Source of the DNA: Parcubacteria group bacterium Gr01-1014_17
Lineage (GTDB): Bacteria; Patescibacteriota; Minisyncoccia; Phycocordibacterales; UBA10002
Direction: 5' to 3'
DNA length: 52,042 nucleotides
Assembly: GCA_007376285.1 (NCBI GenBank)
Contig: VMFZ01000002.1
Coordinates: forward strand, 1-52,042
Of this stretch, positions 1 through 52,042 are shown piece after piece (within the stretch, counting starts at the first letter, position 1; every line of letters starts with the position of its first letter). Both the position numbers and the translations under genes were made by a program. The notes under the pieces were generated by a model. That model was not told the DNA's origin. It did not search any database and was given only the letters and a program-made list of their open reading frames with translations.

Positions 1-99
1 CTCCTTCACCTCTGGGGCGGTACGATGTTTTTTCATATGCTTGTATATTAGCGCTGCTAATTATACAAGGTTAGTGTATGAAATTTGGGGGACGGGCCA
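1..99 (-). mobile_element. Left end of a probable IS3-family insertion sequence (continues beyond the window)
   Basis: Minus strand from 99 reads TGGCCCGTCCCCCAAATTTCATACACTAA, a TG-start end resembling IS3 IRs. An ORF starts at 36 (MKKHRTAPEVKE..) resembling OrfA HTH N-termini. The end coincides with the point where the kinase gene loses homology. Confidence 0.6.
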
Positions 100-799
100 C
101 CTTCTCATCAATGCTTTCCTTTAATTTCAAGGTAAGGAAATAGATTGAGTTCCTGATAACCCCTAAAGGGTTTTTAATCTCATGAGCCATGATACCGGCT
201 AGTTTGCCAATGGTAGCCAATTTTTCGGTGCGAGCTAGCTTATCGGTCGTCACCGCCAGCTTGCGCCTGACATCTTCCTTTTCCTCGGCTATTATCGCCA
301 ACTTTTTCTCAATCTCCTTTCTGGCAGTAATGTCTTCTATGGCCAGTAAGATTAACTCTTCTTCTTCTTCTTCTTCTTCTTCTTTTGTGATTAATACCGC
401 AATCTTTTTTGGAATCCGTAGCTGACGGGCGTTCAGATTCATAATTCGGTGTCCGATGGTCTTAAACTCATGCTCAACTTCGTAATTTATTACGACCGTT
501 TTTTGGGGTAAGATTTCTTCCAACAGGTGGATTAATGGGGGGATGTTCCATTGCCCATTGCCCAAATGAGGAAGTAATTGGCCTATTGTCTCTTTTTCGG
601 TAATCTTGAAAGTGGTACAGAAAGATTGGTTGGCAGAAACAACCCGCAAATTTCTATTAATCACCAAAAACGGCTCTCGTAATGTAGCAATGATACTGTT
701 CGTATACTTCAAAGCTACCTCAACTGCCTTTTCCTTGGCTAAAGATTTGCGCTTGAGCGCCGTTTTATCTGATGCGGAAATAATAGTTTTTTTGTTCAT
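71..799 (-). pseudogene. PAS-domain sensor histidine kinase, truncated after HisKA
   Basis: PAS-like region (REPFLVINRNLRVVSANQSF...LLAIEDIT), coiled coil and H-box (LAGIMAHEIKNPLGVI); no HATPase domain; the last ~8 aa are read from the putative IS end. Confidence 0.75.
356..382. repeat. (GAA)8GAG trinucleotide tract encoding Glu9
   Basis: ctc(ttc)8 on the + strand. Confidence 0.9.
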
Positions 800-987
800 A
801 TTTCCAAATTAAAAAACCGCTGCAAAAAGATTGCAACGGGGTCTCCGCCTTTGACAAGTCGAATTGAAAAAAGTTATCCAGGCGAGAAAGTACTCTCTCT
901 CTCTCTATTCAAAAATGTGAGGGGTGTTTGCATAAGCACTATTATTGTAACATAGAGGAACAGGACAAGTTATTCACAGTCCGCCCA

Positions 988-1016
988 TTGACTTTTTATA
1001 TGCCATTCGTTAATCT
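988..1016 (+). promoter_or_regulatory. Sigma70-like promoter facing the NYN gene 3' end
   Basis: TTGACT-17 nt-TAATCT. Confidence 0.5.
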
Positions 1017-1021
1017 ATCAA

Positions 1022-1094
1022 CACATCTGGCAGTAGTGCCAAATGACATCAACTGCGGAGTCCCGAGCCGAAAGGCTCGGGACTCTTTGCTTTT
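1022..1094 (+). ncRNA. Putative ~70-nt small RNA antisense to the NYN gene end
   Basis: Upstream promoter; hairpin tggca-gtag-tgcca; 12-bp stem gagtcccgagcc-GAAA-ggctcgggactc followed by tttgctttt. Confidence 0.4.
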
Positions 1095-1687
1095 GGGCTC
1101 ACTTTCATAAACAGCGTGCGGAAATTAGCAACATCAAAATAGTGCGACAAGACGGGAGGCAATTCCTTTGCGACATGACCTGACCGAGAAAAACCAATAA
1201 CTATCTTGCCGTTTCCGCGTAAAAACTTTACCAAATACTCAAAATCGCAATCCCCAGAAAACAGAATCAGGGTGTCAAAATCTCCCATAGAAAATGTGGC
1301 ATCAACGGCAATCTCAACATCAAAATTTGCTTTGCGGTGCGGAACTTTTATCGTGTGATCTTCATACTCCTTGAGCGGTTTCGTAACAAGCTTGAATTTC
1401 AGTCCCTTGTCCAGAAAATATCTAAATCTGTGATGCCCCTCGCCGTCAAATGCCGCTGTGTAAAAGCGCACACTTTTGAAATCGCCAATGGTCTTAAAAA
1501 AATTATTAATCTTTTGATAATCAACTGACCATCTCAAGACATCAGCAGTCAAATGTTTCAAATCTTCCGGCACTTCATCCGACCGCACGAACATACTCTT
1601 GACCGATTGCTCAAGATTGGCGGCGTCAATATACACAACCACCTTGCCTTTAACCGCAGCTTTTAGCTTTGATTCATACTCATTCAT
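1049..1687 (-). CDS. NYN domain (LabA/DUF88, PIN-like) putative ribonuclease
   Basis: VYIDAANL, KANFDVEIAVD and LFSGDCDF acidic motifs. Confidence 0.9.
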   Translation of the reverse strand: MNEYESKLKAAVKGKVVVYIDAANLEQSVKSMFVRSDEVPEDLKHLTADVLRWSVDYQKINNFFKTIGDFKSVRFYTAAFDGEGHHRFRYFLDKGLKFKLVTKPLKEYEDHTIKVPHRKANFDVEIAVDATFSMGDFDTLILFSGDCDFEYLVKFLRGNGKIVIGFSRSGHVAKELPPVLSHYFDVANFRTLFMKVSPKAKSPEPFGSGLRS

Positions 1688-1815
1688 AATCTATACACTT
1701 AATATGATAATCAAAATCCTACCATTTTTAGACACGCAAAAACAGCCAACCCGTCATACGCTTTACGCTATGGAACCCTTCGCCCGAAGGGTCCTATACG
1801 CAATTCTCTACTTTT

Positions 1816-2166
1816 TTATTTCTTAATTAAATCTCCAGGAAAAGAATAAAGCGAAGGTTTTTTAATGATGGTCTTGTAAACATTTTCCAGAAAATCACCG
1901 CCGGCATAGCCAATCACAAAAGCCAAGGCCGGAGTGAGTTGCGGCAAGCCGAAAAATGTCAAACCCAATTCTTTAATCGTCATTGCACTTAAAACACCAA
2001 CGATACCGGAAATAAACATCATTCCCAAAAAATACGGCAATTTGAACGGAACACTTTTGTAGGAATATTGGTGCTTGATAAAACCAACCAAGCCCCTGAC
2101 TGCTCCGCCGCCAAATCCAGCAATTAAAATTGATACATAGATTGATTCAAACATAGTTTTGCGCAT
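1816..2166 (-). CDS. Small membrane protein with ~3 TM segments (start possibly at 2154)
   Basis: Hydrophobic Gly-rich segments; follows the Bro-N gene after 9 nt. Confidence 0.7.
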   Translation of the reverse strand: MRKTMFESIYVSILIAGFGGGAVRGLVGFIKHQYSYKSVPFKLPYFLGMMFISGIVGVLSAMTIKELGLTFFGLPQLTPALAFVIGYAGGDFLENVYKTIIKKPSLYSFPGDLIKK

Positions 2167-2175
2167 TGTATCACA

Positions 2176-3054
2176 TCATCTTGAAATGCTATCCACATCC
2201 AATCGTTTTTTACCTTCTGGATTTTTCAAAAAGTTTTTCTTTGATACCACCGACCGTCCGAGCCGCTTTTCCAGCTTCTTTCTTGCTCCGCCGGCAATAT
2301 CGCCGCCGGCTTTGGCGTCGGCTTTCAATTTTGGTACGCCTCTTGAATTTTCATTGCGATGAATTTCTGTTGTGGCGCGTTCGCCGAGCATATTGAAAAT
2401 CAATTCAAAATCATCCATATGATCACGCAGATTCTCCCGCTTAAGACCTTTAAGTTTTTTGTACTCGCTTGGCGTAACTCCGAATGACGCTTTAGAAATT
2501 TCAGCGGTCAAAATTTCATAATCTCTCTGCTCTTCCGCGCCACGCTTCTGCCACTCATCCGTCAGCTCCTCACGAATCGCAATCCCGCGCATTCGTTTTT
2601 CTATCCAATCCTCGCTATAGCCCTTCAGCTTATATAATGTCCTTGTCCGCTTAGTTGCCAATTCGGGGTTCTCAATTTCCTGCACTCTTTCGTAGCCAAC
2701 TTTTGCGAGCCATCTCTTGAACGGTTCGGCTTTTGGCGAAGGAATTGATTGGATAATGCGAAAAACGCCTTCAGTGTTGGCGCAGTCGGTTTCGTATTTT
2801 TTGCCATCAGAGGATTCTAATTTCAGTTGTTTACAAATTGTAAATAACTGAATTCCATCTTCACTGTTTACTCGAGCTTTCATTGCACTCCAATAAACAC
2901 TTGGTTTAGCACTATCGGTAAGCGCCTCAACGACATCCACAATTGAAAACCACCACTCATTGTTATGAAGGATTTTTCTGATCTGCTTGCCCTTAAATAA
3001 AGCAATCTTTGTCGTTTCAAGATTATTAATTGATTCGTTCACGCCATCAATCAT
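2176..3054 (-). CDS. Bro-N domain / phage antirepressor-like DNA-binding protein
   Basis: WWFSIVDVVEAL..YW, RIIQSIPSPKAEPFKRWLA and LRDHMDDFELIF are typical of the Bro-N family. Confidence 0.85.
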   Translation of the reverse strand: MIDGVNESINNLETTKIALFKGKQIRKILHNNEWWFSIVDVVEALTDSAKPSVYWSAMKARVNSEDGIQLFTICKQLKLESSDGKKYETDCANTEGVFRIIQSIPSPKAEPFKRWLAKVGYERVQEIENPELATKRTRTLYKLKGYSEDWIEKRMRGIAIREELTDEWQKRGAEEQRDYEILTAEISKASFGVTPSEYKKLKGLKRENLRDHMDDFELIFNMLGERATTEIHRNENSRGVPKLKADAKAGGDIAGGARKKLEKRLGRSVVSKKNFLKNPEGKKRLDVDSISR

Positions 3055-3108
3055 ACTACATCTTACTTTGCGTTTCTAAGATTTCTTCAATGGCGTAATG
3101 CGGGGTGT

Positions 3109-3507
3109 TTATTTCAACATCACCTTCCCGCCCGCCACTTCTACATCTTTTTTCAGTTTTTCGGCGTCCTCTTTCTTCATATTTTCTTTCAGAACTTTCG
3201 GCGCCGCGTCTACCAAGTCCTTTGCGTCTTTGAGGCCCATCGCGAGCGCCTCTTTTACCACTTTAATAACCGCAATTTTGTTGGCGCCGCTGTCGGTCAA
3301 TTCCACGGTAAAGGCAGTCTTTTCCTCAGCTCCGACGCCCCCTGGGGTCGGAGCCCCGACCGCAAGCGTCGGGGCCGACGCAGACACACCGAACTTTTTC
3401 TCCAAAGTCCTCACGAGCTCGTTCAAATCAACCACCGACATTTGCTCAACGGCGTCAATAATTGCCTTGAACTTTGCCGGTATCTCTATGTTCTTATTTT
3501 CTTCCAT
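3109..3507 (-). CDS. rplL: 50S ribosomal protein L7/L12
   Basis: LEKKFGVSA, EEKTAFTVEL, KIAVIKVVKE..MGLKDAKDLVD. Confidence 0.98.
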   Translation of the reverse strand: MEENKNIEIPAKFKAIIDAVEQMSVVDLNELVRTLEKKFGVSASAPTLAVGAPTPGGVGAEEKTAFTVELTDSGANKIAVIKVVKEALAMGLKDAKDLVDAAPKVLKENMKKEDAEKLKKDVEVAGGKVMLK

Positions 3508-3512
3508 AATAG

Positions 3513-4010
3513 TTATTTTTTAATTTTGCTAATTTCGCTTAATCCAATCACGAATCGCTGTATTGGCGAATTCACGATGTTGGCGAATTGCGCGAGGAGC
3601 GTCTCGCGCGAAGGTATGAGCGAGAGCGCGAGCGCGGTACTTTGCCCGATAAATGCGCCTTCAAAAATCCCGCCGATAAGCTCCACCGCCTTCTCAAACC
3701 TCTTCGTAAACAGCGCGACTTCGCGCGATGGCGCAAGTGTGTCGTGCGCACCTATTGCGTACGCAACCGCAACTTCACCCTCTAGTTCCGGTAATTCGCC
3801 GACCGTGTTCTTACTTTGGAGCGCTTTGCGGATGAGCGTCTTTTTCGCCACGAAATACCCGACACCTTTTTCTTTGAGCGTGCGGCGAAGCGTGTTTGCT
3901 TGCGCAACCGTGAGCTTTCCGAACTTCACAAACGCCGCACTCGGCGCCTTCGCGAAAATGTCGGTAAGCTTTTCTACAATCGCCTTCTTTTTTTCTTTGG
4001 TTATGGCCAT
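3513..4010 (-). CDS. rplJ: 50S ribosomal protein L10
   Basis: MAITKEKK start, VAKKTLI, IPSRETLLAQF; directly upstream of rplL. Confidence 0.95.
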   Translation of the reverse strand: MAITKEKKKAIVEKLTDIFAKAPSAAFVKFGKLTVAQANTLRRTLKEKGVGYFVAKKTLIRKALQSKNTVGELPELEGEVAVAYAIGAHDTLAPSREVALFTKRFEKAVELIGGIFEGAFIGQSTALALSLIPSRETLLAQFANIVNSPIQRFVIGLSEISKIKK

Positions 4011-4020
4011 GGCTCTGAGC

Positions 4021-4059
4021 CGGCACCCGATGTTGATAGGCGGCAAACATCGGGTGCCG
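4021..4059. repeat. 14-bp inverted repeat element (second copy inside ileS)
   Basis: cggcacccgatgtt-N11-aacatcgggtgccg. Confidence 0.85.
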
Positions 4060-4087
4060 AAAATTAAAAGGGCATATAGTAGATAGA

Positions 4088-4150
4088 GTTCGACCTCTCG
4101 GTAGGATCATTATAGATTTAACGCTTGCGCGTCCTACTGTCTCTGAAGCC
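4088..4150 (-). promoter_or_regulatory. L10 leader (ribosomal protein autoregulatory RNA)
   Basis: Minus strand cagAGACAGTAGG..TTAAA..CCTACCGAGagg upstream of rplJ matches the L10 leader pattern. Confidence 0.75.
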
Positions 4151-4174
4151 CTTACCAATAAGATAGCAAACAAG

Positions 4175-4342
4175 CTAAAAATCGTCAACAGGTGTGGCGC
4201 GCACTGAATCCGGCGTATTCTTTCCTTTTACTTCCACTTCATAGTACCCGACCGCGACAATTACGCTGAAACTTATAGCGAGCATCGCCGCAAAGCCAGC
4301 AAGAAATTTCCAAAATGAAGCATCCAAAAGCCCTCGTTCCAT
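4175..4342 (-). CDS. Small single-TM hypothetical protein
   Basis: MERGLL.. with one hydrophobic helix; TATAAT 6 nt before the ATG. Confidence 0.55.
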   Translation of the reverse strand: MERGLLDASFWKFLAGFAAMLAISFSVIVAVGYYEVEVKGKNTPDSVRATPVDDF

Positions 4343-4349
4343 GCGCAAA

Positions 4350-5066
4350 TTATAACACAGCATTTGAGCGTCGATACATCCGCCAAACGAGGCCTGCGAG
4401 TGCGGCGATAATGAGTAATGTGAGAATTAGAACTGGACGAAGAGGTTGATTATTTAATCCTGCGATTGCCGCGCTTTGCGCGGATGTAGTTGCCGTTGAA
4501 GAATCTACTTCGGGAGATGTAATTTGAGGCGCGTCGATTTCCGGTACAAGTTTTGCCTCTGATATGTTCAGAAGAGCCGGAACGGGTGCCGGAGGCGCGG
4601 CAATCGTAATCACGGCAGAACTCAAATCGTTCAACCGATTTGCGCTTTGCGTGTTGAGCAAAAGCGAGTCGTTTGAAACAGAAACCGTTGCCACGCCTGC
4701 CTGCGCAGGCAGGCCTGCCTGCTTTGCCTTAAAAACCAACGTCCCGAACTCTTTTATGCCCGTAAACCCACCAGGAAACCCAGCGGTTTTTACAATAATT
4801 CCATCTTTCATTTGGTCGTACCCCGGCTGTGCAAGTTGAACCGCATTTGGCGTTAATAAAAACGAAACCGGCTCCAACAAATCTTGCGGATACGATAATG
4901 CAGTTTTTACGGTTACGATTTTTTCATCTCCAGCATCTACCTTAATCACAAAAGAAATTGTTTCTCCTTGCGTAACAGATGCAGTTGCAGGAACAAAATT
5001 AATAGTTGCGGCAAAAGCCGGCAGAGCAAAAAACACGAGTGCAGAAAAAATGAGGAGTTTTTTCAT
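4350..5066 (-). CDS. Cohesin-domain surface protein with C-terminal membrane anchor
   Basis: Signal peptide; cohesin-like beta sandwich (GETISFVIKVD, LSYPQDLLE, FGTLVFKAK); C-terminal TM helix with basic tail. Confidence 0.75.
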   Translation of the reverse strand: MKKLLIFSALVFFALPAFAATINFVPATASVTQGETISFVIKVDAGDEKIVTVKTALSYPQDLLEPVSFLLTPNAVQLAQPGYDQMKDGIIVKTAGFPGGFTGIKEFGTLVFKAKQAGLPAQAGVATVSVSNDSLLLNTQSANRLNDLSSAVITIAAPPAPVPALLNISEAKLVPEIDAPQITSPEVDSSTATTSAQSAAIAGLNNQPLRPVLILTLLIIAALAGLVWRMYRRSNAVL

Positions 5067-5070
5067 AGTA

Positions 5071-6298
5071 TTATTTCCAATTAAGCATCAAGAGATTAAA
5101 ATCCAAAATGTCTACCGCGCTGTCGCGGTTCAAGTCAGCGCCAGTATAAAACGGCCCTGCTGACACAACTCCTCCCCACACCGCAAACAAAATATTGAAA
5201 TCAAAAATATCGGTGTTTCCATCTCCGTTCATATCGCCCACTGAAGACGGTACACCAAATCCAGCCGGTCCATTGCCCCTCAAACTCACCACCGTTGACT
5301 GTCCCGACTCAAGCGCGGCAAATGAAGTAAAGTGATAGGTATGCACCTTTGTATCGGCCCCATTTGAAATAGCACATTCGCCGGGGAAAACCGGTGCAGA
5401 CGGTGCGTCATAGGTGCCACCGCACCCGTTTGCAATCTGAACCCACGCAGTTGAACCAGATGACTTGTACCCTACCGTGCCAGTAACTCCTGATAACACG
5501 ACAGATACTGGCTTATCGAAAAGAAGCACGCCCGCTGACGAACCGACTTCAAAAATCGTGCCGCCGACTGAAAACCCGACGGGAGGTTCCCCAGAACGCG
5601 ACACGGCTTTTGGGGGTGCGATGGTTCCGTCCCAGCCCTTGAATCACGACTGCCTTGCCCACTGATACAGTTTGCCCACCGACAAAAATCGGAATACTTA
5701 AATCAACTGATACTAAATTGCCGTTAGTAAAAGCCGAAAGGTTCTTCACTGCGCCGCCTATAATAACCTGCCCCGCAGATGCGGTATTTACAGAGGCAGA
5801 TACATCAAGCGATGTGGTGTTGCTCAATTTCACGGAAGTTGCTTGATTCGGCAGTGCCGCAGAGCCAACGCCCACGGTCGTGAGTGCCGCGTTTTCGGTG
5901 CGTGCGTCAATCAAAGAAAGAAGATACGAAAATGACACTGCGGTTGACTCCGTACTGTTCGGATAGCACGAAATCGCTTTTATGGTCTGCGTTTTCTTCA
6001 CGGAAATTGGCACAGAATAAATTGCGCCGCTTGCGCATGTTGGCGTTGTGCCGTCTGTCGTGTAACGAATACTCGTGGAACTATCCGCGGAAAGTGCGAT
6101 GCTCTGCGCGGCGTTGTAGGTACCGGCAGACGGAATCGCGGACGGGGCGAACGCGACAAAACCGCTTTGCGCCGGCGCGCAGCCAGTGCTCGTTGCAGTC
6201 AAAGAAAGCGTGCATAAAATTTCAGATGCAAACGAATTAGTGCCCGATATAAGGAATAAGATTGCTATCGTCAGTATCACAAAAGAATTTTTTCTCAT
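5071..6298 (-). pseudogene. Secreted Fn3-associated/chitobiase C-terminal + dockerin protein, frameshifted near 5638
   Basis: 5' ORF has a signal peptide and IRYTTDGTTP. The reading continues in another frame (GWDGTIAPPK..) to a dockerin (GDMNGDGNTDIFDF..ADLNRDSAVDILDF). Confidence 0.75.
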
Positions 6299-6300
6299 AA

Positions 6301-8124
6301 TTATTGGGCGATAATAATCACTGAACCGGAAACGCCGGAACCATCGACTGCAATCGCACGAACCCGCATATTGCCTAAATCAATACTCGTCAATAAACCT
6401 GCCGAAGTAATCGTTCCTCCGCCGTCAAGACCGCCGACATTCTCGCCGCCCGGACAATTGTTGGTAACATTGTCGCATCCGATAATCCAACTCACGGACT
6501 TATTCGTCGCGTTTGCAGGCAACACGGCAACGCTCATTTGCAAAGTGCCGTTCAAAGAAATCGTAGTTGCGTTGTTTGCTCCAGTTACTGTAATACTTGT
6601 TACCAATACTTTCCGCACCTGAACAGTGCGCGTTGCGGTTGCGGTATTTCCAAGCGCGTCCGCCGCGGTATAGGTAATCGTATAATCGCCCTCCGCATTT
6701 ACATTGACCGAACCCGAAGAAACAACGGATACCGCTCCATCGCGGGTATCACTTGCCGTCGCGCCAGAATCAGTATAGGTGGTGCCAAAATCGTGCGTTA
6801 TGCTTGTGTTGCCGGTAATCGTAATCACTGGCGCAGTCGTATCCACGGTGATGGTCTTGCTGATATAGTCGTTAAACTCGTTGCCAGCCGCGTCTTTGAT
6901 ATGCACTTTTACACGATATACGCCATCTGTACGCACGCCTTGCGACACATCGCCAGTCCAAGTTTTGGCGCACGAAGAGCCGCCGTCTTCGCACCCAACT
7001 CCTGACTGGAAAATCTTGTACACAGATGCATCAATTTGTTTTTCAACTTTTACGGAAAGCCAATTCACCGGTTCGCTTGACGCAAGCGCAACCGCGACGG
7101 TAGTGGACGCGATATTCACCGCCACATCTTGAACAACGCCGTTCAATGAAAAACTAGTGAGAGATGGTACAATCTTATCAATATTTCCGACAGTGGCCGT
7201 GGTACTTCCGGTATTGCTAGCCACATCCGCAAATTGAAAAGTGAAACTGCCGTTGTTAGTAAAAGTGGTCGTGGTAGCGCCGCTATTGTTGGTAACGGTT
7301 ACTGGCTCACTTGGAGTAAGCGTCGCTGTTACATTCTGATTCGTGGGGGTCGTAGTGCTGTAGCCAATCGTTCCTGTGGGCGCAATCGTATCTTGTACCA
7401 CAACCGTTCTCGTCACAGTGGTGGCGGCATTTCCCGCCAAATCGGAAGCATTATAGGAAAGAGTGTAAGTGCCTATGCTCGCAACGGTCACGGTACCCGA
7501 CAATACAACACTGGAATTGATACTTCCGTCAATCGTATCGGACGCAGTCGCTCCCGCGTCAGTATAGGCAGTGCCGCGCTCAATGGTAACTGGTGAAGTA
7601 CCCAAGAGAGTGATAACGGGTGCCGTCGTGTCTGGAGTGGTCGAAATCCCGTAGTTTGTCGTGTACGAACCGCCTACTGAACCCATAGGAATACGCGCTT
7701 CAACAGTAATCTGAATCTGCCGTCCGGCGGTTGAAGTGCTCAAATCGAAAGCCGAGTTCGTACTCGGCAGTAAATTTATAACGCTTCCGTATGTATCAGC
7801 CGTAGCGACTGAAATCGCGCTTCCCACAGAAGCCGCATTTGACGATTGCGCCGAGTAAAACCGCACATTTCCGGCAACAGGAATTGTTCCGCTTGCGCTC
7901 GTCCAATTTCCAAATTTCATCTGCAACACTGGCTCATTTGACGGCACGGTTACGGAGAATACCCATTTCCATCCGTGCGCAAAGTCCCCATCCGCCTGGG
8001 CGTATGTTTTTTCCGCAGAAATTGTAGTTATTCCCAAAACCCCGTCAGCGTGCGCGAGGGGCGCAGAAAAACCAAGTACGAGAAAAACAAAAACAGGAAA
8101 CAAAAAAAGGAGATTACGGTTCAT
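6301..8124 (-). CDS. Secreted Ig-like repeat protein (two DUF5011-like repeats, C-terminal Big_2-like domain)
   Basis: Signal peptide; two DTTAPVIT..G..YTD.GATASD repeats; VLPANATNKSVSW. Confidence 0.85.
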   Translation of the reverse strand: MNRNLLFLFPVFVFLVLGFSAPLAHADGVLGITTISAEKTYAQADGDFAHGWKWVFSVTVPSNEPVLQMKFGNWTSASGTIPVAGNVRFYSAQSSNAASVGSAISVATADTYGSVINLLPSTNSAFDLSTSTAGRQIQITVEARIPMGSVGGSYTTNYGISTTPDTTAPVITLLGTSPVTIERGTAYTDAGATASDTIDGSINSSVVLSGTVTVASIGTYTLSYNASDLAGNAATTVTRTVVVQDTIAPTGTIGYSTTTPTNQNVTATLTPSEPVTVTNNSGATTTTFTNNGSFTFQFADVASNTGSTTATVGNIDKIVPSLTSFSLNGVVQDVAVNIASTTVAVALASSEPVNWLSVKVEKQIDASVYKIFQSGVGCEDGGSSCAKTWTGDVSQGVRTDGVYRVKVHIKDAAGNEFNDYISKTITVDTTAPVITITGNTSITHDFGTTYTDSGATASDTRDGAVSVVSSGSVNVNAEGDYTITYTAADALGNTATATRTVQVRKVLVTSITVTGANNATTISLNGTLQMSVAVLPANATNKSVSWIIGCDNVTNNCPGGENVGGLDGGGTITSAGLLTSIDLGNMRVRAIAVDGSGVSGSVIIIAQ

Positions 8125-8167
8125 GTACCGCCAATGCTACTCTCATTATTTTTGCTGTCAACTAATT

Positions 8168-9355
8168 TCAGTTGCCAAATACTTCTTGAAGTTTTGCGCG
8201 TGTTTTTGGCCCAAGATTCCCGTATCCAGCATCCCCAGAGCGGGCAACGCCATATTTCACCTGAAACTTCTGAATCGCCTTTGTGGTCAGAGAACCGAAA
8301 TACGAGGTCTCATTTCCAGGCGAACCAACCCCCGATTCCATAATGCGCGTGTCGGGGTCAGTATTAAGCAGTTGCTGGAGGCGCTTTACATCAGTACTGT
8401 TTGCCCCGATAGAAAGCGTTCTGGTAAATACCGCTGACACCGCTCCAGCCGTAGGAGTTGGAGTTGGAGTTGGAGTTGGAACAGGTGCCGCTTGTTCCAT
8501 TATTGAGGGAACGACACTCGCTATTTCTAACAACTTCGCCCGCGTTTTCGCGCCGACCAGCCCATATCCTGTCGTGTCTGGAGTCCCGGACGAAACAATG
8601 CCGTATTTTACTTGAAACTTCTGTACTGCTTTCTCTGTCAGTTTTCCGAAGCGGTTCGTCTCATATCCGGGAGAGCCATCTCCGCTTACAGCAATCGTAA
8701 TTCCAATTTTATTCAGAAGTTGCTGGAGTACTTTAACATCATTATTCGTGGCTCCAGAACGAAGCGCTTTAGAACTTGTGAATACAGGAGAAACGAGGGG
8801 CGCAACCGCTTGTGCGGGAAGTGCAGGCGGTACAACCACTGCGGGGATATTCACAACCGGTATTTTAATATTTTGCGCTACCGTAGATGGCGGTGTGGGG
8901 TTAATGAGTCCAGCCGGTGTGCTTCCGCCTCCGCCAGAAGAAGATGACGATGAACTAGGAACCGTGGCGCTGGTGGCGCTACTACCGCAAGCAGATGACT
9001 GTGGCGTAACGGTAATAATCGTTTCACTGCTGTCGGAAGAAGAAAACTTCAATATAGACGACGAACTACCGCATTCGTTGGTTGTAATGTATTGAACTGG
9101 AGCACTCGTCGTGAGTTGTTTTTTGTCAGTAGAGGTTACTTGAATAGACGAACCAGAACGGAGAGTAAAAAAGAAACGGTCGGAATTAACAGTAATGGAC
9201 TCTACCACAGCACTCGAACCCGACACACTTAAGTTAATACCTCCAGCAGTTATCACCACATCGGTAGTAAGCGTCACATCATCAAATACTGCAAAGCTTA
9301 TTGTTGGTGCAATGATAAGTAGCGCAAAGAGCAGTGTAAATAAGAATTTGTACAT
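8168..9355 (-). CDS. Secreted protein with two peptidoglycan-binding domains
   Basis: Two L..G....DVK.LQQLLN..GSPG.ET..FG.LT.KA.QKFQ repeats; Ser/Gly and Pro-Thr linkers. Confidence 0.88.
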   Translation of the reverse strand: MYKFLFTLLFALLIIAPTISFAVFDDVTLTTDVVITAGGINLSVSGSSAVVESITVNSDRFFFTLRSGSSIQVTSTDKKQLTTSAPVQYITTNECGSSSSILKFSSSDSSETIITVTPQSSACGSSATSATVPSSSSSSSGGGGSTPAGLINPTPPSTVAQNIKIPVVNIPAVVVPPALPAQAVAPLVSPVFTSSKALRSGATNNDVKVLQQLLNKIGITIAVSGDGSPGYETNRFGKLTEKAVQKFQVKYGIVSSGTPDTTGYGLVGAKTRAKLLEIASVVPSIMEQAAPVPTPTPTPTPTAGAVSAVFTRTLSIGANSTDVKRLQQLLNTDPDTRIMESGVGSPGNETSYFGSLTTKAIQKFQVKYGVARSGDAGYGNLGPKTRAKLQEVFGN

Positions 9356-9379
9356 AAATGACCCATAGTTTGCAAGAAG

Positions 9380-10585
9380 CTACTTAATCGCCATCCACGA
9401 GACACTCGTAGAGATTGGATCTAAACCTCCACCAAATGCACCGCTGGTAGAGGCATGACCACTGTTATACACCGCAATACTGATAGCGTCATCTGCTGTA
9501 GAAGATGCGCTTACAAGAGAAAGACCGTATTCAAGTTGAGTGGCAGTTATAAATATTCTTTCAGGATTTGTTCCGGCTGTTGTCCTTCCCGTCACACCGG
9601 TTGCCCCTGTGCAACTGACAATTAATGTGGAGCTCGCTTGAATAAAACCTGGATCTAAGGTACAGGCACCAAAACGAATTTGACTCACTGGTGAGCCGTT
9701 AATTCCGAGAATGGCTCCTGCGCTAGAGGTAGTTGTGCCTGTGACGCCAAGACGCACAAACGGAGATGATGATGCGATGCCGACACGCCCATCGTTTCCG
9801 TCAACCATAAGAAACGGAGTGGTGGTTCCCGCGTCGCTGACCGCGAAAATGGGGGTAGAGGCACCGACAGTCCCGCCCACCGCTTCAAATGAAACAAGGG
9901 CCCACGGGGAAGTTGTTCCCACGCCAATCCTGCCACCGGCGTCTATCACAAACGGAGTTGTATCATTCGCACTGTCCTCTGCAAAGAAAGTGTAATTGCT
10001 TCCCGCGTTGGAAAGAAGGAACGCTGTAGCAGAACTATTGCTTGAGGTAGCAACCGATAACGAAGCACCCGGGGTGGAGGTACCGACGCCAAGATTGCCG
10101 CCAATCGTGTAATATATGCCACCGCCGCCAAATACGGAAAGTGGATGCAACGGAGAGGTCGTGCCTACCCCAACATTACCAGATGCATCAATCACAAATG
10201 GGGTGCCGTCATTGGCGCTGTCTTCCGCGTAAAAAGCATAGTTGGAACCAAGGTTTGAGAGGAGGAGCGCGGTCTGAGTTGCCGCAGTACCAGTTGCAAT
10301 CGCGAACGCCGCACCGGGAGTGGTAGTTCCTATACCGATACCGAAGCCACCGCTTATGGTTGAAGTTGCCGTACCGTTACCAAGATTAATGTCATTGCCG
10401 TATATATTGAGATCAGCAGCCAGATGCCCGATTCCGGTAACGGTTAAGGTACCGCCCGTATTAATGTTAGTGCTGATAGTTGTTGCGGCATTGACTGCAG
10501 TTACCACAAAAAGTACGACAAAAACAACCGAAAAAACAACAGAGAACGGACCCCTACTTAAGAGAAGCGTGCGAAATTTCAACAT
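9380..10585 (-). CDS. Surface fibre/adhesin-like protein with G-x-G-T-T-x-P repeats
   Basis: N-terminal TM or signal; several VGVGTTSP-type motifs; duplicated ~64-aa unit containing AEDSAND.TPFVIDA. Confidence 0.7.
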   Translation of the reverse strand: MLKFRTLLLSRGPFSVVFSVVFVVLFVVTAVNAATTISTNINTGGTLTVTGIGHLAADLNIYGNDINLGNGTATSTISGGFGIGIGTTTPGAAFAIATGTAATQTALLLSNLGSNYAFYAEDSANDGTPFVIDASGNVGVGTTSPLHPLSVFGGGGIYYTIGGNLGVGTSTPGASLSVATSSNSSATAFLLSNAGSNYTFFAEDSANDTTPFVIDAGGRIGVGTTSPWALVSFEAVGGTVGASTPIFAVSDAGTTTPFLMVDGNDGRVGIASSSPFVRLGVTGTTTSSAGAILGINGSPVSQIRFGACTLDPGFIQASSTLIVSCTGATGVTGRTTAGTNPERIFITATQLEYGLSLVSASSTADDAISIAVYNSGHASTSGAFGGGLDPISTSVSWMAIK

Positions 10586-10685
10586 ATAATTTTATAAATA
10601 AAGTTAGACCTTCCTAATACCAGACCATAATTTTACATACTGTTTCAAATTATACCGCACTATCTAAAAAATAAAGAAAGTGGGG

Positions 10686-10694
10686 TGTGGATAA
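10686..10694 (-). promoter_or_regulatory. Consensus DnaA box
   Basis: TGTGGATAA (reverse complement TTATCCACA), intergenic. Confidence 0.45.
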
Positions 10695-10711
10695 CTTCTG
10701 GTTTTTACAAT

Positions 10712-12766
10712 TTATTGTTCCTCTTCAATTTTCTTTCTGATATATTCTGCTTTTTCGTACTGCCCCACTCTCTCATACGAATCCGCAAGCCGGTTGTCTA
10801 AAAACATTGTTTCCCCAAAGATTTTCTTCATATACGCGTCGGCTTCAACATATTTGCGCGCGTACACGAGTGAAATAGCATATAACCGTTTGGATTCTAT
10901 GTCCTCGCCGTCGGGTAAGATGTCCGCGGCTTGTTTAAAGATTGTCACCGCTTTATCAAACTTTCCCATATTCAGAAAACTGGTTCCCCATTCATAAAGC
11001 GAGGGTTGTTTGTTCGGTGAAAGGGCTACTGCTTTTTCCAAAAACGGTACAGCGGCGGCATACTGCCGATAGGTGTTGAGCACCGTACCAAGCCGCAAAA
11101 GATATCGCGGGTCGCCGGGCGATTCTGCAATCTGCTGCGATAACTCTTGCGTAACTAATGAGACAATTTTAGCGCGCGATTCATCTTTAAGCGGTACACT
11201 AGAAACATCAACGGCAAATTGTGCGAGCATTTCGCGTGCTTCGGTGGTCGCAAATGTGTTGAGCGAGATGGCGCGGGTAAAATATCCGAGCCGCTCATCC
11301 AGATTGGGAGAGGGGCTCCGAAGCCCAAGATTAATGGCGTGCGCCGCAACGGCGGGTTTTGCGATGGTGAAATAAAAAATAATACTGGCTATAGCACAAA
11401 CCAAGAAAATAAAAAACATCCTCCGATTTTCGGAAGCTCCCCCTTTCAAGGGGGGTTGGGGGGATGTGATTGTGTATTCCGCGAAGCGTTTTTTTGACTC
11501 TGCATACGCCAAAAACGAGAAGAAAATTATTGACGATGTAACTGTATCAAAAGAAAAGATATTAAACGCGGCATATCCTGCAAACATTCCGGAAAGTGCG
11601 ACTTTTTCCCACGAGGAAAAAGCGGCAACGCGGCGACTCCAGACCGCGCGCGCGAGCCCAACCCAAAGCGCGAGGTACGCAAGCAAACCAATACCACCCG
11701 CCTGCACAAGCCAATCAAGATAAGTGTTGTGTGCGCGGTCAAACCATTGTTCCCGCCCATACAAGCGCGGGTCGTAATATTTCACAAAAACAGAGCGATA
11801 CCCTTCGGGACCCCAACCGAACAGCGAACGCTCTTTCGCCCCTTGAAGCGCAATCTTCCATGACAAAAACCGCGCTTCTGCATCTTGTCCGGTGAGTGAA
11901 ATAGAAAGAAGGCGGCCAAGCAATGGATGAGCCGTGGCAGAGGGAATCTGGCGCAAAGCAAAAAATAACCCAACAAAGAGCGCGAGCCCCGCGAGCGCTG
12001 CAATGCTAAACCGCTTTATACTCACACTTTCTTTACAAAGCAAAAATGCCGCGCTTCCGGATACAAAAAGCGCTACGGGAAGCGCGACAAACGCGCTTCT
12101 TGTTCCCGAAGCAAGTGCGAGAAAAACAAACAATGCGGAGCAGGTGGTATACATGAGACGCCGTCGCCGCACCATCTCACCTGAAGCGAGAAAGAGCCCG
12201 AGCCCAGCCGAAAGCAGCATATAAGCGGCAAAAAATGAAGGGTTACCGACGGTTGCATCAATACGCAACACTCCTTGGTGTGTAGGAAGAACACTCACAA
12301 GTTGAAGAAGTGCAATGACGGACACGATGATAGCCGTCCCGATGAAGGTGTTAAAAAAAATCTTCCAAGATTTTTCGTCTAATAAATGGGACGCAGAAAA
12401 GAAAAACGCTGCAAGAAAAAGCGCGCCCACTAATCCGTCCATCCGTTCAAGCGTTGACCAAAATGCCAAAGACGGATATGGCGCGAGCATGGTTGCACTA
12501 CCAATCAAAATTATAAATACAGACATCGCCCATACCAAAAACGAGGAACGCGGCCGAAAGCGCTCGGGCGACTGAACCCATAGCAAAATCCAGCACGCCA
12601 ATGCCATGAGTGCGAGTGCTCGAAAAAAGAAATTCCTACCGCTCGTATAGGGAAACAAAAAACCTAGGTACACCGCGAGCGGAGTAAGCGGAATCAAAAA
12701 CAGAACGCTGACACCAACACGCCGCGTCAACCAAGTCATAGTATTATGATGTGCGAAACCCAGCAT
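10712..12766 (-). CDS. O-antigen ligase (Wzy_C)-like oligosaccharyltransferase with C-terminal TPRs, paralog 1
   Basis: Multi-TM; RIDATVGNP, FGWGPEGY, DRAHNTYLD; TPR tail. Confidence 0.88.
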   Translation of the reverse strand: MLGFAHHNTMTWLTRRVGVSVLFLIPLTPLAVYLGFLFPYTSGRNFFFRALALMALACWILLWVQSPERFRPRSSFLVWAMSVFIILIGSATMLAPYPSLAFWSTLERMDGLVGALFLAAFFFSASHLLDEKSWKIFFNTFIGTAIIVSVIALLQLVSVLPTHQGVLRIDATVGNPSFFAAYMLLSAGLGLFLASGEMVRRRRLMYTTCSALFVFLALASGTRSAFVALPVALFVSGSAAFLLCKESVSIKRFSIAALAGLALFVGLFFALRQIPSATAHPLLGRLLSISLTGQDAEARFLSWKIALQGAKERSLFGWGPEGYRSVFVKYYDPRLYGREQWFDRAHNTYLDWLVQAGGIGLLAYLALWVGLARAVWSRRVAAFSSWEKVALSGMFAGYAAFNIFSFDTVTSSIIFFSFLAYAESKKRFAEYTITSPQPPLKGGASENRRMFFIFLVCAIASIIFYFTIAKPAVAAHAINLGLRSPSPNLDERLGYFTRAISLNTFATTEAREMLAQFAVDVSSVPLKDESRAKIVSLVTQELSQQIAESPGDPRYLLRLGTVLNTYRQYAAAVPFLEKAVALSPNKQPSLYEWGTSFLNMGKFDKAVTIFKQAADILPDGEDIESKRLYAISLVYARKYVEADAYMKKIFGETMFLDNRLADSYERVGQYEKAEYIRKKIEEEQ

Positions 12767-12771
12767 AAGAG

Positions 12772-14997
12772 CTATCTTTTTCTTCTCAATACACCGTTCG
12801 ACGATTGAATGATCTTTATCATACTGTCGGCATCGACTGCGTATTGAGGACTCTTTTTTAGACCTTCTTGTATTTCTTTTATTGCCATTTCTTCAGGATA
12901 TCCGGCGAAAAATAGCGCACCTCCGTAACGGATTTGTGCAAGACCATTATTCGGCTCTATTTTTAATAAGTTACGATATGTGTTAATTAACTCTTCGTCT
13001 TTACCTGCTTCAGTGTATGCCCGAATAATTCGTTCATCAACGACATAGGGGTCAGGGAACAATGGTGGAATTAACACTTTTTTAACTTCAGCTGTATTAC
13101 CGTTGTAGATAAGCCCAACTGCATAAATAATAGCGGCCTCGCGATTTTCCATATTCAACTCGTAGGCGGTTTTGAAGTACGGAACCGCTTCTTGCGCTCT
13201 TCCCACATTCAACCGATTGCCTCCAATTTGGAACAAAAGCGCTTGTTTGTGCGGTGACTGCGCAATGGCGGTCTGCCAATAGGGAAACGCTTGTTTATAC
13301 AACTTAAACGCATCAAGTAGTGACGCCAAAAGCGTGTAGTAGCGCGCATCCGCGGGGCGTTTCTTTATTTCCTTATCAATCTCGCTCGCCGCAACATTCA
13401 GAAACTCCTGCTTCACGGCAACGGGGACTTGTGAAAGTGGTGCTACCGCGGCGGTGACTTGCGCAAGTTGTTCACGAATTTCTGCGTTTGCAAAAGTATT
13501 CAATGCAAGCGCGCGGCGAAACAACGCAAGATTTTCCGAAGGACCTCCTTGGTGTGCGTGAAGCGCTTGCAAAAGCAAGGTACCGGCATACGCGGGACGC
13601 GCATTGAACCAGTACAAAGAAAATGAGAGCACCGCAATAATGGCCGGCGCGCAGGCGCGCGCGACGGCACTCTTTGATGCAAATACGCGCGAGTGAAAGA
13701 GGGGCGCAACTCCTTCCGTTGCACGCGAATAGACATACGCGAGCAACATAAAAAACAAAAAATAACTGGTACCGTTATCAAACACAAACACATTGTTCAC
13801 GGCGTATGCTGTTCCAAAGCCCGCAAAAAGCGCGCGCTCTGCGAAGTCGAAAAGCGGACGACCGCGCGGAGCTTTGGCGCGAAGTATAATTCGTGCGGCA
13901 AAAAACCAGAGCGCAAGATAACCAAAAATTCCAAAAATCCCCCCAGCAATCATCCAGTCAAGATAGGTATTGTGTGCACGGTCAAACCACGCTTCGCGGT
14001 GATACAAACGCGGGTCGTAGTGCTTGTTGAACACAAAATTAAACCCTTCTTGCCCCCAACCAAACAGCGGCCGCTCTGTAAATCCTTTCCACGAAATCTG
14101 CCATATCACAAAACGCGCTTGCGCGTCATCGTTCATTGGAGACGCGGAAAGAATACGACCGAATATCGGATGGTTGCGTAAGTAAGATACTTCCCGTGCC
14201 GTAAAGAATCCGCCGACGGCAAGAAGCGCAAGCACGCATCCCACCATGCCCACGCGCCGAAAGCGAGAAGAGACGCCGCGCGAAAATGCGATGAGCATGG
14301 ACCCTGCGACAAAACCGACAAATAACCCCAGGATTGCGCCGCGCGTTGCGGAAAGAAACACGAGCACCACATTGCCGAGCGCAATCGCCGAAAAACCACC
14401 GACCCACCATGCGTTCTTACCCGCCGTACGCGCATGGTATGCGGTAAGAAGAGCAAAAAAGAGGTGGAACAGCGCATACACGCCAAGGTATATCGCATTG
14501 CCGAAGGTCGCGTCTACACGCACGCCGCCCTGATTTATGTTCAGTACGCCGAAAAATTGAAGCAAAGAATAACCAATTATGAGTACATTTACGCAAAGCG
14601 ACGCGAGCACGAATGTGCGCCATTCTTTTGCGCGAAACATTGCGCCAGCGACGACAAAGTAGAGCGCGAAATGCGCGACGCCTATAAGCCCCTCCATTCG
14701 TTCAAAATTGGACCAGAAACTTTTGTACGGGTCCTCGGCAAGCAGTGTAGATACGCCGAGTGTTACAACAAAAAATAAAACACTCCACAAAAGAGCCGAG
14801 CGGCGCGGGCGATATTCCGGATTTCGGAATGAGAGGATGAGCCACGCGGCGAATGCAATTTCTGCGAGAATCCGAAACGCGAAATTTTTACCGCTAATAA
14901 AAGGGAAAAAAAGCGAATTGGAAACAAAAAGCGGCACAAACACCGCGGCAATAAGTGCGCCTAGAACCGTCCATCGTAATGCTTTATTAAAAGTCAT
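12772..14997 (-). CDS. O-antigen ligase (Wzy_C)-like oligosaccharyltransferase with C-terminal TPRs, paralog 2
   Basis: RVDATFGNA, FGWGQEGF, DRAHNTYLD; TPR tail. Confidence 0.88.
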   Translation of the reverse strand: MTFNKALRWTVLGALIAAVFVPLFVSNSLFFPFISGKNFAFRILAEIAFAAWLILSFRNPEYRPRRSALLWSVLFFVVTLGVSTLLAEDPYKSFWSNFERMEGLIGVAHFALYFVVAGAMFRAKEWRTFVLASLCVNVLIIGYSLLQFFGVLNINQGGVRVDATFGNAIYLGVYALFHLFFALLTAYHARTAGKNAWWVGGFSAIALGNVVLVFLSATRGAILGLFVGFVAGSMLIAFSRGVSSRFRRVGMVGCVLALLAVGGFFTAREVSYLRNHPIFGRILSASPMNDDAQARFVIWQISWKGFTERPLFGWGQEGFNFVFNKHYDPRLYHREAWFDRAHNTYLDWMIAGGIFGIFGYLALWFFAARIILRAKAPRGRPLFDFAERALFAGFGTAYAVNNVFVFDNGTSYFLFFMLLAYVYSRATEGVAPLFHSRVFASKSAVARACAPAIIAVLSFSLYWFNARPAYAGTLLLQALHAHQGGPSENLALFRRALALNTFANAEIREQLAQVTAAVAPLSQVPVAVKQEFLNVAASEIDKEIKKRPADARYYTLLASLLDAFKLYKQAFPYWQTAIAQSPHKQALLFQIGGNRLNVGRAQEAVPYFKTAYELNMENREAAIIYAVGLIYNGNTAEVKKVLIPPLFPDPYVVDERIIRAYTEAGKDEELINTYRNLLKIEPNNGLAQIRYGGALFFAGYPEEMAIKEIQEGLKKSPQYAVDADSMIKIIQSSNGVLRRKR

Positions 14998-14998
14998 A

Positions 14999-15814
14999 TT
15001 ATTTCATTTGTGCCCGAGCTTCTGCGCGATACCCAATAAACATATCCACCAGTTTTGCATTTCCCTGCCGTTCCGCCTCGGCAATCGCTCGGTCGTACTG
15101 TGCGACCGATTCTTCAAACCGCTTCAAATCCGCATACCTTCCCGCAAGCACCGCCATAAGGTCAATAGAACCGGTCTCCAGAATACCTTGTTTGAGCGCG
15201 TCTTCCCACGCATTCGTGCCGAGCTTATACGAATAGCGGTAGAGTTCATACAAACCTCGGTGCCATCCTGGTTGCGTCGGGTCCAATGCAATCGCTTTTT
15301 TGTATGCGGTTTCTGATTTTGTAAAATCTTTCAAGTACAGATGATAGAGAGAACCGAGATTGCCTTGAGGCACCGGTTGCGTCGGCCAAAGCGTTGCAAC
15401 ATACAAAAAAGCATCGCGTGACGCTTCATATCTTTCCAATTGCTTCAATGACATACCAGCAGTAAGCCACGCATCGTAGTTTGTTGGATTGTTTTTGAGT
15501 GAATCTTGCGCGTTTGTTAAATTAGAAAGTATCAATTTTTCGTAGTCATTTTTTGCAACAATACCGGCAACCAGCGCATCCAAATTCGGTGCTTGAGGAA
15601 CGGAAACTACTTGCGGTAAGGGGATGGATTGCACTTTATATCCGCCTCCCGATGGGTCGTTGATTGATACTTCTGGTACTGTAGTGGATGCAAGTGTACC
15701 GTTTGATTCTACAATCGGCTCCTGCTGGTTTTTTCCACGCATGATTAAATACTGAACAAAAGCGGCGAAAAATAACACAAAAACGCCTAAGGTAATTTTC
15801 CATTGTATTTTCAT
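14999..15814 (-). CDS. Membrane-anchored TPR protein
   Basis: N-terminal TM; TPR motifs (NLGSLY..AYKKAIALDP). Confidence 0.8.
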   Translation of the reverse strand: MKIQWKITLGVFVLFFAAFVQYLIMRGKNQQEPIVESNGTLASTTVPEVSINDPSGGGYKVQSIPLPQVVSVPQAPNLDALVAGIVAKNDYEKLILSNLTNAQDSLKNNPTNYDAWLTAGMSLKQLERYEASRDAFLYVATLWPTQPVPQGNLGSLYHLYLKDFTKSETAYKKAIALDPTQPGWHRGLYELYRYSYKLGTNAWEDALKQGILETGSIDLMAVLAGRYADLKRFEESVAQYDRAIAEAERQGNAKLVDMFIGYRAEARAQMK

Positions 15815-15840
15815 ACCTTTATTTTAACTTTTTTTGCACA

Positions 15841-15872
15841 AAAAAACAACCCCCTTTTGGGGGTTGTTTTTT
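15841..15872. terminator. Intrinsic terminator downstream of the S-layer-like gene (bidirectional shape)
   Basis: aaaaaacaaccccc-tttt-gggggttgtttttt. Confidence 0.85.
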
Positions 15873-15916
15873 AGACCCTCCGACTGAAGCGTCGGAGCAC
15901 AAGTGGTCTATTCCGT

Positions 15917-18900
15917 TTAGAGCGCTTTGTCGCTCAAGGTTTGCGGAGTCAGGTTGCTGGTTGGCAATCCTGCTACGCCATACCCGTTCAAGAAGTCGTT
16001 CGCAAGGGCGCCGGCCGTAATCGTTGTTTGCGTTGTCGTTGAGTACGGACTCCAGATGAAGTTGTCAGCACCCGCCAGTCCTGAGTTCACGAAGAATGTT
16101 GATGTTGCGAGGAATGAACCGTAGGTGGTCAAACTGCCGCTAGTCGGCGTTGAGGTCGCACCCGAGTATTCCGCAATATTAGCATAGAACTTCGTATCAC
16201 CCTGCAACTGTGTCGTTACCGAATAGGTCGTACCTGCTCCAGAGAGTGTCACATCACCGATAACTTCAAAGTACCGTGTGCCGCCCGCTGGAATTTGAAC
16301 CGTCGTAGACGCGTTCCCAGCGGTTTCCGCATAGATTTCAATGTCAGTTGAAGCGCTCGCCCACAAAGTGGGATTCATTGTTTTGTCGGTCGCCATAAGG
16401 GTACCGTCGGTCTGAATTCCGGAAACTATTCCTGTAAAGTCGGGATTAAGGAACGCGCGGACATTGATGTTATCCACCAAGTCGGCAATCACTGTCGCTG
16501 AAGATGTCGCGAACCGGAAAGTCAACTTGTTGATACCGATTGGACCCTTCGGAGAAGCAGTGATGCTGAATCTGTAGAGCGGCTTGTCAGAAGATGCGGT
16601 AAGCGAGGTACCGGTCGGAAGCGAAATATACTTCACCGTTGGTGTTGATTTCACGACGCGGAAGCCCGCTGATGCCGTATCGGAGCTCGTGCCACCGAGC
16701 GTCTTAGTTCCGCTCTGTGAGCCGGTACCAGCAACGCCTCCAAAACCAGTTGAAGCCGCGGATGTCCGAGTCGCCTCAAAGTCAACCGCAAGGAATGCGC
16801 CCGGAGTACCTGGTTGGCTGGTGCCTTGCGCTGCAAGGTCAACTTTGACCGTCAGGTCTTTATAGGCATCTTTGTCAACAATGAACTGAGAGCATCCTGC
16901 GCAAGTACTGACCGTTGTGGACGCCGTATTGTAATACGCGCCGGTCACAAAGGTCGCTTCGCCAACTTTATTCGCGCCGTCCCAGAGCGTCACTTTACCG
17001 CCACCCAAATCAGAGATTGAGCTAGACGCCTTTGCTGTTAACTGGAGCGCGATGTCGTTGATGCGCACCGCTTCGTTCGTTGCGCGAATGCGCAATACGC
17101 TTGCCACATAATCGGTCGTACCAGCCGCGGCAAGGGTATACGACGGGCTGTCTGCGGAGAGCTCAACCGTGAGCGAACCGCTGCTGGTTACCGTAATGGT
17201 CTGTCCGGCATTCGTATTCTCAGTAATCGTTACGGACGAACCGGATACCTTTCCGTTCGCGGTCGGAGATGATGCGTCGTTATAGCCGAACGAGAATGAA
17301 CCTGAGGTAATTGAAGACGGAATGTTGCACTTTGCCGCGAGCGTTAGCACCGTTCCTTTCGGAATCGTAAGCGTTGTGTCAAAGGTAAACGCTTGGCTAT
17401 TAGCATCACCTGCCGGGTCAACAGTGTTGGTTCCAGTTGTGAGCTGTGTTGAACCGTTGTAGAGGTTACAGCTCGTTACATTTGTGGAACCGCTGACCAA
17501 TTCATAGTCAAGTGGAAGTGAGTTCAAAGTCACATCCTCGCCTGAACTGATCGCAGACAACTGAATGTTTGCGAAGGTAAATTGCTGTGCGCCAGCGACA
17601 ATGGTCTGCGCCGACGGGCTTGAAGACACGCTAATCGCCAACGCCGCGGTCTTCACCGTCATGGTGCTTAATGCTACCGACGACGAGGTCATAGACGATG
17701 TTGAAATCGTCTTGCCTGTCACTTGACCGGTCACTGTAGTCCATGCCGTTGATGGCGTAAATGCAACTGCCACCGTGCCGTCTGAACCGAACCCTGAACC
17801 AACTTTTCCTTTCAATGTGTAGACCTTCTTGCCTACACCGTAGAGAATCGTATCACCCAAGGTCAAGGTGCCGGTGTGTCCAACATCTGCCGGACCAGCA
17901 ACCACCGTGCCATTTTCGTCAACGAGCGTTACATTGGTGATTTGCGCGTCGCCTCCAGCAGTCGCGCTACCGGTCGTCGTAAAGGTAAACGCGCTGGACG
18001 CAACCGTAATCGGCTCACCCTTCGTTTCTACAGAAAAACCACCGAGCGGTTGTCCTGCAAGTGTTACGGCAATGTTTGCCGCCGCAACTGATGTGGCATT
18101 CTGAATCGTGAGAGATCCTGTATCAACCGTTACGGTCTTGCCCGCGTACCAAATGGTGCCGCTGGTAAAACCCGTACCTGATGTCGGAGGCGTAATGCCG
18201 TATTTGTAGGTCTCACCCGTAATATAGATATCCGTGGTCTTTTCAATGTTAAACGCAACGGTGCGCCCAGAACCACCTACAATATCTCCCTTTAGGGAGA
18301 TTTCTTTGTTGAGGCCCTTCGCAATCACAATACCGCTTCCAAAGTTTGATGTGTAGTACTTTCCGTCTGAGGAAACTGTGGTTGGGTATGAAGTCCCGTC
18401 AACAATCGTCACGATATTCGCAAGGTCGGATGAACCAGCGGAAGACGCCTGATTCCACCGAATTGAGTGAATGCGTATGTCTTCTTGCGAGCCATCCGTA
18501 ACTTGGATAGCCGAGAATGTGTACCCTGTGATACCAACATTCTTGCTTGCCGCCGCATTCGGGTCAAGCGAACCTCGTTGGTTCGTTACAGAGCCGAGCG
18601 CCAGCGTTGAGTTGATGGTATGCGCCGCGCCGGTAATCGGGAGCGAGCCCGAAACCGCCGCAGAGGTGTTCACCGCAAGCAGTTTAAGGCTTGAGATTTC
18701 GCCCGCGCGCGCATCGTTGTTTGCCGCCATGTTGCCGGCAATCGTGTAGGTTTTTGAGGTGCCGGCTTTTATCGTAAACGCTTCGCCGAGCGTTGCTTGA
18801 TGATTGGAATTAAAGGTCTTGGAAACGCCGATTTGGGTGCCGTCCTCGCCAAGGAGAATGACGCCGCTAAACACTGCGTCACCCGCCAAAGCCGTGTGTT

Positions 18901-19573
18901 CAATTGTCAGGTTATTCACCGCCACATCGCCTGAACCGGCCGTGAGGGTGAACTTCGTAAACGGAACGCGCGCCGCGTTTTCAGGCGCGAGACCTGACGC
19001 TGGCTGTTGCGGAGAAGATACTACAAGTCCTGAGCCAGCCGGAACGGTTACCGTTGTGGTAGTCCCACCAGTTGTCGTGGTTGTAGTTGTCCCACCAGCT
19101 GAATTAACTTTTGCTCGAGTTGCAGGGCCGAAATATCCGACTGCTGGCGAAAGGCCGCTGGCTGCTTGATATTTCGCAACTGCTGAACGAGTCGCCGGAC
19201 CGAAGTAAGTTGACTCACTGCCAACAGAACCCGGACCGGACGCCGCTACAACATATCCTTTACTATTAAGAAACTTCTGAAGATCCTTCACATCGCTTCC
19301 AGTAGAACCTACCGTCAGATTACGAGTAAAGGTGGTGCTTGCAGTTGTCCCCGTTGAAGGAGAAGAAACTGCGGTGCGAGCTTGTGCCGCCTTGTCGGGA
19401 GAAATGATACCCAAGCTGATGAAAAGTTCCACCAGGTCTTTGAGCGTCATACTCTGTGCATTCGCAACTTGTACGAATGCTCCGGCAAAGAGAACCGCCG
19501 CCACTCCCACACCAACCAATCCTACCGCAAGCCATTTTGTCTTGGATGTATAAATGGTATTCATAAATAACAT
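15917..19573 (-). CDS. Large S-layer-like surface protein with N-terminal PG-binding domain
   Basis: Signal peptide; FTRNLTVGSTGSDVKDLQKFLN..YFGPATR; ~1000 aa of Ser/Thr/Gly/Ala-rich beta-type sequence; long leader and strong terminator. Confidence 0.8.
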   Translation of the reverse strand: MLFMNTIYTSKTKWLAVGLVGVGVAAVLFAGAFVQVANAQSMTLKDLVELFISLGIISPDKAAQARTAVSSPSTGTTASTTFTRNLTVGSTGSDVKDLQKFLNSKGYVVAASGPGSVGSESTYFGPATRSAVAKYQAASGLSPAVGYFGPATRAKVNSAGGTTTTTTTGGTTTTVTVPAGSGLVVSSPQQPASGLAPENAARVPFTKFTLTAGSGDVAVNNLTIEHTALAGDAVFSGVILLGEDGTQIGVSKTFNSNHQATLGEAFTIKAGTSKTYTIAGNMAANNDARAGEISSLKLLAVNTSAAVSGSLPITGAAHTINSTLALGSVTNQRGSLDPNAAASKNVGITGYTFSAIQVTDGSQEDIRIHSIRWNQASSAGSSDLANIVTIVDGTSYPTTVSSDGKYYTSNFGSGIVIAKGLNKEISLKGDIVGGSGRTVAFNIEKTTDIYITGETYKYGITPPTSGTGFTSGTIWYAGKTVTVDTGSLTIQNATSVAAANIAVTLAGQPLGGFSVETKGEPITVASSAFTFTTTGSATAGGDAQITNVTLVDENGTVVAGPADVGHTGTLTLGDTILYGVGKKVYTLKGKVGSGFGSDGTVAVAFTPSTAWTTVTGQVTGKTISTSSMTSSSVALSTMTVKTAALAISVSSSPSAQTIVAGAQQFTFANIQLSAISSGEDVTLNSLPLDYELVSGSTNVTSCNLYNGSTQLTTGTNTVDPAGDANSQAFTFDTTLTIPKGTVLTLAAKCNIPSSITSGSFSFGYNDASSPTANGKVSGSSVTITENTNAGQTITVTSSGSLTVELSADSPSYTLAAAGTTDYVASVLRIRATNEAVRINDIALQLTAKASSSISDLGGGKVTLWDGANKVGEATFVTGAYYNTASTTVSTCAGCSQFIVDKDAYKDLTVKVDLAAQGTSQPGTPGAFLAVDFEATRTSAASTGFGGVAGTGSQSGTKTLGGTSSDTASAGFRVVKSTPTVKYISLPTGTSLTASSDKPLYRFSITASPKGPIGINKLTFRFATSSATVIADLVDNINVRAFLNPDFTGIVSGIQTDGTLMATDKTMNPTLWASASTDIEIYAETAGNASTTVQIPAGGTRYFEVIGDVTLSGAGTTYSVTTQLQGDTKFYANIAEYSGATSTPTSGSLTTYGSFLATSTFFVNSGLAGADNFIWSPYSTTTQTTITAGALANDFLNGYGVAGLPTSNLTPQTLSDKAL

Positions 19574-19866
19574 AAATAACTAATTAAGTAACTGAATAAT
19601 TTTCTTCACGGTATTTATTAATAAAAACAATAATGCCGGAAGAAAAACTATATTTTTTTCTATAAACCGCGACTGCGGAACGCGCGCGTTCGACGCGCAC
19701 ACGCTCAAAGCGGTTTGGCATCCAGCCCTTACAGTAAGGGCTGGATCCAACTCTCTTTTTCTTTTTTCTGTCATCGCCAACAGAAATAAAAAGAGCTTGT
19801 TGGTTTGATAAAGTACCGTAACAAACATATGCGCTTATGAGTTTAACCTTATAGCGCAATGTATCT

Positions 19867-19896
19867 ATCCTATACTACCTACTATGAAGTTGTCAA
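19867..19896 (-). promoter_or_regulatory. Promoter for the S-layer-like gene
   Basis: TTGACA-18 nt-TAGGAT about 290 nt upstream of the start. Confidence 0.5.
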
Positions 19897-19947
19897 CGAA
19901 CACAAAAGTCATTATAAGGCACATACTAAATAAGCGCCAAATATATA

Positions 19948-19956
19948 TGTGGATAA
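19948..19956 (-). promoter_or_regulatory. Consensus DnaA box
   Basis: TGTGGATAA in an AT-rich intergenic region. Confidence 0.45.
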
Positions 19957-19998
19957 CCCACATAATGTGAGTATTGCACAGCTCTTAAAACCAGTCAA

Positions 19999-20925
19999 TT
20001 AAGCGTCTTTTTCTCTTTCAAACAACAGCGGCTGAACAAAAGAATAGGAACTCCATCTCTTCTCTCCTAGTTTTTTCAATACACCCCTATCTACCAATTC
20101 GTATAATTCTCGTTGAATTGTTTTTTCTCCACAGTCATTTATAAAGGACAAAATCTCTTTAACGGTCAATTTCTTTTTGTCCTTTAGAGCATCTATAATT
20201 GCTTTTTGTCTCGCAAAACGCCTTTCTAACCTTATTTGTCTTATGTTTTTTGTCGTATCCTTTTTTACTAAAATGGAGACTTCTTTCTGTCCGTGAGATT
20301 CATAAAGGACATTATTAGTTGGCGGCATATTCTGTATCGGACTTATCAATTCATTTTCGTAATCTCTAACGGACAATTTGCGCGTCCCGCGCGGTCTTCC
20401 GCGCACCTGTTTCCGGCGAAAAGAAACTCCTTGTATTTTTGCAATCGGCAACGCAATATCCCCACCTTTCATTTTGAATATCTGAACATTAAAAATAGGG
20501 AAAAAACTCTGTATTTCATGCTTCAAAAGTGAAGTGTTCGCCTCCGAAACAGCTCCGCCTTCTTCTCCAACATTTAAGAGCGACACCAACACAGAAAGAC
20601 ATCCTAAGAAATGAGCGCGATGTATGGGTTCATTCGCTTTGTTTTTATCATCTCGTATAAAGGACATCACTCTATCAATTAGTTCTGTAGCCACTGTCCG
20701 TAACTTCCACTTTAATGGTTCACTGTCCGATAGAAAGTTTGTTATAAGGTATATCGCACGAACAAAGTTCTCCACCTTTTTAACAAGGAAAATCAAGTAC
20801 TTTCCTCCTATAAAGGACATATCTGGGTAATCGGTGACTTTATAAAGGACATTACTATTTGCCCTTATGTCCTTTATGGTGTTTTTGCTCATATTGTTCT
20901 GTCCTTTATAAATTCTAACGGACAT
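19999..20925 (-). CDS. DNA-binding protein with C-terminal winged HTH (DeoR-like); start uncertain
   Basis: RQKAIIDALKDKKKLTVKEI..GEKTIQRELYELVDRGVLKKLGEKRWSSY; helical N-terminal domain. Confidence 0.75.
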   Translation of the reverse strand: MSVRIYKGQNNMSKNTIKDIRANSNVLYKVTDYPDMSFIGGKYLIFLVKKVENFVRAIYLITNFLSDSEPLKWKLRTVATELIDRVMSFIRDDKNKANEPIHRAHFLGCLSVLVSLLNVGEEGGAVSEANTSLLKHEIQSFFPIFNVQIFKMKGGDIALPIAKIQGVSFRRKQVRGRPRGTRKLSVRDYENELISPIQNMPPTNNVLYESHGQKEVSILVKKDTTKNIRQIRLERRFARQKAIIDALKDKKKLTVKEILSFINDCGEKTIQRELYELVDRGVLKKLGEKRWSSYSFVQPLLFEREKDA

Positions 20926-20959
20926 CTATAAAGGACATAGCAAGTATACATAAAGGACA
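20141..20959. repeat. Dispersed array of the 10-mer ATAAAGGACA
   Basis: Exact copies at 20141, 20302, 20657, 20810, 20842, 20928, 20950 (+) and 20868, 20900 (-); variants at 20178, 20366, 20724, 20915. Confidence 0.92.
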
Positions 20960-21057
20960 TGTTCGTTATCAAGAAATTTTTGCTATAGGAAACGAAGGGA
21001 AGAATTATGCAAGGGTAATCGAAGTTCTTTTGAAGCGTATGCTATCATTACTTTAAT

Positions 21058-23196
21058 ATGGCAAAAAGAAACAAAGAACGGGGATGGCATTCAATTAAAC
21101 TGGAAACATGGCGCGGTATCGCCACGGTGATTTTATTGGCGCTTGCAATATTTTCGGTTCTTTCTGGTATAGGTAAAGCTGGCGCTGTCGGTACTGTATT
21201 TTTTAACACGCTATCGAATATATTCGGTGTCGCCTATGTTCTCATTCCTCTTGTATTGTTAGGCGGCGGTATACTGATGCTCCGTCCATCAGAAAACGAG
21301 AATATGGCGCCAATCATCAAGATTGTATGTTTGTTTGTCTTTATTGCCGGAGCGCTCGGGCTTATAGGACTCTTCCTTCCATCGCGCGGGGGGCTTGCAG
21401 GAGTTTCAATGGCCAATTTCTTTGTATCGCTTTTTGACCGCTATGCAAGCGCGGTGATACTTAGTGCGCTTACAGTCATACCTCTCTTGATTATATTCAA
21501 CACACGCTTTTCATTTTCGTCGTTTGTGAACGCGTGGCAAAAAATAGTCGGAATCATTCGCCCGCCTATGCGTGTTTCCGATGAAATCGCAGATACAGCG
21601 ACCGTCTATGAACAAAATACCGATGAAACAGAAACCCATGAAAACAACGCGGGCGCCGCAGAAACATCTGAACCCTCAATCCAAACTGACGATAACGGCT
21701 GGCAACCAAGAAAATCTACGCGCCTTAAATTCGGAGCGTATGAGCCGCCGCCGTTATCTATTCTTGAACGCGACCAAGGAAAACCAGATGTTGGCGACAT
21801 AAAAGCAAATTCAAATGTAGTAAAGCGTACCCTTCGAAACTTCGGCATTGAAGTTGAGATGGATGAAGTGTCTATCGGACCATCGGTAACTCGCTATGCG
21901 CTTAAACCAGCGGAAGGAGTCAAACTAACCGCAATCGTTGCGCGTCAGAACGACCTCGCTCTCGCGCTTGCAGCGCACTCTATAAGAATTGAAGCGCCGA
22001 TTCCAGGCAGGTCACTCGTTGGTATTGAAATCCCAAACCAGGCGCGCGCTACAGTTCGGCTCGGCGCGCTTATTGGAAGCGAGGAATTCGCGTCATCCGA
22101 CAAACATCTGCTTTTTGCGCTCGGCAAAAGCGTTGCAGGCAAACAGCACTTCACTAACCTCGCAAGAATGCCGCACCTTCTTATCGCCGGAGCAACGGGC
22201 TCGGGAAAATCAGTAGCAATTCATACGCTTGTTGCATCGCTCATTTACCGCAATTCTCCGGAAGCGCTCCGCTTTATGCTCATTGACCCGAAGCGGGTAG
22301 AACTCACGCTTTATAACGGCATACCGCACCTGTTAACCCCCGTGATTACGGATGCAAAAAAAGCGATACAGGCATTGCGGTGGGCGGCAAAAGAAATGGA
22401 ACGGAGGTACAACATTCTGGAAGGAGAATCGGTGCGCGACATTGATTCATATCACAAAAATGTATTTCTTCCTGCGCGTGAAAAAGCGGACCCAATGCCG
22501 TATATCGTAATTATTATTGACGAACTTGCTGACATTATGTCTACCTACCCGCGCGAACTTGAGGCGGCCGTCGTTCGTCTAGCGCAGATGAGCCGTGCGG
22601 TCGGTATTCACCTCGTGCTCTCTACTCAGCGCCCGTCAGTCAATGTCATTACGGGACTTATCAAAGCAAATATACCATCGCGTATCGCGCTCCAAGTGGT
22701 CTCGCAGATTGACTCGCGCACTATTTTGGATGCCGCTGGAGCCGAGAAACTTCTCGGAAGCGGTGATATGCTCTTTCTATCGGGAGAACGCTCTAAGCCC
22801 GAACGCATCCAGTCCGCATTTATTTCCGAACATGAAGTCAAAAAGATTACAAGCTATCTTACCAACCGATACCCGGATAGAGGCGGCACGGAACTCCTCA
22901 CGCCAAACGGGAATGTATCTTCTGGCGCACTGGAGCACTCATTTACGGATAGCGATGATGTAGATGACGACCTCTATGAAGCCGCGAAAGAAGAAGTGGA
23001 ACGGGCGGGTAAGGCCTCTACTTCGTACTTGCAACGGAAACTGCGCGTCGGCTATGCGCGCGCGGCGCGGATTATGGACATTCTTGAAGAGCGCGGCATT
23101 ATAGGACCGTCTGACGGCGCAAAGCCGCGCGAGATTCGTAGTGGCCTATCGCAAGAATCTCCTCTTGCACCAACCCTTCCAGAGGAAACAGTATGA
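21058..23196 (+). CDS. ftsK: DNA translocase FtsK/SpoIIIE
   Basis: 4 TM N-terminus; PHLLIAGATGSGKS, IIIDELAD, LSTQRPS; gamma domain ASTSYLQRKLRVGYARAAR. Confidence 0.97.
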   Translation: MAKRNKERGWHSIKLETWRGIATVILLALAIFSVLSGIGKAGAVGTVFFNTLSNIFGVAYVLIPLVLLGGGILMLRPSENENMAPIIKIVCLFVFIAGALGLIGLFLPSRGGLAGVSMANFFVSLFDRYASAVILSALTVIPLLIIFNTRFSFSSFVNAWQKIVGIIRPPMRVSDEIADTATVYEQNTDETETHENNAGAAETSEPSIQTDDNGWQPRKSTRLKFGAYEPPPLSILERDQGKPDVGDIKANSNVVKRTLRNFGIEVEMDEVSIGPSVTRYALKPAEGVKLTAIVARQNDLALALAAHSIRIEAPIPGRSLVGIEIPNQARATVRLGALIGSEEFASSDKHLLFALGKSVAGKQHFTNLARMPHLLIAGATGSGKSVAIHTLVASLIYRNSPEALRFMLIDPKRVELTLYNGIPHLLTPVITDAKKAIQALRWAAKEMERRYNILEGESVRDIDSYHKNVFLPAREKADPMPYIVIIIDELADIMSTYPRELEAAVVRLAQMSRAVGIHLVLSTQRPSVNVITGLIKANIPSRIALQVVSQIDSRTILDAAGAEKLLGSGDMLFLSGERSKPERIQSAFISEHEVKKITSYLTNRYPDRGGTELLTPNGNVSSGALEHSFTDSDDVDDDLYEAAKEEVERAGKASTSYLQRKLRVGYARAARIMDILEERGIIGPSDGAKPREIRSGLSQESPLAPTLPEETV

Positions 23197-23537
23197 GCAC
23201 ATTTCGCAAACGGCTTACTCTCACGCTCTCTTTTATTGTACTAACTGGACTTGTTTCATACGGAATATATCAAGCGCGCGCATATTTGCGCGGACCGAAT
23301 ATCTTCATTGAAAGCACAATACAGAGCGGGCCATTACTCGCGCTTGCTGGCACTGCAGAGCGCATCGCGTTCCTGTCGCTCCAAGGTAAGCAAATCTTCA
23401 CCAATGAAAACGGTCGCTGGCAAGAGACACTGCTTCTCCTGCCGGGATATAATAGTATTGCTATAGTCGCAACCGACCGATTCGGACGGAAAACGGAAAA
23501 ACATCTTGAAGCGTATCGTGTGCAAGAAAATATTTAA
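23193..23537 (+). CDS. Small membrane-anchored Ig-like hypothetical protein
   Basis: N-terminal TM; LLPGYNSIAIVATDRFGR; ATGA overlap with ftsK. Confidence 0.75.
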   Translation: MSTFRKRLTLTLSFIVLTGLVSYGIYQARAYLRGPNIFIESTIQSGPLLALAGTAERIAFLSLQGKQIFTNENGRWQETLLLLPGYNSIAIVATDRFGRKTEKHLEAYRVQENI

Positions 23538-23558
23538 AAATAGAAGCATCTAAAAAAT

Positions 23559-24587
23559 ATGGCATTTGGAAAGAAAAAAGAACCGAAAGCGGAAAAGACG
23601 CTTGATAAAGGTATTGAAAACGCGATTGCGGCGATTAAAACAAAATTCGGAGATGAGGCGATTATGAAGCTCGGAGAGAAACCGCGCGTGGATGTGAACG
23701 CCATACCGACTGGCTCTATCGGTCTAGATGCCGCGCTCGGGGTGGGCGGTCTTCCGCGCGGCAGAATTGTTGAAATCTTCGGACCGGAAAGCTCCGGCAA
23801 AACTACTGTTGCGCTCCATGTGGTGCGCGAAGCGCAAAAAAAAGACGGCATTTGCGCGTACATCGATGCTGAACATGCGATGGACCCCGAATACACAAAA
23901 AAAATCGGAGTGAAAATTGACGACTTGCTCATTTCCCAGCCGGATACTGGAGAACAGGCGCTTGAAATCGTGGAGGCGCTCGTGCGGAGCGGAAAACTTG
24001 ATGTGATTGTGATTGACTCTGTTGCGGCGCTCACACCAAAAGACGAAATTGAAGGCGATATGGGGCAACAGCATGTCGGCAAACAAGCGCGGCTTATGTC
24101 GCAGGCGCTCCGAAAGCTCACGGCGATCGTCGCGCGTTCAAAAACCGTTGTTATTTTCATCAATCAAATCCGGATGCAAATCGGCGTGATGTGGGGCAAT
24201 CCGGAAACGACTCCCGGCGGCAAAGCACTAAAGTTTTACACATCCATTCGTATTGATCTGCGCCGCATCGCGCAAATAAAAAAAGGAGAAGAGATTGTTG
24301 GCGGGCGCGTGCGCGCAAAAATCGTAAAAAACAAAGTTGCCGCGCCATTCAAGCAGACAGAGTTTGACTTGATGTACAACGAGGGCATTTCCGAAGAAGG
24401 CGAAGTTATCGCGCTCGGCGAAAAGTTCGGGATTATCCAAAAAGGAGGAGTCGGTTCATATTCCTATGGCGAGGTAAAGCTCGGCCGCGGCTACGACGCA
24501 ACGCGCACCTTCCTCAAAGAAAACCCGAAAATAAAAGCGGAGATTCTCAAACAGATTCGGGAGAAATTGAAGGAAGGGGTGGTGTAA
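23559..24587 (+). CDS. recA: Recombinase A
   Basis: [38 protein letters not shown]. Confidence 0.99.
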
Positions 24588-24601
24588 GTAACGCAAAAAG
24601 A

Positions 24602-24631
24602 AAAACCGGTCTAAACTACTTTAGCCGGTTT
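24602..24631. terminator. Probable bidirectional terminator
   Basis: aaaaccggtctaaa-ctac-tttagccggtttt between convergent genes. Confidence 0.6.
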
Positions 24632-24652
24632 TGCAACGAAAATTTGAACTTC

Positions 24653-25132
24653 TTAAGTTCTACACTTTGGAAGGAACGCAGTAACCTTAAATACTGGCGT
24701 GTAATCGTTAATGACCCATGTCCAAGTCCTGCCATTCGCTGTGTCCTCTCCAAAAATTCGCGGTTTATTGATATCCCAACCCTCAATTTCTTGGAAAGAC
24801 CATACCCACATAGGCAAATGTTTCCGCATTATAGGCAATGGATTTACATTAAACCTGTATGTGCTCTTTAAGAATTCGTAAATCTGCATACAAGAATGCA
24901 AATCTCGGTCATTGACATCTTCATGCACTAGTTTTTCGTGCACAATATCATAATATCTCTTTCGAAATAAATACTTATCCTCCCACCATGAAATGGCGAT
25001 TGGCCAAGGACTGCAATCAAAAGAAAGTGCGTGTTTTATGAACTCAAGAACTTCATTCTGTTTAGGATCCACACCAGACCAGTGTGTAAGTTTTCTTGTC
25101 AACGGTTTTAGTTTTTCTGTTCGATTTTTCAT
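24653..25132 (-). CDS. Hypothetical protein (AT-rich gene, Trp-rich product)
   Basis: 159-aa ORF with GGAG upstream and its own TTGACG-16-TATGAT promoter (25240-25267). Confidence 0.6.
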   Translation of the reverse strand: MKNRTEKLKPLTRKLTHWSGVDPKQNEVLEFIKHALSFDCSPWPIAISWWEDKYLFRKRYYDIVHEKLVHEDVNDRDLHSCMQIYEFLKSTYRFNVNPLPIMRKHLPMWVWSFQEIEGWDINKPRIFGEDTANGRTWTWVINDYTPVFKVTAFLPKCRT

Positions 25133-25267
25133 TGTGGATTCTCCACTGTCTCACGGACAAGTTCACCACTTGCAGGCAGGTGACGCCGTTTTGTTTTCAA
25201 CAGAAACGCTCCTCGCGTTCCTTACTGTATCCGATATACATCATACACACTTCCCACATCTCGTCAA

Positions 25268-25303
25268 TATACACTATCTTTGGCGACCGTTATAATTAGT
25301 GTA
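25268..25303 (+). repeat. 36-bp palindromic direct repeat, copy 1 (contains TATAAT; ends on the A of the ATG)
   Basis: tatacactatctttggcgaccgttataattagtgta. Confidence 0.9.
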
Positions 25304-25890
25304 TGGGAAAATTAGAACAAAAAGTGAAACAGAGGGCAAAGAAGAAGAATGTAGCGGGAATTATTCTCCGCATCGTGGCAGGAGCAGGGCTACTCAGCGC
25401 GGCGCTTGTTGCGCCAAACGCGCTCAAAGCGATGAAAACGCTCGGCATCCTTCCTCACGGACGGCAAAAGGAAGTAGTGCGCCGCGCACAAGCTCGACTA
25501 GTGACGCAAAAGCTTATTTCTAGAAATTCACGCGGATTTTTGCGCCTTACAAGCCAAGGAGAAGAAAAGTTGGAATATCTGAAACGAAATAACTTTGAGC
25601 GTTTTAGAATGACGCTTCCGCCGAGGTGGGATAAGAAATGGCGTTTGTTTATCTTTGATATAAAAGAAGAACGTAGACGCGACCGCGACTATATCCGCCG
25701 TACGCTTGAAAATATGGGGGCTGTGCCACTGCAAAAGAGTGTTTGGGTGTACCCTCACGACTGTGAAGATATGATCGCGCTTCTCAAGGTCGACTTTAAA
25801 GTAGGGAACAATCTCTTGTATATAATCGCTGATGAAATAGAAAATGATCGTTCGCTCCGCGAGCATTTCAACCTGCCCCTGCAATCATAA
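25303..25890 (+). CDS. PaaX-like protein (wHTH + Cas2-like domain)
   Basis: LRLTSQG wing, then WDKKWRLFIFDI.E..R..RD.IR..L..MG...LQKSVWVYP. Confidence 0.85.
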   Translation: MGKLEQKVKQRAKKKNVAGIILRIVAGAGLLSAALVAPNALKAMKTLGILPHGRQKEVVRRAQARLVTQKLISRNSRGFLRLTSQGEEKLEYLKRNNFERFRMTLPPRWDKKWRLFIFDIKEERRRDRDYIRRTLENMGAVPLQKSVWVYPHDCEDMIALLKVDFKVGNNLLYIIADEIENDRSLREHFNLPLQS

Positions 25891-25946
25891 AAAGCGGTAA
25901 CGATGGAAAACAGAAGAAAAAAACTAGGAAAACAACCAAGGTTCGG

Positions 25947-25982
25947 TATACACTATCTTTGGCGACCGTTAAAGATAGTGTA
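25947..25982 (+). repeat. 36-bp palindromic direct repeat, copy 2
   Basis: tatacactatctttggcgaccgttaaagatagtgta; perfect 12-bp arms; 33/36 identical to copy 1. Confidence 0.9.
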
Positions 25983-26023
25983 GGTGGACTTTTTTAGATG
26001 TCTCGGATAGAATTGCGCTTTGT

Positions 26024-26584
26024 ATGCTTACCTACAGCGAAATCTTGCCGAAGAAAGTTATTGTGATGGATGGCGCGCCGTACGAAGTACTGGACGCGCA
26101 TATTTTCCGAATGCAGCAGAGAAAGCCCGTTAATCAAACGAAGCTCAAAAACCTTATTACTGGAAAAATTGCCGAGACCACCTTCCACCAAGCGGATAAG
26201 GCGGAAGAAGCTGACTTGCAAAAGAAAGAAGCGAAATATCTCTACACAAACCGCGGAGAATGGTGGTTTTGCGAGCCAGCGGTGCCGTCAAACCGATTTA
26301 AGATTACTGAAGAGATGATTGGGGGCGCGGGAAAGTTTTTGAAGCAGAATGCGCCAATTGAGCTTTTGGTGTTTGATGAAAAGATTATCGGCGTTAAGTT
26401 GCCGATTAAAGTTGAATTAAAAGTTACCGAAGCGCCGCCTGCAGTTAGAGGAGACACAGCAAGAGGCGGCTCAAAACAAGTAACACTGGAAAACGGCGCA
26501 ACGCTGAATGTTCCATTCTTCATCAACGAAGGAGACACACTCCGCATCAATACCGAAACGGGAGAGTATGTGGAGCGGGTCTAA
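26024..26584 (+). CDS. efp: Elongation factor P
   Basis: [31 protein letters not shown]. Confidence 0.96.
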
Positions 26585-26775
26585 CGAGCAACGAATGGCA
26601 AAAGAGCCATAAAGCGCGCGCGTTTGACCGCGAGCGCCAAACTGCGCTGGGCTTTTGAGGTAAGCCCAGTGCGCGAGCGCGAAAGAATCCTCCCATGGGG
26701 ATTTAGGAACTTTTTCAACAGTTCCTGATTTTTGTAATCAAATGTTTTATGAATATGAGCTGAATTTGGACCCAT
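26581..26775 (-). CDS. rpsR: 30S ribosomal protein S18
   Basis: [40 protein letters not shown]. Confidence 0.96.
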
Positions 26776-26833
26776 GTTTTTTGTTTTTTATTCGCGGCAT
26801 TCGCGTTTTAATTTGTAGATTCGCATCGAGTTA

Positions 26834-27322
26834 CTAAAATGGAATATCTTCTGGCTTAATATCTTCTTCGGGATATTGGATCGTCTCACCAGCGTTTTGA
26901 TCATGCGCTTCCGCAGAAGCAGACCTGACCCCCGCCTCTTCGGCGGGTCGCCGATGAGGCGACTGCCAGTTACCTCCTCCGCCCGCGCCAGCTGGGCGCG
27001 GGCCAAATTGAAACCTATCTATGACAATCTCTGTTTTGTAGCGCTTTCCGCTACCGTCTTTCGCCTCCCAATTGCGAGTGCGGATTCGGCCTTCAAGGAA
27101 AATGGGGCTTCCCTTTTTGAGATACTGCGCGATAACCTCCGCCTGTCTTCCGAAAGAAACTATATTATGGAATTCCGCCTCTTCTTTATTATTCCCCTCT
27201 TTGTCTTTGTAGACGCGATTTGTCGCCATACCAAACTCAACAACCTTTGCGCCGGAAGGAAGCGCTTTGAGTTCCGGGTCGCGCGTCAAGTTGCCGTACA
27301 AAATTGCTTTGTTGATGTACAT
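26834..27322 (-). CDS. ssb: Single-stranded DNA-binding protein
   Basis: NKAILYGNLTRDPE; C-terminal DIPF. Confidence 0.98.
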   Translation of the reverse strand: MYINKAILYGNLTRDPELKALPSGAKVVEFGMATNRVYKDKEGNNKEEAEFHNIVSFGRQAEVIAQYLKKGSPIFLEGRIRTRNWEAKDGSGKRYKTEIVIDRFQFGPRPAGAGGGGNWQSPHRRPAEEAGVRSASAEAHDQNAGETIQYPEEDIKPEDIPF

Positions 27323-27332
27323 ATATAGATTT

Positions 27333-27836
27333 TTATACCCCTACTAACTCATCAATTTTGCGGTCAAGTTCCTCCTCGGACACTATCGCTTTTGGCTCTA
27401 CGGGGATTCCGGATGTCTGTTTTTCAGATATTGGAAAAGCCGGCTCAATATGCCGCACAGAGCGGCTCGTAAATATTTTTGCCGGCTCTGGCGCTTCTGC
27501 TTTTACGATAAGAAAGCGGATGATGTCGGGCGATGATGCAAACAATTTCTTCGCCTCGCCGATTGTCTCGGCATCGGCTTCAAAGCGAATCCAGCCAAAC
27601 GACGCGGAATCAAAAACCTGCTTTTTCTCTCCTGTGGCCGCCACGCGTATGGGGTACGCCAAACGGCGAAACTTGGGGAACTCTTCGGCAGAAACCACCA
27701 CATTTTTCCCAGCAAGCAGGTCCTTGAGCGGCAATACCGCAGAAGACGCTTTGTCTTCCGCAAGCGCAGGACTTACCAGATATGAAATCTCATAGAGCCG
27801 CATCAACTCCGGGTCCATTACTTTATTTTCAGACAT
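27333..27836 (-). CDS. rpsF: 30S ribosomal protein S6
   Basis: YEISYLV, RRLAYPI, IIRFLIVK; rpsF-ssb-rpsR gene order. Confidence 0.92.
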   Translation of the reverse strand: MSENKVMDPELMRLYEISYLVSPALAEDKASSAVLPLKDLLAGKNVVVSAEEFPKFRRLAYPIRVAATGEKKQVFDSASFGWIRFEADAETIGEAKKLFASSPDIIRFLIVKAEAPEPAKIFTSRSVRHIEPAFPISEKQTSGIPVEPKAIVSEEELDRKIDELVGV

Positions 27837-27857
27837 GAAAAAAAGGATAACATGGCG

Positions 27858-28706
27858 CTAGAACCCTTGCAAACCGAAAAACTGTTCGGCGTTTTTGAGA
27901 AGTTGCACTCGCACACTCTCATGGTCCTCGTTGCGGATTTCTGCAATTTTCTTTACCACTTCTACAACATACGCCGGTTCGTTCCGCTTTCCGCGAAATG
28001 GCACAGGGGCGACATACGGGCAGTCGGTTTCTGACATAATTCGTTCAAGCGGAAGGTAGCGAACCACTTCGTCGTAGTCGTGCGTAAAGGTGACAACGCC
28101 CGTGAATGAAAAAGAGTATCCGAGTTCAAGAAATTTCTTCGCATCCTCTACCGTTCCTGCAAAAAAATGCAGGTTGCCGGGAACTTTTGCGGCGGTTTTT
28201 AAAAGAGCATGCGCCTCCTGATATGCCTGCCGAATATGGAGCATCAAGGGTTTGCGTACCTCATTTGCCAACTCAATTTGTTTCCTAAACGCTTCTTCCT
28301 GTTTTTTATTCGCGTCATTCGCGCTCATTCGTGTATTGGTGTCGTGTCTATAGTAATCCAGCCCGCACTCTCCTATCGCGACAACCTTAGGGTGCAGAGC
28401 GAGTTTTTTGTAATATTCATAATCAAAGCCCTCGCCTCGTGAAGTGAATTCTTTTCCGTTCTCACCAAGTTCCTCCTCATCATGAAATGATTTCGCGGTA
28501 TGAATAGGGTGGAGCCCCACTGCCGCATATACGCCGTTTTCGTATTGTTCCGCAATTTCAATCGCCGCGCGCGAAGTGTCTTGTTGCGTACCAACATTTA
28601 TTAGCGCAACGCCTGCCTCATACGCGCGTTGTGTCGCCTCCGCACGGTCATTATCAAACGCCGCGAAGTTCGTATGCGAATGGATGTCGATGTATGAAAA
28701 ACGCAT
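27858..28706 (-). CDS. tatD: TatD family nuclease
   Basis: DIHSH, GLHP, AIGECGLDY, ETDCPY..P.RGKRNEP. Confidence 0.95.
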   Translation of the reverse strand: MRFSYIDIHSHTNFAAFDNDRAEATQRAYEAGVALINVGTQQDTSRAAIEIAEQYENGVYAAVGLHPIHTAKSFHDEEELGENGKEFTSRGEGFDYEYYKKLALHPKVVAIGECGLDYYRHDTNTRMSANDANKKQEEAFRKQIELANEVRKPLMLHIRQAYQEAHALLKTAAKVPGNLHFFAGTVEDAKKFLELGYSFSFTGVVTFTHDYDEVVRYLPLERIMSETDCPYVAPVPFRGKRNEPAYVVEVVKKIAEIRNEDHESVRVQLLKNAEQFFGLQGF

Positions 28707-28710
28707 AACA

Positions 28711-30174
28711 TTATTTCCGTGGAAATAGCGGCTTTTCTGGCATGCGGTTTTGGGTTATTGCGTCATGGATTTTTACTGCAGTTGTGGGAAGAATTGGCTG
28801 AAGCAAGGACGCGATGTGAGAAAGTTTATTCACCAACTCCGCGATTATTTTCTGTGCAGCGGTTTTATCTTTCTTCACCAATTTGAACGGCTCAGTTTCT
28901 TGAATGCGCCTGTCCAAACGCGCGATTTCCTGTGAAATATATTCTGCATACGCTTGGATATTATAAGATTCCAAAATCCCCTCCTCAGTTGAGGAGGGGC
29001 CCGCCCGACTGAACAGTCGTTCGGTCGGGTGCCGAATCGGTGAGGCTGGGTGGTGGTGTTCCTCCGCCATTTTCATAATCCGGCTCACTAAATTCCCCAA
29101 CCCGTTCGCCAAATCGGCGTTATATGCATTCTTAAACATTTCAAGTGTAATATCCCCATCTTCAAACGGCGAAATGTGGCGTGCGAGAAAATAACGCACA
29201 GCTTCCCCGCCGTATTCCGCAATAAGTACATCGGGGTCAATTACATTGCCGAGTGTCTTTGACATTTTCTTTCCGCCGCTTGTGATAAAACCGTGCACCA
29301 AAATCTTTTTCGGCAAAGGCAACCCCGCGGAAAGGAGCATCCCGGGCCAAATACCCGCATGAAAGCGCAAAATATCTTTACCGATAATATGCAGAGTATC
29401 GGCGCCATCATACCAAAACTTCCGAAACAACCAATCATCGCGCCCATACCCTAAAGCGCTTATATAATTCGTGAGCGCGTCGCACCATACATACATCTTT
29501 TGCGTTGAATCGCCGGGCACCGGAATCCCAACCGACACCTTGCCGGTAGGGCGCGAAAAGCTCACATCCTGCAGTCCCTGTTCAAGAAGGGCGAGTATTT
29601 CATTTTTCCGAGCCGCAGGAATAATTTCTAATTCGTTGCTTTCAATTCTTTTCTTTATTTCATCAGTATATTTTGAAAGCCGGAAAAAATAATTAGTTTC
29701 TTTAAGATGTTCTGGCGCTTCGTTGTGGTCTGGGCACTTTCCGTCTATCAAATCTTTTTCCGTAACAAACGCTTCGTGCCCCACGCAATAGAACCCGTCA
29801 TAAGAGGCGGGATAAATGTCTCCGGCGTCCACGAGTTTTTGCCACATCGCCTGCGCGCCTGGCCAATGAACTTTCTCATTGGATGTTCGGATAAACTGAT
29901 CGTACGAAATATTGAGTTTTTGCGCGGAAAACAAATCTGTAAAAGCCGAGACCACTCCGTCAAGATACGACTTCGTATCCTGACCTACCGCTATCGCCGC
30001 GCGCACCACTTTTTCTGTATTTTCATCAACACCAGTTAACAAATACACCTCATCTCCAGACAACCTTCTATGCCGTGCGAAAATATCCGCCAGTGTTGCC
30101 GTATACGCATGCCCCAAATGTGGCTTTGCGTTTGGATAAAAGATCGGCGTGGTGATATACGAAACATTACGCAT
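28711..30174 (-). CDS. metG: Methionine--tRNA ligase
   Basis: ITTPIFYPNAKPHLGHAY, YVWCDAL.NY, GKDILRFH, KMSKT. Confidence 0.97.
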   Translation of the reverse strand: MRNVSYITTPIFYPNAKPHLGHAYTATLADIFARHRRLSGDEVYLLTGVDENTEKVVRAAIAVGQDTKSYLDGVVSAFTDLFSAQKLNISYDQFIRTSNEKVHWPGAQAMWQKLVDAGDIYPASYDGFYCVGHEAFVTEKDLIDGKCPDHNEAPEHLKETNYFFRLSKYTDEIKKRIESNELEIIPAARKNEILALLEQGLQDVSFSRPTGKVSVGIPVPGDSTQKMYVWCDALTNYISALGYGRDDWLFRKFWYDGADTLHIIGKDILRFHAGIWPGMLLSAGLPLPKKILVHGFITSGGKKMSKTLGNVIDPDVLIAEYGGEAVRYFLARHISPFEDGDITLEMFKNAYNADLANGLGNLVSRIMKMAEEHHHPASPIRHPTERLFSRAGPSSTEEGILESYNIQAYAEYISQEIARLDRRIQETEPFKLVKKDKTAAQKIIAELVNKLSHIASLLQPILPTTAVKIHDAITQNRMPEKPLFPRK

Positions 30175-31252
30175 GCGCAGATTGGGTTGAAATCTTGCGG
30201 CGTTGGAGATCGTTCAAATACTCCATCACCGTCGTTGCGAGCGGTACAGAAAGAAGCAACCCTAGAAAGCCTGCGAGTTTCGCGCCGATAATCAGAGAAA
30301 GAATGACGAGAATCGGCGGCACGCCAATGATCTTTTTCACCACAAGCGGATAGAAAAGGTGGTTCTCAAATTGCTGAATAATTAAATACAGCCCAACAGT
30401 CAAAAGTCCTGACGATACGCCGCCAAAAAGATACGCCGCGGCAACCGCGGGAATTGCTGCGATAATCGGACCAAAGAGCGGTATGGTTTCCATCACCGCC
30501 GCCAAAAACGCAAGCGCAAGCGCATTTTCAATGCCGAGAACCGTAAGCCCGAGATACACCAAAAGGCCGACGAGTACAGCAAGCAAAAGTTGACCCTGCA
30601 TCCAGAGTCCGATTTTCTCCTGCGCGCGGCGCCAGAGCCCGATGACATACGCTTCGTGCTTGATTGGCGTTACAATGCCCAAAAACTTTGCGATGCCGTC
30701 TTCCTGCACCGCAAGGTAAAACGAAAGCACGATAATCAGCACAAACGAGACCGCCCCGCCGAAAAATACCGAGAGCGTCGGGAGAAACCCTTCCGACACA
30801 TTTGCCGCAACGATGCGGAACGCTTCAAGCATATCTCCGAACGCAAGTTTTCCAGCAAGCGGGGCGCTCTCTTCCACACCTGTACCAAGCGCGGCCTCCG
30901 CTCCAAACACTCCAAATGGGCTCCAAGTGGACACGGTATTCAAAAGCACAGGCACATTCCCGAGCAAACTCACCACATCTGACACGAGCGCCGGCACGAC
31001 GAAATAAAAAATAGCGACTGCGACAAGCGCAAATGCAAGATAAATCAAAATCACGGCAGGCAAGCGCGCAATGTGCCACCTGCGGAGAGTGCGCGCAAAT
31101 GGCTCTATCGCAGATGCGAGCACGACCGCCGTGAGCACCACCAGCACGACATCGCGCAAGTAAAAAAGCGCCAACGCAAGCATCGCAACTGCGATTGCCT
31201 TCGCAATCGTACCTGCTGAAACAGAGAAATGAGGAGATGTAATTGGTTGCAT
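30167..31252 (-). CDS. AI-2E family (PerM-like) transporter; start uncertain
   Basis: Multi-TM; IPLFGP, IQQFENH..P, GFLGLLLSVP. Confidence 0.9.
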   Translation of the reverse strand: MQPITSPHFSVSAGTIAKAIAVAMLALALFYLRDVVLVVLTAVVLASAIEPFARTLRRWHIARLPAVILIYLAFALVAVAIFYFVVPALVSDVVSLLGNVPVLLNTVSTWSPFGVFGAEAALGTGVEESAPLAGKLAFGDMLEAFRIVAANVSEGFLPTLSVFFGGAVSFVLIIVLSFYLAVQEDGIAKFLGIVTPIKHEAYVIGLWRRAQEKIGLWMQGQLLLAVLVGLLVYLGLTVLGIENALALAFLAAVMETIPLFGPIIAAIPAVAAAYLFGGVSSGLLTVGLYLIIQQFENHLFYPLVVKKIIGVPPILVILSLIIGAKLAGFLGLLLSVPLATTVMEYLNDLQRRKISTQSAHA

Positions 31253-31276
31253 ATATATAAAGAATAGCATACTACC

Positions 31277-32545
31277 CTACTGCGTCAAAAGGTCGCACAA
31301 TTTAGCTTCTGCTGGTAATTTTCCCACCGCCGCAAAGTTAAGCCGTTCGGGCGTGAAGATAAGGCGCGCGACTTCCTGCACATCGCCACTTTCCACCTTT
31401 TCAATTTCTCTCGCAATCTCATCCGGCTGTTTCAACTCCTTGCGCAAAATCTCCTGCATACCGTAAAACTCTGCGAGTTCGTCCGTTGATTCCAGCGACA
31501 AATACATATTCCCAATCAAACAATCTTTCACTTTCCTCAACTCGTCTTTTGAAAGAGGTTCAGTGCGTAAGCGCGCAAACTCGGCAAGAATCGCACCGAT
31601 TGCCTCCTCCACGCGATGGGGGGCAACGCCCGCCGAAACGGTAAAAAAACCATGGTCAGTCAGCGCGTCGTTGTCGGTCTTCACATAATAGCAAATGCCG
31701 AGTTCCTCGCGCATTTTCTGGAACAGGCGCGAGCTCATCCCCGCGCCGAGCAATCCCGCAAGTACTTTAAGCGCCGGCAATTTTTTGTCGTACGCATTGC
31801 AGGTGCGCACACCGAGCACAAAATGTGTCTGGTCGGTTTTGCGCGATTCAACGCGCACGGCGGGCGTATTTTGATTTTCAACAACGGCGGTTTTCTGATG
31901 CTTTTTTCCGGAAGACATTCCCTCAAACGCACGCAAAGCAACTTCTTCCGCTTCTCTTTCTGAAACCGCACCAGCAACAACCATGGTCGTTGCGCCGGAC
32001 ACATAGTGCTTGTCGCGGTATGCAACGAAATCCGCGCGCGTCATCGCGCGCACACTCTCGGGCGTTCCCGCTATATTCCACCCCGCCGGCTGAGCGCCGT
32101 AAAGCAATTCCAAAAACAAATCCTGCACATGCCTCTGCGGGAGGTCATTGTACATATTTATTTCCTCCACAATAACGCCCTTCTCTTTTTCAATCTCTGG
32201 TGCGGGAAACGAAGGATTGAGGTAAATGTCGGATACCACAGAAAGAATCTTCCCGAAATGCTGTTTGGCGGATTTTGCAAAATACCCCGTGAATTCCTGC
32301 GAGGTGAATGCGTTGTACACGGCGCCTATGGCATCTAGTTCGCGGGAAATGTCTATCGCTTTTGGCCGCTTCGCGGTTCCCTTGAAACACATATGCTCCA
32401 AAAAGTGCGATAACCCGCTTATGTTTTTCGTCTCATACTTGCTCCCCGCTTCCACCAGCGCCATCACTGTTACAGTTTGACTGTCTTTCATCGGCACGAC
32501 AATCAGCCGCATCCCGTTCGGGAGGATTGTTTTAGAAAATTTCAT
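31277..32545 (-). CDS. M16 family zinc peptidase
   Basis: HFLEHMCFKGT (HXXEH), NAFTS. Confidence 0.95.
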   Translation of the reverse strand: MKFSKTILPNGMRLIVVPMKDSQTVTVMALVEAGSKYETKNISGLSHFLEHMCFKGTAKRPKAIDISRELDAIGAVYNAFTSQEFTGYFAKSAKQHFGKILSVVSDIYLNPSFPAPEIEKEKGVIVEEINMYNDLPQRHVQDLFLELLYGAQPAGWNIAGTPESVRAMTRADFVAYRDKHYVSGATTMVVAGAVSEREAEEVALRAFEGMSSGKKHQKTAVVENQNTPAVRVESRKTDQTHFVLGVRTCNAYDKKLPALKVLAGLLGAGMSSRLFQKMREELGICYYVKTDNDALTDHGFFTVSAGVAPHRVEEAIGAILAEFARLRTEPLSKDELRKVKDCLIGNMYLSLESTDELAEFYGMQEILRKELKQPDEIAREIEKVESGDVQEVARLIFTPERLNFAAVGKLPAEAKLCDLLTQ

Positions 32546-32559
32546 CGTAAATAAAAATA

Positions 32560-32817
32560 TTATGGGCGCTTTAGTATATCATGTGGACCGGCGCGGCGAA
32601 TCAAATATGTGTCTTTTTCTTTTCGAAAAGTGAAACGATAGCCCTTTGTAATGCGCGCTTCCCACACATTTTCGTACCCCTCCATTTTCTTCATACGAAG
32701 TGACGGATGCCGTGCATTACTCAAAAGAAGCGCGAACTTTTTGTCCAGTACCTTTCGTATTTCTGGAGAAAGTTCCCAGTAATCACGACCAAAAGAAGCG
32801 GCAAAGCGAATTTCCAT
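32560..32817 (-). CDS. RelE/ParE-superfamily toxin
   Basis: HPSLRMKKM..WEARITKGYRFTF..GPHD; directly downstream of the Phd antitoxin. Confidence 0.85.
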   Translation of the reverse strand: MEIRFAASFGRDYWELSPEIRKVLDKKFALLLSNARHPSLRMKKMEGYENVWEARITKGYRFTFRKEKDTYLIRRAGPHDILKRP

Positions 32818-32819
32818 GT

Positions 32820-33137
32820 TTAGCGCTGAAAGCGAGCAAGTGCTTTTTTAAGCGCGGGTACGGTGTGATATCCTTTACTTACTCGTCCCGCTTGGATGTC
32901 CGCATCAGCTTCCATTTCTTTTTGTCGCCAGAGAAGTGTTTGATATGAACGCTCTATATCATCAAGTGTGTGTCGACCCTTGTGCCGTGCTTCAGATGCT
33001 ACATATCTTTCCACCGACATAACCACGGCTACCCGCCTTCCATTTCTCTCAACTCCCACAGGAGAATGCCGTGCTTCGTCCAAAAGCCGCCCGAAATTAT
33101 TCTTTGCCTCTTTTGCACTAAAGGTTGTTGTAATCAT
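32820..33137 (-). CDS. Phd/YefM antitoxin
   Basis: FSAKEAKNNFGRLLDEA..PVGVERNGRRVAVVMS; start placed at 33137 from the promoter position. Confidence 0.88.
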   Translation of the reverse strand: MITTTFSAKEAKNNFGRLLDEARHSPVGVERNGRRVAVVMSVERYVASEARHKGRHTLDDIERSYQTLLWRQKEMEADADIQAGRVSKGYHTVPALKKALARFQR

Positions 33138-33144
33138 AGTGGCC

Positions 33145-33172
33145 ATTATAGCCACAGTGGCTACTTTGTCAA
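33145..33172 (-). promoter_or_regulatory. TA promoter with palindromic operator
   Basis: TTGACA-16-TATAAT overlapping tagccac-a-gtggcta (33149-33163). Confidence 0.75.
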
Positions 33173-33302
33173 TTCAGAGCCAACTACTTCATAGTCCCCC
33201 CACCCCTGCACCAACTTTTTGTTTTTTTGACGAGGAAAATCTCCCCGGAACCCGCCACCGCAAGCCGTAGCCGGCGGTGCCAGCGTGTTCAGATAAAAGA
33301 AT

Positions 33303-33331
33303 ACCCCTTGCTCTCAGAGAGAGCAAGGGGT
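33303..33331. other. 13-bp stem, 3-nt loop hairpin downstream of the DGR-target-like gene
   Basis: accccttgctctc-aga-gagagcaaggggt. Confidence 0.75.
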
Positions 33332-33383
33332 TGAACTCGTCCGCCGATGAGGTGGGGAGTCAAGCAGACAGGAAGTCAGGAAC

Positions 33384-34001
33384 TCAAGTTGCGAGAGAAA
33401 AGAACCGGTCCTCGGCAGGCCACTCGTCCCCCGCAGCGAAGTGGTACAGGAGCACACGCCACCCATCACCGAGCCGGTCCGCGCTCACGGCGAAGACAGA
33501 ACTGCCCACTTGTAAGAAGAAGATGCTGGCGTATCCATCTTTTCGGAGACCAGTCTTCTCGCCCTCGGTTCGCAGAATGAAATCTTCAATCTGCAAGAGA
33601 TTGGTGAAGGGTTTGCCGATTTTAATGAATGTCTCTTCAGTGGTGAATTCCGTGAGTTCAAAGCCCGAGACCGTGATCTTCTTGCTTGCCGGAAGTGTTT
33701 GGGGGAGCAGTGAGTCAAAATCGTTGTCCCGCCATACGAAGATTTTCTTGTCGGTGAAGCAGTCTGCCACGACACACTGCGGTTGAGCCGAAATGGTTAG
33801 GATGACGCCAAGGTCTCGTATGAACGATTTCGGTTCCGCTGGTGGCGGGCACAGTATTTCTGCAAGAACTTTTTGTAATCCTTTCGGATTTTCAATCCAT
33901 CCTTGCATTACATCCGCCGACAAGTCGGGAATGTTCTGACAAAGTGTGGAGATGAATTTTGCGGTTTGTCGGTCGTAGGTGTTCTGTGTATTGGTATTCA
34001 C
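33384..34001 (-). CDS. Hypothetical protein, probable remote DGR target with C-terminal variable region
   Basis: C-terminus FAVSADRLGDGWRVLLYHFAAGDEWPAEDRFFS with many NNC/NNT codons between fixed residues. Confidence 0.65.
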   Translation of the reverse strand: MNTNTQNTYDRQTAKFISTLCQNIPDLSADVMQGWIENPKGLQKVLAEILCPPPAEPKSFIRDLGVILTISAQPQCVVADCFTDKKIFVWRDNDFDSLLPQTLPASKKITVSGFELTEFTTEETFIKIGKPFTNLLQIEDFILRTEGEKTGLRKDGYASIFFLQVGSSVFAVSADRLGDGWRVLLYHFAAGDEWPAEDRFFSLAT

Positions 34002-34050
34002 AGTTTTTTCCTTTCATTTATTGTTTTTGTCTTGGTCCTCCGTAACCTTA

Positions 34051-34135
34051 CAAGGTACATTGAACTACCGACAGTGTATCATTATTGATATCTTTTTGTC
34101 AATGGGCGAAAATATGGCTTTGTAGAGCCGTATTT
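34051..34135 (-). promoter_or_regulatory. Conserved promoter module, copy 1 (hairpin, TTGACA-18-TACACT, boxA-like)
   Basis: 64/85 ungapped identity to 42251-42335. Confidence 0.8.
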
Positions 34136-34146
34136 TGACGGCTCAA

Positions 34147-35373
34147 TCAACCGAGCCGTTTCTTAAGCTCTGCGGACAAGTCGGGAAGAGGTATCCGTTC
34201 CTGCTTGCCCGTATCGCGAGCGCGAACGGTTACATCTCCTTTTTCCAAAGAGTCAAAATCAACAGTAACGCAGAACGGCGTGCCGATTTCATCTTGGCGG
34301 CGGTAGCGTTTGCCGATATTGCCGTTATCGTCAAAGACAACCGCGCCGATTGATATTTTTAAATCTCTAAATATCTCGCGGGCTTTTTTGACCAATTCAG
34401 GTTTGTTTTTTAAGAGAGGGAACACCGCAACTTTTACAGGCGCAATGGCGGGTTTTAATTTAAGAACAATGCGCGGTTCGCCATTCATTTCATCTTCCGT
34501 GTAGGCGCTACACAAAACTGCGAGCACAGTACGGTCTACCCCGAGCGACGGCTCAATCACATGTGGCGTAATTTTTGTTTTCGTCTCTTCATCAAGATAC
34601 GACAACTCAACACCGCTTGCTTTTGCGTGATTGCTCAAATCGTAATCGGTACGGTATGCAAGCCCATACAATTCTTTTCTTCCGAACGGAAAATCAAACT
34701 CAAAATCAATGGTGCGTTTTGAGTAGTGTGCGCGCTCGTTGTCCGTCACTTCAAGTTCATACACTTTTTTTGCATCAATTCCTACGGCATCAATCCACTC
34801 GTGCATCTTTTTCTGCCACAGCCCAAATGCTTCTCTCCAACCGTCTGGTTTTACAAAGTATTCAACCTCCATCTGTTCAAACTCGCGCGCGCGGAATATA
34901 AAATCGCGTGGGCTGATTTCGTTGCGAAACGCTTTCCCTATCTGCGCGATGCCGAACGGCAGTGATGGGTGGAACGAATCAATAATGTTTTTGAAATTGG
35001 TAAAGATTCCTTGCGCGGTCTCGGGCCTAAGATATGCTGTTGCGGTTTCCTCGCCTGCTCCGGCAGAGGTGCGAAACATTGTATTAAAACGAGAACCGTC
35101 TGCGAGCGGGTCACTAAAACCGCTCACATGTCCACTCGCCTGGAGTACTTCGTGCTTGGTAATTTGCGCCGCATCCACGCCGTACATATCGTCGCGGTCC
35201 ATGACAAACATCTTCCACCATAACTGTTTGATATTGTTTTTGAGCGCCAACCCGTACGGCCCATAATCCCAAAAACCTGCGAACCCGCCGTAAATCTCCG
35301 CGCTCGGATACACAAACCCGCGCCGCTTGCATAACGATACGATTTTATCCAATAGATTGTCTATTTTCTCCAT
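34147..35373 (-). CDS. glyQS: Glycine--tRNA ligase, alpha2 type
   Basis: YLRPETAQG, GKAFRNEI, REFEQME, VIEPSLGVDR, IGKRYRRQDEIGTP. Confidence 0.97.
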   Translation of the reverse strand: MEKIDNLLDKIVSLCKRRGFVYPSAEIYGGFAGFWDYGPYGLALKNNIKQLWWKMFVMDRDDMYGVDAAQITKHEVLQASGHVSGFSDPLADGSRFNTMFRTSAGAGEETATAYLRPETAQGIFTNFKNIIDSFHPSLPFGIAQIGKAFRNEISPRDFIFRAREFEQMEVEYFVKPDGWREAFGLWQKKMHEWIDAVGIDAKKVYELEVTDNERAHYSKRTIDFEFDFPFGRKELYGLAYRTDYDLSNHAKASGVELSYLDEETKTKITPHVIEPSLGVDRTVLAVLCSAYTEDEMNGEPRIVLKLKPAIAPVKVAVFPLLKNKPELVKKAREIFRDLKISIGAVVFDDNGNIGKRYRRQDEIGTPFCVTVDFDSLEKGDVTVRARDTGKQERIPLPDLSAELKKRLG

Positions 35374-35392
35374 ACGAATACTCTACCACAAA

Positions 35393-37312
35393 TTACTTCC
35401 CTACAATCTCCTGCCCGCTTGTAAACGACGCGTCGGAAAAGCGTGCGGTGAGCGCTGGGCGAGTAGAGCTTGTTACAGTGCGACCAGTAAAGCGGTCATC
35501 TCCTTCGGCAACCGCTTCGCTAATAATAGTCGGCACCGTACCTGCTTGATTATCCGCTGGTACAAGCGCTACTTGAAACGCCACCTCGCGCGGACTTCCG
35601 CCAATACCAACTCCGGCTTTGAGTTCGCCCACATCCCATACAACACCCCCGCTTACTGCGTCATAACTCACGCGTTCACTGACAGGCGACACGGCGCCGA
35701 CAAATCTTACATACGATGGAAGTGTTGCAGAAACCCGCGCGTCCGCGAGGTCATTGAATGCATTAGATAGAGACCACACAATCGTATATGTTGTTTCTTC
35801 GCCAACTTTGGGCGGAATAGGACCGCGGTTTGAAAACGGACCGCTCCATCGCACCAAGCGCGTAGATAATGAAAGGTAGGCAAGTAATTTTACATCTGCT
35901 TTTACTTTTGTTTCAATTGCGCCACCTGACTCTCCCGCCCCAGCGGGACCGCGCGCCGCGATTGTTGTATTCATAGAAAATGACGGATTTTTAAGAGCGT
36001 AGACGCCGCTCCCGGGCCCGCGCACATTTACGGAAAAATATTTTACTCCGCGGTCTCCCGGCTCTAACACACCGAGAGACGAATCGGAACTTGTATCCCA
36101 CACGATAGTACCCTCCTGCGCCCGATAGTACCCGCCTTCTGGAAGCACCGACGCCGGGTCATACAGTGCGCCTTCCAAGCGCACGATAATTTGCGCATCA
36201 GTCGCCCGCGACGGCAAATTATTTTCCCATGCAATGCCAACGCGCACGGTTTTTCCTTTTTCAACAATAAACTCCGTCCCCTCTTCGCTCCCAACTAATA
36301 TGGAAAGCGCCAAAAACGGTTTGCGCAAAAGCACTGCGTGCGAGGCGGATACTAGTGCAGTGCCGATTGCGCGTCCGCCGCCCGTTTCTGCCGGACCTGC
36401 GCGGAACCGAATAATGCGCTCATCGCCTTCCGCGCCAGAAAGTACTCCGGCAAGCGTAATACGGCGCGTTCCACCCGCTGGAATATCACCAAGCGCCCAC
36501 ACTCGCTCGCCTGATGTAGGGCGCGGCGATGCGCTATTAAACGCAAACCCGAACGGGTAATCCGCCTCAACCATAATATCTCGGAGCGCAGTTGCACTGT
36601 TTGATTTCACTTCAAGCACAAGCTCAAAAGGGGCTTTATTCGCGCTCTCGCGCGGACCTTCTACGGAAATAGAGAGTGGCGCAGTGCCAAGTACCACTTC
36701 GTAGCGCGCCGTTTTTTTCAGGAGCGCATTTGAGCCGCGTACGCGGTATTCAAGTGTTGCGGAAATAGAAAGTTGTTCGCCTTCTTCGCCGAATAAAATC
36801 GCTTCTTCTTTTTTGAGTAAGCTCTCTCCTGGTGAAATCGCGCCGAGCGCTTCGCGGTATCGGCGAAAATCGGCACGCGGATTGTCCGCGCGCCTAGTAC
36901 CTTCCGGAAATTCCAAAAGCAAATCAGCGGCTTCAATCTCGGAATTGTTGTCATTCCGCACCGATACCTCAAAACTAAACGGCTCGCCGCCAGCCACAGA
37001 AAGCGGCCCGCTGAATTGCACAGACACTTTTTCGGAACTCACTACATTCCCGCCGCGAAGCACGACAAACGCGGCAAATGAGACAGCAGCGACAAAAAAA
37101 AGCGATGACACTATAAAAAGTTTTCTTGCAAAAGACATAGCGGTGCGTGGTGAAGGAGGTGGTGGCGCGTCCGGAACTGCGGGCTCTTTCTCCCATTCAG
37201 GGCGCGACTCTGGTGCCTCTGCATGGAAAACATCGTGACCGACAGAGTTTTCTTTTGGAACATCCGACTCGCGAGCGTAGAGGCCCTTGCGTATTTTTTC
37301 CAATCCGTTCAT
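35393..37312 (-). CDS. Membrane-anchored multi-Ig-like (DUF11-like) protein
   Basis: One TM followed by repeated beta-sandwich units (WALGDI, WDVGEL). Confidence 0.75.
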   Translation of the reverse strand: MNGLEKIRKGLYARESDVPKENSVGHDVFHAEAPESRPEWEKEPAVPDAPPPPSPRTAMSFARKLFIVSSLFFVAAVSFAAFVVLRGGNVVSSEKVSVQFSGPLSVAGGEPFSFEVSVRNDNNSEIEAADLLLEFPEGTRRADNPRADFRRYREALGAISPGESLLKKEEAILFGEEGEQLSISATLEYRVRGSNALLKKTARYEVVLGTAPLSISVEGPRESANKAPFELVLEVKSNSATALRDIMVEADYPFGFAFNSASPRPTSGERVWALGDIPAGGTRRITLAGVLSGAEGDERIIRFRAGPAETGGGRAIGTALVSASHAVLLRKPFLALSILVGSEEGTEFIVEKGKTVRVGIAWENNLPSRATDAQIIVRLEGALYDPASVLPEGGYYRAQEGTIVWDTSSDSSLGVLEPGDRGVKYFSVNVRGPGSGVYALKNPSFSMNTTIAARGPAGAGESGGAIETKVKADVKLLAYLSLSTRLVRWSGPFSNRGPIPPKVGEETTYTIVWSLSNAFNDLADARVSATLPSYVRFVGAVSPVSERVSYDAVSGGVVWDVGELKAGVGIGGSPREVAFQVALVPADNQAGTVPTIISEAVAEGDDRFTGRTVTSSTRPALTARFSDASFTSGQEIVGK

Positions 37313-37387
37313 GACCGAAATAATAACATAAAATCCACCCCCTTGAATCCCCCTCCTTTATAAAGGAGTGGGCTGGGGGAGGATTTT

Positions 37388-37981
37388 TCAAAGACCCGTC
37401 ACTCTAAGAGATGAATTTATTATTGAAACCAGTTGTCGCCGAAGCGGCGCAACTGAAGAAATCTCAAATGCGCCGAAGCCCTCGCCCGCCGCAACATCCA
37501 AAAACTCGCGTGGTTCTCCGAGGTATCCCAAATGGAACAAAATGCGTAGCGCGAGCAAAATCTCAATATCGCGGAGTTCTCCTGGCGCGCATGCGCGACT
37601 CTGCAAAATCGCCGCACACGAAACTACCGCATCAAAAAGTTTTTCGTGTTTCTCTTCCGGCGGCAAAAGTCGCCGGAGAAGGAGCGCCGCCCGCCCCAAA
37701 CACAGGCGGGCGGCGTCCTGTCCATCGAGTGCGGAGAAAAAGTTTGCGCGCGACACCGCGTTCGCAAGCCGCCATATTTCCCTACCACGCACAAGCCACG
37801 CATCCGTGTACGAAAAATCGGTTAGATGGTAGCGGAGTTTTGAGCGCGCAAGGCGTATGCCTTGCGCGCGCGCAGAAACGAGCCCAAGCTCGCGCGTGAA
37901 AAGCAGAATCGTCCGGCTTCCTTCGCCAACGGGTGTGCTTCCCAACACGAGTGCAGGAGTGTGGTAGAGATGATAAGACAT
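37388..37981 (-). CDS. recO: DNA repair protein RecO
   Basis: GEGSRTILLFTRELGLVSARAQGIR..SKL; LRILFHLGY. Confidence 0.88.
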   Translation of the reverse strand: MSYHLYHTPALVLGSTPVGEGSRTILLFTRELGLVSARAQGIRLARSKLRYHLTDFSYTDAWLVRGREIWRLANAVSRANFFSALDGQDAARLCLGRAALLLRRLLPPEEKHEKLFDAVVSCAAILQSRACAPGELRDIEILLALRILFHLGYLGEPREFLDVAAGEGFGAFEISSVAPLRRQLVSIINSSLRVTGL

Positions 37982-37983
37982 AT

Positions 37984-40900
37984 CTACACTTTAATATCAA
38001 ACTTATAGAGATCTCCGCAGATTGAAGTTGTTTCGCCAACTGCAATCGAAACAAACTGAACATCTTTAAGCAATGCGGATTTTTTGAGTTCGCCAATAAA
38101 CTTTTCTACAAACGCCTTACCATCCGCGCTAGTGTCCACGATAAGCGTTGCTAAGTCGGAAATGGTCAATCCTTTCTTTTTGCGTAAATTCTGCACCGCA
38201 CGAACAAGTTCGCGAAAATTACCTTCTTCTTTGAGTTCTTGTGTTATTGTGGTATCTAATTCCACTTCTCCAGCAAGGGTTTTATCAAAGATTACCTCTT
38301 TTATATTTACTTCTTCTTGTATAAGGAGTAAGAATTCTGTGTGAATTTCTAATTTTTTAATTTTTAATTTTTGGAGAGGTTGTCGAATCTTTATATTCGC
38401 TTTCGCACGCGCTTCCAGTGCAAGTGACACTATTTTTCTCACTTCCTCCATTTTTTCTAGCACTCCAGTTTCCAATTTCCAGTTTCCAGTGTCTGGCCAA
38501 CTTTCAAGATGCACGCTTGGGACCGACAAAATCGGCACCAGATGTTTGAAGCCCCCAACATCTGGTGCCGTAAAAATAGACTGATACATCTCTTCCGCCA
38601 AAAACGGCATTATTGGGGCGATGAGTTTTGATAGAGATAGCAAGACCTCGCGCTGGGTCGCAAGCGCGTACTGCTTGTCTTGTTCGTTTTCGGACTTCAC
38701 CCGCGCCCGCGAACGGCGGATGTACCATGTGGAATAATCTTCTGTGAACGCGCGGATTTCACGGCACGCAGAGGGCGTATCATACACCTCCATTGCATTT
38801 GTGATTGTCTGCACAGCGCGCGCGAGGCGCGCGCGTATCCATACATCCAATATATGCATACTTTCTTCCGCGTGTGTTTTCCCGTTATACTTGTCTTTAT
38901 ATAACTCAAAAAACGAAAGACAGTTTCGTAGAATCCCCACCACGCGATTGTGCGCTTCGCGCACATCGTCATCGCGGAAACTCAAGTCCTCGCCCTGCAT
39001 CACCACACTTCCCATAAGGCACAACCGAAACGCGTCCGCGCCGTATTGGTCCATCAAAAGAAACGGGTCCGTGTAATTACCTTTTGATTTTGAGATTTTC
39101 GCGCCGTCTTCCGCTAAAATCGTACCGGTGGAAACCACTGCATTAAATGCGCGTCTGTTGGACAACAAAATACCAAGCGCGTGAAGGTAATAGAACCAAG
39201 TGCGCGTTTGGGCAATATATTCTGCAATAAAATCCGCCGGGTATTTCGCCGGCTTTGACGCAAACGGCATCGCCGCCGATTCCACCCAACAATCAACCAC
39301 TTCAGGAATGCGCTCGTATTCCCTTCCAGCTTCATCAACAAGAGTCAGCGTGTCTATCCACGGGCGGTGCAAATCAAGTTCATAGTCCTGATTGTGTGGG
39401 AAAAGTGCAAACTGAAGCACGAGCGTTTCTGCAAGCCCCAACATAACTCTGTCTGAAAACTGGTTAGACGGTTTACCTTCTGCAACTTGAGACAAAACCC
39501 ATAACGGACCGCCGTGTCCAACGATAAGAATTCTTTTATTTTGATAACGGCTCTCTATTTCAAACAAAAACTCGCCGACTCGCCGACGAACCTCTACAAG
39601 TGTCTGCTCGTTGCGTTCATGCAGGCGCTCGTCAACTATAACGGCGTTGTCCGGCAATCCGAGCTCTTTTTGAACAAGGAGAGCCGTCTCGCGCGTACGC
39701 ACAAACGGCGAGGTAATTATAAAATCAATTTTCTCGCGTTTAAGATTAGCAGCGGCATGCACCACACCCGCTTTTCCATTACCTGTCAGATGATTCTGCG
39801 GGTCTCCATACAAATCTTCTATGTTTTTAACATTATCAATCGCTTCGCCGTGCCGCATAATAAAATATTGATTGCCAGATTTTTTCACCAGATGTTTCAA
39901 TTCATCAAGTGAACCGACCACAATCACACGGCTACCTCCCTTCTCTTTCCAAATCGGCAACGGCGTCGCCCAAAAACGGTTACGCGAAATGTTCCAATCA
40001 GGAGCCCCTTCCACAATGTTTTTGAAACGACCGTGTTTCAAGTGTTCTGGCACCCACTGTATCTTTTCGTTTTCCGAAAGCATTTTCTTTTTTGCTTTTT
40101 GTATGGCGATGAACCACGACGGCACCGCGTTGTAAATCAAAGGCGTCCCACACCGATAGCAGTGCGGGTATTCGTGCGTGTTCAATGCGCGCGCAAAAAG
40201 CAATCCTCGTGTTTCCAAATCCGACTTTATTTCTTCCTCCGCATCCTTTACATACTTTCCGCGCAAAAACTCCGGTGCGTGTTCGTTGTACTTCGCGCTT
40301 GCATCAAGCAGTTGCACCATCGACAACCCTTCTTTCTGACCGAGCGCAAAATCATCTTCTCCATACATCACCGCCGTATGCACGATTCCCGTTCCTTCTT
40401 CCGTGTTAACAAAATCCGCTGCGTACACTTTGTATGATTTCTCCGACTTGAGCGCGGGTACTTCAAAAATCGGCTCGTATTCCAACCCAACCAACTTCTT
40501 TCCTTTTATTTCCTCTATTGTTTCGTACGCTTTCCCTTTAAAAACTTCGGCAAGTCGATCTTTTGCAAGAATAAAAAGATCGTTCTCGATTTTGACTTTC
40601 ACATAAACAATCTTCTCTCCCACTGCGAGCGCGACATTCCCCGGAAGCGTCCATGGCGTCGTCGTCCACGCAAGCAAATAAACATCCCCATTTAATCCAA
40701 TCTTCTCCGGTTTTTTGACCTTAAACTTTACCGTTACCGCTTCTTCCGTAATTTCTTTATAGGTATTGTCCATCGCAATCTCGGCTTTCGCCAAAGGCGT
40801 TTCGCAGTGCGGGCAATACATAAGCACCTTTTTTCCTTCATACAAAAGTTTTTTCTCGTGCAACTGTTTAAGCGCCCACCACACGCTCTCCATATATGAG

Positions 40901-41355
40901 TTGTCCATCGTCTTGTAGGAGTTTCCGAAATCCACGAATCGCCCCACGCGCTCCACATACTTTTCCCATTCTTTTTCAAACTCCAAAACGCTCGCGCGCG
41001 CCGCATTATTAAACGTGGCAATACCGATTTTCTCAATATCTTTTTTTGTTTTAAGCCCGAGCCGCTTTTCCACCAAGCTCTCAATCGGGAGCCCGTGGCA
41101 ATCCCACCCCCAACGCCTGGCCACGCGAAATCCGCACATTGTCTTGTAGCGTGGAATTACATCTTTAATCACGGAAGAAAGGAGCGAGCCATGATGCGGA
41201 AGCCCTGTCGCAAACGGCGGCCCATCATAAAACACAAAGTCGCCTTCAGGTGATTCCTTTTGCAAGGACTTCTCAAAAACCTTGTTTTCTTTCCAAAACT
41301 TCAATACTTCCCGTTCTTTGTCGGCAACCGTCTTTTTTTGTTGATTTCCATCCAT
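37984..41355 (-). CDS. ileS: Isoleucine--tRNA ligase (type 2) with inserted histidine phosphatase domain
   Basis: DGPPFATGLPHHGS, GWDCHGLP, WTTTPWTLP, GTGIVH, DWNISRNRFW, KISKS; internal RHGE domain. Confidence 0.96.
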   Translation of the reverse strand: MDGNQQKKTVADKEREVLKFWKENKVFEKSLQKESPEGDFVFYDGPPFATGLPHHGSLLSSVIKDVIPRYKTMCGFRVARRWGWDCHGLPIESLVEKRLGLKTKKDIEKIGIATFNNAARASVLEFEKEWEKYVERVGRFVDFGNSYKTMDNSYMESVWWALKQLHEKKLLYEGKKVLMYCPHCETPLAKAEIAMDNTYKEITEEAVTVKFKVKKPEKIGLNGDVYLLAWTTTPWTLPGNVALAVGEKIVYVKVKIENDLFILAKDRLAEVFKGKAYETIEEIKGKKLVGLEYEPIFEVPALKSEKSYKVYAADFVNTEEGTGIVHTAVMYGEDDFALGQKEGLSMVQLLDASAKYNEHAPEFLRGKYVKDAEEEIKSDLETRGLLFARALNTHEYPHCYRCGTPLIYNAVPSWFIAIQKAKKKMLSENEKIQWVPEHLKHGRFKNIVEGAPDWNISRNRFWATPLPIWKEKGGSRVIVVGSLDELKHLVKKSGNQYFIMRHGEAIDNVKNIEDLYGDPQNHLTGNGKAGVVHAAANLKREKIDFIITSPFVRTRETALLVQKELGLPDNAVIVDERLHERNEQTLVEVRRRVGEFLFEIESRYQNKRILIVGHGGPLWVLSQVAEGKPSNQFSDRVMLGLAETLVLQFALFPHNQDYELDLHRPWIDTLTLVDEAGREYERIPEVVDCWVESAAMPFASKPAKYPADFIAEYIAQTRTWFYYLHALGILLSNRRAFNAVVSTGTILAEDGAKISKSKGNYTDPFLLMDQYGADAFRLCLMGSVVMQGEDLSFRDDDVREAHNRVVGILRNCLSFFELYKDKYNGKTHAEESMHILDVWIRARLARAVQTITNAMEVYDTPSACREIRAFTEDYSTWYIRRSRARVKSENEQDKQYALATQREVLLSLSKLIAPIMPFLAEEMYQSIFTAPDVGGFKHLVPILSVPSVHLESWPDTGNWKLETGVLEKMEEVRKIVSLALEARAKANIKIRQPLQKLKIKKLEIHTEFLLLIQEEVNIKEVIFDKTLAGEVELDTTITQELKEEGNFRELVRAVQNLRKKKGLTISDLATLIVDTSADGKAFVEKFIGELKKSALLKDVQFVSIAVGETTSICGDLYKFDIKV

Positions 41356-41378
41356 CGCGCCATTTTAACATACAAAAA

Positions 41379-41404
41379 CAACCCCTGTCGTAAAACATGG
41401 GTTG
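41379..41404 (-). terminator. Probable intrinsic terminator
   Basis: caacccctgt-cgtaaa-acatgggttg with an adjacent A-run (U-tract on the minus strand). Confidence 0.5.
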
Positions 41405-41439
41405 GTGAGAAGCCGAAACCAAAGCCAAGTGACCGAGGG

Positions 41440-42111
41440 CTAGGACTCATTTTCTGAAGCCGAGGACTGAACTTGCGGGACAGCAAAGGCGAAGCCGCCG
41501 CCAGAGTCCCACCGACCGCCGGGCCCGTCAAAGTACGCGCCCAACCACTGACCGTCACCGACGCGAACCGTGCGGAGCAAGTTCGGGTAGCCGTCGGAGT
41601 CGTTGATGGGTTCGTGCATGGCAACGATGTACCACAGACCCATCGCTTCGATCTCCTTGTCCGTGAACTTTTCACGGATGAGGCAGGCCATCTCAGCGTT
41701 GGGCTTCGAGAGCTTGCGCGTGTCGGCCTCGGCGCGGATATTCTTCGTGATTCGGTCTTCATTCTTGAAGAGCGTGCCCTTGAGAACGGCGACTTCGGTC
41801 GTCACGCTGGATGTCGGCTTGAAGTCCGGCGAACGGAGCACCTGCTTGGCGTAGTCACCCACGCTGAAGCCTTTGCTCTCGAGCTTGGTAATCCAGGCCT
41901 CGCCAGTCGTGCCATCGCTTGTGACGGAGAAGTGAATCACTCCGTCTTGTTCGCGCCAGGAAGAGGTTTGTTTCGTAACAATCCATTCCCCGGAATTGAC
42001 CAACCTGACCGCTTCGTTTGGGTTATCCACCTGTGTTTGACGCATGAGGTTTTTGACCAATGCGTTCAGTTGACCGGCTGTGAGTTCTGCGGAAGCGAAT
42101 AATTCGCTCAT
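41440..42111 (-). CDS. Hypothetical protein, probable remote DGR target with C-terminal variable region
   Basis: C-terminus DSDGYPNLLRTVRVGDGQWLGAYFDGPGGRWDSGGGFAF with many NNC/NNT codons; higher GC than neighbours. Confidence 0.7.
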   Translation of the reverse strand: MSELFASAELTAGQLNALVKNLMRQTQVDNPNEAVRLVNSGEWIVTKQTSSWREQDGVIHFSVTSDGTTGEAWITKLESKGFSVGDYAKQVLRSPDFKPTSSVTTEVAVLKGTLFKNEDRITKNIRAEADTRKLSKPNAEMACLIREKFTDKEIEAMGLWYIVAMHEPINDSDGYPNLLRTVRVGDGQWLGAYFDGPGGRWDSGGGFAFAVPQVQSSASENES

Positions 42112-42250
42112 TTTATCTCCTTGCGCTTAATTGCGCGTTGAGTTTCACTCTCATCCGAGTAGGAACTATGGACTGTAGTAGTCATAGCCAGCAATCCCGA
42201 ACAGAGTTGAGGGACTTTTGGCTATGACCACGGCGATAAATCCATTCTTT

Positions 42251-42335
42251 CAAGGTGCTTTGAACTATGCAAAGTATAGCATGGACGGTGCCTTTTTGTC
42301 AAGGGGCTGAAATATGGCTCTGTTGAGCCCTATTT
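42251..42335 (-). promoter_or_regulatory. Conserved promoter module, copy 2 (hairpin, TTGACA-18-TATACT, boxA-like)
   Basis: Colinear with 34051-34135. Confidence 0.8.
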
Positions 42336-42355
42336 ACATCATTATAGAAACGGTC

Positions 42356-42598
42356 TCAACGATAGGTCGTATCGCTCCGCCATTGAATATCTAAATTAAC
42401 TGCACATTTTTTCTCATTCAAAGAAAACTGTATACGAACTGCGCCTTTGCGTATCCTGTACTTATTGTCAAAACCGCCCAATTTCTTTATATCTAAATCA
42501 GTAAAATCCCCCGCTGTGATGCGGGAAACTACTGCATCAAGCTCAACGCGCCCATTACGACCGAGCTTTCGAAGAAACTTTTCTACCTTGTTTGGCAT
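42356..42598 (-). CDS. RelE-like toxin
   Basis: DIKKLGGFDNKYRIRKGAVRI..RSDTTY. Confidence 0.85.
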   Translation of the reverse strand: MPNKVEKFLRKLGRNGRVELDAVVSRITAGDFTDLDIKKLGGFDNKYRIRKGAVRIQFSLNEKKCAVNLDIQWRSDTTYR

Positions 42599-42836
42599 CA
42601 AATTCGCGAATATACTTGAGCAGTTGTCCGGCAGTGATATTTCTGTCTTTACCCTTCGTCAAATCAAGTATTGTTTCCCAAGTGCCTTCATCACCCCACT
42701 CGTCTACCGGCACAGGCGCTAAGTGAAAAACGGGCTCCGAGCGACGCACCACCATGAAAGAGCGGCCGCGCTTTACCGCGCCGATATATTTCTCCGTATT
42801 ATTCCGCAGTTCCTTGAGTCCAATAATCGTTTGCAT
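42555..42836 (-). CDS. Phd/YefM-like antitoxin
   Basis: IIGLKELRNN..GRSFMVVRRSEPVF. Confidence 0.82.
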   Translation of the reverse strand: MQTIIGLKELRNNTEKYIGAVKRGRSFMVVRRSEPVFHLAPVPVDEWGDEGTWETILDLTKGKDRNITAGQLLKYIREFDAKQGRKVSSKARS

Positions 42837-42840
42837 ATCT

Positions 42841-42870
42841 TAAGTTTATCTTAAGATAACCTTATGTCAA
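42841..42870 (-). promoter_or_regulatory. TA promoter with palindromic operator
   Basis: TTGACA-16-TAAACT overlapping the perfect palindrome ttatcttaagataa (42846-42859). Confidence 0.7.
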
Positions 42871-42873
42871 ACA

Positions 42874-44622
42874 TTACATCTTCTCCGGCGTGGCGATGCC
42901 GAGAAGCCAGAGACCGTTTTTCATTACTTGCGCGAACGCCCGCGTGAGCGCGAGGCGATACGCCGTCTCATCGCCGGCATCTAAAATGCGCTCTTTCGCG
43001 TACCACCCGTTAAATGCGCCAGCGATCTCAATAAGATAGGTCGCAATATAATGCGGCGCGTATTCTTTGCCAGCGCGTTCAACAATTTCTGGGAAGCGAT
43101 AGAGAAAGCGAGGAAGAACATCCCCCCCACCCCCCTTCAAAGGGGGAGCTTTTACAGTTCCTCCCTTGAGGGAGGTGTCCCGACATAATGTCGGGACGGA
43201 GGATGTTCCTTTCCGCAACACCGAGCACGCCCGCGCGTAGGAATACTGCAAGTACGGCCCTGAGTCGCCTTCAAACGAAATTGATTTATCGAAATCAAAA
43301 ACAATATCTCCGCCGACTTGTTGGCGCAAAATGGAGTATTTTATAGAGCCGACAGCAACCACTTCAGCAACTTTTTCTTTTTCAATATCAGAAAATTCCC
43401 GTTCTTTTACTTTTTCCAACACCATCTTTTTAACCCGTTCAATAAGCCACTCGCCAGTAATCACGCCGCCTTTGCGCGACGACATTTTGCCGGTTGGAAG
43501 CCGCAACATTCCATGCGACAAATGCTTCGTCTTTTTCGCCAAATCCGGAAATACAAACTCCATCGCCTTCAAAAGTACCTTGAAATATTCATTTATCTCA
43601 TTACCTGTTATCACGACTGAAAAATCATAGGGATATTTTTCGTATTTTATTTTCGCAAGCCCCAATTCTTTCGCTTCATAGGTCGGAAGGCCTTGCGAAT
43701 TCAGAAAGACGCGGGTATGCAACCCTGACTTTGATTCCGGAAATACAACTGCGCCTTCGCTTTTTTCAAAAATCCTCCCAAGATTTTCTTCAACGAGTTT
43801 TTTCCCAAGCACGCCGGTCTCGCTCTCAAAAAAATAATAGTCAAACTTCGTCCCAAGTGTTTTGTAGATTCCTTCAAAGTGTTCCAAACTAACCTTTTTT
43901 CCATCTTGGTATATCTTATTTACCGTGTTGTCTGATTGTTCAAAAATCTTTGTGTTTAGTTCATTGATTTCTTTCTTGATGTCCTCGTAGGACTCATACA
44001 TTTCTGAACCATACGCATACGCCTTACCCCAGTCCGTAATGGTCTTGCCACCTAATTTTTGATATCCATAAACCGCTTTCGCAACATGAAGCCCGACATC
44101 GCCTTGATAGCACGCGCGCTTCACTTCTGCTCCGTGAAAAGCGGTAATGCGCGCGATTGCTTCTCCGATCGCGTTGCTCATCAAATGCCCGATATGAAAT
44201 TCCTTGAAGGGATTTGGTTGCGTATATTCAACCAAAGCCCTCATTCCCGCACAGTGTTCATTTCTTCCAAAATCATCTTTCTTTTCCAAAATTTCTTTCA
44301 CCTGCTCCGCAAAAAACTCTTTGGATAGATAAAAATTAATGAAACCAGCACCAGCCACTTCTGCCTTTCCCATCCAAGTTCCCATCCAAGGACTTCCAAT
44401 CCAAGGACTGTCCTTGGATTTTAAGGACAGTCCTTTTAATATTTTCTCCGCCAACTCCTTCGGCTTCATCTTCAATTCTTTCGCATACTGAAGCGCAACA
44501 TTCGTAGAATAATCGCCATGCGCCAAATCTTTGGGGTGTTCCAACGAAACCTCCGAGTTATCCACCCCGAGTGCTTTGAGCGCCTCGCCAATCACTTTTT
44601 TAATTTCTTCTGTAATCATCAC
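42874..44622 (-). CDS. argS: Arginine--tRNA ligase
   Basis: HGDYSTN, GAGFINF, PNPFKEFHIGH, KMSSRKG, GPYLQYSYAR, LLGI..PEKM. Confidence 0.97.
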   Translation of the reverse strand: MMITEEIKKVIGEALKALGVDNSEVSLEHPKDLAHGDYSTNVALQYAKELKMKPKELAEKILKGLSLKSKDSPWIGSPWMGTWMGKAEVAGAGFINFYLSKEFFAEQVKEILEKKDDFGRNEHCAGMRALVEYTQPNPFKEFHIGHLMSNAIGEAIARITAFHGAEVKRACYQGDVGLHVAKAVYGYQKLGGKTITDWGKAYAYGSEMYESYEDIKKEINELNTKIFEQSDNTVNKIYQDGKKVSLEHFEGIYKTLGTKFDYYFFESETGVLGKKLVEENLGRIFEKSEGAVVFPESKSGLHTRVFLNSQGLPTYEAKELGLAKIKYEKYPYDFSVVITGNEINEYFKVLLKAMEFVFPDLAKKTKHLSHGMLRLPTGKMSSRKGGVITGEWLIERVKKMVLEKVKEREFSDIEKEKVAEVVAVGSIKYSILRQQVGGDIVFDFDKSISFEGDSGPYLQYSYARACSVLRKGTSSVPTLCRDTSLKGGTVKAPPLKGGGGDVLPRFLYRFPEIVERAGKEYAPHYIATYLIEIAGAFNGWYAKERILDAGDETAYRLALTRAFAQVMKNGLWLLGIATPEKM

Positions 44623-44691
44623 GAAATGATTCTACCATTTTTCAGCAAACAAAAAAGGCGCACATATAAAGGTGGGCGCCTTTGCGATGAC

Positions 44692-45663
44692 TTACAACTC
44701 GGCTAGAGTTGTTGCAATTCCTTCGTGGTGGCGCACGACTCCTCCGCTCTCATCCACGAGTGGCACGCGAACTACGCGTTTTGCGTAACATTGCAGGCGC
44801 TTGAGATCAACGCGAACAGGTCGAGCGCGTTCACTGCGATACCGCGCCAGAATTGCTGGAGAGAAATCCGAGTTGTTGCAAATCACTGCGTCAAAACGAT
44901 CGCGGCCGAGATACGATAGAAGTACTTTTGCGAAACACGACGCGGTAAAACGATGTGTTTCCGCTTTCTTCGTCATGATGTTTACCACAAAGACTAGCTG
45001 TGCGCGGCTTTTTTTAATCGCCTCGCAAAAGCCGGAAACAAGTACATTCGGCACTATGGATGTGTAGAGGTCTCCAGGACAAAATATTATTTTGTCCGCA
45101 GAAATAAGTGCTTCGTATGCTGGAGTATAGATGTGAGCAGTGGGCTTAAGAAACACTCTGGTAATCATGCGATCGTCCGATGTTGAGCGGGTATCTATGA
45201 GACCTTCTCCATGTACAACAGTTCCGTCGGATAACACGGCACACAGTTCGGAATGGCTCAAGCTTACAGGCAAAACATTACCGGATATCCTGAACCAGCG
45301 GCACATGGTATGGATTGCGCCGATCATGCTTCCGGTAATATCAGAGAGAGCCGTCAACATAATATTCCCTACTGTCACATCGTCCAACGCAGAGCTGTTT
45401 TTCGGCGCAAAACGATACGCGAGGAGCGCGCGCAGTTCCGATTCTATGGTGTCGTCGGCAAGCGCGAGAATCGCCTGCCTAATATCTCCAGGCGGAAGAA
45501 CTCCGCGCTCATCGCGCAATTCCCCTGAATGGCCGCCATGGTCAAACATGGTTTGAATGGTCGTAATGTTCCGGCGGATATGCTTCAAAAAACGCGCAAC
45601 GCGATACACACCTCCGCCGCCTCCAACTAGCACGATTTGTTCATGTATGTTATTCATATTCAA
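44692..45663 (-). CDS. YvcK/GlmR (CofD-like, UPF0052) family protein
   Basis: VGGGGG, DHGGHSGELR, PPGDIR, PGDLYTSIVPN. Confidence 0.9.
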   Translation of the reverse strand: MNMNNIHEQIVLVGGGGGVYRVARFLKHIRRNITTIQTMFDHGGHSGELRDERGVLPPGDIRQAILALADDTIESELRALLAYRFAPKNSSALDDVTVGNIMLTALSDITGSMIGAIHTMCRWFRISGNVLPVSLSHSELCAVLSDGTVVHGEGLIDTRSTSDDRMITRVFLKPTAHIYTPAYEALISADKIIFCPGDLYTSIVPNVLVSGFCEAIKKSRAQLVFVVNIMTKKAETHRFTASCFAKVLLSYLGRDRFDAVICNNSDFSPAILARYRSERARPVRVDLKRLQCYAKRVVRVPLVDESGGVVRHHEGIATTLAEL

Positions 45664-45759
45664 TTCTCAAAGGACAATATCCGCACAATATAACAAATGT
45701 GTGCAGAGAAATATAACAACACCCAACAAAAAACCTGTGCAAGTTTTTTTAGTATGGCA

Positions 45760-46953
45760 CTATCTTCTTAACACCCTGTCAATTTTCCACGCAATCTCCC
45801 GAAAGTCCTTTTCTTTTTTTCCGCGCGTGGTTTCTGCGGCACTGCCGAGGCGTATTCCGGAGGGGTCCACGGGACTCCGTGTGTCAAAAGGAATTGTATT
45901 TTTGTTCACAATAATACCAGCTTTTTCCAGCCGCTCACTGGCATCCTTGCCAGTGAGCGACTGCCCTGAGCTTGTCGAAGGGCAGCCGCCCATCCACACA
46001 TCAACCAAGAGAAGATGGGAATCAGTACCGCCGCTTACAATGCGCCAATCAAGTTTCTTTAGTTCGTCCGCAAGTACTTGCGCATTTTTTATTACTTGCG
46101 CCGCGTACTTTCGAAACGCTGGCGTACTCGCCTCTTTAAGTGCAACTGCAACTGCTGCTATTTGATTGAGATGTGGACCACCTTGCATCCCTGGGAAAAC
46201 TGCTTTGTCTATTTTCTTATCTAACTCTCTATTATCTTTGCGAGAAAAAATCAAAGCTGCGCGCGGACCACGGAGTGTTTTGTGCACTGTAGTCGTTACA
46301 ACATCTGCGTACAGAAACGGGCTCGGATATACCCCTCCAGCTACCAGCCCTCCAGTGTGCGACATATCTACCATTAAATACGCACTGCATGAATCAGCTA
46401 TTTCGCGGAACTTTTTGAAATCAATCGTACGCGAATACGCGGTAAAACCTGCGACAATGAGTGCGGGCTTTTCGCGTGTGGCAATATCTTTTAACTCTTC
46501 GTAATCCAGCGTTTCTGTATTTTGAGCAACGCCGTACGGAACTTGTTGCCACATCTTTCCGGAAATAGAGACCTTATGCCCATGCGTCAGATGCCCACCG
46601 TGCGCGAGCGACATTCCCATAATTTTTCCTCCTTGCGGAACAAGCGCGAGATACACCGCAACATTTGCCGGCGAGCCGGAAAGCGGCTGGACATTCACGC
46701 TCCATTCGCTCGGAGAAAGTTTAAAAAGTTTGAGCGCGCGCTCTTTTGCAAGATTTTCTATTTTATCCATCACCTTATTTCCGCCATAATACCGCGCCCC
46801 CGGATACCCTTCGGCATACTTATTCGTCAGCTCGCTCCCGAGCGCCTCAAGCACATCTTTGGACACATAATTTTCCGACGCGATAAGATTAATGACGCTT
46901 TTCTGTCGTTTCTTCTCGGCATCTATGAGTTTTTTGATTTGAATGTCTTTCAT
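45760..46953 (-). CDS. glyA: Serine hydroxymethyltransferase
   Basis: LIASENY, NKYAEGYPG.RYYGG, GGHLTHG, TTTVHKTLRGPR. Confidence 0.98.
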   Translation of the reverse strand: MKDIQIKKLIDAEKKRQKSVINLIASENYVSKDVLEALGSELTNKYAEGYPGARYYGGNKVMDKIENLAKERALKLFKLSPSEWSVNVQPLSGSPANVAVYLALVPQGGKIMGMSLAHGGHLTHGHKVSISGKMWQQVPYGVAQNTETLDYEELKDIATREKPALIVAGFTAYSRTIDFKKFREIADSCSAYLMVDMSHTGGLVAGGVYPSPFLYADVVTTTVHKTLRGPRAALIFSRKDNRELDKKIDKAVFPGMQGGPHLNQIAAVAVALKEASTPAFRKYAAQVIKNAQVLADELKKLDWRIVSGGTDSHLLLVDVWMGGCPSTSSGQSLTGKDASERLEKAGIIVNKNTIPFDTRSPVDPSGIRLGSAAETTRGKKEKDFREIAWKIDRVLRR

Positions 46954-46956
46954 AGT

Positions 46957-47592
46957 TTATATAATATATTTTTTCAGTTCTGCGGCAAGCGCTTTGGTTA
47001 CTGTGTCAAATTGTGGGTTTGCATCAATTGTAGAGTGCGGGACTTGTTTAAAAAAATCCAGAAGCCCGCGGCGCATTCGTGTGTGAAATTGCACATCGCG
47101 TTCGTCAAAATGGTTGAGTTTTTCTCCTGTTTGTTGTTGTTTGCGCGACAAACCAACGCGCGGCTTCACATCAAGGAAAAAATAACGGGCTGGCACATAC
47201 TTTCCTAAATAAAACCGACGCATCTCCCAGAAAAAGCCCTTGAGTTCGGATGCCTTTTGCGCAAAAATCTGGTACGCATAAGTAGACGAATCAAACCGGT
47301 CTACAAGAACATTTTGCCCTCGCGCGAGAGCCGGAATAATAGTATTTTTCAAATGGTCTGCCCGCGCCGCCCAAAACAAAGCGAAGTGTGTCTTGGCGTC
47401 CGCCTGTCCTGCATTTTTTGAATTAAGAATAATGGAACGAATCTCTTCGGCGTACGGAGAACCGCCCGGCTCGCGTGTAATTAAAACGCGCACACCAAAA
47501 TACTCTTGAATCTTGCGTATTTGAGTGCTTTTCCCTGAACCCTCGCCGCCTTCTAGAACAAAAAATTTGCCTTTTTTATTTTTCATAATCAC
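46957..47592 (-). CDS. tmk: Thymidylate kinase
   Basis: EGGEGSGKSTQ, TREPGG, DRFDSSTYAYQ. Confidence 0.95.
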   Translation of the reverse strand: MIMKNKKGKFFVLEGGEGSGKSTQIRKIQEYFGVRVLITREPGGSPYAEEIRSIILNSKNAGQADAKTHFALFWAARADHLKNTIIPALARGQNVLVDRFDSSTYAYQIFAQKASELKGFFWEMRRFYLGKYVPARYFFLDVKPRVGLSRKQQQTGEKLNHFDERDVQFHTRMRRGLLDFFKQVPHSTIDANPQFDTVTKALAAELKKYII

Positions 47593-48044
47593 CTTTTTGT
47601 ATTAAAGAGCTTTTCACTTCCTTCAAGAAGATACACATTTTTTATGCCGGCGGCAAGCATCGCGTCCCAGCACGGCTTACAACACCACCAGTGGCCGTAT
47701 AAATATAAATCTGCGCCACGAGTATCTTCGCCATGCGAAATGGCATCTTCAAGCGCTTTCGGTTCGCTGTGATTTTTCGGATTGCATCCTTCGCAAAGGT
47801 CATAGCGCTCTCCTGTTGGAATGCGCTGGCGCACCCGCTCACAGCCGTGCTCTTGGTGATACCTATTGCCGTTTGCGCCCTGTCCTATAATGCGTCCATT
47901 CTTTACCACGACACTGCCGGTTTTCTGAAAATCATCCAATGAATGCGCGAGTGCATACTCATGCGCAGCGCGCATAAATTGGTTGTCCGCAGAAACATAT
48001 TCAACAGTTCGCCCTTCCGGAAGATATGGGTATTGAATGGCCAT
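47589..48044 (-). CDS. dCMP-deaminase-like zinc deaminase (start probably MAIQYP)
   Basis: GSVVVKNGRIIGQGAN, CER..PTGERYDLC, HSE, CKPC, AGIKNVY. Confidence 0.85.
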   Translation of the reverse strand: MAIQYPYLPEGRTVEYVSADNQFMRAAHEYALAHSLDDFQKTGSVVVKNGRIIGQGANGNRYHQEHGCERVRQRIPTGERYDLCEGCNPKNHSEPKALEDAISHGEDTRGADLYLYGHWWCCKPCWDAMLAAGIKNVYLLEGSEKLFNTKR

Positions 48045-48072
48045 AAGAAACAGCATATAGTATAAAATCACT

Positions 48073-48909
48073 ATGACAAAATTTGATGGGATTTATCAGG
48101 ATATGATTCGGCGCATTATGCTCGGAGGCATTGCAGAAGTGAACCAGCGAACTCGCCACGAAACGCGCGCCATCCCAGGTATGCACTTTTCCGTAGATAT
48201 TGAAAAAGATGGCTTCCCACTCATAACACTTCGCAAAATACCGATTCAGATGTTTGTCGCGGAACAATTATGGTTTATTTCTGGCAGCCGCAAGCCCGAA
48301 GATTTCCTCCGCGAGTTCACCAAAATCTGGGACGACTTCACCAATCCCGGCGATGTCGTAACGGTTGCCTATGGCTACCGGTGGCGGAAGCATTTCGGGC
48401 GTGACCAGTTGGGACTGCTTGTTAAACTTCTTGAAAAAGACCACAGCTCGCGACATGGCGTTGTGGTGGCGTGGGACCCATCTGGCGACGGGCTCGGCGG
48501 CGTGGTAAAGAAAAATGTGCCATGCCCATATACATTTACAGTTAATATAATCGGTGATCGGCTTAATCTACATAATATTATTCGTTCGAACGATATCATA
48601 CTTGGAACGCCATCGGATGTTGCCGGTTTCGCTCTCCTCCAATGCATCCTTGCGCAACGATTGGGAGTAAAGCCCGGCATTTATAGCCATTCAATTTCCA
48701 ACGCGCACATTTACGACACGCACTATTTTGCCGCAGAAGAAATCTTGCGTAGGAGCAATGAACATAAAAGAATAATCCTAAACCTTCCGCTAAAAACATT
48801 TGGGCGCGCGGAAAAGAAAGACCGGAAATTAGTTAAAGAAATTGTTGAAAATCTACAAATCCAATACCACCCACTTGAACCAATCAAAGGAATTAAAATT
48901 GTGCTATAA
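48073..48909 (+). CDS. thyA: Thymidylate-synthase-family protein with a dCMP-type Asp at the specificity site
   Basis: FPLITLRK, YGYRWR, DQL, PC151, RSND, D182 (Asn177 equivalent), AHIY. Confidence 0.88.
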   Translation: MTKFDGIYQDMIRRIMLGGIAEVNQRTRHETRAIPGMHFSVDIEKDGFPLITLRKIPIQMFVAEQLWFISGSRKPEDFLREFTKIWDDFTNPGDVVTVAYGYRWRKHFGRDQLGLLVKLLEKDHSSRHGVVVAWDPSGDGLGGVVKKNVPCPYTFTVNIIGDRLNLHNIIRSNDIILGTPSDVAGFALLQCILAQRLGVKPGIYSHSISNAHIYDTHYFAAEEILRRSNEHKRIILNLPLKTFGRAEKKDRKLVKEIVENLQIQYHPLEPIKGIKIVL

Positions 48910-48917
48910 CATAATCT

Positions 48918-49550
48918 ATGGCGATACTGACCAAAAAAGGAATTCTTGAACGCGTTGCAAAAAAAGAAATCGGTTTCTCGCCGAATCTTGACACATTCCA
49001 GCTACAAGACCACGCGGTTGACTTGCGGCTCGGCTTCACCTTTCTCATTCCAAAAATTTGGCATCTTACAGAAAAAGGGCGCGAGTCGTTGGATATTCTC
49101 AATTTTGATAAAGTGAATGCGGAATATTTTGAGGTGGTAGAGCTTGAGCATGGGCAATATTTTGACCTCTTGCCGCACGAATATGTGCTCGTGGTTACAC
49201 TTGAATCAATAAAAGTGCCGAACGATTTGATGGCGGTTTTATACCCTCGCTCGTCTACCAACCGCAAAGGACTCTCGCTGGACCTCACCGGCATCATTGA
49301 TTCCGGCTATGAAGGTCAACTAACGCTTCCAATACGAAATAACACGGCATCGCAAATCGTGCGACTCTACCCTGGGGAACGGCTGTGCCAAGTCGTATTT
49401 GAAGAACTCACCGAGCCCGTGAGTCCGCAAAAGAGCAAGTACCATAAGCGCGACATTATAGAGGGCATCAAACGGGAAAAAGCGATTGAGTCGCGCCTTA
49501 TATTAAAGGGAGATATAAAAAAACTGAAAGCGGAACATGCGGTAAAATAA
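48918..49550 (+). CDS. dcd: dCTP deaminase/dUTPase-family protein lacking the catalytic Glu
   Basis: VDLRLG, RSSTNRKGL, IDSGYEG, LYPGERLCQ; P138 in place of Glu. Confidence 0.85.
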   Translation: MAILTKKGILERVAKKEIGFSPNLDTFQLQDHAVDLRLGFTFLIPKIWHLTEKGRESLDILNFDKVNAEYFEVVELEHGQYFDLLPHEYVLVVTLESIKVPNDLMAVLYPRSSTNRKGLSLDLTGIIDSGYEGQLTLPIRNNTASQIVRLYPGERLCQVVFEELTEPVSPQKSKYHKRDIIEGIKREKAIESRLILKGDIKKLKAEHAVK

Positions 49551-49554
49551 CTTC

Positions 49555-50100
49555 GTGCAAGCAAAAATCAGTATTATAGTTGCAGTCGGAAAAAACAACC
49601 GCGCTATCGGGAAAACGGGTGCGCTCCTTTGGCGCATTTCGGACGACCTAAGGCGTTTCAAAGAGCTCACGACCGGACATCCGATTATTATGGGCCGCAA
49701 GACCTTTGAATCCATCGGCAAGGCACTCCCGAACCGCACAAACATAGTTATAACGCGCAATCCCGATTTTAAACATGCCCGCCGAGGAGGCGTGGCGGAA
49801 GGAGTAATTGTCGCGTCATCGTTGGAGAATGCGATTGGTCTCGCAAGGTCGGACCTTGAATCGGGAAAAAGGTCCGACCTTAAAGACCCTGAAATCTTTA
49901 TTATTGGCGGGGGAGAAATTTACCAGCAAGCGCTTCCGCTTGCCGACAAACTTTATCTCACGCTCGTAGAAAGCGACGCCGAGGGCGACACTTTTTTCCC
50001 CGACTGGCGTAATGACTTTACGAAAGAGGTCTTCCGCGAAGAGCGCATCGACCCCAAAACCGGACTGAAATATGTGTGGGTTGATTTGGAACGCGCGTAA
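49555..50100 (+). CDS. folA: Dihydrofolate reductase
   Basis: LLWRISDDLRRFKELT, IMGRKTFESI, LPNRTNIVITR, IIGGGEIY, GDTFFP. Confidence 0.96.
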   Translation: MQAKISIIVAVGKNNRAIGKTGALLWRISDDLRRFKELTTGHPIIMGRKTFESIGKALPNRTNIVITRNPDFKHARRGGVAEGVIVASSLENAIGLARSDLESGKRSDLKDPEIFIIGGGEIYQQALPLADKLYLTLVESDAEGDTFFPDWRNDFTKEVFREERIDPKTGLKYVWVDLERA

Positions 50101-50102
50101 AC

Positions 50103-50525
50103 TTACTTCACCTCAATTCCCATTGAGCGAGCAGAGCCAGCAATAATCTTTTCCGCCGCCTCAATAGTTGTAGCGTTCAAGTCCTGCATTTTCTTTTCCG
50201 CAATTTCGCGCAGTTTAGCTTTGGTAATCGCGCCCGCTTTTTCAACAGGCGGCTTGCCCGCCCCTTTCTCTTTGCCGATTGCCTTCAAAAGCATGCTGGA
50301 AACGGTCGGTGCTTTTATTTTCAAATCAAACGACTTGTCATCAAAGATATACACCTCTACAGGAAGCGTCTCGCCTTTCATCTTTTGCGTTGCCGCATTG
50401 AAGCGGGTAACAAACTCGCCGATATTCACCTTCGCCTGCCCCAAGGCAGGACCTAAGGGCGGCGCGGGCGTTGCCGCGCCGCCCGCAACTGTTACTTTTA
50501 ATTTTCGGATAAGTTTTTTTGCCAT
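50103..50525 (-). CDS. rplK: 50S ribosomal protein L11
   Basis: ATPAPPLGPALGQ, IAGSARSMGI. Confidence 0.98.
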   Translation of the reverse strand: MAKKLIRKLKVTVAGGAATPAPPLGPALGQAKVNIGEFVTRFNAATQKMKGETLPVEVYIFDDKSFDLKIKAPTVSSMLLKAIGKEKGAGKPPVEKAGAITKAKLREIAEKKMQDLNATTIEAAEKIIAGSARSMGIEVK

Positions 50526-50534
50526 GTAATTTTA

Positions 50535-51077
50535 TTAAATCTTCTTAACCTGAAGGAAGTCCAATTCCACCGGCGTTTCGCGCCCGAACATAGATACGAG
50601 AACTTTCACCTTGCCGCGGCTCCTATCCACTTCAGCGACCTTGCCTTCCAATTCCTTAAACGGCCCGTCTGTAATCACCACCGCATCGTCCGGCACGAGG
50701 TCTATATTGTGCTCAACCTTCTCTGCACTCATTCGTGCAAAAAGCCCATCCACTTCTTTTTTATCAAGCGGCACGGGGAAAACGCCCGACCCCACAAAGC
50801 CCGTTACGCGCGGAGTGTTCCGCACCACATACCACGAATCGTCGGTGACGGTCATATCAACGAGCACATACCCGGGGTAAATCTTTTCCTCCTCCTCCAC
50901 GCGCTTGCCTCCTTTTATTTTTATCTTCTTCTCCACGGGCACCACCACATTGAAAATCTTGCCCTCCATACCCAAGGACTCAATGCGCTGTTTCAGATTG
51001 CGCGCCACCGCATTCTCATACCCGGCGTATGTATGAATCGCGTACCAGTTTCGTTCCGCTGTTTGTTGTTTTGACAT
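50535..51077 (-). CDS. nusG: Transcription factor NusG
   Basis: WYAIHTYAGYE, PGYVLV, VRNTPRVTGF, MFGRETPVELDF. Confidence 0.98.
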   Translation of the reverse strand: MSKQQTAERNWYAIHTYAGYENAVARNLKQRIESLGMEGKIFNVVVPVEKKIKIKGGKRVEEEEKIYPGYVLVDMTVTDDSWYVVRNTPRVTGFVGSGVFPVPLDKKEVDGLFARMSAEKVEHNIDLVPDDAVVITDGPFKELEGKVAEVDRSRGKVKVLVSMFGRETPVELDFLQVKKI

Positions 51078-51078
51078 A

Positions 51079-51258
51079 TTAAATAACTAAACGGAGTATC
51101 CGCGAAAACACATAATCAAACACGCCAAGATAGGCGGCGGTAATAAGCGAAACCGCGACCACGAGTACAGTAAAAACCGCGGCCTGCTTTCGTGTCGGCC
51201 AGTTCACATGGCGCAATTCTGCGCGCGTTTCTTTGAGATAATCGGTAATCCGAGCCAT
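51079..51258 (-). CDS. secE: Preprotein translocase SecE (59 aa; absent from the ORF track)
   Basis: MARITDYLKETRAELRHVNWPTRKQ plus one TM helix; directly upstream of nusG. Confidence 0.93.
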   Translation of the reverse strand: MARITDYLKETRAELRHVNWPTRKQAAVFTVLVVAVSLITAAYLGVFDYVFSRILRLVI

Positions 51259-51328
51259 AGTTTTTTATTAAAAAACCCCTCGCGGGGCAACACCTCCATA
51301 ATACGCCAAACAAAATTGCTGTCAAATT

Positions 51329-52042
51329 CTATTTGATCTCGTAGGTAATACTCACTTGCGAGACGAGCTTGTCTTCGCCGACTGGAATCTCGGGCGTCAC
51401 GCGGCTATCGCCGCCCATGCCGTACGCCGTTGACTCCGCTTTACCGTAATAAATTGGATATCCGCCACCTTCGTTGTAAGAAACAATGCGCACGAGCCGC
51501 ACGCCGAGTGCTTTAGCCAATTTTTCCGCCTCTGAACGCGCGTCTGCAATCGCCTTGTCGCGCGCTTCGCGCACCAATTCATCGCGCTTATCAAAATCAA
51601 AAGAGAGGCCGGAAACATTCGTTGCGCCAAGTTCTCCGATGCCGGACAGGAGCTTGCCCGCATCCGCAAGCGCGCGAACTTTTACGGTGATACTTTGTGT
51701 GACCACATACGCTACCAACTCACGCTTCCCTTCTGTGGACGGAAAATACTCTTCTCCGCGCGTTCCTTTTACATACTCATAGCGAGGGTAAATATTGTAA
51801 CCAGATGTCTTGATATCTTTTTCGGACACATTGTTTTTCTTTAGAAACGCAATGATGTCGTTGGTACGCTTCGCCACCTCGCTTTGCGCATCCGCAACAA
51901 AGAGCGACTCTTTTTCAACTGAGAAACTAAATGTCGCAATATCAGGCACTGCAACGACCTCTCCTTTTCCGGAGACGGAAATAATGCTCTGCGCTTGCGG
52001 ATTTGTGCCGATATAGCGAAGCGAACCAAACTCGGCAAACAC
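51329..52042 (-). CDS. SIMPL (DUF541) protein, 5' end outside the window
   Basis: ISVSGKGEV..VPDIA, AIADARSEAEKLAKALGV, VSITYEI. Confidence 0.9.
   Translation of the reverse strand: MFAEFGSLRYIGTNPQAQSIISVSGKGEVVAVPDIATFSFSVEKESLFVADAQSEVAKRTNDIIAFLKKNNVSEKDIKTSGYNIYPRYEYVKGTRGEEYFPSTEGKRELVAYVVTQSITVKVRALADAGKLLSGIGELGATNVSGLSFDFDKRDELVREARDKAIADARSEAEKLAKALGVRLVRIVSYNEGGGYPIYYGKAESTAYGMGGDSRVTPEIPVGEDKLVSQVSITYEIK

What the first reader, a model, noticed from the sequence alone, without database searches (positions are those of the whole stretch)
49245..49340. Dcd homolog lacks the deaminase Glu but keeps the dUTPase-type Asp motif
Seen: RSSTNR..IDSGYEGQLTLP138IRN versus E. coli RSSLAR..IDPGWSGCIVLE138FYN. 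Established: Glu138 is required for deamination, and the family shares the trimeric dUTPase fold. Inference: a dCTP or 5m-dCTP pyrophosphatase that feeds dCMP to the pathway or removes 5m-dCTP.
Basis: partly seen in the sequence, partly recalled or inferred. Interest (0 to 1): 0.75.

Follow-up and report, generated by a model that had tools for sequence, protein, structure and literature searches.

The report
Deaminase-dead dCTP deaminase homolog in Paceibacteria
A conserved relative of dCTP deaminase in a group of tiny uncultured bacteria has lost the residue needed to deaminate and probably just clips dCTP to dCMP, feeding an unusual, phage-like route to the DNA base thymine.

Summary
Window 48918-49550 (+) encodes a 210-aa Dcd-family protein (TIGR02274 118 bits, cutoff 92.8). 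Pro138 sits exactly where E. coli Dcd has catalytic Glu138. Ser112, Arg116 and Asp128 (the equivalent of E. coli Dut Asp90) are kept.

The Pro is not a one-off. It is present in 198 of 198 members of a monophyletic, Patescibacteria-wide subfamily.

The gene lies in a conserved deoxypyrimidine cluster:
- A thymidylate-synthase homolog lies upstream on the same strand in 76 of 80 related loci. It has Asp at the E. coli Asn177 position in 77 of 77, and its best phage matches are the Xp12/PaMx74 dCMP-methylase type.
- A divergent dCMP-deaminase-family gene is present in 72 of 80 loci.
- DHFR, Tmk and SHMT also occur.
- A canonical Dut is present in 25 of 80 loci, so the protein is unlikely to be merely the cell's dUTPase.

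Best reading (about 0.5, inferred, not assayed): a deamination-dead dCTP, possibly also 5-methyl-dCTP, diphosphatase that supplies dCMP. Rivals are a Dcd-like dUTPase as in archaea, a 5-methyl-dCTP sanitiser, a non-catalytic nucleotide sensor, and a residual deaminase.

It is a new variant of a known kind, and I found nothing in print on it.

The parts
48918..49550 (+). Dcd-family gene, 210 aa, of the Pro138 subfamily ('DcdP')
   Evidence: ORF list. Pfam DCD PF22769 116.4 bits. TIGR02274 118.1 bits against a cutoff of 92.8. AlphaFold2 model mean pLDDT 83.4, with best Foldseek matches to E. coli Dcd and Mtb/B. halodurans Dcd:Dut.
49245..49340 (+). Active-site segment P110-N141: PRSSTNR, a shortened loop LDLT-G, IDSGYEG, and LTLP138IRN
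   Evidence: Translation. Alignments to PDB chains and to E. coli Dcd and Dut.
49329..49331 (+). Codon of Pro138, at the position of the catalytic Glu138 of E. coli Dcd
   Evidence: Pro in 198 of 198 subfamily members.
49299..49301 (+). Codon of Asp128, equivalent to E. coli Dcd D128 and E. coli Dut D90
   Evidence: Alignment A4 and numbering. Asp in 195 of 198 subfamily members, Glu in 2, Asn in 1.
49455..49547 (+). C-terminal extension of about 30 residues (180-210) specific to the subfamily. It is predicted as two helices and replaces the Dcd 'Q-G-x-x-x-S' tail.
   Evidence: Alignments A1 and A4. Model helices 180-196 and 200-206 at pLDDT 55-73. E191 and G198 are conserved in 81 of 81.
48073..48909 (+). 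Thymidylate-synthase homolog with Asp182 at the E. coli ThyA Asn177 position and Pro after the catalytic Cys. It is a likely dCMP methylase and ends 8 bases before DcdP.
   Evidence: Pfam. PDB alignment 'psDva' versus 'pfNia'. Column check against E. coli ThyA, Xp12 and PaMx74. Asp in 77 of 77. Best phage matches are Xp12/PaMx74-type.
47589..48071 (-). Divergently transcribed, divergent member of the dCMP/cytidine deaminase family, with HSE and CxxC zinc motifs
   Evidence: Pfam PF00383 45.1 bits. Weak PDB match to S. mutans dCMP deaminase 2hvv, E=3e-4. A relative is found in 72 of 80 related loci, and it is adjacent and divergent to the TS homolog in 69 of those 72.
49555..50100 (+). Dihydrofolate reductase, starting 4 bases after DcdP
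   Evidence: Pfam DHFR_1 167.9 bits. Spacing.
46957..47592 (-). dTMP kinase
   Evidence: TIGR00041 130.3 bits against a cutoff of 83.25.
45760..46953 (-). Serine hydroxymethyltransferase
   Evidence: Pfam SHMT 536 bits.

Best explanation
The gene encodes a trimeric-dUTPase-fold enzyme that descends from bacterial dCTP deaminases or bifunctional dCTP deaminase-dUTPases. It has lost deamination (Glu138 to Pro) and kept the nucleotide-binding and water-activating residues.

It most likely binds dCTP and hydrolyses it to dCMP plus pyrophosphate, and may also accept 5-methyl-dCTP. The dCMP goes to the product of the gene just upstream, a thymidylate-synthase homolog of the Xp12 dCMP-methylase type, and/or to the adjacent dCMP-deaminase-family enzyme. 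Cytosine deoxynucleotides are thereby drained towards dTMP: dCTP -> dCMP -> 5-methyl-dCMP -> dTMP -> dTDP. DHFR and SHMT recycle the folate.

Shown here:
- loss of the Glu;
- conservation of the other active-site residues;
- the fold;
- the gene context and its conservation.

Inferred:
- hydrolysis and substrate choice;
- the order of the pathway steps.
For: 1. Family and fold. TIGR02274 scores 118.1 bits (cutoff 92.8) and Pfam DCD 116.4 bits. The model has pLDDT 83.4, and its best matches are E. coli Dcd and the Mtb and B. halodurans Dcd:Dut enzymes.
2. Closest solved relatives. The subfamily profile scores highest against the bifunctional enzyme 4xjc (93.3 bits) and Mtb Dcd:Dut (79.8). E. 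coli Dcd follows at 75.0, archaeal dUTPase P45 at 59.7 and E. coli Dut at 52.1.
3. Active-site conservation in 198 subfamily members: Pro138 in 198, R111 in 198, S112 in 192, R116 in 195, D128 in 195 and N141 in 198. This pattern fits an active nucleotide-binding enzyme.
4. One origin. In a 106-row tree, the Pro rows lie on one side of a branch with SH-like support 94.
5. Context in 80 related Patescibacteria loci:
   - a TS homolog lies upstream on the same strand in 76 and is directly adjacent in 51;
   - it has Asp at the Asn177 position in 77 of 77;
   - a deaminase is present in 72 and SHMT in 60.
6. The TS homolog is of the dCMP-methylase type. It scores 159-161 bits against the Xp12 and PaMx74 enzymes and 88 bits against E. 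coli ThyA. It shares their Asp at position 177 and Pro at position 147.
7. Experimental precedent. Passages of bioRxiv 10.1101/2024.12.05.627091 report that the Xp12 enzyme and 5 of 7 other Asp-type homologs made 5-methyl-dC. They also report that linked deaminases give thymidine nucleotides.
8. Analogous phage module. Xp12 and PaMx74 place a PRA-PH/MazG-type pyrophosphohydrolase directly upstream of TS-deaminase-DHFR. This is the analogous slot.
9. A separate Dut. A canonical Dut lies within 5 kb in 25 of 80 loci. The one in L022 passes the NCBIfam equivalog cutoffs, at 145.6 against 103. A second, plain dUTPase is therefore not obviously needed.
10. Locus L030. It has ThyX, a more typical dCMP deaminase and DcdP, but no Asp-type TS. 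A dCTP -> dCMP -> dUMP -> dTMP route would still use a dCTP diphosphatase there.
Against: - No activity was or could be measured here.
- The kept Asp128 is also present in monofunctional E. coli Dcd, which does not hydrolyse, so it proves nothing by itself.
- Known Dcd-fold enzymes that lack the Glu are archaeal dUTPases: P45 (9ln0) has Met there, and T. pacificus 8y1w belongs to the same group.
- The C-terminal lid differs from that of Dcd and Dut. There is no Gly-rich motif V and no 'QGxxxS' tail. Hydrolysis could therefore be impaired.
- All known dedicated dCTP diphosphatases that I checked have a different, all-alpha fold: T4 gp56 and the Xp12 PRA-PH protein.
- ThyX lies in the same cluster in 5 loci, and in L030. 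The Asp-type TS is therefore not always the only route to dTMP, and a dUMP-supplying role cannot be excluded.
- Mycobacteria carry Dut and Dcd:Dut together (abstract of PMC5519681). Redundancy with Dut is therefore not impossible.
- The window itself holds no canonical Dut in its 52 kb.
Confidence: 0.5

Rival explanations
1. It is a Dcd-like dUTPase, as in Thermococcales and Sulfolobales. It hydrolyses dUTP to dUMP for sanitation and to supply a thymidylate synthase.
For: - Archaeal Dcd-fold dUTPases lack the Glu and keep the RSSxxR motif. P45 (9ln0) reads RSSLAR ... LTLMLYN.
- The query shows Dut-like details: IDSGY with Tyr at +3 of the Asp, found in 192 of 198 members.
- In L030 the gene sits beside ThyX, which uses dUMP.
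- ThyX lies in the cluster in 5 more loci.
Against: - A canonical Dut is encoded within 5 kb in 25 of 80 loci, and one of them passes the equivalog cutoffs.
- The protein scores far below the cutoffs of the dUTPase models: NF002598 47.3 against 130, and TIGR00576 43.5 against 102.55.
- The subfamily profile is closer to bacterial Dcd and Dcd:Dut than to P45.
- The gene is strictly linked to an Asp-type, dCMP-directed TS homolog, in 77 of 77.
Confidence: 0.15
2. It is a house-cleaning 5-methyl-dCTP diphosphatase. It returns 5-methyl-dCTP, formed by stray phosphorylation of the pathway intermediate 5-methyl-dCMP, to the monophosphate, so that 5-methylcytosine does not enter DNA.
For: - The upstream TS homolog is of the dCMP-methylase type, so 5-methyl-dCMP is the expected intermediate (passages).
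- The loop that covers the base in Dcd ('HxTAG') is one residue shorter and lacks the Ala in the subfamily ('LDLT-G').
- The A115F change of that Ala inactivates Mtb Dcd:Dut (PMC5519681 Table 1 passage). A remodelled pocket at C5 is therefore conceivable. This last step is inference.
Against: - There is no structural or biochemical test of a C5-methyl pocket. The model coordinates could not be inspected, because no file was available.
- The gene is kept in L030, where no Asp-type TS is nearby.
- It is equally compatible with a broad dCTP/5-methyl-dCTP enzyme.
Confidence: 0.15
3. It is a catalytically silent nucleotide-binding subunit. It would sense dCTP or dTTP and regulate or scaffold the neighbouring enzymes.
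For: - The catalytic Glu is lost.
- The C-terminal lid is replaced by a conserved helical extension of unknown role (E191 and G198 in 81 of 81).
- From recall, Dcd enzymes bind dTTP in the active site as an inhibitor. PDB titles show dTTP complexes.
Against: The water-activating Asp128 and the phosphate-binding Arg and Ser residues are nearly invariant. That is more than binding alone would need. No partner contact was tested.
Confidence: 0.1
4. It is still a dCTP deaminase, with another acidic residue taking over from Glu138, for example the Asp/Glu at position 122.
For: - Residue 122 is acidic in 186 of 198 members. It replaces the His of the Dcd 'HxTAG' loop near the base.
- Ser112 and Arg116 of the deaminase site are kept.
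Against: - Position 122 is not invariant: it is N, A, Q or G in 11 of 198, with one row outside the six residues that one search listed.
- Pro cannot activate water.
- PDB titles list E138A E. coli Dcd with intact dCTP bound (1xs4), which fits a dead deaminase. That E138A is inactive is recalled.
- The cluster already has a separate deaminase.
Confidence: 0.05

Closest known systems
[quoted passage not shown]
   Same: - It is the best sequence and profile match among solved structures: 76.6 bits for the single protein and 93.3 for the subfamily profile.
- It has the same fold.
- It shares the RSSxxR motif, the Asp of (I/V)D-x-G-(F/Y), the N141 equivalent and the 'KY' of the C-terminal arm.
- It takes dCTP and releases a monophosphate plus pyrophosphate.
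   Different: - The catalytic Glu is Pro.
- The Gly before RSS is Pro.
- The 'HxTAG' loop is one residue shorter.
- The C-terminal tail is replaced by a helical extension of about 30 residues.
- The expected product is dCMP, not dUMP. This is inferred.
Escherichia coli dCTP deaminase Dcd (PDB 1xs1, 1xs4)
   Same: It is the top Foldseek match (E=2.1e-14, TM 0.69/0.75). The family model TIGR02274 is passed. Ser111, Arg115 and Asp128 equivalents are present.
   Different: Glu138 is replaced by Pro, so deamination is not expected. His121 and Ala124 of the loop are absent.
Archaeal Dcd-like dUTPases (Pyrococcus P45, PDB 9ln0/9ln3; Thermococcus pacificus 8y1w; Sulfolobus tokodaii 2zdc)
   Same: These are Dcd-fold enzymes that lack the deaminase Glu (Met in P45), keep RSSxxR and the Asp, and are pure diphosphatases.
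   Different: - They score lower: 50.8 bits, or 59.7 with the profile.
- The family model NF002598 is not passed (47.3 against 130).
- They are about 155 aa long and lack the C-terminal extension.
- Their substrate is dUTP, whereas here a separate canonical Dut often sits in the same cluster.
The deoxycytidylate module of 5-methylcytosine phages Xp12 and PaMx74: PRA-PH/MazG-type pyrophosphohydrolase, dCMP methylase (TS homolog), dCMP-family deaminase, DHFR
   Same: - It has the same set of activities in one gene cluster.
- Its TS homolog is the closest phage relative of the window's TS (33-35% identity) and shares the Asp and Pro substitutions.
- A nucleotide pyrophosphohydrolase sits next to the TS gene.
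   Different: - The phage hydrolase has an unrelated all-alpha fold.
- The phage deaminase is not detectably close to the window's (E=0.054 in a single comparison).
- The window is a cellular chromosome with ribosomal, aminoacyl-tRNA synthetase and RecA genes.
- Whether cellular DNA carries 5-methylcytosine in place of C is unknown.
Phage T4 gp56 dCTPase/dUTPase and MazG/DCTPP1-type dCTP diphosphatases
   Same: They carry out the proposed reaction, dCTP to dCMP plus pyrophosphate. In T4 the role is to feed a TS-family dCMP-modifying enzyme, according to the annotation note.
   Different: There is no homology: BLASTP gives E=0.71, and gp56 matches Pfam dUTPase_2. This is a resemblance in function only.

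Membership tests
dCTP deaminase, Dcd (TIGR02274 / Pfam PF22769) | Sequence matches the family model above its curated cutoff | tested here: met
   TIGR02274 118.1 bits against a cutoff of 92.8. PF22769 116.4 bits against a cutoff of 27.
dCTP deaminase, Dcd (TIGR02274 / Pfam PF22769) | Catalytic Glu (E. coli Glu138) that activates the deaminating water | tested here: not met
   Pro138 aligns with the Glu. Pro in 198 of 198 subfamily members.
dCTP deaminase, Dcd (TIGR02274 / Pfam PF22769) | Ser111 and Arg115 of the RSSxxR motif | tested here: met
   RSSTNR at 111-116. S112 in 192 of 198 and R116 in 195 of 198.
dCTP deaminase, Dcd (TIGR02274 / Pfam PF22769) | 'HxTAG' loop over the base (E. coli His121 to Ala124) | tested here: not met
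   The query reads LDLT-G, one residue shorter, with Asp/Glu in place of the His.
dCTP deaminase, Dcd (TIGR02274 / Pfam PF22769) | Ammonia release from dCTP | not testable with these tools
   This needs an enzyme assay.
[quoted passage not shown] | Both the deaminase Glu and the conserved Asp of the (I/V)D-x-G motif in one active site | tested here: not met
   The Asp is present (D128) and the Glu is absent.
Trimeric dUTPase, Dut (TIGR00576 / NF001862 / PF00692) | Match to the family model above cutoff | tested here: not met
   TIGR00576 43.5 against 102.55. NF001862 41.1 against 103. The general Pfam dUTPase domain is matched (53.3 bits, cutoff 22).
Trimeric dUTPase, Dut (TIGR00576 / NF001862 / PF00692) | Catalytic Asp of motif III (E. 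coli Dut Asp90) | tested here: met
   D128 aligns with E. coli Dut D90. Its role is taken from a passage of PMC5519681.
Trimeric dUTPase, Dut (TIGR00576 / NF001862 / PF00692) | Gly-rich C-terminal motif V (the need for it is stated in a passage of PMC5519681; the consensus is recalled) | tested here: not met
   The query C-terminus reads SKYHKRD followed by helices, where E. coli Dut ends in a Gly-rich tail.
Archaeal Dcd-like dUTPase (NF002598; P45 type) | Match to the family model above cutoff | tested here: not met
   47.3 bits against a cutoff of 130.
Archaeal Dcd-like dUTPase (NF002598; P45 type) | Strict dUTP hydrolysis | not testable with these tools
   This needs an enzyme assay.
All-alpha dCTP diphosphatases (T4 gp56, MazG/PRA-PH, DCTPP1) | All-alpha NTP-pyrophosphohydrolase fold (Pfam dUTPase_2 / PRA-PH) | tested here: not met
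   The query has the beta-rich Dcd fold. gp56 matches dUTPase_2 and shows no similarity to the query. Xp12 gp60 matches PRA-PH.

The most novel reading that the evidence does not exclude
Paceibacteria, a large group of Patescibacteria, run a cellular version of the Xp12-phage pathway that bypasses uracil nucleotides:
- dCTP is cut to dCMP by this Dcd-fold enzyme, which would be the first dedicated dCTP diphosphatase of that fold;
- dCMP is methylated to 5-methyl-dCMP by the Asp-type thymidylate-synthase homolog;
- 5-methyl-dCMP is deaminated to dTMP by the adjacent deaminase.
A further possibility is that part of the 5-methyl-dC pool is built into the cell's DNA at replication.
Probability: 0.33. 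Interest if true: 0.85.

Novelty: new variant of a known kind. Interest (0 to 1): 0.68.

Why it matters
- **Enzymology.** If the reading holds, the dUTPase/Dcd fold has a fourth catalytic outcome, dCTP to dCMP, beside dUTPase, dCTP deaminase and the bifunctional enzyme. It would have arisen by loss of one residue.
- **Metabolism.** A major bacterial radiation would make thymidylate by methylating cytosine first and deaminating afterwards. That route has so far been proposed only for phages with 5-methylcytosine DNA (passages of bioRxiv 10.1101/2024.12.05.627091).
- **Annotation.** 229 species representatives in the genome collection encode a relative, and the source names seen call the protein 'dCTP deaminase'. 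That name, and 'thymidylate synthase' for the neighbour, would be wrong. Metabolic reconstructions of these reduced genomes would need correcting.
- **A testable question.** The cluster raises the question of whether any cellular organism incorporates 5-methyl-dCTP at replication.

Tried and rejected
- **T4 gp56.** I recalled the T4 gp56 dCTPase as a Dcd relative. This was wrong. The fetched protein shows no similarity (BLASTP E=0.71) and matches Pfam dUTPase_2.
- **Catalytic Asp of Dut.** Numbering of the fetched protein puts Asp90 on the first Asp, the one that aligns with D128.
- **Phage and archaeal-virus relatives.** The four I fetched and aligned all carry Glu: PhiF1, HVTV-1, HJTV-2 and Pseudomonas phage SM1. 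These are 4 of the 349 matching records. The 'thymidylate synthase' next to the HJTV-2 gene does not align with the window's TS (17% identity). It drew only one weak match (L078) when used as a ThyX query. No Pro-type phage copy was seen.
- **Paper search by PDB code.** The search for 9LN0, 9LN3 and 8Y1W returned only materials-science papers.
- **Related-loci search.** It was repeated with the closer alignment A2.
- **Cluster look-up.** The look-up of the sources of ten distant members could not be made, because the service was switched off. A homolog search with P0135 found only itself.
- **Window deaminase versus Xp12 deaminase.** No significant similarity.
- **Model coordinates.** No model file was among the files on the script machine. 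No pocket geometry was measured.
- **Literature.** Searches found no paper on this subfamily or on a dCMP-methylase route in Patescibacteria.
  - One search returned 0 papers.
  - One search found 4 papers, of which 3 were listed. I saw only the titles and the starts of the abstracts, which concern viral ecology.
Full report
**1. What is at the coordinates**

Window 48918-49550 (+) is an intact 210-codon ORF. Bases 49245-49340 encode residues 110-141, PRSSTNRKGLSLDLTGIIDSGYEGQLTLPIRN.

The protein matches these models:

| Model | Bits | Cutoff |
|---|---|---|
| Pfam DCD (PF22769) | 116.4 | 27 |
| NCBIfam dCTP deaminase equivalog TIGR02274 | 118.1 | 92.8 |
| Archaeal dUTPase NF002598 | 47.3 | 130 |
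| Dut TIGR00576 | 43.5 | 102.55 |
| Dut NF001862 | 41.1 | 103 |

An AlphaFold2 model built on 18 subfamily sequences has mean pLDDT 83.4. Its best Foldseek matches in the PDB are E. coli Dcd, M. tuberculosis Dcd:Dut and B. halodurans Dcd:Dut. The archaeal Dcd-like dUTPases (T. pacificus 8y1w, Pyrococcus P45 9ln0) and the ordinary Duts rank lower.

**2.

- In HMMER alignments, the query 'LTLPIRN' lies over 'ITLELFN' of 4xjc and 'ITLELSN' of the M. tuberculosis enzyme.
- In a MAFFT alignment with E. coli Dcd fetched from the K-12 record, it lies over 'IVLEFYN'.
- Direct numbering of the fetched E. coli protein gives Glu138, R110-S-S-L-A-R115 and I127-D128. The query Pro is also residue 138.
- The Ser and Arg of RSSxxR are kept.
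- Asp128 aligns with E. coli Dut Asp90. A passage of PMC5519681 describes that residue as the catalytic aspartate coordinating the catalytic water.

The caveat is that the monofunctional E. coli deaminase has the same Asp, so its presence allows hydrolysis but does not demonstrate it.

**3. It is a conserved subfamily, not an accident**

- All 120 listed close homologs (69-100% identity; those with a source name are Taylorbacteria, Liptonbacteria, Paceibacterota or 'Patescibacteria group') carry the Pro.
- Of the 150 listed representatives of 50%-identity clusters, 27 carry Pro. These are also the highest-scoring ones. Nearly all others have Glu.
- The Pro rows share further changes. 'PRSSxNR' replaces 'GRSSxGR'. 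A one-residue-shorter loop, 'L(D/E)LT-G', replaces 'HxTAG'. There is usually 'GY' after the Asp. A conserved helical C-terminal extension of about 30 residues is added.
- A FastTree tree was built from 106 of the 151 rows. I dropped 45 rows that were shorter than 150 aa, longer than 260 aa, or gapped at the key columns. It puts all 21 Pro rows, plus one Arg row and one Asp row, on one side of a branch with SH-like support 94. One origin is therefore not contradicted.
- A second, distant subclade, reached from P0129, also has Pro in 59 of 60 rows. The exception is the outlier at E=7e-11.
- Pooled over 198 members: Pro138 198, R111 198, N141 198, G133 198, R116 195, D128 195, S113 194, S112 192, Tyr131 192, and acidic residue 122 in 186.

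Such conservation of the phosphate-binding and water-activating residues fits an enzyme that still binds and probably cleaves a nucleotide.

**4. Surroundings**

The window is cellular. It holds RecA, FtsK, SSB, EF-P, five aminoacyl-tRNA synthetases, L11, NusG and S6.

Around the gene lies a compact deoxypyrimidine cluster:

| Gene | Coordinates | Strand | Note |
|---|---|---|---|
| SHMT | 45760-46953 | - | |
| dTMP kinase | 46957-47592 | - | |
| dCMP-deaminase-family gene | 47589-48071 | - | divergent in sequence |
| Thymidylate-synthase homolog | 48073-48909 | + | ends 8 bases before DcdP |
| DcdP | 48918-49550 | + | |
| DHFR | 49555-50100 | + | starts 4 bases after DcdP |

The best 80 loci, all Patescibacteria MAGs by their titles, were kept with up to 5 kb of flank.

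In those 80 loci:
- A TS homolog lies upstream on the same strand in 76. It is directly adjacent in 51, separated by a detected DHFR in 8, and separated by a gap of 360-1050 bases in 17.
- Of the four misses, three are at contig ends (L002, L010, L054). The fourth is L030.
- The deaminase is found in 72, and is adjacent and divergent to TS in 69 of those.
- SHMT is found in 60, DHFR in 34 and Tmk in 30. The DHFR figure is an undercount, because the L022 DHFR escaped the BLAST threshold.

**5. The neighbouring 'thymidylate synthase' is of the dCMP-methylase type**

- Its 'GTPSDVAGFA' aligns with 'GLPFNIASYA' of ThyA. Asp182 therefore replaces E. coli Asn177, and Pro replaces His147 after the catalytic Cys.
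- The Asp is present in 77 of 77 copies.
- Among 3162 phage records with a TS homolog, the 40 best rows are Xp12-, PaMx74-, PaMx28- and AAT-1-like phages and their kin.
- By BLASTP the window's protein scores 159-161 bits against the Xp12 and PaMx74 enzymes, and 88 bits against E. coli ThyA. It shares long motifs with them: AYGYRWR.HFGRDQ, AWDP..DGLG and NVPCP.
- Passages of bioRxiv 10.1101/2024.12.05.627091 (passages only, supplements closed) state several points:
  - Asp at the N177 position predicts dCMP use.
  - The Xp12 enzyme and 5 of 7 tested homologs produced 5-methyl-dC in E. coli.
  - Xp12 and PaMx74 replace C by 5mC.
  - A linked deaminase of the dCMP-deaminase family converts 5-methyl-dCTP to dTTP.
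- In Xp12 and PaMx74 the gene order is PRA-PH-type pyrophosphohydrolase, TS homolog, deaminase, DHFR.

The window's cluster holds the same four activities, with the Dcd-fold protein in the pyrophosphohydrolase role. That N177D switches ThyA to dCMP is established knowledge (Liu and Santi 1992, Hardy and Nalivaika 1992). I recalled the latter reference, and the preprint passage cites the former.

**6. Not simply the cell's dUTPase**

- A full-length canonical Dut homolog lies within 5 kb of DcdP in 25 of 80 loci, usually right after the deaminase gene. The L022 copy passes the Dut equivalog cutoffs: TIGR00576 153.1 against 102.55, and NF001862 145.6 against 103. The window itself has no canonical Dut in its 52 kb.
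- ThyX is part of the cluster in L078 (fused to Tmk), L071, L062, L075 and L055.
- In L030, which lacks the Asp-type TS, DcdP sits next to a ThyX and a more typical dCMP deaminase.

These cases cut both ways. They show that dUMP-based thymidylate synthesis exists in some of these genomes, which keeps the dUTPase rival alive. They also show that a dCTP -> dCMP step would still be useful there, by feeding a dCMP deaminase.

**7. Mechanism proposed**

Shown:
- The Dcd fold.
- Loss of the only residue that can activate the deaminating water.
- Retention of Arg111, Ser112, Ser113 and Arg116, and of Asp128.
- Closest solved relatives are enzymes that take dCTP, two of which also hydrolyse it to the monophosphate.

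Inferred:
- The ancestor was a bifunctional Dcd:Dut-like enzyme.
- Loss of the Glu left the diphosphatase half, so that dCTP is released as dCMP.
- The product goes to the Asp-type TS, giving 5-methyl-dCMP with DHF recycled by DHFR and SHMT. It then goes to the deaminase (giving dTMP) and to Tmk.
- The shortened base-covering loop and the acidic residue 122 may adapt the pocket to an undeaminated, or 5-methylated, cytosine. This is speculation.

I put about 0.5 on 'dCTP, possibly also 5-methyl-dCTP, diphosphatase'. The rivals are a dUTPase at 0.15, a 5-methyl-dCTP-specific sanitiser at 0.15, a silent sensor at 0.1 and a residual deaminase at 0.05.

**8. Comparison with what is known, and novelty**

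The protein passes the Dcd family model but fails two defining features, the Glu and the HxTAG loop. It should therefore not be filed as a dCTP deaminase.
- It works most like the hydrolase half of Dcd:Dut.
- Among Glu-less relatives it is most like the archaeal P45-type dUTPases, from which it is phylogenetically and contextually distinct.
- The dedicated dCTP diphosphatases that I checked have another fold: T4 gp56, and the PRA-PH/MazG type of Xp12 (passages of PMC13326640).

My searches found no paper describing this subfamily or a dCMP-methylase route in Patescibacteria. One search returned 0 papers. None of the 15 papers listed holds 'dCTP deaminase'. One search found 4 papers, of which I saw the listing of 3. 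Searches were also searched.

I rate it a new variant of a known kind.

**9. What stayed unchecked**

- Whole genomes could not be surveyed for ThyA, ThyX, Dut or the type of ribonucleotide reductase.
- The cluster look-up for the sources of distant members was unavailable.
- The model's coordinates could not be examined.
- No tool offers dCTP or dUTP as a ligand.

Noticed in passing
window 48073-48909 (+): The gene annotated by family as thymidylate synthase has Asp at the E. coli Asn177 position and Pro at the His147 position. It is closer to the dCMP methylases of the 5-methylcytosine phages Xp12 and PaMx74 than to E. coli ThyA. The Asp is conserved in 77 of 77 copies next to DcdP.
   Followed up: yes
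window 47589-48071 (-): This dCMP-deaminase-family gene is very divergent: PF00383 45 bits, and best PDB match E=3e-4. It carries an extra Cys-rich insert. Its longest ORF starts 1 base from the TS start codon, so the true start is probably an internal Met. Whether it prefers 5-methyl-dCMP is unknown.
   Followed up: partly
L022 3202-3669 (-), and 24 other related loci: A canonical Dut gene sits inside the same cluster in 25 of 80 related loci. L022 also has a Nudix/MutT-like gene (1672-2142) and an unassigned 141-aa gene (2774-3199) between Tmk and Dut. The window has no canonical Dut.
   Followed up: partly
L078 732-3044 (-); also L071, L062, L075, L055: L078 encodes a 770-aa fusion of thymidylate kinase (residues 11-205) with a flavin-dependent thymidylate synthase ThyX domain (284-498). 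It lies directly beside the deaminase / Asp-type TS / DHFR / DcdP genes. These genomes would then have two different thymidylate-synthase-type enzymes in one cluster.
   Followed up: partly
L030 2937-5633: This is the one related locus with full flanks but no Asp-type TS. There DcdP (Pro kept) lies next to a ThyX and a more typical dCMP deaminase (PF00383 77 bits).
   Followed up: partly
window 37984-41355 (-): A 1123-aa class I aminoacyl-tRNA synthetase (tRNA-synt_1 plus Anticodon_1) has a histidine-phosphatase domain (His_Phos_1, residues about 498-582) inserted within the catalytic domain.
   Followed up: no
window 10712-14997 (-): Two adjacent large paralogous proteins (684 and 741 aa) combine an O-antigen-ligase (Wzy_C) domain with C-terminal TPR repeats. 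A 271-aa TPR protein follows them.
   Followed up: no
window 1049-3054 (-): An NYN-domain protein and a Bro-N-domain protein lie side by side near the window start. Bro-N is typical of phage and mobile elements, so this may be a remnant of one.
   Followed up: no
window 49455-49547 (+): The C-terminal extension specific to the Pro subfamily is predicted as two helices, and E191 and G198 are invariant in 81 of 81. It has no counterpart in Dcd, Dcd:Dut or Dut, and no assigned role.
   Followed up: partly
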